Positions 1-64,000 of a stretch of 64,000 bases of DNA are shown piece after piece (the first letter of the stretch is position 1; each line of letters opens with the position of its first letter). The DNA comes from Sphyrna mokarran. Lineage: Eukaryota. The notes under the pieces were generated by a model that searched no databases, was not told the origin of the DNA, and saw only the letters and a program-made list of their open reading frames with translations. Where the stretch lies: NCBI GenBank assembly GCA_024679065.1, contig JAGIQG010000040.1, positions 9,176,001 through 9,240,000 of the forward strand. Direction: 5' to 3'. Position numbers and translations under genes: made by a program.

Positions 1-763
1 TGTGGATTAATTGCCTAGTGATAATAACGCTAGGCCATTGCTTCCCTTCTTCTTATAGCCAGTCCCAAATTACAGTGATAGGTATCCACATCTGAAATAC
101 AATCATCGCAGCATTAAGTTGCATAAATCTAGAATAATTTCTCTAATATTTTTGCTGCGATGTGTTAGAGACACCGCATTATTGCAAATCAGACTGACGT
201 CTTAACCCTGACAATGTCATCTGATAATGTTCCCTTGTGAAGGGGTGCAGAAGTAAAGGCACTTAATTTACAATGAAATTGCTTCTTTTCTATAACAAAT
301 GCTCAAATGCAATTTCACCTCTTACATTAGCAGAGCCATGACAATGGATTTCATTGTTACTGCCTCGGTGTTAGTCTGTTTTTGGAATGTCGCATTGTCA
401 GCAATCAACTCACCGGGAATAATCCTTGAGGTGTTTCTTATATTTTATTTGATTTCATTTGACTTATTATCGCATATTATTGTTTCTTGCGCACTGTATT
501 GTCAGAGCAGAACGTATATAGGGAAGCATGGGAGAGGGTGAATAATGTAATTTTGCAGTCAGAGCTGGGCTGTAAGGAAAGATCAACTTAATGTGACGTA
601 GGCCATTCATACGCCTGATTGCAGCATGAAATAAATTATTTTTGAGTCTGTTTGTAAGTTTCCTCAGACTTTTGTATCTTGTTGCCGATGGAAAAAAAGA
701 CAGAGAGTGTATGTCGGGAGATCATGCCATTTTTTTTGCATAGGATTTTAGATATTTTTGCAA

Positions 764-1258
764 GTGTCAAATCGGAGGTTGTGTTGACTCTGCGCCCCTC
801 AGACTCTTTGAGACTGACCTGCAAAGCCAAAGCGATCAATACTGGCAGTCACTGGATGGTCAGGATCCGACATGTCCTGAACAGTGTTTACAGTGTTTTC
901 TTCAGTTCGATTGTCTTGGTTCAACCTACAATTCCTCCCCTCAGAAACCCAGAATCTATTTACTCCGCCCAAAGACACTTCAAACAACGTAAAGAGAAAA
1001 TGCTGGAAAATCTAAACAAGTCTGGTAGCATCTGTAAGGAGAGAGGAGAGCTTACTTTTCGATTTCAGGTGACCCTTTGTCAAAACTTTGTCAGAAGGTT
1101 ATCTGGATTCGAAATGTCAGCTATTTTCTCTCCTCACAGAAATTACCAGGCCTGCTGAGATTTTCCAGTATTTTTCTCTTTAGATTTCAATTCCAGAATT
1201 CGTAGTATATATTGCTTTTATATTTCTCTTTGGAAATAACTAGAAACCAAAGATTCCT
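764..1258 (+). pseudogene. Decayed IgH VH pseudogene interrupted by a foldback insertion
   Basis: Aligns to the VH at 7307: VKSEVVLT-LRPSDSLRLTCKAKAINTGSHWMVRIRHV, FR3 piece ccaaagacacttcaaacaac (969-988), and ttctctttggaaataactag after the 990-1220 insertion. Acceptor is mutated (ttgcaa), FR1 has a deletion, and no YYC or RSS is recognisable. Confidence 0.85.
990..1220. mobile_element. Penelope-like-element-derived palindromic (foldback) repeat
   Basis: Arms aagagaaaatgctggaaaatct... and ...agattttccagtatttttctctt are inverted about ~1085. The same sequence begins the Penelope fragment at 44441. Confidence 0.75.
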
Positions 1259-1939
1259 GTCTTTATCCTGTCTGTCCGACATAGACTCCAGTTCCACTGT
1301 GATGAAAATGACTCTTAGCAACTACTGAAATTGCCACTCATGTGTATCAAAGCTGCTGTAGAAAATCAAACAATAAAACCCTATCTCCAGAAGGATGGTT
1401 TCAACAAGGTGGTTCACAATCGCCTTCTCAGCAGGCACAATTAAATGTTACTTCTGTCAGTGACTCTCACATCCAGACAATCAATAACAACAGGGTAAAG
1501 TGCTGCCTATTGTGGAAATCTTAAACTCAAACAACACAATTGCTACTCAGCTGGTCAGTGAGCACCAGCAGATAGAGAACCAGATTCACATTTAAGATCG
1601 ATGCCAGGATGCGAAATCTCATTGATATAATTCTAAAGAGCAAAGTTGTGCTCCCCAATATCCTACCTTCATGCTGATTCTTCAAACAAAATCACACATT
1701 TACTGACAATTTATCACATTTCGTTTTGTGTGAGTTTGTTATACATAAATTACTTGCTGTATTTGCTTCATGACATCAGTGACTAAATTCAGCAAAGGTA
1801 CATCAGGAAGTTTTAAGAACATGAATTCGTTAAATTCGTTGTTTGATAAATGTAAGCTCTAGCGAAATGAAACTTGTAATATGTTGGGAGTGCTGAGATA
1901 CGAATATATTCATTCCTCTGCCTGATCATAACAGCACAA

Positions 1940-2410
1940 AAGCATAGAATCCAGTGCAGTGCAGTAGGAGACCATTCTGTCCAAGATGTCTGCAGCTGCT
2001 CTCCAATAGAGCATCAGCTTTCACCTTATCCCGACATCCTCACATATTCACAGGTTAATGTTCCTAAGCTACACATCGTTGGGCACTAAGGGGCAATTTA
2101 AAATCGCCAATCCACCTTGGGCCAGGCAATGATGCCTTGCTGGACAACTGGTGCAGATTTGATGGACCGAATGGTCTTCATCAGCACTGTAGGGATTCTG
2201 TGATTCTATGTTACTCATACTTGGACTGAAAGGAGCGAATTATCAGGCCAATCCACCTAATCTGTACATTCTTCCACTGTGGAAGAAAATCGGATCACCC
2301 CGAAGAAACTCACATGGACATGATAGAATATGGAAACCACACACAGACAGTCACTCAAGGTTGGAATCGAATCCGTTTCCCTGTGACTGTGAGGCAGCAA
2401 TGCTAATTAT
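1940..2410. mobile_element. Cluster of V-SINE (HE1-like) and LINE-tail fragments
   Basis: V-domain-like sequence (gccaatccacctaatctgtacatt...ggaaaccacacagacagtcactcaagg) and a gattctgtgattctatg tail. Confidence 0.65.
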
Positions 2411-3239
2411 ATCTGTCAGTGACAAGCACAATGTTTTTTTTTACTCTTCCCTCATGTGAATCTGATTACTATTTGTAACAGGAATAGTTCACGCATCAGT
2501 TCTCTTTGTTTTAACTTGTCTAGTTGAAGAAAATTGGATCATCGATCAATTTAACATTCAGTGGAATACCAGCCTGTTCACAAATACTTTATTTAGTGTG
2601 ACATCAGATCTTCCAAAGCAGATTCTTAAATAGAATATATATATATTTATTTAATTAAATAACATCTGGCGAAATGTATGTTAAAAAAGGTTCCTATTCA
2701 TTTTGAATCAACCCATCATAGTCTGAAAATAAACCATTATTTTGTGTTGAAACTGATCAATAAGTGACAGTTATCTGGTTTTGCTGTCATGAACATTTCA
2801 TTGTAAACAGTGAACTTTTTATGTAAATAAATACAGAAATAGAAATCTCAGATTAGATTGTTGACTGACAAAAACGCAACAAATATTTCCTCACCGACAC
2901 AGCACAGAAATAGAGACAGCCCCCATGCAAATCAATTAACGGATTCCAGAAATGATAGTTATTTCTATATTATTCATTCATCAATTATATGAAGAAAAAA
3001 ATCATGACAATATCTATGTCCAGAATTAGGGCAAAAATCGCTCTGATCCCGAAATATAATAAGACGGCAAATGTCTTCATGGAAATTTCCCATGTTTCAT
3101 TTCTCTCTCTCTGTCTTTTTCCTGTCTGGTTCTGTTGTTTGTCCCTTCACGATAGTTCATCGTCTTCACTCCACAACCTGAATTCAATGTTGTCCAATGT
3201 ATTCTCTCAGCTAGAGTTAAAAGGAATGTAATGTAAAGA

Positions 3240-3860
3240 ATTAGAATCCACGAGGGAGATTTACTCAAAGAAAGATATCTTGAGGATTCTAGGATCTTAG
3301 GATATTTTATACATTTTCCTCCACATCTAATCTGTGTTGTACCTCGTAACAAGGATTCAATGTGGCCTATCAAAAAAAAAAATCCCTTATTTATCCCTGC
3401 CCTTTCGCTGTTTGACTGGACAGTGTGGAGGAATTTTTACTCTGCATCTAAACTGACGTGCCTGCCCTTTGAATGTTTAATCCGTACCTAATCTCTGCTG
3501 TATCTGAACTAGTATATTTTATGGGACTGTTTGAAGAGCTCTTCCCCTCTACTGAACACGAATTCAAACTTGTCTCCCAAATCTCTAAAGGGAAAATGCA
3601 GAAGTGGTTTTACCTAAAAGATATTTCCTCGCTTATATACCTTCATTGTGTTTGACCAGACTCTGTATATGGGGTTTTGCTCTGCTTCTAGACAGTCGAG
3701 AAGCAGAGTGAATGTTTTCCAGGAATGTTTGATTTTGAAAATGAGAGGCAGATTCACTTTGTACCTAACTCATGCTATCCCTGCCTTGGGAGTATTATAT
3801 TTGGCAATGCAGGGGTAATTTTACTCCATGTTACTCCTGTCCTGTGAATCTTTGATGGGG
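3240..3860. repeat. Degenerate satellite-like repeat (~60-70 bp units)
   Basis: Recurrent motifs gaggga..tttactctg.atcta, cctgccctt and tttgatggg. Confidence 0.45.
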
Positions 3861-4899
3861 CCGTAGGCCGTTTCTCCAAATTTCATGGGGACGAAACCGG
3901 TCACTTTATTAGACAGTAATTTTACCCCGTGTCAGCTTTTATTATATAAGGTAATACCTTTGTTTATGTTGCACTAGACCTCTACACATATTAAACGAGA
4001 TGCTCTCTCTGATTATACTAAATTAGACTCTATCCCTGTTGAGATTATATATCAACATGTTTCAGTTTATATCAAACTAGATGCTGTATCCGTTTATATC
4101 AATTCAGCCTGTATCTGTTTTATTAAACTAAATGGTGTCTTATTTCTGCAGTTGACCCTATCCACGTTTATATTTCATTGGACATGGTCTCTGGTTTTAC
4201 TGCACTGGACAATGTCAATACTGAGGAAAGTGTTTGCGGGAACATTATTCTCTGCATCATCTTAAATATGGAACGCCATGAGGTCTTGGATACCTGGAAA
4301 AGAAACAGGGCTATCTGAAATCTACTTCTGCTAACTGCATTGAAAATAGGTACCAAGACTCGTATAGCATGCACTGTCAACACAGAACAAAGGACAAAGT
4401 AAGTTACAGCAAAGGAACAGGCTCTTCAACCCTGTACTGACCAAATATTGTCGATCCAATATCTCCGTTTCAGAATCCTGCCAAATGCTGATGTTTCTAA
4501 TCAAATATTTTATCTCTTCTTCTCGTAGAACCGCGGGGTAATGCAGGCATTGTACAATCAGATGCACAGTTAAGTGTAGGAATAACACTGACACAGTCTA
4601 ATGAAATAGACACCGCATCAGGATCAAATATTACACAACCAGAGAGGGTGCCTAGAGCAAAATAAACTGACAATATGAACAGGGGCAGACTTTATTTGAA
4701 CATAATTGGGGCTCTGGTCAAACAAAATTGAAATGCGTTAGCTCCGAGTGTCACATGGTGACGGTGAAAGTTCAAATCTGATGTTTTCAGTGACACCCAC
4801 ATACCATGCAAGAAGTATTTCAAATATTTATGACAATGTCAGGAGAACTGAGACTGTGCGTTGTGCAGTTTTACTGGATATAATGGTTGGAAGATATAA

Positions 4900-5180
4900 A
4901 ATGAAACAGAGCCCAGTAATAATTACTAATACAGATCAGAAACAGATATAAACTGAGACAAATTCCAGTGTATTTGCAATGATAACTGATACACGACAAA
5001 AACAGACATAAACTGAGACAAAGCTCAGTGTATTTGCAATGATTACTGGTATAGTGCCTAGACTGATGTACACAGAAACAGAATTCAATTTATTTGTAAT
5101 AATTACTGATATAGGACCTTAACTGATACACACTGAGGTGCAATTTAAAGGTATTGCAAAATGCAATAGTAACTGAAAAG
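4900..5180. repeat. 60-bp tandem repeat, ~4 degenerate copies
   Basis: aacagatataaactgagacaaattccagtgtatttgcaat at 4941 recurs at 5001, with weaker copies at 5061 and 5121. Confidence 0.75.
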
Positions 5181-6456
5181 TGGCATTGTCTTAAATAGAC
5201 AAATGCATGGACTGATTCAGAGTGAATGTGAACAGGATCTAGTTTATCAAACTATAATGAACTATTAGCATAATAACTGCTACATCTGTAATGTATGAAG
5301 GCAGTTGGTCCAATTTAGTTTACAGTGGGAAAAGTTCTGAGACAGTAATAATTGAGACAAGGCCTCTTGTCAAATAAGTAGATGCATGGTCAGTGCAACT
5401 ATAATTTAGAAATCATAACAGAAGCAGGGCCTGTGCCTCATATAGGAACACGCAATATTGAGCCGAGTATGGGAAAAACTTAGATATAACCTCCAAATGT
5501 GATCCAAGCACAGTATAATGTAATACAGACAGAGTCAGATGTGAGCTTAATATAGGCAGCCATTTAAACAATAATTATTTATTCCCACAATAAGAACACG
5601 TTTAAATCGTAATGATTCTAATCAAATATTTTCTTTAATGCCCTGTTCATTGTGTGAGTAAATAGCATCGGAAAACAATAAACAGATCAGATGCTGTTTC
5701 ACTTGTATAACTTTCGAGTAAATGCCATTCCAATAATTAAAACCTGTTTGAGAACAACTTCACAAAGTGCGAAAGAGAGGGATGTTGATGATCACAATTT
5801 CCCAACCTAATGAGATCAGTGTAATAGCAAAATTATTTTTTAAAAATTCATAAAACTGCCTTGAACACAGGGGACTGCTGAAATATAATGAAAATTCTGC
5901 ACCTCATTTAAGCGACAGCGTTTCTTACACCTGAATAGCACTGCATTTTTTACAGTGTAACCTGAATTCGATTATTTAACAAACCCTCTCATAGTCGCCA
6001 ATGAGTAGATAATTGATTAATTCATAACCTGGTTGAACTGAACATAAAATTATTTTCGTGATCGTGTTTAATGTGCCAAAAAGCCCTGATATCCTGTGTT
6101 CCCAATACCAGTCAATGTTATACAGCTGGTGGCCAATATAATGAGCTGTATTGTGTTAGATGCTGAAGGAGAACTTTACTGATCGCCATGTGCATTCCAA
6201 TTCATTAAATTCTCTGTTTCTCTGTCAGCTCACTCTTTAATTGTCTAGCAGGCAGGTTTGTTTTACCCCTAATTCACACAGAGCTGCCTTACGCTCAGAG
6301 ACGTTTTGAGAAATGTCAGCAGACACTATATAATGCGAAGAAACTCGTGTTATTTTCAAACCCAAAATGTACAATGATAGCCATCCACACTGTAAGTAGA
6401 ATGTCTTTGTTCATCCGCCACATTTAGTTACAGAAATCGATAACAATTCCTCTTAT

Positions 6457-6632
6457 CATAGAATCCCGACGGTGCAGAAAGAGGTCATTTGAACCATCGA
6501 ACCCGCAGAGATAACAATCCCACGCAGGCCCTGTCCTATCCCCGTAACCACACATATTTACCCTGCTAAGTCTCTTGACATTAAGGGACAATTTGTCATG
6601 GCCAGTCAATCTAACCCGTACATGTTTGGACT
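6457..6632 (-). mobile_element. V-SINE (HE1-like) 3' fragment
   Basis: catagaatccc...gaggtcatttgaaccatcga...gggacaatttgtcatggccagtcaatctaacc; same family as 14757-14935. Confidence 0.65.
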
Positions 6633-6966
6633 GATAAATTATGCTTTATTATTGTAATGTGATAGAATTATTGCAAAATGGACTGATGGCCTCTTTATTT
6701 TCTGAAAGTGTAATTTCATCATTTTTAGATTTGATTTCTTGTTTTTGGCGTGGGGAAGAAAAGAACCATATTTACAATGCTATTAGTGTTTTTTTTAAAT
6801 AAAGAAATGACAAATTGAAATATCATTATTAGAAATAGTGGAGACATTACAATGAATTGATTCAGCCAAACAAATATCTCGATACAGATAAAATGTCAAC
6901 TTCAATGTTAACCGATTGTAAATCTCGGAGTCCGTTCTGTTGGGGGTGTGGAAGGTGGGACATGGA

Positions 6967-7040
6967 TCCAGGCGCCGCCTCCAGCAGGGAATCAACAGGC
7001 GGCGTCTGGAAAGCCGCCCCCTTCTGCCGGGTATTTAAAT
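6967..7040 (+). promoter_or_regulatory. VH promoter: GC-rich inverted repeat, GC box and TATA-like box, no octamer
   Basis: Inverted repeat 6967-6980 / 6997-7010, CCGCCC at 7014-7019, TATTTAAA at 7032-7039, about 95 bp upstream of the ATG. Confidence 0.65.
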
Positions 7041-7130
7041 ACCGCTCATTGGGACCGGAATCCAACAGTCCGGGAGCTGGTTTGTTCACTGAGTTCCTGA
7101 CACAACCATTTCCCCCAGATCACCAGAAAG

Positions 7131-7176
7131 ATGAGGTCGGCGATTTCTCTCAGTTTGTTGTTGACTTTCTTATCGG
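7131..7176 (+). CDS. IGHV: IgH leader exon (MRSAISLSLLLTFLSG)
   Basis: Hydrophobic signal peptide followed by a phase-1 donor gtgagt at 7177. Confidence 0.93.
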
Positions 7177-7306
7177 GTGAGTGTTATTTTATTGTCCAAA
7201 TCTCTCACTGTCACTGTCTCCCTGTTCGTGTATCACTGAAATGTTTCAGAAACAGCAGTCATTTCATCAGGATTAATCCTCATTTTTTTAAAATATATTT
7301 TTGCAG

Positions 7307-7614
7307 GCGTCCAGTCGGAGATTGTGTTGACTCAGCCAGAGGTAGAGACCGGGCGTCCCGGGGGCTCCCTGAAACTGACCTGTAAAACCAGCGGCTTTGA
7401 TCTTGGCAGCTACTGGATGTCTTGGATCCGGCAGGTTCCTGGACAGGGACTGGAATGGCTGGTTAACTATTATAGTCCATCCAGCAACAACAGCTACGCC
7501 CCATCAATTAAAGATCGATTTACTGCGTCCAAAGACACTTCAAACAACATCTTCTCTTTGGAGATGACGAGCCTGAAGACCGAAGACACCGCCATCTATT
7601 ACTGTGCGAGAGAC
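7307..7614 (+). CDS. IGHV: IgM heavy-chain VH segment
   Basis: Acceptor ttgcag at 7306. Open frame [11 protein letters not shown]...LTCKTSGF...WIRQ...GLEWL...[10 protein letters not shown] with both Cys and the core Trp. Confidence 0.97.
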
Positions 7615-7653
7615 CACAGCGAGAGAAACCAGGGCTGGACCCGAACAAGAACA
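7615..7653 (+). other. V 3' RSS, 23-bp spacer
   Basis: CACAGCG (7615-7621), 23 nt, ACAAGAACA (7645-7653). Confidence 0.9.
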
Positions 7654-7970
7654 GCTCGAGAGGGAATTCAGCAACTTCCAACATAACCTGAAGGTAAATA
7701 TCTGTTTTAAATGTAATATTAACGACAGAGGTCAGAACTAAACCATATTTTTTAAAAGTAAAGAAGAAAGCATTTAACAGTACAATTTAACAATCTTAAC
7801 GATATTAATGGGGTGAACTTTTCACTGACTTTATATTTATTGTAGTTTCAGCAAGTACAGCGCTGAATATATTAACTATTTTAACATTTCTGATAGATTA
7901 TGAACAGTTGCCTACATTTTAAATTAGAACAGAACTAATGGTCCATTTGAAATGAAATGAAAGTGAGTGC

Positions 7971-8049
7971 AATTTTTCTCCGGGCCTGTGTCACTGTGAT
8001 TCTATGGGAGTCACAATGCTTAACAAATTGACATCCTCATACAAAAAGC
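7971..8049 (+). other. IGHD: D1 segment (7999-8011, ATTCTATGGGAGT) with 5' RSS-12 and 3' RSS-22
   Basis: AATTTTTCT-12-CACTGTG (7992-7998); CACAATG (8012-8018)-22-ACAAAAAGC (8041-8049). Confidence 0.92.
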
Positions 8050-8350
8050 TCAATGAGTTTGCTTCAAATTGTGATCTATGCCACTGCCGAATGCCAAACT
8101 AACTGAGGGTTCAACAAGATAATAGGTAGAATCAGCATTTTTTTAAGATATAAAACACTTCAACTTTATTGTTATTGATTTACATGTTGAATGTGCTCAG
8201 TGAGTATAAAAGTTTCTAACCACCTTTGTCATTACAATGACCAGTTAAAAAAATGAAATATCTCACTGATCTACTCTTAACGAGATGGAAACAGGCTTTT
8301 GAAATAGCAGTGAAATTAATTATCTGCATTTTAAATTAACAGTCTGCCTC

Positions 8351-8418
8351 AGTATTTGTCATGCTGTGTCTCACTGTGATAACTGGATGGCACAGCAGTT
8401 ACTGTCAATACAAAAACT
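8351..8418 (+). other. IGHD: D2 segment (8379-8390, ATAACTGGATGG) with RSS-12 on both sides
   Basis: AGTATTTGT-12-CACTGTG (8372-8378); CACAGCA (8391-8397)-12-ACAAAAACT (8410-8418). Confidence 0.92.
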
Positions 8419-8737
8419 CCTCAGCACTGACTGACTGAAGCTGGATCAGTGTCACTTTTAACTTCCAACTGTAATCACAGTACAGTATTATTTATATCCA
8501 GTACTGACCGCATGACAAGAATGAAAATGGAAAATCGCGATAATTACTCAATTAGCAGTTGGTGTTTTCAACATGTTCATGTATTCCGTGAAATATAAAA
8601 CATTAGGGTCATTTATGAGTGGCAAATGGTATCCAGAAATCCAATTACATTTTAATGAGCATTAATTGACTTTGATTTTCTTCTGGTTTGTGAATATTCA
8701 AAATAATGGTGATTTTCTATCTATTTTTTGCAGGGAC

Positions 8738-8776
8738 GGTTATTGTATGACACAGCCCAGAGAATGTGACATTGTG
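8738..8776 (+). other. J 5' RSS, 23-bp spacer
   Basis: GGTTATTGT (8738-8746), 23 nt, CATTGTG (8770-8776). Confidence 0.9.
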
Positions 8777-8824
8777 CCCACTTCAATTACTGGGGACAAG
8801 GAACCATGGTGACGGTGATTGCAG
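8777..8824 (+). CDS. IGHJ: JH segment (HFNYWGQGTMVTVIA)
   Basis: WGQG motif and phase-1 donor gtaaga at 8825. Confidence 0.96.
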
Positions 8825-9069
8825 GTAAGAACCATGCACTTATTGAATAGCTGGCTTACATAAGCCTTTGTTTTATATTTTTGTCTATACTAATAGTTCA
8901 TTTGTTTACATAGATGTGGGTTTAATGGATCCTGGATCGTACATTTTTACAATGTTTCTTTGTGATTTTGCTACAAAGGAGTTTTAGAATTCCGCTGTTT
9001 CTTGACAGTAGGTGCTGCTGAGGGATTCAATCTCTCGATGTTGTGATTTTCTGTTTATATGTTGAGGTT

Positions 9070-10110
9070 ACTGTATGGCTGGGTTGCTTTAAATGCCAAA
9101 CGTCTTTTCAGCGTTTCTGCAATGTTTAATCTCGGTGACATCTAGTGGCTGCGCGTTGTATTGTCAACTGCACAAGTACTTGAAATCTAACCCACCATTT
9201 TTTAAAAAAGTTCTAAAATTTCTAAACTTATTCAGTGAAAATGTTCCACTCAGTTACAGTCATGGTGCTGCTATGCAATATTTCCTGGTTATTGTAAATA
9301 TTAATTACTTTGGTAATGGGCGAATTGGCTGTAATTTATATTAAGTATTTGTGTCAATGTTACATCTGATTCTGTTGAAAGTGGTTGCCGAATTGTGCGG
9401 CTCCTGCATGAAGCGGGGTTCAGACTCTCAGTGGTGTTTTTTTTTTCTGGTGAGGAGATTATGTATCTGGATGACTTTAAATACGTAAAGTTTGTGAATT
9501 ATTTCGGAGTTTCTGCATTTTTTTGAACTTAGTGACACTGAGCTGTTATACGTTTTGTGATTAAATACCAAAATTCTGCGGGTTTGCAACTGTTTGATGC
9601 ATGACTGCAGACAGAATCAGGCAGGCTGTATTGTATTTGTATTTTTAAAATCATAATTGATAACGGTTTATACCACTCGTTCAGAACATAGTTTCTCACT
9701 GCATTTACATTTTGGGGTACCTGCAATGTTTAATCTCGGTGGCATTTGATGGCTGGAACTTTTATCATCCAAATGTTTAAATATGTTTGAAATATCACCC
9801 AGTATGAATAAAATGTGATAAAGTTGTTATACTAATTTGTTGGACACATTCTACCTCGCAATGCTGCTGCTATTATTCCAGATTTCTGTTTAGTTTAATA
9901 ATTGGTTAAAAGCTGGCTTACTGGATTCGATAATGAGATTTTTTTTTGCAATATTACGTTTGATTCTGTTGAATGGATAATTGAGCTGCTTTTCCGTAAA
10001 CGGATTCATTCCCTCATTGATGTGTTTTGTTGTGTTTCTGCTGAGGAGATTATGTTGTGCAGTCATTGTGAATGTTTAAAATTCGTGAAATAGTTTGGCT
10101 TTTTGACATT
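9070..10110. repeat. Degenerate ~600-bp tandem duplication in the J-C intron
   Basis: gcaatgtttaatctcggtg at 9119 and 9723; gaggagattatgt at 9452 and 10043. Confidence 0.7.
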
Positions 10111-12300
10111 ATTTCTGCGTTGTTTAAATAGTGTTTTAACGGTGCCGTTGAGAACTTAGATGTTTTCTGGTTGAACAGAAACAATCTTTCAATTTGACAA
10201 TCCTTGGAAGGAGAAAACAAGCAAAATAGGGGGGGGGGAAACTAAAAGATATCACAGCATTTTTATAAATTTTAACTAACATTCACAAATTCAAGTAAAT
10301 CATGACTTACAACGTTCATTCGGACACTATGTCTTTGCTGCAATCACAAACTTTTCATGAATAACTTTTATAGCAAAATATTATAAGTCGAAGAATTAGT
10401 AATCAGTAATATAACTCCAGATTCATCTCAGATTATTTTATATTAACAATTTGGTAGGAATCCCCTTTAATAGCTCTGTTGTGGTTTTCATACAATTAAC
10501 ATGACAAGAACATTTTCAGGACTGAAAATATTTTGTGACAATTCCAGAAGCTATTTCAATGATAACATGCCGTTTTCACAGCCGCGCTCAATTGAATAAG
10601 ATATTTTGCATTAATCGTTATATCCCAAATTAAGTTTGCATTCATTGGAATGCGAGTTTTGCAGAATAAGACGTTGCTTTTTTGACAATTTTTTCTATGC
10701 AGTTGCAACCAGATTATTCCTTCCAAGTATTTTTTTCTTTTTAATTAGATATCGAGATAATTAATTACTAATCTCATCTCAAAATTTGTGAAATGATTTG
10801 GCGTCTCTCAATCCTTTTTGCATTGTTTCAACTCAGTGATACTGAGCGGTTCTGAGCTAAACGAAAATAAAAGTGCGTTTGAATATTATTGTAGGGATAA
10901 AGCAAAAAAAAACTTTCGAAAAAATATATATGTAATATATATGTATTTTATTCATGTTGACTGATGCTGACATGTTAAAATAAATCATGAATTACAATTC
11001 ACTGTATTTCTGTTTGGGACATTACACTAACTACTCTGAATCTGTTATATTTGATGTGCTCAGTTTCAGAAAAAGAATGCATTTTTGCTCAATTTTGGAA
11101 GTTTGAGACAGACAGAGAAATAGTTAAAGGCAAATGCAGGTTTAAAATAAACATCGGCTTAATGTAAATCGTTTTACTGATTTCTTGTTGTTATAATTTG
11201 ACCTTTGATCAATTAGAATCAAGCAGTTTGTCTAAATTTGGCAGAGTGAACAAAATTTTCTGACAGATGGAATTCGCTGACACTCAAGCAAAATTGTTCT
11301 CATGATTGTTTTTGAGTTGTAGTAAATTGTCAACAAAAGCTGGCTAGAGATTGATAAACAAATGCTAAAATTCAAAAAATATTAATTTATATAAAAAATA
11401 TTATAATATTACAAAAGTAATAATAGCTCTGCACTTAATAATAACATCATGTCTCCCATTCCTGCTCAACTCAAGATAGAAATAAAGAAAAAATAAATGA
11501 CAGAATAGAAGAATTGTGTCTCTCTGAACTTTAGCTGAAATTCATATTAAATATAATGAAGAAAAGCTCTTGGCTTTTATTCTGTACCATGTTTTAGTGT
11601 TACAGAGGATTTGAATCAATTATCCTCTTTGTATTTGCACTGTTTAATTTAGATCTTCTTTACTTGTTCAGTAATTAAGTATTCAGTAATTAAGTTATAT
11701 GGATGCTCTAAATTACTAAATCTAGGAAGCGGTATTATTGATTTCAACGTGCAAGGCCGTTACAATCTATACAAACTCATGCATTTTTCGCATGTTTCTA
11801 GATATGATAAGACAATGTAATAAAAGAGAAATATTGCAATGTGATTAGATTTAAGGAAATGAATGACAGTTGTCTCAATGTTTCCATTCAGTAATTTGCA
11901 ATTATTGTTTAACATTGTCTAAGATTTCATTATAACTTGATTATTTAACAATGTTGGGGGCAGAAACACATTTGAATGACTGAAAATTCGTTTTTTTACA
12001 GAGTACAAACCAGCTGACAGGAGAACTAACTGGCAATTTACAGTAACTTAAAATATGATATTGGTGCTTATTAATTTGTGAAAAAAAACCTTGAATATTG
12101 CACTGCCATGCAGAATGCAATCCGTCTTAAAGAGTATTTAATTGTATCAAAAATGAATTCAGAAACAAAACATTACCTTACTCACCTATACTCAGTTCAA
12201 AGAAGTGTTGATTATTTTGTTAATTACATTTAATTAAGAAATTAGATCGAATCAGGCAATGATTTTCAATGTAAATGCTTCTTGGTTTGTTTAATTCTTC

Positions 12301-12498
12301 TCACAGTGTCACTGCATCTCTATAGGGACATTGAACTGTTACTGTGGTCACTGCATCTCTGTTAGGCTCACATTGACCTGTTACTGTGTCACTGCATTTA
12401 TGTTCGGGATATTGAACTGTTACTGTGTCACTGTATCTCTGGTAGGGACATTGAACTGTTACTGTGTCACTGCATCTCTGTTCGGGATATTGAACTGT
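12301..12498. repeat. ~39-bp minisatellite, 5 copies
   Basis: Unit tactgtgtcactgcatctctgttcgggatattgaactgt. Confidence 0.9.
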
Positions 12499-13159
12499 CC
12501 TGAATCTGTTGTTTTTGCTCACTTTCAATGAAATTACATTTCACGTTGTTTTCGATAAAGTGAGATAGATAAATAATTAAAATCGAAAAGAGTTCTGAAA
12601 TGAATATCATTTTATTTTAAAATAAATCATTGTTATTCTATTGTTGTAAGTTGACCATTGATCAATTAGAATCCAAGAGTTTGAATGAAATTTACTGATT
12701 GAACAGATCTATCTGCTGGGCACTCGGCTGTTGAATCGTTTGTGTCTGTTCTGTTTCTGTGCCCGTGCTCACTGTGTTGGAACCAGGAATCTGCCTGACT
12801 GGTTGTAAATTTTCTGGTTCCTTCTCCTGCATTTCAGCGGATGAATTTTGATTTATTTCTTCAATACACGTGTATCTGCGAGAAATGTAACAGTTTGATC
12901 TGATGTTCGATTCGGCGTCTCAGAAATGAGATCCCTAAAGCATATTGTGACCATCAGAGAGAGCAGAACATCAGACTGTAGAGGAAGAATTGGGTGATTG
13001 TTAAGCAGTGACTTACCGGCCTTGGAATGTTCGATGAACAAATGCAAAGTGAGATGTGTTACATTTTGCTCCGTACTACAGCAGTCCCGACCTGTTTAGT
13101 ATGATAGTTGAAGGGTCAAATTAAATTGCATCTTATTCATAATCTTCGATTGGCATTTT

Positions 13160-13590
13160 AGAGTCATTTGCTGGGGCAGAATTCTTAATCTTCCCAAATT
13201 GTTCCTTCACAATGTGTTGATATGAAGCATCGTTGAATGACTACAGTCCATATGCTGCAGGCATCCACCGTGCTGTTAGGCAGGAAGGTCCAGGATTTTG
13301 ACCCAGCGACTATGAATGAACTGAGATTTCTTCAAGTCAGGACGGTGTGTGTTTTGGAGGAGAGCTTGGAGTACATTTGTGGCTGCTGCCCTAATCCTAT
13401 TGGAATGTAAAGGGAGCGAGTTTGGACAGTGTATTCTATGCAGCCTTGGTGAGTTGCTGCAGTGCATGTTGTATATAATACATTCTGCTGACACTGCTTG
13501 TTAGTGATGGAGAGAGTAAATAAGGTGAATGAGGTGGCAGATAATCTTGTGAATGGCTTTGCCTTGAATTGTGTCAAATTTCGTCAGGTT
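13160..13590. mobile_element. Old LINE-like repeat fragment
   Basis: gtgctgttagg...ccaggattttgacccagcgac...caagtcaggacggtg resembles a common shark interspersed repeat; family not resolved. Confidence 0.4.
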
Positions 13591-13789
13591 TTACAAGTTT
13601 CGTTCATTGAGGAAAGAGGAAATTATTCAATTGCGACTGAATTGTGAAAGATTTAAATGTTTTTCCAACCCTTGCTCCGCAGGCCGTATTGTGCTCACTT
13701 TTCACTCCCACTTACTGTGTGAGTGGGTGAGTATGTGTGGAGTGAGTGTGCTTTTCCAGACTGAATCAGCCAGATAGAGACTTTTATGA

Positions 13790-14730
13790 ATCACACTCTC
13801 ACGCACATAAATAAACACATACACATTCTCATATTCTCTCCCACGTGCATACATACGCACTTACCTTCTCTCCCATAAGATATCTCTCACAACATTTTCT
13901 TTCTCTCACGGTTTAGAGACACTCTCTCAAATATAGACACAAACATGTTCTTCTCTCTTACTCAGCCTTTCATACTAAAGCAAACTCATGTACACACCCT
14001 CACGCACATTCTCCCTTACACACACACACACAGACACACACACACAGACACGCACACACAGACACACACACACACACACACATAAACACAGTCTCGCGCT
14101 CTCGAACTCTCTCTCCACACTCTGTCACAATCTGTTGTCTCGCATTTATTCACACTCTCTCTCACAATTCCTCTTGCACATGCATCTCCCAAACTCTCTA
14201 CCTTTCACGTACACGCATATATTTCTATGTCTCTTGCACACATTATTTCGCACCTTTACATTTTTGCTTTCACATAATAGCTCGCTCAGAAACACTTTTC
14301 ACAAACATAGATCCATGTGCACACTTGAATACACACTCTTACACGCAGTCTCTCACATAAGCTTAGATTCGCGCACACACTCTCTCTCTCTCTCTCTCAG
14401 ATACACACACACACAAGCATACACACAAATACAAACATATTGCGTCTGTCATCCACACACATTTCACACATCTTACTCACTCACATGCAATCCTATGCAC
14501 ACTTTCACAAATTCGTGAATAGTTTATTTTGCTTTCCAATAGACATACTGTCCCCTCTTGCGAACGCAGCCCACTGTCTTGCACACATGCAAACGCAGTC
14601 TATCACAAACAGAAACTCACACACACACATTCACCCTCTATCTCTATATTTTTCACACATGCACACAGACACACACACACAGACACAGACACATACACAC
14701 ACACCCTTACACACTTTCTATCTCACATAC
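13790..14730. repeat. (CA)n/(CT)n-rich low-complexity tract
   Basis: Long CA and CT runs; source of spurious His/Thr-rich ORFs. Confidence 0.9.
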
Positions 14731-14756
14731 GTCAGAGTGATTGCCCTTGACTTCAG

Positions 14757-14935
14757 AATAGAATCATAGGATCGTAGAATGCAGGTCATTCAGCCCATCG
14801 AGTTTGCACTGACAGCAATCCCGACAAAGCCCTGTCCTCATAACCACATGTATTTACCCTTACTCGTCCCCCTGAAACTAAGGCGCAATTTAGCACGGCC
14901 AATCCGCAGAACCTACAAATTTTCGAGTGGGGAAG
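14757..14935 (-). mobile_element. V-SINE (HE1-like) 3' fragment
   Basis: atagaatcatag...aggtcattcagcccatcgagtttgcactgac...gcaatttagcacggccaatcc. Confidence 0.65.
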
Positions 14936-15509
14936 AACCAGGAACATTTGAAGAAGTTGGGAATCGAGAGCCTGCGTAAAACTTAGTAAACAAGTTTCGG
15001 CGGAAAATCTTCTCTTTTGGAGTCATATTAGCACAAAGCAAGATTGTAATGGTTGTTGAAGGTCAAATATCTTAGATGAGATAATACTGCAGGAGTTCGG
15101 CAGGGGACTGGTCTGGGACCAACAATCTTATTATTGTTTCATCAATGACACACGTCATCAACTGAGGTCAGAAGTTGAGATTTTCTATGTGCTACATAGA
15201 AGCAGAAAGACAATGCAAAATAAGAAGGGATCTGGCTGTGACTACAAGTCCGCCTGGCTCCCCAATAGCTGGTGTCACTTGGTGTTTATTCCTGTGTGCC
15301 CTAGTTTTTGCTGTAAGTTTCCTTCCCACTCCCTCAGTCTGTCTATTTGTTCACTGATCCGTGTTTCTTAAGAAGGCACCGACATTAAGCAGCTGCCCGG
15401 TGATCCACACTGATTCCTGAACTTTACACCAGCCCTGTTACTGAAAGCTGATCAATGTAGAGAATCGAAAAGATCCTGATGGAGAGAAGAGGAGGAGGTG
15501 GCTCACATG

Positions 15510-17185
15510 ACTCTCTCACTCTCGCCCTACACTTAATCCCGCACCCTCAATCTCTCATCCTCACTCAAAGAAATTCCCTCACTCACCCTCACTTACACAT
15601 CTTTCCTCAGTGACATACTCTCACTCGTCCCCACTCACTCGTCCCCACTCACTCGTCCACACTCACTCGTCCCCACTCACTCATCCACTCTCAATCACTT
15701 ACCTTCACGCGCTCACCCTCACACACTCAACCTCACGCACTCAACCTCATGGTCTCAATCTCACACGCTCACCCTCACGCGCTCACCCTCACGCGCTCAC
15801 CCTCACGGTCTCACCCTCACGGTCTCACCCTCACGGTCTCAACCTCACGGTCTCAACCTCACGCACTCAATCTCACGCACTCAACCTCATGCACTCAACC
15901 TCAGAAAGTCACCGATCCTCATTCATCCTGACTCACTCACCCTCACAGACATACCCACTGACAATCACTCACTCATATTCGCTCACTCACTCTCATCCAT
16001 ACTCACTCACTCACCCACACTCACTCACATACCCTCATTCAACTTCACTTTTTCAACCTCAATCACATACCCTGAATCACTCATCCTCATACCTGCACTT
16101 ATCTGCATTCGCTCATTCACATCCATTCACTCACTCTCACACCGGCACTCATTCACATACATTCACTCATTCATATTCACTCACCCTCACACTTCCTCAC
16201 TCACTCGCCCTCATTCAATCACTGTCACTCAGCCACCAACACTCAATCACCATCACTCATTCAACCTCACTCACCAAATCTCATTCACTGACTTAGAGTC
16301 TCAGTCAGTCACCAACATTCACACTCACTTTTATTCACTCATCACACAATCCACCCTCACTCACCCAGTCTCACTCACTCACTCTCATTCATCCTCGCTC
16401 ACTCACCCCATTCACTCACCCTCACTCAATTACCCATCCTCACTCATCCAGTCTCAATCACTCTCACTCACTGATCGCACTTCCCACCCTCACTCATTCA
16501 GTTTTACTCGCTCTCACTCTCACTCACTCACCTACCCACCCTCACTCAGCCAGACACGCCCCCACACACTCAAGCTCAATGACCCGCTCTTTCTCTCACT
16601 TACATCACATGACCCATTCAAACTCACTCAGACTCACGCGCTACATTCTCTCACACACCCTCACATACTCATCAACACTCAACATCACGCACCCTAACTC
16701 ACAGATCCTCAATCACTCATCCTCACTCAAACACCTTCACTCACTCACTCACTCTCACACAACCACTCATCTGCATTCATTCTCCCTCACACACTATCAC
16801 ACACCACCTTCAATACACACCCTGACTCAGTCACTCTTTCACCCTCATTCACTCACTCGCACTCACTTATCGCCAATAACCTTCACGCATCCTCACTCAC
16901 TCACACTGTTTGTTTCATTCTCGCTCACCGGCTCTCACTTGCCCACCTTCACTCACACATTCAGCCACCTTCACTCACCCATACTCTCTCACACACCCTC
17001 ATTTACTCGCGCTGTCTCACCATCACCCACATTTACTTACCCTCAATCACTCATCCTCGCTCAATGAACTTCACTCACTCAGCCTCATTTACGCACTTTC
17101 CATCACTCACACACCATCACTCATCCACTCTCACTCATTCAATCGCTCACCCTCACGCACTCACATTCGCCCACTTACATTCACT
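15510..17185. repeat. (CTCA/TCAC)n C-rich tract containing a 14-bp tandem unit (ctcaccctcacgcg) at ~15700-15900
   Basis: Directly visible; G is strongly depleted on the + strand. Confidence 0.9.
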
Positions 17186-17249
17186 GAATCTGTGTGGGGA
17201 GGTCTGCAACGAAAGAAAAGGAAGGTTTCAAGCGGCATTTTGGTGCTTA

Positions 17250-17950
17250 AATGTGGGAGCTGCCCCGGGAGTGCAGAGAGCTGGAGGGAATCGCTGGCGA
17301 CTCGGGGTCAGAAAAATGGCAAAGAGTCAGGGGAGAACAGGAGGCGTGGGAAAGGGCAGAAACCAGTGGGAAGGAGGGGTGGGAGAAGGGCAGAGAGCCA
17401 GAGGAAACAGCAGAAACGAGGGGAAAAGAGCACACAGCGTGGAAAAGAGTAGAGAGAAAGGAGAAAGGGCAGGGAGTAAGAGGAAAGGGCAGAGAGACTA
17501 GTGAAAGGGGAAAGAGCCGAGAGAAAAGGCAAAGTGATTGGGGAAATGACAGAGACAAGGGACAGGAGGGAAAACCAGGAGAAAGGGGGAGGAGACACGA
17601 AAAGGGGCAGAGAGGTAGGTGAAAGGCCAGAGAGCCGAGGGAAAGGGCAGAGAGCCCAAGGGAAAGGGGAGGAGAGTCAGAGGGAAATGTCAGAGAGCTG
17701 GGGGAAAGGAGAAAGAGGTAGATAGCAGGGCAGAGGGCAGAGCTGAGGAAAAGCGTAGGGGACTGAGGGAAATGGCAGAGAGTCGGGGGAGAGGGCATAA
17801 AACAGGAGGGAGGTGTAGAGAGCCAGGTGGAAATATAGAGAGCTAAATGAAAGAGAAAAAGAGCCATCGTGAAAGGCAAGGAGCCAATGGATAGGGCAAA
17901 GAGTTGGGCAAAATGGGCAGAGCGAGTGATGGTTGGGTGGAGTGAGGTGG
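17250..17950. repeat. Purine-rich (GA/GGGCAGAGAG) tract
   Basis: Recurrent gggcagagag and gggaaaggg motifs; pyrimidine-poor + strand. Confidence 0.85.
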
Positions 17951-18894
17951 TTCAAAATAGAGATAGCACAACAATCAGGTCATCTGTAATCTCAGTGAAT
18001 GATGGAGGAGACTTCAGGACCCGAATGGCCAATTCTTGTTGTTAATGTGTGATCCTTCAATTAGTCAGTGTAGTGTTTACTTGAATTTGTAATCGCAATT
18101 AGAATTTCCTGATCATTCAGTAAGTATTCATTCTGAAGGTATTTTTGAAACAAAGTCAGTAATCTTCGTTTTATGGAGTGAGAGGCAGTGAGTTGGAGAG
18201 TGGGAGGGGCATCAATCAGTTTGAACACAGGCGATTTCTAAAACTAGTGGAAATGCCGGCGTTAGGTTGGTATGGACACTGTAAGGAGTCTCACAACATC
18301 AGGTTAAAGTCAACAGGTTTAATTGGAATCGCAAGGTTTTGGAGCTCCATCGGGTGAGTGGATGATATGAATGAAGAGACAACTTCTTCATCACAAAGTG
18401 CTGTTGTTTGAGAAATAAATAGCTGCTGCAATAATGGAGAAAATGTTTGTTTTGGTCTGGTAATCCAATGAATGGTACGTCATTTTGAGACTATCAGAAT
18501 GTCTTTTTTTGTTCCTAATTTGATAGAGGTGGAGACAGGGATGTGAGTTTCTACAGAGATGATAATTCCCAAATGATAGAAGTAACGTAATCTCAAAGGT
18601 GGATGAAAGATTTAATCGGGAAATGTTAGGAAAAGTTCATAATTCTAATCGATGTTCGAAATAGAAGCATAGAAAAAAGAAGCTGGAGTAGGCCATTCGG
18701 CTTTTTGAGCCTACTCTGCCATTCAATTTGGTCAGAGCTCATCAATATTCTGACCATATCGACTACCCATACCCCTTCATCCCTTTAACACCAACAACTA
18801 TGTCGAATATATAAACCTATTTGTTACAACATGTTTGTTGACTAAATAAACACAAATAAGAGTCTAACTTATTCAATTGGCTATTCTTTTCCAG

Positions 18895-19194
18895 TGACAC
18901 CATCTCCGCCCACTCTCTACAGCCTGGTCTCCTCCTGTCAGCAACAAAATTCTGACGGCTCCATCACCTACGGATGTTTGGCGATGGATTACTCTCCAGA
19001 TGTCTCCAAACTAACGTGGAAGAAAAATGGGCAGCAGGTCAACTCTGGGTTTAAGACTTATCCATCAGTGAGAAACACGAAGGGAACCTACACCCTGAGC
19101 AGCCAGTTAACCATCAGCGACTCAGAGGGAGAATGCCCCAAAATTGACTGTGAAGTTCGACACCGTGACACAGTCAAGAGCGTTGAAATGCCAT
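18895..19194 (+). CDS. IGHM: IgM Cmu1 exon
   Basis: ttttccag acceptor and gtaagt donor, 300 nt; [14 protein letters not shown]...[10 protein letters not shown]...TWKKNG...CEVRH. Confidence 0.95.
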
Positions 19195-19344
19195 GTAAGT
19201 GTTGTGAGACCTTGGTAAGAGAGGGGCGCTGTGGATGGACTGTATAATATCTTAGCTATAACTGATTTGTAGCACTCTGAAAAGAAAATAAATTGTGCAA
19301 AATCCAAGTAAATGTCTATGACTGAAAACTTGCTCAACTATTGA

Positions 19345-20060
19345 AATGTTGCAGCGTAGAAAAAAAACATTTAACCCATTATATCTGTGCTGGCCAGAAG
19401 GGAGAACAAATAAATTAGCCATGCATTTTAAGGCCTCTTTCTAGCCCTTGCTTCGTAGCCTTGCAGGTACACTTGAGATGCAGATCCAGATAACTTTGAA
19501 ATGAGCATGCTCCCCAGTGATTGAACCCTGCACTTGGGGAATGAATCATTTCTACCTACGTCCCTTATAATTTTGTGAACCACAATTACGTCACACCTCA
19601 GCTCCTCTTTTTCTAATAAGAACAACCCCTGCCTATCCAGTCTTGCCTCATAGCTGCAATTTTCAGGCACTAGCAACATTTTTGTAAACCTCATCTCTCT
19701 CCAGAGTCATTACGTCATTTCTGCAACTTGGTGGCCAGAATTGTGCAGCAAACACCAAACGTGGCTTAACTAGTGTTCTATACAGCTCCACCATTGCATC
19801 ACTGATTTTGTGTGCAGTACCTCACACATTGGCGGAATTAATCCGAAATGCTTTCTTAATCATCTTGTCCAGTTGCCCTATCATCTACAAGCAACTGTGG
19901 ACATGCGCTACAAGGTCTTGCATTTCTAAAATCTGTCTCAACGTTCTGTTTTATTGAATATTTCCTTGCTTTGTTTACCCGCCGCAAATGCATCGTGTGA
20001 CACATTTGACAGTTTAATTCCATTCACCACGTCCCCGCCAGTTCAACAAAACAATGGATA
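19345..20060 (-). mobile_element. CR1-type LINE 3' fragment
   Basis: Minus-strand ORF remnant RFTKM...LGLF.LEK..LR.D, typical of the CR1 ORF2 C-terminus. Confidence 0.75.
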
Positions 20061-20160
20061 TAATTCCCAAATCGGCAGTTTTTGTACTGAAATAGAATAA
20101 CTAATTTGAATTGTTGTTAATTAAATCTTCAAGTAACATCTAAACATGTGTTTGTTGAAG

Positions 20161-20466
20161 GTGACATCTCTCCAACCGTTATCCTCACCGTGAGTTCCAG
20201 TGAAGAAATCACAAGCAGGAAATTTGCAACCATCATCTGTTCAATCATTGATTTCCAGCCAGCGTCAATGAAGGTGAAGTGGCTGAAGAATGGACAACCC
20301 GTGGATTCAGGAATTGTCACATCTCCCGCCTGTCGAGTGAATGGGAACTTCTCGGCCAGCAGTCGGCTGACAGTCTCCGCTCGGGAATGGTTCAGGAATG
20401 CGGTCTATACCTGCCAGGTCACTCATCAAGGAATCACCCAGAGTCAGAACATCAGTGGGTCTGTGG
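20161..20466 (+). CDS. IGHM: IgM Cmu2 exon
   Basis: gaag acceptor and gtaaga donor; (C)[29 protein letters not shown]...KWLKNG...[14 protein letters not shown]. Confidence 0.93.
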
Positions 20467-20556
20467 GTAAGAGACTCAAACAGAGGACAAAATATATCAT
20501 TCCATGTTAATCGGAATTAGGGATCTATTAAAGTGGTACAAACCATAGAACAACTA

Positions 20557-21700
20557 AGGCGTTTGATAAGGTAGCCCATGGAAGACTTCTGTAGAAAATG
20601 CAGATGTATGGGATAGAGGGTGATTTAGCTAATTGGATTAGGAATTGGCTAGCAGATAGAAGACAGAGGTGGTGGTTGATGGGAGATATTCATCGTGGAG
20701 TTCGGTGACAAGTGGTGTACCTCAGGGGTCTGTTTTGGGGCCCCTGCTGTTTGTAATCTTTATAAATGATCTGGATGAGGGTATTGAAGGATGGATTAGT
20801 AAATTTGCAGATGACACTAAAGTCGGTGGAGTGTTAGATAGTGAAGAGGGGTGTTATAGTTTGCAGAGGGACTTGGACAAGTTGCAGAGCTGGTCCGAGA
20901 GGTGGCAAATGGAGTTTAATGTGGAAAAGTGTGAGGTAATGCACTATGGAAGAAATAATAAATGTGTAGAGTATAGGGCTAATGGTAGGATTCTTAGTAG
21001 TCTTGATGAACAGAGGGATCTTGGTGTGTCTGTGCATAGATCCCTGAAAGTAGGCAGTCAAGTCGAGAAGGTTGTTAAGAAGGCATATGGAGTCTTAGCT
21101 TTTATTGGTAGGGGGATTGAATTTCGGAGCCGCAACGTCATGTTGCAACTGTACAAAACTCTAGTGCGGCCGCACTTGGAGTATTGTGTGCGTTCTGGTC
21201 CCCACATTATAAGAAAGATGTGGAGGCATTGGAGAGGGTACAGAGGAGGTTTACCAGGATGTTGCCTGGTATGGAGGGCAGGTCTATGAAGAGAGGTTGA
21301 AGGATTTGAGGTTGTTTTCGTTAGAAAGGAGGCGGCTAAGAGGGGATCTTATTGAAGCATATAAGATGATTAGAGGTTTAGATAGGGTGGACAGTGATAG
21401 CCCTTTTTCCTAGGATGGAGAAAGCTAGCACGAGGGGACACAGCTTTAAATTATGGGGTGATAGTTATAGGACGGATATCAGAGGTAGGTTCTTTACCCA
21501 AAGGGTGGTTCGGGAGTGGAATGCCCTGCCTGCAGCAGTTGTAGATGCGCCAAGTTTGGTGGCGTTTAAGAGTTAGTTGATAAGTATATGGAAGAGAAGG
21601 GAATGGTTTAGTTTGGAGGGGCATTGTTTTTTATATTGGTCGGCGCAACATCGAAGGCCGAAGGGCCTGTTCTGTGCTGTAATGTTCTATGTTCTACGTT
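20557..21700 (+). mobile_element. 5'-truncated CR1 LINE (RT to 3' tail)
   Basis: GVPQGSVLGP and FADD motifs, a frameshift near 21190, and tail gaagggcctgttctgtgctgtaatgttctatgttcta. Confidence 0.93.
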
Positions 21701-22508
21701 CTGTGTAGTTTGCTGCATTAGGACAATCCCTCGTTCAGCATTTCACCAGAAAAGCAATTGTTCGTTATTCTTTCATGAAATGTGCATTTATTTGCCAAAC
21801 CTGAGGGCACTTAAGTGTCAACCACGTTGTTGTGAATATGGAGTCACATGCATGCCAGGCCAGATAAAGGCAGCAGATTTACTTTGCTGAAGAGGATTTG
21901 TGAACTTGGAGAGATTTTACAGCAATGGCTTCATGATAATCATTTGAACTTTTAATTATAGATGTTTATAGAATTGAGATTTCATATTTGCAATGATGAG
22001 ATTCGAATCTGTGCCCCCAAAGTTTTGCTGTAGGTTACAAGTTCATTGACCAACACCATATGCCGCTGTCTCCCCTTGAAAGAAAGCTCCCTTCCAGTTT
22101 GAAGTAATATAGTCAGCGAGGTGGCCTTGATGTCAGCTTTTTCCATAGACAGCTGGTAAGATTTGGAGAGACAGTCGGTATCGGACTGTTTCATAGGTCA
22201 CAGCATAGGAGAAAATATTGGAAAGTGCATCCACCCTATTTATAAGCCAATGGTCAGTACTTTCTCCCTGAGTTCAAGATTGTGTGTTTATTTGGGAATT
22301 CAGCAATGCTGATTCATGGAAATGGTACCTCTGCTACACTATTTAATACAGGGAATAATTCAAGAGCAAGTTGGTTTTCTATTCGCCATGGAAGTTGAAA
22401 AGCGATAGTTAGAGACTGATATATTGAAGGCGACTTCGTCTTCTTCAGGCTGAAGACTGTTGTCCTGCTGAAAGGGAACTCGAGTTCATTTTCATTCTTC
22501 ATTCACAG

Positions 22509-22817
22509 ATCCTTCCCAGTGCCATGATGCCGCAGTGACGATACAGCCGCCACCAATAGAGCAGGTCTTACTGGAGGCGACCGTGACTTTAACCTGCATC
22601 ATTTCTAATGCTCCTTATGGAGTTAACGTGTCCTGGATCCAAGACAAGAAGTATGTGAAATCAGAGATTGCCTAAATTCCAGGAGCGGATCCTGACAGCG
22701 TGATGAGCAAATTAAACACCTCGACACAAGCCTGGCTGAGCGCGGTTGTGTTTGAGTGCGTGGTGAGCCATCAGGATCTGCCGACTCCTTTAAGAACATC
22801 TATCCACAAGGAAACAG
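22509..22817 (+). pseudogene. IGHM: IgM Cmu3 exon with an in-frame premature stop (TAA 22673-22675)
   Basis: cacag acceptor and gtgagc donor; [30 protein letters not shown]...VSW...SEIA*IPG...[21 protein letters not shown]. Confidence 0.93.
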
Positions 22818-22844
22818 GTGAGCTGAGAGATTCAGACAATAAAT

Positions 22845-23558
22845 GTAGGGTCGACGGCAGCGTTCTGAGAAACAGAGAGAACTTGGAGTTCATATCCCCA
22901 GATTCTGAAGATTGCCACTCAAGTGAATAGAGCCGTGAAGAAGGCTTATAGTGTGTTAGCATTTATGAACAGGGAGTTTGAGTTTGACAGCTGTGGGGTT
23001 ATGCTGCAACTATATCGGAACTTGGTGAGACCACATTTCGAATATTGTGTTCACTTCTGGGAACTATAAGAAGGATGTGGAAGGATTCGAGAGAGTGCAG
23101 AGGAGATTTCCCAGGAGGCTGCCTGGTTTGGAGGGTAGGTCTTATGAGGAAAGATTGAGGGAGCTGCGGCTTTTCTCTTTAGAGTGGAGGAAGATGAGAG
23201 CCGAATTTAATAGAGGTTTATAAGATGATGAGAGTGATGGGGACGTGCAGAGACTATTTTCTCGGGTGGATGTAACTGTTATTAGGGGGCACAACTGTAA
23301 GGTTCATGGTGAAAGATGTAGGAGGGATGTCCGAGGTAGATTCTTCACTCAGAGAGTGGTTGGGATGTGGAATGCACTGCTTGCTGTGATAATAGAGTCG
23401 GACACTTTAGGAACTTTCAAGCGGTTATTGGATAGGCACATTAAGCACTCCAGGATGATAGGGAGTGGGATAGCTTGATCTTGGGATTGAGCATAGCTTG
23501 GTACAACACTGAGGGCCGAAGGGCCTGTACTGTGCTGTATTGTTCTATGTTTCTATGT
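22845..23558 (+). mobile_element. CR1 LINE 3' fragment
   Basis: Degenerate LVRPH.EYC and RGRFFTQRVV motifs plus a gttctatg tail. Confidence 0.88.
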
Positions 23559-23929
23559 AATTGCATCACTGTGTCTATCCCCAGTGGAAATGTACTGGTC
23601 AATGTTTAGTATTCAGTGCATTAATGGTCTCCCCTGAACTAAACGTTTCTGGGCCAATCGATATTTTTACGGGGAAGTTTGACGTGTTGACGAATGAAAT
23701 GTGAACTGAAGGCGATATTATTGAGTATAGATCAAAGAAGAAGCGAGGAACCTGATGTCGAGCATAAAAACCAGAAAACCAAAAAGAAGAGTAGATCAGT
23801 TGGCCCGAATGGCCTGATTCTGTGCTGTAAACTTTCTGAAACTTTCCAGTCCGCCCCCCGAGTTATTTGAGAAAATAATTGTATCCACCTGTCCTCCAAG
23901 CTGGAAGTCAAAAATAGAAAAGTTTACAA

Positions 23930-25337
23930 TGTAAACGCTGTTTTAAAAAAGGTAGCAGTCAAAAAGGCAGGGAAATATAGTCCCGTTAGTTTAACGTTTT
24001 GTAGTCAGAAAAATGCTCGAATCCGTCATTAAAGAAGAAATAGCGAGACACGTAGAAAAGAATGGTTTGATCAAGCGGACACAGCATGGATTCATTAAGG
24101 GGAAGTCGTCTTTGACGAATTTATTGGATTTCTATGAGGATGTGACTTGTACGGTCGATAGAGGCGAACCGGTGGATGTGGTGTTTTTAGATTTCCAGAA
24201 GCCGTTTGATAACATGCCTCACAAAAGGTTGCTGCATAAGGTTAGGGTGCAAGGAGTTGGGAGTATGGTATTAGCGTGAATAGTGGATTGGTGTTTGTCT
24301 AATAGGAAGCAGAGATTAGGACTCAATGAGCACTATTCTGGTTGGCAGTTAGTGACTAGTGGAGTGTCCCAGGGATCTGTGCTGGAGTCTCAACTGTTTG
24401 CCACATACATAGATGATCTGGAGGAAGGGACTGAGTGTAGGGGAACGAAATTTGCTGATGACACGAAGATGAGTGGGAAAGCAAATTGCGTGGAGGTTGT
24501 GGAAAGTCTGCGGAGGGATCTGGATAGTTTGAGTGAGTGGGCGAGGACCTGGCAGATAGAGTATAATGTTAGAAAGTGTGAAGTCATCCACTTTGATAGA
24601 AATAATAGTAGGAGGGATTATTATTTAAAAGGCGAAAAGCTGCAGAATGCTACGGTGCAGAGGGACCCCGGGGCTCTTTGTGCACGAATCACAAAAACCC
24701 AGTCTGCAGGTGCAGCAGGTTATCAAAAAGGCGAATGGGATGTTGGCCTTTATAGCGAGGGGGATAGAATATAAAAGTAGGGACGTCTTATCGCAATTGT
24801 AGCTGGTGCTGTTGAGGCCGCAGCTGGAGTACTGTTTGCAGTTTTGGTGGCCGCATTTGTGGAAGGATATATTGGCCTTGGAGGAAATGAAGAGAAGGTT
24901 CTCTAGGCTGCCTGTGAGGAGAGATTGAGCAGGCTAGGTTTGTACTGGTTGGAGTTTAGAAGGTTACGCGGAGGGGGATCTTATAGAGACATATAAGATA
25001 ATGAAGGGGATGGATGGGAGAGAGGTACAGAGGATGGCAGAATTAGAGGGCACAGCCTCAAAATAAGGGGGGTTAGATCGGAGTTGAGGAGGAACTTCTT
25101 CACTCAAAGGCTGGTGAGTCCCCGAAATTTTCTGCCTGTTAAAATGGTGGAGGTTTCCTTGCTAATTATATTTAAGTCACGGGTAGATATGTTTATGATA
25201 TACAGGGGAAGTAAGAGTTAAGGGGAGAAAGCGAGTAAGTGGAACTGAACCACTTCAGATCAGCCATGATCTTACTGAATGGCGGGGCAGGCTCGGGGGT
25301 CTAGGTGGCCTACTCCTGCTCCTATTTCTTATGTTCT
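23930..25337 (+). mobile_element. CR1 LINE fragment, second subfamily
   Basis: QHGF, DF.K.FD and FADD motifs; tail cctactcctgctcctatttcttatgttct. Confidence 0.9.
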
Positions 25338-25436
25338 AAAATTGAAATTGCAGCATATTTTCCTGATATCTAACTAGCGGTTTCATTGTCTCCAGAATTC
25401 TCCAGTTTATTGGCATTTATTGTACATTTTCTGCAG

Positions 25437-25828
25437 ATCCAAATCCACGGGAACCGTTGGTCTCTGTCCTCCTGCCCTCCGCAGAAGAAATCTCCGCTCA
25501 GAGATTCGTCTCCCTCAGCTGCTTAGTGAGAGGTTTCTCTCCCCGAGAGATCTTCGTCAAGTGGACCGTCAACGACAAGCCGGTGAATCCCAGGAACTAC
25601 AGGAACACCGCGGTGGTGGCGGAGAACGGCAATAACTCCTTCTTCATGTACAGCCTGTTATCCATTGCAGCAGAGGAATGGTCCAACGGCGCTTCTTACT
25701 CCTGCGTGGTGGGACATGAAGCCATCCCCTTGAAGATCATCAACAGAACAGTTGACAAATCCAGCGGTAAACCCAGTTTTGTGAACATTTCCCTTGCACT
25801 GATGGACACTGTTAATTCCTGTCAATGA
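25437..25828 (+). CDS. IGHM: IgM Cmu4 exon plus secretory tailpiece
   Basis: ctgcag acceptor; ...[10 protein letters not shown]...[11 protein letters not shown]...; tail [20 protein letters not shown] with NIS sequon and penultimate Cys. Internal donor G|gtaaac after 25766 serves the membrane form. Confidence 0.97.
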
Positions 25829-25843
25829 GAATCACTCGTTTAC

Positions 25844-25861
25844 ATTAAATACTTCAATAAA
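25844..25861 (+). terminator. Poly(A) signal, secreted form
   Basis: ATTAAA at 25844 and AATAAA at 25856-25861. Confidence 0.8.
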
Positions 25862-26614
25862 AAATCTTTTCCTCTAATGACAAATGAAATACCCAATTAT
25901 TTAATTGGTTGCTTTTCATTTTTACTTCCGTTATAAATTTTTAGTTTGAGTCAGATATTTTTCATGTCTCGGAACTAAATCTTGCTGAACCTGTGCGCTC
26001 TGCCTAGATACACACAGATACAAAACAAATTAAACACATCATTACAGGATTCAGGAAAATATCTTCATAGTCTTTCCTCCCACTGAGGAGAGATATGACA
26101 ATTTCAACAATTCTGACAAACATAACATTTAGATTTCAGTGTTCCTGTTTCTCTCATTGTTCATTCCTTTATCCATTGATGACAGCTTTCAGCTGCTGCA
26201 CCACACCCACTGAAGTGAGTGTCACACAGAAACATGGAGCAACTATCCCCCCATCAGAGAGAGGGAGGAGCAATTGTTAACATACCGGATTCCTACTCAC
26301 CCAACAAAGAGAGAGGAGGGGCAATCGCTAAGCCATGTCCCACCACTTCCTCAATGAAACGAGGAAGAATGTCATTATTTAATCCACTCTACCTTCACCT
26401 CCTGGGTGGTTAGAACCATCAGAGACATTGCATTACCGGATAGACACAGGTAAACACTGAGCTCGCTCTCCTTCCTCTCCCCAAGTAGCGTGTTTGGAAG
26501 GGAACGACTCTTTACTGTAAGGACCCAATTGCCAACAGTTCAAATTAGTTTCCGGTTTACTTGCTATAGATTTTGAAGTATCACTTTCATTACCAATGTG
26601 TCCTTCAAGTATGT

Positions 26615-26616
<2 letters not shown>

Positions 26617-26648
<32 letters not shown>

Positions 26649-27870
26649 AATATAATACATATGCAACATAATTCAAAAATGTTTCAACACTCTTGTTCCT
26701 GTTAGCCATGTGCTGACATCGATTTCCCATAATACAAATTTAAACACATAATTGAATCCTACCCGGATTTCACTGTTCTGTTACTGAGGTTTCTGAGATG
26801 CATCAATGAATTATTTCATTCGTTCTCTTCACATCACCGTGCCCTTCACATTTAAACAGCAAACTCCGAAAATATGCTCCATTACTCGGATTGTTTGGAT
26901 CACGTTCAGTTAACGATTATATAGACACACTGATATCATTATGTCCAACACATAAAAGAAATTTAAACAGCAAAACTCTAAAATATACTCCATTACTCGG
27001 ACTGCTTGGATCACGCAGAATTAATGATTGTCCGTGAAACTTGAAGCAACAGTTAAAAAATAAACACACTGACCATACTACACAAAACTGTCACAGTTAG
27101 AAATACAGGTGTAGGCGTATGTATACACAGACACGAATTTATCGGCTCGTGCTTACACAAACTGGCACTAAAAAAAAACAAACGTTCATAATCAAATACA
27201 TACAAAAACTCACACACACATATACACATAAAACACACAAGTTCATATTCTGACGTGAATCGGTACACAGACCAAACACAAACACAGACATGCATAGACA
27301 CAATACAGACACATGCATGCAACCCACATAAATGCACAAACACACACATACTCACAAAAATCAAATAAGTTACTCAAATATATATATTTATTTATTTGTA
27401 GCACACATTCACGCTGACAGGAGTATAGATATAGAGATACACAATGATCTACACATTAACAGACATATATGGAAATGCATATAAACAAATAAGCAGACTG
27501 CACATAGATGAATTGACAGCAAAACATTTGTACACAAACATTAACATGCTCATACAGAACAGAACACCGTAGCGCACATTATTACATGTCGAAACACAAA
27601 CATATGTCAAGATATCGTTATAAAGAACTGTCAACACGTACATAGATACATACATGTTAACAGGTACACACACAGACTCATGGGAAAACAGACACAGACG
27701 GAAAGGGAAACAAACAGTAATAGAATGACAGAAATTGCAACATCGTAATAGATATGCACCCATTAAGAGTGATATTAACACATATACATAAAATTAACAC
27801 AGTAATAGCCATACATACATAATGACAGAAGAAAAAAATTTTCACAGAGATGCAAACACACAACAGTACA
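26617..27870. repeat. (AC)n microsatellite, ~111-bp duplication (26850/26961) and AC-rich tract
   Basis: Directly visible. Confidence 0.8.
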
Positions 27871-28529
27871 AATCAACAAACACTGACAAATGAATGCGTA
27901 CATTAAAGCTCTTGTACATATATTAACTCAGAGCCAAAGATAAATGCAGACCACGAGATGCTCAAGCACAAAATCTTAAATAAAAATGGTAGGTAAATAA
28001 AGTAAAATTTAAACATGAATTTTAAAGGGCATGTCTACCGACAACTCGCCCAATGTACGTTGCATCAAGAACAAGTTGAGAAACTAAATTAAGCTAGTGA
28101 TCTACTAACTATTGCCACCATAAATAAGAAAAGATAAGAAATTATATCCCAGTTGTTAAACAACAGCATTCACAGTTTACAGATCAGTAACCATCTGTGA
28201 AAACAATCATTGATCAGTGAATGTTCCTCCATATCAGCCATAACATTCTTCAAAAAGGGTTCGTGCTAAATTGATCAAAAATGAACGGATAGGCAAGAAA
28301 ACATCTTAGTGCTTCCTGACACGGACTGTCCAAGGAATGTACATAAAGATCAACTGTGAAAATAGTTACAGAGATCGGTTTTTGAGTGTCCTGAATTTAG
28401 CAGTAGATAGAACTTGAAACGTATACAGAGAATAAATTAACAGCTTATGAAGAAGGAACAGAAAAAAAATATAAGATTCCCTGCATAAATAAAGTAGTCT
28501 ATTTTCAATTTCTGGTCTCCGCCCCCTAG

Positions 28530-28657
28530 ACCCCACCGACGGCATCTGGATTGAATACAATGGGGGTGATAACAGCAACATCTGGACAACCGCTTCCACA
28601 TTCATCGTCCTGTTCTTCCTGAGCATTTTCTACAGCACTGCCGTCACTCTGGTGAAG
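28530..28657 (+). CDS. IGHM: IgM TM1 exon
   Basis: ccctag acceptor; [43 protein letters not shown] with the conserved antigen-receptor TM motif; donor gtgaga. Confidence 0.95.
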
Positions 28658-28795
28658 GTGAGATTATTCAATTCGTTCACATTTGAAACGGGCTGAACGG
28701 ATTTAAAAATCTCTCAATGTTTCACTGATTAAAAACTGTAACATTAATGTCCCGCATCACAAACATCTGCTTCATTATGTATTATTATTTTACAG

Positions 28796-28804
28796 ATCAA
28801 ATGA
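28796..28804 (+). CDS. IGHM: IgM TM2 exon (IK-stop)
   Basis: ttttacag|ATC AAA TGA, giving cytoplasmic tail KIK. Confidence 0.9.
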   Translation: MK

Positions 28805-29255
28805 TGGGTTAAATTTTGGACGCTGCAGATTTCCGTCAGCTGATTAGCAAGATCTCTCAGTGATTCATGTACAATATCTCCTCTTGGTGACTCTATCAGT
28901 AAAATTCTTACAGTTTTTTATTCTGAATCTGAAACTAAAACAATCATAGACCTTATTTCAATTTTTCGTGTGAAATATGCGAGATATTATTATTATAAAT
29001 ATAATTATGTTAATAGTTTTCCCGTAGTTTAAATTTCAGGTCTAAATAAGAAATTGTTCTAATTCCTTATTCATATTTTCTAATGCCTCATTCTATGAAT
29101 GTCCTGTTTTCTCTTTCTAGTGTATGGAACATATGTATAAATATTGACGAATTCCCTGTGCATGTGTTCTGTTCTCAACGTGAAGCTCGGTCGCTACGTT
29201 CACTTTCGTGACTTTAAAAAATAATTTTGCTGTAAAATGTTCTCTGAATTTTTAA

Positions 29256-29272
29256 AATAAATTTTGAATAAA
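29256..29272 (+). terminator. Poly(A) signals, membrane form
   Basis: Two AATAAA hexamers (29256, 29267). Confidence 0.7.
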
Positions 29273-29416
29273 ACTTTAACCATCTCTGGCTTGGCTTAAT
29301 TCTGTCCTCCAAACCCATCACATCTGCTCCATTTCCCATATTGTAGGTTTTTCTCCCCCTTTCCCAGACAAGCATGTTCCCCCAGTCATGGGCGGGATGT
29401 GGTTGATTCAGTCACT

Positions 29417-29433
29417 GCACCACCCAGTGGCCA
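29417..29433 (-). promoter_or_regulatory. Candidate CTCF site at the 3' edge of the IgM cluster
   Basis: Minus strand reads TGGCCACTGGGTGGTGC, close to the CTCF consensus. Confidence 0.45.
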
Positions 29434-29719
29434 ATCTGTGTAAAACACCTTAATCTCTGCCTTTTTATAATAAAATCCAGAGACAGAATGAGTGAAGAAT
29501 GAGGAGACCTCCGTAATTTCACTCATAAACTGGTCTGTCACTGACCGAGATTCAGGTAATTTTAAACAGCAACGGTTCTGCTTCATCAGCGGCCGATGCA
29601 GGATCGTGTTTGGCAGGAAATAGTTTCCTTTACCCTGCCCCTCAAAAACACTATCAGAGTCGCTACAGTGTGGGTTAACAGAGTAAAATTCTCTCTATAT
29701 CGTCAGATGAAATACGTAC

Positions 29720-32700
29720 AAGGCAGGCATATCACACGCTAGATAGAGAACACATACAGAACAGAGGTGAAAACCATGAGGTGAAACCAAGAGATTGAGG
29801 TGTATTTCATGTAAATACACAATAGATTACAAATGTCCAAATTATGTCTAGTGTTATGGGATAATTTGAGGTGACCAATACTGTCTTTAACTACAGAGAA
29901 TATAAAACTCACGAGGCAGATATCTCTGTGTAAGGACGGAACATTTATTTAAAACCTAAACACAACAAGCAGCTGTTCGGAGTTGACAAAAAGGGTTAAG
30001 AATCCCTGGGATACAGCGGCAGGTCCTTTCCAATGAATCTAATGTGTACAATCACTAACAAATCAATTACAGATTTTTTTACAGATCATTCCCGACTCAT
30101 ATTAGTTCAAAAACCATTACGTTCAGTAAACATAAAGCAATAATAATTCCTAGTAAGTTTCTCAGCCAATCGCATTTTATAACCCATTTTATAATCATGA
30201 TATCTCCCTCATCCATTTAAATCGGAGGCTGACTCATCTGTAATCTGTATCTGGGGGAATCAGAAAGATGAAACAGCGTCATTCATTCACAGAGTTTTAT
30301 AGCATAGAAGCAGGTCCTTCGGCGCAACATATCTATGCCGTCTTCTTAAACTGGTAAAAAGGTCCCTATTGCCCGCGTTAGGCCCATATCTCTCGATAAC
30401 CATCTTACTCATGTAACTTCCATAGGGTTTATTTTTAAAGACAAAATTATACCTGCCTGTGCCACTAGCTCTGGCATCTTGTCCCAGACATTCACGACCT
30501 TTTGTGTGAAAAAAATGTCCCTCTGCACTCTTTCATATCTTTCCCTTCTTACGTTAAACCTATGCCCTCTAGATTTAGACAGCGATGCAGTGGGAAAAGA
30601 TATCCATTATCTAACTGATACGGGCCCGATATTACTTTATAGGCCTCTATAAGATAACCACTCAGCCGCCTGCACTCCAAAAAAAATCTATCCAATCAAG
30701 TTACTTGCCTTTAGTAGCAGAAGCATTGATGAAAAGCGACCGCTGGAGCTGTATAAAACTCCCATGATGCCACGGTTAGTGTACCACGTGCAGATTCATT
30801 AGGATGATACTGGTGCCGAACCACTTTAACAAGGAGAATAGTTTCGATTCATTACACATTCGAGGATTCGGTTCACTGCACATACAGACGTTGCTGTATT
30901 AGAAAGAGTATTAAGGATATTCAACAAGATGCTACCTGGACTGAAGTTTGCGGCGATGAAAAAAGGCTGGATGACCTGGGGTTATTTTCTTTAAAGTGGA
31001 GAAGATGAGAGGAACTTCACTAATTGTACCAAACTATGAGGGATATAGATAAACCAGATGAAAATAACCATTGTCCTTAGTAGAGGTGTCAATAACCAGG
31101 GGCATAGATCTAAGGATAGGAGAATGATATTGACAGGGGATTTGCAGAAAAGGAAAAGAAAACAAAATCTTGTTAATCTAGAAAGTGATGGTAATTGAGA
31201 ACTCAATGCCTGAAAATATGGCAGGAGAAAGAACCCTCACATTTAAGAAACATTTGGATCAACACTTGAAACATAGCATGCAAGGAAGCGAATCAGCTGT
31301 TGCAAAATGGGATGCGATAAAATAGGCGTTATATGGCCGAAGGGCCTCTTTCAATGCTGGAAGTCTCTATCACTACATTATCTCTTTCAGGAAGTTAGCA
31401 ACTGTCGTAACTCAGCATTTAGAACAATAACAGTGGCTGTGAGCACTGTGTTATGGGCCTTACATCTCTGAAGTCCTGTATCTAAAGCCCAATAGTGTCT
31501 GATTCTAGAGAGACGGAATACACATTGGTCTAAATTGATGAAAGCCAAGCACGTACTGATGTATGTTTTACCCAGTGAGCTTGGTGAAGGGACATAGCAG
31601 AACCTTCTTCAGGTCCTCTCGGAATTTGGTTTGGGTGACTGGGTAGATGAAGACGTTGTTGCAGGAACTGACTAGCTGAAGCAAGTTTGCTGTTTCCTGA
31701 AAGATGTACCGTGGGTCTTCGAAATCCAGGCTGGTGCGGTAGCCCACACCTGTAATCCAAACATAGAGGAAGTATATGACATAGGTGACCCAGAGGAGGA
31801 GGAAGCTGAGGGCGATGGCGAAAAGCAGGATGATGGACCTCTTGCGGTTGGCCATCTCTGGGTCCCCGTGACTCTCCGTGCCCCGGAGTCTCCTGCGAGC
31901 TCTGCTGGCCGCTAAGATGTGTTTTACGGTCAGAGCGTTAAGAAGCAGGATGAGGAGGAACGGGAGAAATGGAGTTAAGGTGTTGTCCAGCCAGTCATAG
32001 GCCTGCCAGGCGGGCAGCGTGTAATAACTGGACTTAAAAACACAGAACCAGGGCACCCCGTCCAAGGTGTACAAGGGCTGGTAAGCGAAGTAGAAAGGGA
32101 CATTCCTGACACAGCTCAGGATGCAGACTATTCCTATAACCAGCAATACGGTTTTCTCGGTACAGTATCTGGTCTTCAGCCTCTGGCAGCAGATGGCCAC
32201 AAAACGGTCGATGGTGAAAGCCACTGTCAACCAGACAGATGAATCCCGGGTAAAATAGACCAGCAGATTGCTGAATGTACATGCGGGAGTGGTTGACAGG
32301 ACGCTGTTCTGAAAGTAGATGCGGCCAATCCGGTTGAGGATTACGGCAGTGATGATGACAAGGAAATCAGTCAATGCTATCGCGATAAGATAGTAGGTGA
32401 TGGACCGTGACAGTCCGCACCGTCCTCGGAATAAGATTACGATGGTCACCAAGTTGGCTGTGAGATAGAAAGAGACAGAGAGAGGTGTTACTAGGAGGAC
32501 TATAAACACTAGCTGCTGCGCTAACCAATCAGTTACTGAGAACGGCTCCATCCTTCATTTTCCCAACTCCAGTCTCCATTGATTGTAAAATCTTGGCAAT
32601 AGCACTACATTCAAAACGGGATTAAAGTTATTTTCAATTAGGGGCAATCAGGCCAAATTTTATCTCTGCGCTCTTGTCACTGAGTTGATCCCGTCAAATA

Positions 32701-35550
32701 ATAATCAAATTTCAGATACTACAGGAAAATTTGCTGTCACTGTTCTTCGTACTAATTCCATCCATCCATCAGCCTTAGCAGCCCTCTTTCAGGCAGCGTC
32801 TCTGTATTTATAATATCCTCCTTCAAATTTTAAACCCCTCCAAATTTTGCCTTTCCAGGTTTTGATAACATGCTACAGCAATCTGAGATCACACTGTATC
32901 TCCGAGTGTGGACTTCAATGCCCCTGGTTTTCAATTTGCCTTTACCTGCCAAGACCCTAACCTCGAGAACACCTTCTTTCAAAGACTAAACTTTCCGTTG
33001 TGCTTCAGGACGATCCTCAGAAAATAAATTTGTTGAACAATTCTAAGTCATTTTTGTCGTCAGTATAAAGTTGATTTGTTAAAGACTTGTGAAGTGTCCC
33101 CATTCTACTGATCGGGGTGTCTGAAGAAACAAACGCCTCATCGCCTTCTCAAATGAAAGCTAGAGGTGGACAAGATATATTGGAGGTCGGAACATCGTTT
33201 CATGTAACCACTGAATGTAAGCTCTATGTCAATGAATCTAATTGAATTATTAGATTGCAATAACTCATTTTACTGAGACTGTGCATACTAGTGGATGAAA
33301 TACAGGCCACATTATAGACTTTATTCTGCACAATACTGAAAATATTGCAAGGCATTTTGCTACATTAAACCTGAATATTCAACAATAAAATGTTAAAGTT
33401 ATGCAACGCCATACAGTTCAAGTCATGCAAATGATTTGGAACTTTTCCCCTACCAGGAACACCAATGGCAGCGAGAATGGGATAAGAGATGGCGAAGAAG
33501 ATACCTTTCGCTGGTCCATGCATCCTCTCCTAGTAAGTGAAATGAAGTTTAAACCTGAGTTTCGCGGTGGTTTCATTGTGTCCCACATTTATTCTGAGTG
33601 AGCGTCTCCAGAGGTTTAATTAAGTTGGAACCTGCACCTTAGTTACAGGCCGGTGAACAAACAGATTCACTCATTGTCTGGTACCGCCATTGCACCATTG
33701 GCAAACATAGAAACAAAGAACATTATAGCACACTACAGGCCTTTCGGCTCTCAATGTTGTGCCGAGCTATGTCCAATCGCAAGGTCAAGCTATTTCCTCC
33801 TTATAATTCTGGAGTGCTCCATATGCCTATCCAATAACCGCTTGAAAGTTCCTGAAGTGTCCGACTGCACGATCATAGCAGGCAGCATATTCCACATTCC
33901 AATCGTTCTATGAGTAAAGAATTTACCTTGGACATCCCTCCTATAACTCCCACCATATTTGAACCTTTTATTTATGCACCCTAGTAACATGGTACATCGA
34001 AGCGAAGAAATATTCTCTGCATGTCCACTTTATGAATTCCTCTCATCATCTTATAAACCTGCAGTAAGTCGCCTCCTCCACTCCAAAGAGAAAAGCCCCA
34101 GTTCCCTCACCTTTCCTCTAAGACCTACTCTCCAAACCACGCAGCATCCTGGTAAATCTCCGCTGCACTCTCTCCAATGTTTCTACATTCTTCTTTTAAT
34201 GAGGTCACCAGAACTGAACACAATACACCAAATGTGGTCTCACCAACGTCCGGTATATTTGCAGCATAACTCCATGGCTCTTAAACTTAAACCCCCTGTT
34301 AATGAAGCTAACACACCCTTAGCCTTCTTCACAACTGTATTCACTTGAGTGGCAACCTTCAGTGATCTGTAGATATGAATCCCAAGATCTCTCTGTTCCT
34401 CCACATTCCTTAGAACCCTGCCGTTGACCCTGTAATCTGCATTCAAGTTTGTCCTACCAAAATGAATTACCTCACACTTATCAGGTTTAAACTCCAACTG
34501 CCACTTTTCAGCCCAGCTCTGCAACCTATCAATGTCTCTTTGCAGCCTGCAAGAGCCCTCCACCTCATCCATAACTCCACCAATCTTAGTCTCGTCAGCA
34601 AATTTACTAACTCACCCTTGAGCCCTTTCTTCCAAGTCATTGATAAAAATCCCAAAAAAACAGAGGACCCTGCACTGACCGCTGTGGTACACTGCTAGTA
34701 ACTGTCCTCCAGTTTGAAATCTTTCCCTCCACCACCACCCTCTGTCTTCTATGTTACAACCAATTACTTGTTCAATTGACCAAACTTCCTTCTATCTACC
34801 AGCTCCGTATCTTCTTCATGAGCCTACCACAAGGAGACTTATCAAACGTGTTACTAAAATCCATGTATACAACATCAACAGCTCTACCCTCGTCCACACA
34901 CTTAGGTACCTCCTCAAAGAATTCAAACAAATTTGTGAGACAGGACTTATTCCTCATGAAACCGTGCTGACTATCCTGGATTAAACTGAATCTTTCCATA
35001 TGGTCATAAATTCTATCTCTCAGGACTTTTTCCATTAACTTACCGACTGTGAAGTAAGACTAACTGGCCTATAATTACGAGGGACATTCTTATTTCCTTT
35101 CTTGAAAAGAGGAACAACATTTGCCACTCTCCAGTCCTCTGGTACTATCCCTGTGGACAGTGAGGACCAAAGATCAAAGCTAAAGTCTCTGCAATTTCAT
35201 TCTTTGCCTCCCAAAGTACCCTAAGATGTATCTCATCTGATCCAGGGGACTTATCGACCCTCGGGCTTTTGAAAATTGCTAATACATCTTCCCTCTGAAC
35301 ATCTACCTCCTGGATCCTATCGTCCTGTATCACACACACATCCTCAAAAACATGGCCCCTTTCCTTAATGAACACTGAAGAATAGTATTCATTCAATGCC
35401 TCAACTATCTCTTCTGACTCCATGCACAAGTTCCCACTACTATCTTTGACTGGCCCTAACCTCACCCTGGTCATTCTTTTATTTCTTACATAAGAGTAAA
35501 AGGCCTTGGGGTTTTCTTTAATCCGATCTACTAAGTATTTCTCATGTACT
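29720..35550. repeat. Left arm of large inverted segmental duplication
   Basis: 30702-35550 is the reverse complement of ~38905-43923; 29720-30696 is the reverse complement of ~47003-47973. Confidence 0.9.
31568..33523 (-). CDS. GPR139/GPR142-like class A GPCR, copy A (319 aa; exons 33523-33454 and 32457-31568)
   Basis: Exon 1 MHGPAKGIFFAISYPILAAIGVP with gtaggg donor; exon 2 starts ANLVTIV; seven hydrophobic segments, DRF motif, open frame. Confidence 0.9.
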
Positions 35551-35820
35551 CTCCTATCTCTCCTCAGTCCTTTCTTTAACTCATTCCTAGCTACATTGTA
35601 ACACACAATTGACCCAACTGAACCTTTTTATTTCATCCTTGCGTACACTTATTCTTTTCCTCTTGTCAAGACATTCATTCTCCTTTGTGAACCATGGTTC
35701 CCTCACTTGGCCATTTCCTCCCTGCCTGCCAGGGACATACCTATCAAGGGCACGCAGTGTTTGTTCCTTGAAAGAGTTCCACTTTTCGTTTGTGCCCATA
35801 CCTGACAGTTTCTGTTCTGA
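33705..35820 (-). mobile_element. Degenerate CR1 LINE
   Basis: Fragmented RT ORFs (QHGF, DFS.TFD, KSPG.D.IH); tail catagaaacaaagaacatt at 33706. Confidence 0.9.
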
Positions 35821-35896
35821 CCTGAGGTTGTGAAAGTTGCTATATAAATGCAAGTACTGTCAACTCCAGTCTCTTAGCAGCAGCATCATCAATATT

Positions 35897-36395
35897 TCAC
35901 CAATGGGGTAATGAGCAAAGTTCAGTCCTGAATCCGGTAAACAGCCGCACAATCAGAGCAGTGCAGTGATCTGTGAACTCGCTGGTGTACCAGTAGGCTT
36001 TATGATCGAACAAAACACTTTCCATATGTGGAGTATGTGGAAGATTACTCCGCGGTGTAAATTCGGTATTTTGTCTGCAGAGTAGATGAATTAATAAATC
36101 GCTTCCCACATTCGGAGCAGGAAAATGATCCCTCATTGGTGTGAACTCACTGGTATATCAGCACATGCGATATCGAATAAATCCCTTTCCACACTCAGGA
36201 TTGGTTTTTCCCCAGTGTGAACGCACTTGTTTATCAGCAGGTGGGATGGTCGCGAAAATCCCTTTCCACATCCAGAGCAGATGAACGGTCTGTTCTCAGT
36301 GTGAATCTGCTGGTGTGTCAGCAGATTCGAGACTAAGTGAATCCCTTCCCACACTGAGGGTAGATGAACGGTCTCTCCCCAGTGTGAGTACACTG
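35897..36395 (-). pseudogene. C2H2 zinc-finger gene remnant
   Basis: [23 protein letters not shown]...HTGEKP with frameshifts. Confidence 0.8.
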
Positions 36396-36620
36396 ATGAA
36401 AATGCCGCATTAATGAACGGGCAATAATCATTTCTCCCTTCGATATTTGCCAGACGAATGCTTTTAAATTTTGATGTTCAAGATAAGTTGTACAATCAGA
36501 TTGAAAGTAAAGATTATGTTCCTGAATTAAGTGAGATGGGCTCTAACCGTTGGAACCTGCAGCAACACAGCGTAGTTGAACATTGCAGGTCGGCAGGATT
36601 GCTGTTTCTTGCTTCCAAAT

Positions 36621-36690
36621 GTTTCTGTAATGTAGTTTTTATCACTTCCATCCAACACGCGAAAGTTTCCTGATTCAAAACTGTTTCTAG
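36621..36690 (+). pseudogene. tRNA-Val pseudogene
   Basis: Degenerate copy of the 36979 gene inside a ~355-bp tandem duplication. Confidence 0.75.
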
Positions 36691-36978
36691 TACACGCAGT
36701 AGTTTGCTTTTATTGCTGAGTACAATTGATTGAGATTGTTCAAAGTAAGATCAGAATGACCCATTAATGAATGGGCAGAAATCACTGCTCCCTTGGATAT
36801 TTGGGAGACGAACACTTTTAAATTTGGATGTTCGGGATAAAGCTGCAATCAGATTCAAGTAACGGTTACCTTCCTGAATTCAGTGACATGGGCTCTCAGT
36901 CTAACCATCAGAACCTGCAGTAACACAGCGGAGTTGAACATTGCAGACAAGCAGATTTGCTGCAACATGCTTCAAGCT

Positions 36979-37051
36979 GTTTCTGTAGTGTAGTGGCTAT
37001 CACGTTCGCCTAACACGCGAAAGGCCCCTGGTTCGAAACCAGACAGAAACA
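36979..37051 (+). tRNA. tRNA-Val (AAC)
   Basis: 73 nt with perfect acceptor stem GTTTCTG/CAGAAAC, anticodon arm TTCGC-CTAACAC-GCGAA and TTCGAAA loop; one T-stem mismatch. Confidence 0.85.
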
Positions 37052-37129
37052 TTCATTAGGCTTTCCCATGTCGAGTAAGGAGAAAGCTGTTTGTTGCTCA
37101 AAATTATCCGAACCTCGATGTTAAAGGCA

Positions 37130-38755
37130 TATTATCTTCTCTCTGACTTCACCCTCAAATGATTTCTGTGAAATAAGGAACACTTTTTATTTGATGCACT
37201 AACGGGAAAGATCGATTTTGACACCGAGAACATATTCGCATCTCGTTCAGTCTACAACAGAATTTAATGGGTTTATGGGTGCAGACTAATATGGTTAATC
37301 ACCATCTGAAATATCTGATAGTAGTGTGTGCTCAGTAGGACAGATACAAGTGATACTGTAAGTGAGCTGGAGGAAATGGCGCACATTTCAAAGGAAAATC
37401 TTTTCTAAATCGTTTTTCAGCACTCAGAAACAGGAAAAACCATTCTGACAGATGAGGTAATCGATACTCAGTGCGGACCTACTTGATTTTCCTATAAAGG
37501 AATTTATGTGTCTGAATGTTACACGCCCATAACAAAAAAAGGCTCAAAAGTCACCAACAGATAATACTTAAATCACTTCCAGTTTGAACTAGTTGATTTT
37601 TTTTTTAAGAAAAACTGATTCTGCTGAATGTTAAAGTTGTGATCTGTATTACCCGGTGACTCGATTCATTTTGTTGGCCAGTTATGTTTACAATTTAGTG
37701 ATGTTCAATTTGAGACATAAGCCATTTGATAATGAAGACGTATTTGTTCAATAATAGATTGATACTGAATATTGAAACAAATACTGTGCACAATTGTACA
37801 ATGTGCTTTGACAAACTTTCATCTCGACTCGAAACGTCAGCTCCTTTCACTCCTTATAGATGCTGCCAGTCCTTGTGAGACTTGCTATGATCCTTAAAGA
37901 CATGTTATCATTGCTCTGACTTCACCCTCAAATGCTTTCTGCGAAATGAGATACGCACTTTTTGACACACTGACAGGAAAGTTCGATTTTGACACCGAGC
38001 ACATATTCGCATCTCGTTCAGTCTATAACAGAATTTAATAGGTTTATAGGTGCAGATCAATATGGTTAATCACCATCTGAAATATCTGATAGTAGTGTGT
38101 GCTCAAAAAGACAGATACCTGTGATACTATAAGTGAACTAGGGGAAATGGCGCACATTTCAAAGAAGAATCTTTTTTTAAAATCGCTTTTTATCACTAAG
38201 AAACAGGAAAAGTCATTGAGACAGACGAGGGAATCGAGACTCTGTGCGAAACTTCTGGATATTCCTGTAACGGGCCGGAATTTATGCGCCTGAATGTTTC
38301 ACATCCATAATAAAAAAGGCTCAAGGGGCACTAACAGATAATTCTTGATATTCCTCCATTTAAATGGAGTTGACTTCTTTTAAAGGCTGACGATATTCAA
38401 TCTCAGAATTGCAGTCTGTATTACCCGTTAATTGGGTTCGTTCTGTTGGTCAGTTATGTTTTCAATTCACTGATGCTCAATTTCAGAGGTATTCAATTCA
38501 TAATGAAGACATATGTGTTAAATAATACATTGATACTAAATATTGAAACGAATTTTGAGTACAATTGTACAATGAGCTTTCATAAAGGGTCATCAGGACT
38601 CGAAATATCCGCCTTTTCACTCCTTACAGGTGCTGTTCAGATAGTGTGAGATTTTGTACCATTTTCTCTTTCACCATCCGCAGCAATTTGCTTTTATTTC
38701 TGAGATATTTGGTTGTGGTTATTCGAAGAAAGATGAAAATGATGCATTATTGAAT
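37130..38755. repeat. ~775-bp tandem duplication
   Basis: ctctgacttcaccctcaaatg at 37141 and 37914; an inverted relative lies at 52690-54030. Confidence 0.85.
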
Positions 38756-38814
38756 AGGCAGATATCATTGCTCTCTTATATATTTGGGAGATGGAAGCTT
38801 TAGCTTACCAGGCA

Positions 38815-38887
38815 GCCGAAATAGCTCAGTTGGGAGAGCATTAGACTGAAAATCTAAAGGTCCGTGGTTCGAACCCGGGTTTTGGCA
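38815..38887 (+). tRNA. tRNA-Phe (GAA), possibly defective
   Basis: GCCGAAATAGCTCAGTTGGGAGAGC...CTGAAAA...; A at position 37 and a G:G mismatch in the T stem. Confidence 0.8.
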
Positions 38888-38904
38888 GGGTGCCTTGGTG
38901 TACG

Positions 38905-40747
38905 AGTCATAAAGAAGTCCTTGGTGGTTCGAATAAAAGCCAAGGCTTTTCACTCTTGTGTAAGAAATAAAAGAATGATCAGGATGAGGTTAGGGCCAGT
39001 CAAGGATAATAGTGTGAAATTGTGCATGGAGTCAGAAGGGATAGGTGAGGCGTTGAATGAATACTATTCTTCAGTGTTCACTAAGGAGAGGGGCCATGTT
39101 TTTGAAGATAAGTGCGTGATACAGGATGATAGGATCCAGGAAGTAAATGTTCTGAGAGAAGATGTATTAGCAATTTTCAAAAGCCTGAGGGTCGATAAGT
39201 CCCCCAGACCAGGTGGGATACACCTTAGGATACTTTGGTTGGCAAGAGATGAGACTGCAAAGACTTTAGTTTTGATCTTTGGTCCTCACTATCCATAGGG
39301 ATAGTACCAGAGAGTTGGAGAGTGGCAAATGTTATTCCCCTTTTCAAGAAAGGAAATAGGAATGTCCCTCGTAATTATAGGCCAGTTAGTCTTACTTCAG
39401 TGGTCAGTAGGATAATGGAAAGGGTCCTGAGAGATAGGATTCATGACCATTTTGAAAGCTTCAGTTTAATCCGGGATAGTCAGCACAGTTTTGTGAGGGG
39501 CAAGTTCTGTCTCACAAATTTGATTGAATTCTTTGAGGACGTAACTAAGTGTGTGGACAAAGCTAGATTTATTGATGTGGTACACATTGATTTTAGTAAG
39601 ACGTTTGATAAGTTTCCTGATGGTAGGTTCATGAAAAAGGTATGGAGGGGTTAGATAGAAGGAAATTTGGCCAATTGAATAAGTAATTGGCAGTATCAAA
39701 CAAGACAGAGAGTGGTGGTGGAGGGAAAATTTTCAAACTGGAGGCCAGTTACCAGCAGTGTTCCACAGGGGTCAGTGCTGGGTCCTCTGTTTTTTTGTGA
39801 TTTTTTTCAATGACTTGGAATAAGGGGTTGAAGAGTGGGTTAGTAAATTTGCTGATGACACCAAGACCATTGGAATTGTGGATGATGTGAGGGCCCTCGC
39901 AGGCTGCAAAGAGACATTGATAGGATGCAGAGCTGTGCTGGTAAGTTGTAGATGAAGTTTAAATCTGATAAATGTGAGGGTATTCATTTTGGAAGGACAA
40001 ACTGGAATGCAGATTACAAGGTCAACAGCAGGGTTCCGAGCAATGTGGAGGAAAAGAGAGATCTTGGGTTTTCATATCTAGAGATCTCTGAAGGTTGCCA
40101 CTCAAGTATATAGAGCTGTGAAGAAAGTTTATAGTGTGCTAGCTTTATTATCAGGAGTTTGAGTTTAAGAGCTGTGGGGTTATGCTATATCTATGCCGGA
40201 TGTTGGTGAGACCTCATCTGGAATATTGTGTTCAGTTCTGGTTACCTCACTATAAGAAGGATGTGGAAGCATTGGAGAAAGTGCAGAGGAGATTTACCAG
40301 GATGTTGCCTGGTTTGGAGGGTAGGTCTTATGAGGTAAGGTTGAGGGAGCTGGGGCTTTTCTCTTTGGAGTGGAGGAGGATGAGAGGCGACTTAATAGAG
40401 TTTATAAGATGATGAGAGGGATTGAGAGAGTGGACGTGCAGAGAATATTTCCTCCAGTGGATGTAGCTGTTACTAGGGTGCATAAATATAAGGTTCATGG
40501 TGGGAGATATAGGAGGGATGTCTGAGGTGGATTCTTTACTCAGAGGATGATTGGGTAATGGATTAGACTGCCTGCTGTGATCCTGCAGTCGGACACTTTA
40601 GGAACTTTTAAGTGGTTATTAGATAGGCACATGAAGCACTCCAGAATTATAGGAAGGGGATAGCTTGCTCTTGGGATTTGACATAGCTCGGCACAACATT
40701 GAGAGCCGAAAGGCTTGTGCTGTGCTGTAATGTTCTTTGTTTCTATG
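38905..40747 (+). mobile_element. Degenerate CR1 LINE (duplicate of 33705-35550)
   Basis: RT motifs in broken ORFs; tail gttctttgtttctatg. Confidence 0.9.
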
Positions 40748-40931
40748 TTTGCCAATGGTGCAATGTGGAGGTACGAAACAATGAGTGAATCTGTTTGTTC
40801 ACCGGCCTGTAACTAAGGTGCAGGTTCTAACTTAATTATTCCTCTGGAGACGCTCACTCAGAATAAATGTGGGACACAATGAAACCACCGCAAAGCTCAG
40901 GTTTAAACTTCATTTCACTTTCTAGGAGAGG

Positions 40932-43043
40932 ATGCATGGACCAGTGAAAGGTATCTTCTTCGCCATTTCTTATCCCATTCTCGCTGCTATTGGTGTTCCC
41001 GGTAGGTGAATGATCCCGAATACTTCTCATGACTTGAAATATATTGCGTTGCATAAACATTAACCTTTTATTGATAAACATTTGGTTTTACTTGAATGTA
41101 GTAAAGCGTGATCCAATGTTTTCATTATTGTGCCAAATAAAGCGTATAAAGTCATCTGTATTTCATCCACCGGTATGCACAATCTCAGAAAATGAACTAT
41201 TGCAATCTAGTAATTCAATTAGACGCATTGACGTAGAACATCAGTGGATTCATGAATCTATGCTGCGACCACCAGCAGTTCATAATCGTTGATTAGTTCT
41301 GAGCACTGGGCTTCCACATTGTTACTGAGGTTTTAAGAATTAATTATGGAAACTTTTGAAAATATGTGGGAGTTATGCATTTGCATTTTATCTTGTGTTA
41401 GTAAGTCTGGTAAATGTCGGATAATTATATTTTAATCACTAACTGTATGCATGTAGATACGGCAAGAAAATGTCTTGTCCATCTCCAGCTTTCATTTGAG
41501 AAGGCGATGAGGCGTTTGTTTCTTCGGACACTCGGATAAGTAGAATGGGGATACTTCACAAGATTTTAACCAATCAACTTTATACTGACAGACAAAATGA
41601 CTTAGAATTGTTCAATGAATTTACTTTTCTGAGCATCGTCCTGAAGCACAAAGGGAAAGTGTAGTCTTTGAAAGAAGGAGTTCCAGAGATTAGGGTCTCG
41701 GCAGGTAAAGGAACACTGAAAATCAGGGGCATTGAAGTCCACATCAGAGATATGGTGTGATCTCAGATAGTTGTAGCATGTTAAGAAAATCTAAAAATGT
41801 GAGATGTTGGAGGGGTTTAAAATTTGAAGGGCGAGGTTATAAAAACAGAAACGAATGGGGTTTAATAGGCTGATGGATGGATGCGATTAGTAGCAATAAG
41901 AATAATGACAACAAATTTTCGGAAATCTGAAAATTGATAGAGTGGATCAATTCAGAGATCAGAGAGCAGAGTTGCAATTTGGACTGATTGCCCTAATTCA
42001 AAATAACTAAATTGCCAAGACTTTCCAATCACTGGAGTCTGGAGTTGGCAAAGTGAAGGATGAGGTTGTTCTCAGTAACTGATTGGACAGTGCAGTAGTT
42101 GGTGTTTACAGCCCTCTCAGTAACACCTCTCTCTGTCTGTTTCTATCTCACAGCAAACTTGGTGACCATCGTAATCTTGTCCCGAGGACGGTGCGGACTG
42201 TCACGGTGCATCACCTACTATCTTATCGCGATAGCATTGACTGATTTCCTTGTCATCATCACTGCCGTAATCCTCAACCGGATTGGCCGCATCTACTTTC
42301 AGAACAGCGTCCTGTCAACCACCCCTGCATGTACATTCAGCAATCTGCTGGTCTATTTTACCCGGGATTCATCCGTCTGGTTGACAGTGGCTTTCACCAT
42401 CGACCGTTTTGTGGCCATCTGCTGCCAGAGGCTGAAGACCAGATACTGTACCGAGAGAACAGCATTGCTGGTTATAGGAATAGTCTGCATCCTGAGCTGT
42501 GTCAGGAATGTCCCTTTCTACTTCGCTTACGAGCCCTTGTACACTCTGGACGGGGTGCCCTGGTTCTGTGCTTTTAAGTCCAGTTATTACACACTGCCCG
42601 CCTGGCAGGCATTTGACTGGCTGGATAGCATCTTAACTCCATTTCTCCCGTTCTTCCTCATCCTGCTTCTTAATGCTCTGACCGTAAAACACATCTTAGC
42701 GGCCAGCAGAGCTCGCAGGAGACTCCGGGGCACGGAGAGTCACGGGGACCCAGAGATGGCCAACCGCAAGAGGTCCATCATCCTGCTCTTCGCCATCGCC
42801 CTCAGCTTCCTCCTCCTCTGGGTCACCTTTGTCATACACTTCCTCTATGTGATGATTACAGGTGAGGGCTACCGCACCAGCCTGGATTTCAAAGACCCAC
42901 GGTACATCTTTCAGGAAACAGGGAACTTGCTTCAGGTAGCCAGTTCCTGCAACAACGTCTTCATCTACGTAGTCGCTCAGGCCAAATTCCGAGAGGACCT
43001 GAAGAAGGTTCTGCTATGCCCCTTCACCAAGCTCACTGGCTAA
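40932..43043 (+). CDS. GPR139/GPR142-like class A GPCR, copy B (319 aa; exons 40932-41001 and 42154-43043)
   Basis: Exon 1 MHGPVKGIFFAISYPILAAIGVP with gtaggt donor; acceptor ctcacag; 7TM, DRF; ~93% aa identity to copy A. Confidence 0.9.
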
Positions 43044-44258
43044 GAGACACATGAGCACGTGCTTGGGTTTCATCAACTTAGACCAATGTGTATTCCGTCT
43101 CTCTGGAATCAGACACTATTTGGCTTTAGATACAGAACTTAGGAGATGTAAGGCCCGTAACACAGTGCTCACAGCTACTGTTATTACTCTGAATGAATGC
43201 TGAGTTACCACAGTTGCTTACTTCCTGGAAGAGATAATGTAGTGATGGAGATTTCCAGCATTGAAGGAGGCCCTTCGGCCATATAACACCTATCTAATCA
43301 CATTCCATTTTGCAACAGTTGTTTCGCTCCCTTGCATGGTCCAATGTTTCAAGTGTTCATCTAAATGCTTCTTAAGGGTGAGGGTTCTTTCTCCTGCCGT
43401 ACTTTCTGGCAGTGAGTTCTCAATTCCCACCATTTTCTAGGTTAACGAGTTTTTGTTTTGTTCTTTTTTTCCGTAAATCCCCTGTCAATATCATGCTCCT
43501 ATCCTTAGATCCATGCCCCTGGTTATTGACACCTTTATTAAGGGTAATGGTTATTCTCATCTGGCATCTCCCTCATATTTTGGTACAAATCAGTGCGGCC
43601 CCTCTCATTCTTCTCAACTTTAAGGAAAATAACGCCAGCCTATCCAGCTTCTTTTCATCGCCGCAAATTTCAGCCCAGGCAGCATCCTGTTTAATGCCCT
43701 TAATATCCTTTCTAATAGAACCACATCTGCATGTGTAGTGAACTGAACCCTCGAATGTGTAGTGATTCGAACTTATTCCCTTAGTTAAAGTGGTTCGGCA
43801 CCATTACCATCCTAATGAACCTGCACATGGTACACTAACCGTGGCATAATGGGAATTTTATACGGCTCCAGCTGTCACAATTCTATCACTTTTCATCAAT
43901 ACCTCTACTAATAAAGGCAAGTACACCATGTGAACTCTTATCACTTCATCTGACCAGCTGCTTTCACGGATCTTTGGATATGGACCACAAGGACTCTATG
44001 TTCTTCCGTACATCCAAACATCCTGCCATTCATTCTGCCTTCCCATGACTTGTCAGCTGTCCCGCCGTTACACTTTTGAGAGTCATTTTGTAGACCTCTA
44101 TAACATCACCACTCACCCTCCTGCGCTCCAGAAAAGTCCCGGTTTATCCAGTCGCTCCTCATAACACACAACATCAAGTCTGGCACCAATATCACTCATG
44201 TTTTCGATCAGGAAGCAACACCAACTCCACATAAATCATGTGCTGCAAGAAATCTTCA

Positions 44259-44324
44259 TTCCCTGCCTGGGAATCCAACCGCTGCGGTGAATGCGCCGAA
44301 TCCTAACCAATGGACACCAAGGGT
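44259..44324 (-). pseudogene. tRNA-Glu (TTC) pseudogene
   Basis: Minus strand ...tggttaggattcggcgcattcaccgc...ggattccc..gcagggaa, with an internal deletion. Confidence 0.7.
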
Positions 44325-44440
44325 GCCTTCAAGATTTTTGAATCTAATCTATGTTACTGGCGTTTGTTTCTATTTCAACATTTCTTTATATATACCAGCG
44401 GCAACTCTGTCTGCGGATTAGAAGAAATGCTTCTAAATAT

Positions 44441-45020
44441 GAACAAATTTACTGCAAATTCTGGAGTCTGAAAGAAGAACTTAACATGCTGGAAAACCTC
44501 AAAAGACCTGAAAGCACCTGTGAAGGGAAAATAGAGCTAACATTCAAAGTCCGGATGACACTTCATCAGAGCTGAAGACAAAGGCATTTATTTATACTGT
44601 GATGGTGAGGGATACTTGTTGGATTGGTGGCGAAGACTCACATATAAATACAAAAACAAGCGGCATTTAAATGGTAGTGAGAATGGCTAAAAAATATGTT
44701 GTTGGTTGTCTATTAGGAGATCAGAATGTGTAAATGGCAGGACAAAGAAAGTGTAAGAGAATGTCCGAGTGGGGTGGAGGGAGAGGGGGCAACAAGATAG
44801 AAAGCGAGATTTTAAATAAACAATGTAAAATGGAAGTTATGAAAACATATAATGGTAAAAAATGAATAAATAAGCTGTATGAAATGAAGCAAACTAACAA
44901 GAAATTGGGTGAAGCTGGAGAAAAAGAGATGCTCTGAAGTTGTTCAATGCATTGTTCAGTCCGGAACGCAGTAAGTACCGAATCGGGATATCGGGTGATG
45001 TTGCCCCAGTTTCCATTGGG
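44441..45020 (-). mobile_element. Penelope-like element 3' fragment
   Basis: Minus strand encodes a degenerate GIY-YIG C-terminus (QWKLGQHHPISRFGT...GLNNALNNFR), followed by the terminal repeat also seen at 990-1220. Confidence 0.65.
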
Positions 45021-45933
45021 GAACCTCTTGATACTATTGCTTATTGCCTCTTCCATCACATTACTAGTGATCAAGAGTAGGCTGATGGTTATTGGTGGTG
45101 TTAGATTTGAACTGATTTTTGTAAAGTGGGCAACCTTGGGCAAATTGTATCATTGGTGGTTAGGTGCCAGTGCTATAGCTGAGGAACAGCATAGCAAAGG
45201 TTGCGGCAAGTTCTAAAATTCAATTCTTCTGCATCAATTGCCAGAATATTTTTCAGGGCTGTAATGCTTACTCTTTCCAATGCTTCCAAGTTTGTTTTTT
45301 TTTCGCCTTCTTGAAAACCGAAGGAATGGTGAACCGTACATGTTCCATTCATTGACTACCCCACTCTGCCTCTATATTTATCTCCTTTTCTTTGGACATC
45401 TGCTTTGGTCTTTCCCTCTTTCAGTCCAACTATCTATTTCCCTCTTTTGTTTTCGTTCCTTCTATTCTCTCCCTCGTTTTATAGAATTAAGTTTCATTGA
45501 ATTGATTCCTTAAATGAGGCGATTGTTGAGCTGGGGATCCGTCTTGATTTTAAATGGCGGAAGAGACTCAATGTAACATGTGATCTAATTCAACTGCTTT
45601 GATCCTGTTCAAAGCCAATGCCAGTTCCTATTGCAATGACCCCTGCTGATGTCGTTGATGGGGAGAATATGTTTAGGATAGCGATATTTGTGGAGGAATA
45701 GGATCAAATCTCACTCCTCCTCACCCGACTGTCAAATTTTCACTTAAGTTACGTTAAACGTTATGAGCACATTTGGCCAACATGTGATTACTAGAATTGA
45801 ATGCAATAGAATGAATCATCATTCATTTTGATTGGAAGAACCAGCAGAAACCATGCAAAACGAGTAACTGGCGGTCTTGAAATGAGTTTAGATGTTCCAC
45901 CAGTTAACCGAATCTGCATTCATGCATTGCCTT

Positions 45934-46004
45934 GTTTCTGTAATGTAGTGATTATCACGTTGGCCTCTTGTGCAAGCTCCCGATTTGAAAACCTGGCGGA
46001 AACA
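45934..46004 (+). pseudogene. tRNA-Val pseudogene
   Basis: gtttctgtaatgtagtgattatcacgttggcct...ggcggaaaca; anticodon arm destroyed. Confidence 0.7.
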
Positions 46005-46689
46005 TTCCCAAATGATTCTGATTTCAGAATTGTTCTCGTTTCGCACGAAAGATTAATTGAGCTGATGAGGTTTTTTTTGGCATTTAAGACAGAATCACAC
46101 AGTGGAGAAAATACAAGAGAAAGTTTGTGAAAGCGAGCAAGACAGGATGGATTATCTGACACAGTGAATGATGGACAAGAACAGCGTGATTGCTTCCCAT
46201 TAACTTTAAACACTGCTGCTTTCCCGGGTGAACTTCAGTTCTGCATTCCTCCAGCAGTATCACAGTTCAAGCTGAGGTTTCTTCTCTCCCGCTTTGTTAA
46301 TCTCACAATTACTGCTTTCTGAATGAAGTTAAATAATTTAATATTTAATAGAGTGAGAAGTTTTCTTGACATTTAGCCCGAGAATTTCATCCAGAAATGA
46401 GTGACATTTCTGTCAGTGTACACGGTTAAATCTGACCTGTTACCGCGCAGTTTTTTTTTTACCTTGAATCACCGTCAACATCGTCAGAGCTTTGCATCCT
46501 ATCACTGCCTTTCACTATCTGTGTTTGTTCTCAGCCTGTTGCCCATGTGACATCTCCAGTTCGGAAGCAAAAGCTCAAATTTTCACTCCACTGATGCTGA
46601 CAGAATTGCTTTCGATCAGGAAGCAATTCAGCATTGCTTATCAAAAACGTTATTTGTTCATATATCAAAACCAGCCTGCGAACCTACAA

Positions 46690-47420
46690 GGGCCGAATAC
46701 AAATCACTAAAGCACCAAAATACTAGGGCGTTTAGGAAAATTACAAAACATCGAGATCCAGGGGTACACGGACAGAGCTCATTGAAAGTAGAGTTACAGG
46801 TGGACATGATGGTGAAGAAGGTATTCGACATGCTCAGTTTCATTGGTGAGGACATTGACTACAGGCTTTGTACTAGACATTGGAATACTGTGTACAGTTC
46901 TGGGCACTTTATTATAGGAAAGATATTATTAAATAAGAAAGAATGCAGAAAACATTTACGAATATGCTCCTGGGACTTGATGGTTTGAGTTATAAGAAGT
47001 GTTTGGATAGGCTTTTTTTTTTCCAGAGTGCCTGAGGCTGAGTGACTATCTTATAGAGATCTATAAAGTAATATGGGGCATAGATCAGTTAGATAGTGCA
47101 TATCATTTCCCAACTGCATTGGTATCTAAATCTAGAGGGCATAGGTTTAACTTGAGAAGGGAGAGTTATAAAAGAGTCCACAGGTATATTTTTTTCACAC
47201 AAAGAGTCGTGAATCTCTGGAACAAGCTGCCAGAGGTAGAGGTGCAGGTGAGTATAATTTTGTCTTTTAAAGAAACGCTATGACAGCTACATGAGTGAAA
47301 TGGTTATCGACGATATGGGCCAACCGCGGGCAATAGGAAACATTTCACTAGTTTAAAAAGGGTGACATAGATATGATGGGCCGAAGGATCTGCTTCCATG
47401 CAGTAGAACTCTGTGACTGA
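46690..47420 (+). mobile_element. CR1 LINE 3' fragment
   Basis: Degenerate ORF2 C-terminus and a gggccgaagg tail; its 3' half is duplicated at 30290-30696. Confidence 0.75.
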
Positions 47421-48974
47421 ATCACTTTGTTTTATCTTAATGATTCTCTCAGATACAGATTACAGATGAGTCAGCCTCCGATTTAAATGGATGAAGGAGA
47501 TATCATTATGCTGTGTTGTAAAATGCGATTGGCTGAGCAACTTATCAGGAATTATTATTGCTGTATGTTTACAGAACGTAATTGATTTTTTAAACTAATA
47601 TGAGGCGGGAATGATCGGTAAGAACATCTATAATTGATCTGTTATTGATTGTACACGTCAGATTCATTGGAAAGTTCCTGCCGCTGTATTCCAGAGCCAC
47701 TTAACCTTTTCTGTCATCTCCGAGCAGCTGTTTGTTGTGTCTTTGTTTTAAATAAATATTACGTCTTTATACAGAGATATTTGCCTCGTGAGTTTTATAT
47801 TGTCTGTCGTTGTGTTGGTCACCTCAAATTATCCCACAACACTCGCCATAATTTGGAAATTTGAAGTTTATTATGTGCTAATGTGAAATACGCCTCAATC
47901 TCTTGGTTTCACCTCATGGTTTGCACCTCCGTTCTGTATGTGTTCTCTATTTAGTTTGTGGTATGCCTGCCTCCATTAGAGGTAGACCATTAGAGAATCT
48001 GATATATTTCTTGTCACGGCCGCAATTACGGAAACGGCCTTTAAAGTCAAAATTGCAGTTGTATTTTAAAACTTTTGCAGTTTCATTTAAATATATACCT
48101 TGAGAAATTTGCCAACCTCGGAATTACTCTCGCAGAGATATTACCACTGTGCCACTGTCTCCTTTTCAACATTGATAAAGTACTTATAGCAGAGAAGAAG
48201 ACTTTTTGAAGCGTCATGTGTATGTAGGCCCTCTAAATGAGTAATTCATCCAATAACACTCTATCTCACAGTTTAGCATTTTGTTCATTTTCAGACAATT
48301 ATCCAATCCCATTTTGAAATCATTAATTGGCGCTGCCTGCACTACACTCTCAAACAGCACATTTCAGACTTGCATCACCCACTGCCTGAAAACGTTTTTC
48401 GTGATGTCTCTATGCTTCTTTCACCAAATTACTTCAACCTGGTCTCTCTGTGCCATGATTCTTCTGCCATAGAACAGTTTCCCTCTAACTACTCTGTCAA
48501 GACCCCTCAGGATTGTGGATGCCTCATTAAAGGAAATTAGTCCGAATCTTTCCAAAATATATTCGTCACTGAAGTTTTTGATCTTTGGAATTATTCTCGT
48601 GTTTTTTTCTCTTGCATCCAGTCTACTGATTTTACATTCTGCCTTACGTTCGGTGTTCAGAATTGGATCCTTTATTTTCGTTTGACTATTTTCCACGTGT
48701 TTTCTACGCATTTAGCACAACTTCCTTGCTCCTGTATTATTTCCCCCAAGGGACAAAAACTATTCACTTTTTAATTTACCGCTGTCTCAACATGTCTTGC
48801 ACCATGAATGATGTATGCACATATTCACTCAAGTCCCTTGGCGTCTATGTTCATGTTCGTAGCATTTTCATCGTTTCCATTTGTCTCTTCACATTCTGCT
48901 TAACGAAACTAATCATGAAACGTTCCTCTGTAATAAACCAAATATCCAAATTGCTCGCCCATTCCACCAATTAG

Positions 48975-49260
48975 ATCAAAGAACAAAGAACAAAACAGCA
49001 CGGGAAACAGGCCCTTCGGCCGAACGAGCCCGCGCCGCCACCCTGATGTTCCTATCTCTACCCGCGATCCCTGTCCATGATTATCGATCTATGGATTTAA
49101 AAACCAAATTTGAGACAATTTAGGGAGAATGTGTTTTGCCAATTAGCCTAAGAGCACATCTTTGGGATGTGGGAGGAAACCGGAGCACCCGGAGAAAACC
49201 CACGCAAGCACGGGGAGAATGCGCAACTCCCACAGACACAGGCCCAAATCCATGTATCTG
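48975..49260 (-). mobile_element. V-SINE (HE1-like)
   Basis: V domain cacatctttgggatgtgggaggaaaccggagcacccggagaaaacccacgc and a LINE-type tail. Confidence 0.85.
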
Positions 49261-49499
49261 CACAGCACAGCGATAGTCACTGACTGTCGTATTGCCCATC
49301 AGAAGGTTCAGGTCAAGCATACGCTAACAACGTGAAGCAGTAGGATACTCTCGAAAAAGATCCAAGAGCAGTCCTCTCACGACCCATCGCGTGTATGCCC
49401 CTCGTTAGACAACAAGGCGGACCAAAGCACCTGTAGGATAAAAACAAGTACATCAATATCATCATTATCTATTTACACACTTCCCAGGGACTCCCAAGG

Positions 49500-49997
49500 C
49501 TCATGATCCCTATTTTAAATCAGTTTCTATACCCCTCCATTCCCATTCTGTTCATGTGCCCATCTAAGTATTTCTTAAATAACTCCAGAGTGCCTGCCTC
49601 CACCACTTTACTTGGCAGTGCATTCCATACCTCCACCACCATCTGTGTGAAAAAACTCCCTCTAGCATCCAAATTATACCTTACCCCCCTCATCCTAAGC
49701 CTGTGACTCCTCGTGCTATTTGAGTCCATCCTAGGAAAAAGCTTAACCCTGTTTAATCTATCAATCCCCTTCAAAATATTGTACACCTCTATCAGATCTC
49801 CTCTAAGTCTACGTCTTTCTAAGGAAAACAGTCCCAATTTGCCTAATCTCTCCTCGTAACTCCGACCTTCCATACCAGGCAGCATCCTGGTAAACCTCCT
49901 CTGCACTCTCTCCAGAGTCTCCACGTCTTTCCGGTAGTAAGGCGATCAGAACTGGACGCAGTATTCCAAATGAGGTCTAACCAGCGTTTTATACAAC
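49500..49997 (-). mobile_element. CR1 LINE 3' fragment
   Basis: [29 protein letters not shown]...FFTQ. Confidence 0.9.
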
Positions 49998-50639
49998 TAC
50001 TTTATACAATTAGTTCTTTTTTTTTGCGTTCTGAAGTTCTGCATGATGTATTGATGGGTGTCATGTTTCCAAGTTTTGTATCATTCATGGATTTTGAAAG
50101 TCTGGCCTCCATATGAAGTTCTCGGTCATTTCTATGTCATGAAGATCAAGGTTCATATAACATATTCCTGGCAACATGACTGCAAGCTTTGTTCCAGTCG
50201 AAAAATAGATACGAATTGTTTCCTGGAACTCAGACAATTCCCTATCCATGTTGTTCCTGTCCATTTTATTCTCTGATCTCCCCAGTTACGCACACGACTG
50301 TGGTGCAGCACCGTATCACACGACTTTTGGACGCCCATTAAAAGAAATATCTTCACAAACAATTTCTGTGACACAAGTTAATTAAACTCGATTTGACCTG
50401 ACTAAATACATTCCGGCTGAAGTTGTCAAAAAATATCAGTGGGATGGTTTCTGCAGTGAGGAAGAGAGTGAAGATACAAGTACTAATCGTGTTGAAGATG
50501 CAACGATAGATTGGAAATTTGGGCATTGGCGAGGGCATTGAGCATATCTGGGATATTGTCACACTATTTGTTCACTTACCTTAAAAAAATTAATGCGTTT
50601 GAAAAAAAGTTCAGAGAGGGTTCACTAAACTATTGCCAA

Positions 50640-52157
50640 CTATGAGCGAGTAGGATTCTCTGCGAGGCTAGAGAGGAGATTGCAGAGCCTTTGGCTTTGA
50701 TCTTCATGTCGTCGTTGGCTACAGGTATAGTGCCGGAAGACTGGAGGATGGCAAATGTTGTCCCTTTGTTCAAAAAGGGGAGTAGGGACCATCCTGGAAA
50801 TTATAGACCTATGAGCCTGACTTCTGTTGTGGGCAAAGTCTTGGAAAGAATTATAAGGGACAGGATTTATAAGCATCTAGAGAGAAATAAATTGATTAGG
50901 GATAGTCAGCACGGTTTTGTGAAGGGTAGGTCATGCCTCACAAACCTTATTGAGTTTTTTGAGGAGGTGACCAAAGAGGTAGATAAGGGTAAGGCAGTTG
51001 ATGTTGTGTATATGGATTTTAGCAAAGCGTTTGATAAGGTTCCCCATGGTAGGCTACTGCAGAAAGTGCAGATGCATGGGATTGAAGGTGATTTAGCAGT
51101 TTGGATTAGGAATTGGCTAGCTGATAGAAGACAGATGGTGGTGGTTGATGGGAAATATTCAACCTGGAGTGCAGTTACAAGTGGTGTACCTCAAGGATCT
51201 GTTTTAGGGCCACTGCTGCTTGTCATTTTTATAAATGACCTAGATGAGGGTGTAGAGGGTTGGATTAGTAAATTTGCTGATGATACCAAAGTGGGGGGAG
51301 TTGTAGACAGCGAGGATGGATGTTACAGTTTGCAGAGGTACATAGATAGGTTGCAGAGCTGGGCCGTGAGGTGGCAAATGGAATTCAATACGGATAAGTG
51401 TGAGGTGATTCACTTTGGTAGGAATAACAGGCATATGAAATATAGGGCTAATGGAAGGACCCTTAATAGTGTTGTCGATCAGAGGGATCTTGGGGTACAA
51501 GTACATAGCTCTTTGAAAGTTGGCACCCAGGTTGATAAAGTTGTTAAGAAGGCGTACGGTGTGTTAGCTTTTATTGGTAGAGGGATTGAATTTAGGAGCC
51601 GTGATGTTATGTTACAACTGTACAAAACTCTGGTGCGGCCGCACTTGGAGTATTGCGTACAGTTCTGGTCGCCGCATTATAAGAAAGATGTGGAAGCATC
51701 GGAAAGGGTGCAGAGGAGGTTTACCAGGATGTTGCCTGGTATGGTGGGAAGGCTTTATGAGGAAAGGCTGAGGGACCTGAGGTTATTTTCATTAGAGAGA
51801 AGAAGGTTACGCGGTGACCTAATTGAGGCATATAAGATGATCGAAGGACTGGATAGGGTGGATAGTGAGAGCCGTTTTCCTCGGATGGTGATGACCAACA
51901 CGAGGGGACATAACTTTAAATTAAGAGGTGGTAGTTATAGGACGGATGTCAGAGGCAGGTTCTTCACCCAGAGGGTGGTGAGGGCGTGGAATGCCCTGCC
52001 TGCAGCAGTTGTGGACTCGCCTACTTTGGGGGCATTCAAATGTTCGGTGGATAGGCATATGGATGATATTTGAATAGTTTAGGTTAGAGGGTCCACTGGC
52101 CGGCGCAACATCGAGGGCCGAAGGGCCTGTACTGCGCTGTAATGTTCTATGTTCTAT
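50640..52157 (+). mobile_element. Young 5'-truncated CR1 LINE with uninterrupted RT ORF (50691-52073)
   Basis: 460 aa with NYRP, QHGF, DFSKAFD, GVPQGS and FADD; tail gttctatgttcta; no endonuclease domain. Confidence 0.95.
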
Positions 52158-52689
52158 ATGAGAAAAGGTTGGTGACGTCAGGTTTCTACTCAGGAAAGTT
52201 CAGAAGAGTGAGGAGACTTAATTGCCTGAATCCTTCAAAACACTAAGCAGTGCTAACAGTGTGGATGTTCAGCGGAAGTTTCCTCCTGTCTAGAGTTGTG
52301 GTTCCATTGGATGTGTATCTGAATGCAGTTACCTCGGGTCTTGACTCGGCGTCTGTTCCAATGCTGCTGTACTGTCCACGGGAGGACGCTCTCTGATCAC
52401 TTACCGAACATCATGGCCTCTTTTTATACAAAGTGACTACCGATAGGAAAATGGGCGGAGAATAAAAATCCCATCCAATCACATTGCACATTCCTAGTCC
52501 TTTTGATTCAACCTTTAAATCAATACATTTATTTAACACCAATGTCCTCATTCTGAACTGAATATCTCGGAAATAGACAACAATGAATTATAAGCATGAC
52601 TGAGTAATAAAAGAAAGCGAGCCACTGGGAAATACACACCCCGTGATACCTTTTTTGATATTGACTACAGTCAGTTTTTAAACAGAAGC

Positions 52690-54030
52690 AAATATCTTGC
52701 AAGGGACATTGAGGATCACTGAATTGAAAACATAACTGACCAACAGAATGAATTGAATCACCGGTTAATACTGATGGCAATTTTGAATTTGATTATCGTC
52801 AGCTTTTACACAAAGTCAACTACATTTAAAAGGAGGAGAATCAAGAATTATCTGTTCTTCACACTTGAGTCTTTTTTAAATGTTTATTTTGGGCGTGATT
52901 ATTTTGTGAAATGTGCGCCATTTCCCCTATAAGAAAACTACATGAATGCTTTTACCCAGTTTCGATCCGGGGACTTTTCACGTGTTAGGCGAACGTGATA
53001 ACCGCTACACTACAGAAACAACGTAAAGAGCAGTGGAGCAAAAGTGCCTGTCTGCAGTGTTCAACTATGCTGTGTTGCTGCAGGTTCGAATGGTGAGATT
53101 GAGAACCCGTGTCACATAGTTTGGGAAAATAACTGTGGCTTTCAATCTTATTGTATGACTCATCCCAAATATCAAAATCTTAAGAAGTTCGTGCTGCAAG
53201 TATCTAAGGAAGAACGATTTCTGCCCATTTATTAATGCACCATTTTCATCTTTCTTCGAATAATCTCAATCAACTGTATTTAGTAATAAAAGCAAATTAG
53301 CGCCCATGGGATAAGAGAAAATGCTGCAAAATCTCACAGTGTTTAACAGCACCTGTAACGAGTGAAAGGGGCGGACGTTTCGATTCCAGATGACTCTTTA
53401 TGAAAGCTCATTATACAATTGTACTCAGAATTTGCTTCAAAATTTAGTATTAATGCATTATTTAACATATATGGCTTCATTATGAATTGAATACCCGTGA
53501 AATTGAACATCAATGAATTGAAAAAATAACTGACCAACAGAACGAATTGGATCATCGGGTAATACAGGTCACAGTTTTGAGATTGATTATCGTCAGCTTT
53601 TAAACAAAGTCAACTCCATTTAAATGGAGGAAAATCCAGAATTATCTGATAGTGCCCCTTGAGCCTTTTTTATTATGGGTGTGAAACATTCAGGAGCATA
53701 AATTCTGCCCCGTTTCACGAACGTTCAGTAGATCCGCACTGAATCTCGATTCGCTCATCTGTCTGAGTGGCTTTTTTTTTCTGTTTCGAGTGATGAAAAA
53801 CGATTTAAAAAAATATTCTGCTGTGAAATCAACGCCATTTCCTCTTTTTCACTTACAGTATCACCTGTATCTGTCTTTTTGAGAACAGGCTACTATCAGA
53901 TATTTCAGATGGTGATTAACCATATTAATCTGCACCTATAAACCCACTAAATTCTGTTGTAGACTGAACGAGATGCGAATATGTGCTCGGCGTCAAAAGC
54001 GAACTCCCCCCCTCCCCTGCCGCCCCCGTC
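52690..54030 (-). repeat. Inverted dispersed copy of the tRNA-Val repeat unit at 36.7-38.75 kb
   Basis: For example ctactatcagatatttcagatggtgattaaccatat (53890) is the reverse complement of 37289-37324. Confidence 0.85.
52947..53019 (-). pseudogene. tRNA-Val (AAC), probable pseudogene
   Basis: GTTTCTGTAGTGTAGCGGTTATCACGTTCGCCTAACACGTGAAAAGTCCCCGGATCGAAACTGGGTAAAAGCA; weakened acceptor stem and T54A. Confidence 0.8.
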
Positions 54031-55313
54031 AATGCGTCAATAAAAAAAACAGTGAATGGCAACATGTCTGAAAGTTGTGAGAAAAATTGACTGATACAGG
54101 CTTTTTTGACTGGCCATTGCTTCTTCACTCAGTGGCCGTGTGTTATACAGTGGAGGATGATTGAAATTTTCACTGATCACCATTTAAATAGACAGTGGAT
54201 TCACACCATGTGATGGTGCGTTCCAGTTCTATATCCACAACTACATCAATTTCTATCAGTTACTGTGAATCCCATATTACTAATAGGTTGGAAATTTACA
54301 ACAGCATGATCTAATATATCTCGTTTTAGTTGAAATGAATATTCATCGATCAGGGAGACCCTTCCTCGGATCTTAGCTCAGACTCCAAACGTTGGTTCCA
54401 TTAGTTCAACGAAGTTGCCACGTCCATTATGGCAGTACCTTTGTTGGACTTTCCTCCAGCAAAAAAATAATCACTTTCAAATAGATATTGTCAACTGAAA
54501 ATATAGATGCGTTTGCCAGAATTAAGTGATTTATGATGTCAGTAGTGAATATAACCACAGCGAATTTGACCTGACAATACTCAGTGGAGCCTTGTGAAGT
54601 AGATCTCTCGAACACGTGAGAATTTCCTGGGATGAATCTGATCGACATTGAATAGACACAAGCCAGTTTGGGCCGACTGTAACCAGGTTGGACTGGAACT
54701 GTTTATACTCCAGTACAGATATTGAGCAGAGTACCCCAATACCCAATGTACCAGTGCAGAGCTGGGGACGTTCGGCCTGAAAGTAACTGGGATGGACTGG
54801 AAACTAAGCTTGGCCAATTTGATGTAATTGAAATGTCCTGGCAAAAAATTGACATAGTCGTGAAGAAAGGCAACTCTTAACGTAGCCTAGTTAAGCGTCC
54901 TTCCCATGGGCACTAATAGATGGCTGGAAGTGAGTTGACTCAATGAGAGATCTTTAGAACTAAATTTCATCCTATCATTTGGTCGTGATTTTGAACATTT
55001 CTGTTCAGTTTTCCACGGACTATTTGCATTTCTTAATGTTCTGTAGCTATGTTCTGTAATGAAACGAATGTCCAGGCAAACTAGATTATGCCTTAGTCTC
55101 TGGGTATTTCGATCAAGGAGATTTGAGAACTCATTGAAAAAAACATTATATTCGATCACACATAAAAGACAGCTGGGTAGCAGCTGCACTAATTTGTTTT
55201 TCACAATAAAATTAATAATATAAAAAACTAATTATTTCCCTGGAGCCTCACATTATGTATAAATGTTACAACATTTATTGTCAGACTGTGCGTGCTCAAA
55301 GTCTCCGATAAAA

Positions 55314-58112
55314 ATGCATGTACCTCCGAAAGGGTTGGTGTTCGCCATTTACTATCCACTCATTGCAACTATTGGAGTTCCAGGTACAGTTTTGTAGTTA
55401 GTTACTTTCATGTATCGTCTTTGTTCAGCTGCAACATTTCTTTTTTCAGTTTTATCACTAGCGCATCCCTAACACACGGCATTCACTTTTATCATTTAGA
55501 GTGATGAATTTTCCCCTAAAATATGCAGATTCTTCCAGTCAACTGATCATTTTGTCCTTTTTCACACGATAATTTTATAAATTTTAAGAGTTTTATTCTT
55601 CATTTGAATGATATAATGTTTTGAATCTGTCGGCACAATTTGCTGAATGAATAGTGAACATTGTCGTTTTAGGCAGTGTATTTTAACTCAAGTAACAGAA
55701 AAAGGTATTGACATGATAATGTCTCCCATTCAACTACGTTCTGCCTATCTGTGACCTGTGCCTTACTTTGGATTCCACCCCCTTCCCCCCGCCCCCATCA
55801 GCCTTGCCATTTATCACTGCAAATTCAATTTAGAAATGCAGTTATATTTTCTTAGCAATGCTATTATAGATGGATTCTTTGAAAGTTATTATGCTATACA
55901 TGTAGTTCCATTACGACGTTGACATACTAACTATTACGAATTTTCTCTTGGATACCACGGCATAACCCCATTTCTGCAGAATTATTGGCGCTGCTATTGG
56001 GAATTATAACTATTCCATTGCAAACGTGTAACTTTTTATTATTATTCTTATTATTGATATTCTAGAATTATCGCTTTGTCACCTCCCTGTACGTGTAAAT
56101 GGCATTATTTTCTCCCTGTTCCTGTGTTGTTATCACGGTATAATTCTAGATTTCTGTCATGTTGTTGACATTAAGATAAATTGATTGAATCGTACGAAGA
56201 ATTTCTATCTGAATATCATGAAAGATTTTATTGACAGACCTTAGGTATCAACGACTTTTTGACAATATAGGAGGATTGCAATAATGGCTGTCTGATGAAT
56301 GATTGGCACACACCAATAACAAACAAAGCACACCGTTTTGTCTCCAGTCTCGACCCTCGACACTCTTTGCACAAGTCATCATTTGTCTGCATTCTTTTCT
56401 GATTATTTTGACTATGTTGACGGAGGCAGAGTAACTGTCAGCAGATTTTGGATGGAATATAAGTGATTCTGGAAATGCCTGCACGACTGTTTCAGGAATT
56501 TCAGAAGAGAGGTTCAAGGACCCAATACTGCTTGCGAGTTCTTAATCTTCAAATATCCACTTCCCTCAGATTTGTTTATTTTAACCCCTACAATTAGAGC
56601 AATACTCTCTCCAAGTGCGCCCTTTGCATCTGTCAGTTTCAGAGATTCATTATACACCAGCAATTACACTTATTTTTCAGGGTTGGAGCCCCTTTCAATA
56701 CTTCCTCTGTAAATTCAGAGAAACGCTGATATGTTCCCCTTTCTTTGATTGAAGATTTATAGGTTGGTTTAATGCAGACATTTCCAAAAGTGAATATTTT
56801 AGGAATAATTCGCCAGATGGAGCAAATGTCGAAACTGAGCGAAATGGAAGCTTTCCAGTTGAATATTGCAATGAATGTTTTTTATAATTTAATATTCAAC
56901 GTATTCTGTTGGAAGTTGCTGACTATTCTTGAAGTTGCATTTATGGTTTTTCAATATGTTCTTACCTTTCATTATATTGTATTGCATCATGATGCAATTC
57001 CATGTCAAAGACCCATTTTATTTATAATTCTTGTGATCGTGTGAATGAAAACCGGGAGAAGGGATAGTCTGCAATGCAGAAGCAAGTGAAAGATTTTTAA
57101 TTTCATGCGCGATCTTGTATCATTTTGATGTGAGGTGAGAAAGTAACATCTTATCTCTAATGTTGCCATGCATATGTTCTCTTGACTTCTCTGTTTTACA
57201 GCTAACTTGGCAGTCGCTATAATCCTATGCCGAAGGAGCTGTGGTCTCTCCAGATGTATAATTTACTATGTGGTGTCCATGGCGGTGACAGATCTCTTGG
57301 TCATTATTACCAGCGTGATATTAAACCGGATTGCTGGGATTTATTTCCCTGGTAGTTTTCTGTCAGTCACCCCAATCTGCAGTCTTCATGTTGTGATAAC
57401 CTATGCAAGCATTGATAGTTCTGCCTGGTTAACAGTTGCTTTCACCTTTGATCGATTCGTGGCCATTTGCTGCCAGAAACTGAAAATCAAATACTGCACA
57501 GAGAAGACAGCGGCGTGGGTCATAGGGACCGTGGGCACACTGAGCTCTCTGAAATCATCCTTCCTGTATTTTATCTTTGAACCGTTGTATGTAGTTGACA
57601 ACATACCTTGGTTCTGTGTTATAAAACAATTCTTTTATACATCCCTCGCATGGAACGCCTATGATTTGTTTCGAACAATTTCAATGCCCTGTATCCCATT
57701 CATTCTGATTTTATTGTTCAATGCTCTGACTGTCAGACACATTCTGGCAGCCAATCGGACCCGCACGAGGCTTCGGGCACAGAGTAATGGGGAAAAGCAG
57801 AGAGACCCAGAGATGGAGAAACGGAGAAAGTCCATTATTTTGCTCTTTGCAATATCGGGCATTTTCATTCTCTCATATGCGTTATTTTTTGTGACGATTC
57901 TCTATGTCCAAATTGCAAAGGTTCCTTATTTCTCAGATCCTAATACTAGTGAATGGTCATTTATTTTGGAGGAAAGCGGGTATGTGCTTCAGTTTCTGAG
58001 TTCTTGCATCAACCCGTTTATTTATGCAGGGACTCAGAGCAATTTCAGGGCCGAATTAAAGAATGGAGTGAATTATCTACTGAGATTATTTGTTAATGTG
58101 TTTAAGATTTGA
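55314..58112 (+). CDS. GPR139/GPR142-like class A GPCR, copy C (326 aa; exons 55314-55383 and 57202-58112)
   Basis: TATAAA at 55258; exon 1 MHVPPKGLVFAIYYPLIATIGVP with gtacag donor; acceptor ttttacag; DRF and NPFIY motifs. Confidence 0.9.
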
Positions 58113-58299
58113 AAATATGAGATAGAAAACAAAAATTTCTTTAAACTCCAACAATTCTTCTACTTTTCAATGCCACACAAGGCCATCCTTCAAATATGTT
58201 CTTGTTTATGTGCACGTACACCAATGTGTGAATAAAGAAATTTATAAGGAAAACTGAATCAACGTGAAAACAAAATCGGTATTGCAATCTTGAGAATCC

Positions 58300-59060
58300 A
58301 CGGGTTTCCAATGTCTCTATATTTCAGTCCATAGAGTGAATCAGTGAATCCCTTCCCACACACAGAGCAGATGAACAGTTTGTCCCGGTGTGAATGTGTT
58401 GGTGTCTCAGCAGGCCAGACGACTGAGTGAATCCTTTCCACTTACGGAGGAAAGAAACAGCCTCTCCCGGGTGTGAGGGCGTTGGTATTTCAGTAGATCA
58501 TCACTTCTTTTAAAGGTCTTATCGAATTCTGTGCATTGAAAAGATCTCTTGTCAGAGTGAATTTGTTGGTGTTGATTGTAGCAGGAAAACTGAGCAAATC
58601 TCTTGCCACAAATGGAGCAGGAGAACAGCGTCTCCCCTGTATGAATGTGGCGGTGTGTTTGGAGGCTGGATGGCTCGGTAAAAAGCTTTCCTACACTCAG
58701 AACAGGTGAATGCCCTCTCCTCAGTGTGAACACACTAATGTAACACAAGCTGGGATGAACGAGGAAAACTTCCCATACAGGGCACAGAGTAACGGCCTCT
58801 CCCCAGTGTGAAAGAGCTGGTGTTGGGTTAGTTCCTGAGAGATGTCAATGTTGACCCCAGAATCAGAGCTTTGTATAGACTTCTGAATAATGTGATGAGT
58901 CAGTGAGCCTGCAGGATGGATGAAGACATGAATTGCTTCCCTGACAAGGAGCAGGTGAATGAACTTTCACTATTGTGAGATCGTTGTCGTGTCACCATGT
59001 TTTGCAGCTGTATCAATCCCTTCCCACAGCAGAAGCAGATGAATGAATTCTCACCAGTTT
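58300..59060 (-). pseudogene. C2H2 zinc-finger array remnant
   Basis: HTGETLFSCSICGKRF...HSDKRSFQCTEFDKTF, broken by frameshifts. Confidence 0.8.
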
Positions 59061-59455
59061 CCAACTGAGATGGTCATTTTTTTTTCTTATTCTCATAACA
59101 TCTTTAATAAAACTTTAACATTTTCCCGGTATCAGATTTTAGATTAAGCAGTCTTTAGTTTCCTGCTTTTTGCTTCCCTCCTTTTTTTTGAATAAAGGAA
59201 TTACATTTGCTATTTTCCAATCTACTGGAATCTTCCCCAAATCTCGGGGTTGTTGGATAGCGAAAACGCTGTTATTTCCTTCCATGTTCAAAATTTTCTA
59301 TTGTTCAGTATCGGGCAAATTGTGCGATTCCATCCAATGCTGATCTGAGGTTTTGTCCGAGTATCCTGACCCCAAATCCTCCCCTTCTAAGGCCAACTAT
59401 GTTAACACCTATAACAGAGCTGAAGTTATTTTTCAATTCAGCAGAAACAGACTCA

Positions 59456-60552
<1,097 letters not shown>

Positions 60553-61249
60553 CTATGAAATTGATTTAAAACAGATTAAAAAACAAGTGAAAGAGAACCC
60601 ATAAAAACACAGGTTGTGAAACTGAGCTGAATAAATTTGGTAATTTGTGGAAATGTCACTAAGAAAAAGTGATCATGAAAACTGTTGGATTATAATCATA
60701 ACCCGACAGGTTCAGCAATGTCCTTCAGGTCAGGGAGCCTGCCATCCGGTTTGCGCCTTCACGAGACTCTGGACACAATGGGTGAAGAGAGATGGAGAGT
60801 GATAGAGAGGTGCCTACGTATGTAAGACAGAAAGATTGCCCCGATACAAACTTCACTCCCTAGCCACTCTATTCTCGTCCCCAACAACTATCTGAAGCAA
60901 AATAAAATTATTGCTCAATTCTACCCAAAACGGAGCTTCAGACCATGTAGATCTACATTTAACTACTCCATCTCTGATGTCTCCTGCAGTCACACAACCC
61001 TGTGAGATGTCTGCACTGATCTTATTGTGGCATCATGAGTGTTCCATATGCAACATGACTTGCATCTGTAAATTCTTATCCTGACCATTTCCATTGAAAT
61101 TTCAAGGCAAGCAGAGCCTTTTGTGCAGAATGGTCCAGATTCCCATCACCTTTAATGTGAACAAGTTGTTTATGATTTCACTACAGAGATTGTTTATTAA
61201 ACAATGATTGAACACAGGGGGTGAATGTGAGAAGCTGAAGCTTCCAATT

Positions 61250-61880
61250 GAAAAGATTCCCGCTGTCTCTGAGCAGCGGAACGAGGGAAGCCTTTGGGCA
61301 GAGACAGTGCTGCTATTTCCCCTCCGGACCACCAGGGACCGCTGTAACACATCCGGGCACTTCTTCGCCCAGTGGCACCTCCTACCCCCGCCGGCCAACC
61401 GTTGCTCGTTGGCAGAACATCCGGGGCCTGTAGAGAGGCGAGGACAGCCGCCATATTGCCATGACGTCAACAGCAGAAATGTAGAAAGTGAGAGAAATTC
61501 CCACCTGGAATTAAAATTAAATAAAATACATATTTTTATAAAAAGGCAGGTGGCGGAACCGCGCGTATGCTGTACTATTTTGAAAAAAAGGCGCAATAAA
61601 AAAAAACATTTTCCCGAATAGAGACGGAAACGGAAGTCTGACGGGTGAGGATGTGAATAACAATCATCACGATTCAAAATATTACAAGATTAAAAAGTAA
61701 CTGTCTAGGCTTATGTGCGGCAGTGGAAATCCCCTAGAGTGCAGCGCATGGGACGCCGTTTCCCCTGGCAATGCAAGATTGCGCCCGCCGTGGGTGATTG
61801 TGACGCAGGCGTAGTGAGGTCCTGACTGCAGCCTATTGTCCAGAATGCCCCCCAGTGGATGTGGTGGGGATGGTGCAGCA
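61250..61880. promoter_or_regulatory. CpG-rich promoter-like island
   Basis: YY1-type GCCGCCATATTG (61447-61458), CRE TGACGTCA (61462-61469), ETS-type CGGAAGT (61631) and a CTCF-like site (61845-61858). Confidence 0.6.
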
Positions 61881-62014
61881 GATGGAGCAACAATCCCAGT
61901 TTCAATGGGGGGAGAGAAGCTGCAATGCTGCTCCCTGTTGTTCACTCCTCTCCCCAGTCTCAGCATTGCAGAGCGTTTAAACAAGAGGGTGCGTTGTCAC
62001 AGCAGTACCTTGAC

Positions 62015-62315
62015 TTCAGTTTATTTATTTATTAGTGTCACTAATAAGTAGGCTTACATTAACACTGCAATACAATTCCTGTGAAAATTCCCTAGTCACC
62101 ACATTCCTGTTCGGGTACACTGACGGAGAATTTAGCATGGCCAATGCATCTAACTAGCACATCTTTGGAACTGCTGGAGGAAACCAGAGCATCTGGAGGA
62201 AATTTATGCAAACATGGGGAGAATGTGCAAACTCCACACAGATAGTGACCCAAGACGGGAATCGAATTTGAGACCCTAGCGCTGTGAAGCAGCAATGCTA
62301 ACCATTGTGCCACTG
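62015..62315 (-). mobile_element. V-SINE (HE1-like), near full length
   Basis: tRNA-derived head near 62310 and V domain gagaatgtgcaaactccacacagatagtgacccaag. Confidence 0.8.
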
Positions 62316-62529
62316 TCTTGCAACACTCTGCCCCAGATATCAAACTATTGCGATATCTTCTCCGATCAAAATCCCAATAGTGCATCAAGTCTATGTCAAC
62401 AAAGCATTTTATTTTATTCCCGTAACCCCATGTTACCCTCTAATCCCCCTAAAATTCACATCTTTGGACATTAAGGGAGAATTTAACATGGTCAATCCAT
62501 CTAACCTGCCCATCTTTCAGACCCCACAA

Positions 62530-63065
62530 ATATTCTGGTCACTCTATTATAGAAAGGATATTATTAGTTTAGAAAGAATGCAGAAAAGATTTACTAGGAT
62601 GCTATTGGGACTTGATGGATTGAGTTATAAGGAGAGCCTGGATAGACTGGGACTTTCCTCACTGGAACGTAGAAGGCTGAGGGGTGATCTTATAGAGGTC
62701 TATAAAATAATGAGGGGCACAGATCAACTAGATAGTCAATATCTTTTCCCAAAGTTAGGGGAGTCTAAAACTAGAGGGCCTAGATTTAAGATGGGAGGGG
62801 AAAGATACAAAAGCATCCAGAGAAGCATTTTTTTTTCCACACAAAGGATGACAAGTGTCTGGAACAAACTGCCAGATATAGTTGTAGAGATGGGTACAAT
62901 TTTGTCTTTTAAAATTAATTTGGACAGTTACATGGATGTGATGGGTATAGAGAAATATGGGCCAAATACACGCATTTGGGATTAGCTTAGGGGTTTTTAA
63001 AAAAGGGCAGCATGAAGCAGTTGGGCTGCAGTGCCTGTTTGGATGCTGTAAACCTCTATGACTGT
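62530..63065 (+). mobile_element. CR1 LINE 3' fragment
   Basis: FWSLYYRKDIISLERMQKRFTRML...[17 protein letters not shown]. Confidence 0.88.
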
Positions 63066-63374
63066 ATATGGGAGGAACATGAAAACCCATCCGAGGCTGG
63101 AATTGAACACGGGTCCTTGGCACTAGATGCCTGCAGTCCAACCACGGTGCTAATGTGCTGCCATTCAGGCAAATGTATTTGGAGGGAGCACAGGAGAGGT
63201 GGGGAGGAGGGGTGGGGAGGAGGGGTAAAATGATTTCTAACTCACTTTGATGAGGGGAGGGGTGGAAATCAGAAAAAAACAGCTTCGCCTCAATATTTTC
63301 CCTTATTTCTGCTTTTATTATTAATTAAAAACTAACTCACTTCTCCATTCTGCCCATCAATAGGCCTAACAGAA

Positions 63375-63910
63375 AGCAAGGAAAACGTTGTGGCACAGAA
63401 AGAGGCCATTCAGCCCATCACATCTTCACCAGCTTGGGAAATAAAGACTTCATTCTAATCCCACTTTCCAGCGATCCAGCCCCTAGCCCCCCTTTCTACA
63501 GCTTCCAGCATTTCAGCTATAGATCTGTGTGAGGCGAGTGAGCCAAGAGATTTCTGTCTGAACCATCAGTTTAGGCAGCGAATTCCAGATACCCGCCATC
63601 CCTTGAATGAGAACCTTCTTTCTCATGCCCTCTCTAATCATTCCACCACTCACTTTATACCTGTGTAGCCCCCATAACCTTCCCTCCACCCCCGCCCCGC
63701 TCCATCCTCACCCACTCATGATAAGTAACCTCTCTCTGCTCAGGGGAAACAGGCCTTTGCTATCCACTCTGTGTCGGATCCTTCATAATTTTGGACATCT
63801 CATTTCAGTCCCCCTCAGCCTCCTCTGCTCTGAGGAAAACAGGCCTTGCCTATCCAATCTCTCCTCATCACCATAATTCCCCAGCCCTGACAACACTTTT
63901 TTGTAAATCC
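63375..63910 (-). mobile_element. Degenerate CR1 3' fragment
   Basis: gaggccattcagcccatc tail and cccctcagcctcctctgctc...gaaaaca motif. Confidence 0.65.
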
Positions 63911-64000
63911 AAATAGTTATCCAATCAGGCTAAACTGTCCATTTAACATTGCCCCATCACCAACTGTGAACAACCACCAGATACTGGCATCGCTGTGGCG

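Follow-up and report, generated by a model that had tools for sequence, protein, structure and literature searches.

The window, a stretch of 64,000 nucleotides from Sphyrna mokarran (contig JAGIQG010000040.1, positions 9,176,001 to 9,240,000), carries an IgM heavy-chain cluster in which a single in-frame TAA interrupts Cmu3. Most likely the cluster is an ordinary null copy, inactivated recently within a redundant array of about 30 clusters, and does not represent a new form of antibody. The stop is private to this cluster, and a stop or frameshift was found in six of the 29 complete IgM clusters surveyed in the genome. A very recent pseudogene or null allele was the first of the options put forward in the original prediction, and it is the one that best fits this evidence.

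Organization of the IgM cluster

One V, two D and one J segment with compatible 12/23 recombination signal sequences (RSSs) lie within about 2 kb, followed by four Cmu exons, a secretory tail on Cmu4, TM1 and TM2, which together make up an elasmobranch IgM heavy-chain cluster (Table 1). The segment order is that of the elasmobranch IgM minilocus (V-D-D-J-Cmu1-4-TM). V, D1, D2 and J are separate segments with their own RSSs, and no germline-joined VDJ is present. The cluster departs from the minilocus in its premature Cmu3 stop and in a weakened D1 5' nonamer. Leader, V, D1, D2, J, Cmu1, Cmu2, Cmu4 with its tail, TM1 and TM2 are all open and have canonical splice sites. In one protein search the nearest named protein was the IgM heavy chain of Triakis scyllium (P0002), to which the domains are 81-93% identical. 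Elsewhere in the genome, the V most similar to the window VH matches it at 90-91% identity.

The D1 5' nonamer reads AGAAAAATT, with two changes relative to the ACAAAAACT of most paralogues. The RSS retains the A5-A7 core of the nonamer and the heptamer, and a private change weakens the nonamer. The locus apart from the stop had been described as intact; this holds for the coding exons and splice sites and fails for the RSSs, since the D1 5' nonamer carries these two changes. The JH heptamer is the variant CATTGTG, which is common to the window and an orphan V-D-J at G000:C994:9018872. Three private amino-acid changes in the TM1 spacer (28530-28657) are common to the window and a sister copy of the C region, described below, and remove acidic residues of other clusters. 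Downstream of the cluster, C2H2 zinc-finger-like coding stretches occupy 58375-58625 on the minus strand.

Table 1. Features of the window, and IgM clusters with coding lesions in the genome
Feature	Position	Strand	Remarks
Leader exon	7131..7176	+	Intact
VH exon	7307..7614	+	Open; 23-spacer RSS at 7615-7653 directly after
D1 (segment 7999-8011)	7971..8049	+	12-spacer 5' RSS, 22-spacer 3' RSS
D2 (segment 8379-8390)	8351..8418	+	Two 12-spacer RSSs
JH (segment 8777-8824)	8738..8824	+	23-spacer RSS
52-kb duplication arm	15086..64000, on to 67168		Partner G000:C994:9088381-9140883, inverted in the scaffold, ends at an N run
Near-identical C tract	16000..29500		0.20% substitutions relative to the sister outside two LINE-like inserts; putative recent gene conversion
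Cmu1	18895..19194	+	300 nt, intact, same as sister copy
Cmu2	20161..20466	+	306 nt, intact, same as sister copy
Cmu3	22509..22817	+	309 nt, phase-1, AG/GT-bounded, splice sites intact, one nonsense codon
In-frame TAA	22673..22675	+	Codon 55 of 102 in Cmu3; GAA in sister copy; Glu in closest copies
Cmu4 and secretory tail	25437..25828	+	Open; internal membrane-form donor after 25766
TM1	28530..28657	+	Intact, same as sister copy
TM2	28796..28804	+	Two codons and stop
Window cluster			Lesion: Cmu3 stop
10.35M cluster	G000:C994:10334901-10354900		Lone in-frame Cmu1 stop, other exons open
8.93M cluster	G000:C994		Lesion: 8-nt loss in Cmu2
10.09M cluster	G000:C994		Lesion: +2 in Cmu4
8.87M cluster	G000:C994		Lesions: leader and Cmu1
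9.41M cluster	G000:C994		Lesion: V; also short V-J distance and poor V RSS

The Cmu3 stop and lesions in other clusters

The TAA on which the original prediction was built is present in the assembly, in frame within the AG/GT-bounded, phase-1 Cmu3 exon. The genome gave 34 Cmu3 matches, of which 30 were fetched for comparison, and the window copy is the only one of these 30 with the stop. Among the 29 copies of 309 nt, base 22673 is G in 24 and T in one. Owing to this TAA the cluster lacks the reading frame across all C exons that marks a functional IgM gene; with a disabling lesion and its introns kept, it has the form of an unprocessed immunoglobulin pseudogene or null allele.

The survey comprised 33 clusters or pieces, 29 of them complete (leader, V, J and Cmu1-4); those at 3.83M, 5.15M and 9.01M, together with the twin, are incomplete and were excluded from the 29. 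Three Cmu2 acceptor flags were boundary artefacts of longer exons and were not counted, and neither was a TM1 acceptor flag in the 9.41M cluster. For one further cluster, no Cmu4 or TM1 match was found within the 30 kb fetched. Across the array the lesions strike the leader, V and each of Cmu1-4, with no concentration in Cmu3, and four of the six broken clusters have one lesion in one C exon (Table 1). Broken copies in this array thus commonly carry one lesion and are open elsewhere.

Several other loci came to light in the survey. A 436-kb contig (G000:C1082:11292-420775) holds eight IgM clusters that closely resemble one another and mostly alternate in orientation. At G000:C994:3832626 a V exon with leader and RSS has no J or Cmu1 match in 30 kb, and is either an orphan V or the V of another receptor class. 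Near 7.2-7.5 Mb, at G000:C994:7240152, 7418123 and 7471386, lie three divergent Cmu3-like exons (70-79% identity), two of them without a V match nearby, which possibly belong to other immunoglobulin classes.

The sister cluster and the history of the pair

The C region of the window lies in a duplication arm whose partner carries the sister C region, about 99.8% identical to that of the window. The two Cmu3 exons differ at one of 309 bases, the first base of the stop, and the whole of 21628-24214, which includes the Cmu3 splice sites and flanking introns, is the same in both copies except for that base.

No V lies beside the sister C region in the scaffold, and the tip of the sister arm is four bases from an N run, inside the J-C intron. 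From about -32.6 kb up to 15083 in window coordinates, the window and the orphan V-D-J at C994:9018872 are colinear. Past the equivalent of 15083 the orphan piece runs into an insertion, which we take to be CR1-like from its reverse-transcriptase-like translation, and then into a 100-N gap. The orphan V-D-J piece (to 15083) and the sister arm (from 15086) meet within 3 bases, each by an N run, and a genuine orphan status of the sister C region was rejected on these grounds as a probable assembly effect. Most simply, the two pieces belong to a single complete sister cluster divided by a contig placed in the wrong orientation, and the contig G000:C994:9029237-9140886 is probably mis-oriented. 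It lies between 100-N and 41-N runs and, when flipped, joins the V-D-J at 9018872 to the sister C region. The tip of the sister contig is noisy, with 23 indels and 9 substitutions in 515 bp, many of the indels being of one base. The sister V has Cys in place of a Trp that is kept in 30 of 32 V exons.

Divergence between the two members of the pair is uneven. Their V-J-intron halves are 86-90% alike (10-14% divergence over 13 kb), and the intron halves are each other's best match; divergence is 4.7% at 30-44 kb and 0.05% at 51-62 kb. The tracts 16000-29500 (0.20-0.39%) and 51000-62999 (0.05%) sit in a duplication that is otherwise 2-14% divergent. We infer from this mosaic that the duplication is old and that tracts within it were converted later. 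The pattern suggests that the C regions were homogenised recently and that the stop came later. An old duplication of about 100 kb would have given the window cluster and its sister, a recent conversion of about 13 kb would have left their C regions nearly identical, and the stop would have appeared after the conversion, whether it is now fixed or still polymorphic.

Over 11.5 kb of the C tract, window and sister differ by 16 transitions, 7 transversions and 3 indels. Three differences are exonic and all change the protein: the stop and a Ser-to-Asn at Cmu4 25686 in the window, and a Tyr-to-Asp in the sister. The sites of both replacements are constant in 26 of 27 copies; at 25686, Ser is found in 26 of the 27 copies of the same length and Asn is private to the window. 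That all three differences change the protein is not a significant excess, given a silent share of 23% among single changes. A comparison of dN/dS for Cmu3 has no power, as the stop is the sole difference from the sister in this exon.

Validity of the base and of the duplication

An error in the assembled base, with a true codon of GAA and a normal IgM gene, is unlikely. It would account for a lone differing base within a 2.6-kb stretch otherwise the same as the sister, and near-identical duplicates polish poorly. The assembly has gaps and probably a mis-oriented contig at the sister cluster, whose contig tip is noisy. All six contigs of the DNA run X1 that cover 22673 read G, and these same contigs also lack alleles carried by four and six assembled copies (G at 22532 and T at 22606). 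Contig depth at 22673 is likewise all G in X3 and X4, and G in 2521.5 of 2629.1 in X2, from contigs that drop alleles of 4-6 assembled copies. Contigs with such losses cannot exclude a T at 22673. Against an error, the local error signature consists of indels, whereas the differences within the C tract are transition-rich substitutions. None of the paralogues fetched supplies a T, and mis-mapped polishing reads would therefore tend to erase the T rather than create it. The examined exons of the eight C1082 clusters contain no stop or frameshift, so that lesion-making errors appear infrequent, and a single change in the C region creates a stop in only 4.1% of cases.

Slightly less probable again is that window and sister are two alleles of one locus, both retained by the assembler, the stop then marking a heterozygous null allele. 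The two are adjacent in the scaffold, bounded by N runs and colinear over about 100 kb, and their divergence of 0.05% at 51-62 kb is of a kind that alleles might show. The k-mers found only in the pair have a depth of 29-40, near one single-locus estimate of 27 and not clearly double that of one locus, but the per-copy calibrations from two family-wide contigs conflict, the other being 71. A divergence of 10-14% over the 13 kb of the V-J-intron halves, which are mutual best matches in the intron, is old for alleles, and the sequences past the arm are unrelated. Three clusters of C1082 have the same V protein, a group that allelism alone cannot explain.

Rescue by switching or exon skipping

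The original prediction also proposed that the locus could serve as a V donor, its VDJ being rescued by switching to the C region of another cluster. The recipient would most readily be the intact, near-identical C region of the sister, and the locus would be kept for that purpose. This is improbable. V, D, J and the promoter region look usable, an intact and 99.8% identical C region lies about 65 kb away, and according to PMC4279169 V regions in sharks are found expressed together with C regions from clusters other than their own. The same source describes switching as rising after immunisation, alongside hypermutation, so that it would presumably supply no first receptor. The D1 5' nonamer has drifted, the sister owns its V-D-J, and other broken clusters have leader or V lesions that make donation impossible there. 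For sharks, switching between clusters (Zhu et al. 2012, cited in PMC4279169 and PMC5192425) is presented in these sources as a general process for all clusters. It could in principle move the window VDJ to an intact C region, and could do so occasionally, but no feature of the locus singles it out as a dedicated donor.

A related arrangement would follow if the scaffold were right. That an inversion cut the sister C region from its V-D-J and placed it head to head with the window locus, leaving complementary halves, is more doubtful still. Equally doubtful are the composition that this implies, of a V-D-J with a dead C region and an intact C region that lacks a V, with 99.8% identity and some 50 kb between them, and the joining of these halves in B cells by inverted-arm recombination or switching. 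If true, the halves would offer a naturally marked locus at which isotype switching in sharks could be tested.

Least probable of all is rescue by exon skipping, in which Cmu2 would be joined to Cmu4 or TM1 and a functional short heavy chain produced. Both joins are in frame. Cmu3 is, as had been proposed, a symmetric phase-1 exon of 309 nt, and the join from 20466 to 25437 keeps the frame; Cmu1 (300 nt) and Cmu2 (306 nt) are likewise symmetric and of phase 1, so that this property is not special to Cmu3. Nonsense changes can disrupt splice enhancers and lead to skipping, as stated in part of PMC7072976, and medaka membrane IgM joins Cmu2 to TM1 in the account of PMC3141427, a precedent outside sharks. 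Apart from the stop base, the window and the intact sister have the same Cmu3 splice sites and the same introns on either side, so that outside this base the splice signals show no change in favour of skipping. Lesions of the array are not concentrated in Cmu3.

Cmu2 followed by Cmu4 was seen in none of 11 related proteins, a small set in which several are gene models. Protein P0008, with V-C1-C2 and then unrelated Ig domains, was considered as a skipped form and set aside, as it looks like a fused gene model. At 22200-23100, loose ends of the X2 contigs (RNA only by guess) fit the normal Cmu2-Cmu3 and Cmu3-Cmu4 joins of other members. The listed literature, mostly reviews or work on other species, contains no report of Cmu3 skipping in sharks, which does not imply absence in print. 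A hypothetical skipped product would resemble nurse shark IgM1gj in having three C domains. It would be distinct from it, as the original prediction rightly held: IgM1gj is described as lacking Cmu2 and having a germline-joined VDJ, while in the window Cmu2 is present and open, all four C exons are found and V, D1, D2 and J are unjoined. The comparison speaks against skipping: in IgM1gj the exon itself has been lost and the V is germline-joined, and neither is the case in the window.

Conclusions

As a recently inactivated copy, the window cluster should still be able to rearrange its V-D-D-J segments. Its stop-bearing mRNA is predicted to be degraded by nonsense-mediated decay, because the stop sits 142 nt before the next junction, at the Cmu3 donor. 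This is beyond the limit given for mammalian immunoglobulin transcripts in PMC7072976, where decay follows when a stop precedes the last junction by more than 50 nt; the prediction extrapolates that rule from mammals. Any protein would be expected to end halfway through Cmu3, without a tail or membrane anchor. A B cell in this position would need to turn to another cluster for rearrangement, and loss of the window copy would be cheap. Shark B cells are described in PMC2435157 as rearranging one or a few clusters, with non-functional VDJs accompanying a functional one, so that a dead cluster should cost little.

IgM pseudogenes are already known in sharks, and the window copy probably adds one in an array with several. 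For the nurse shark, PMC5192425 gives 9-12 functional Ig-mu genes alongside three pseudogenes, and the Ig-mu pseudogenes named in PMC2435157 and PMC5192425 (G2C, Groups 6-8) are likewise disabled clusters among functional ones. G2C is presented in these sources as a pseudogene in a subfamily of close functional relatives.

The array displays turnover at an early stage in its six broken clusters, and it shows apparent homogenisation of C regions between clusters whose V halves are still about 10% apart. The private stop provides a natural marker, since a mature transcript that carries the window VH must have skipped Cmu3, switched to another C region or escaped decay, so that each of these outcomes becomes countable.
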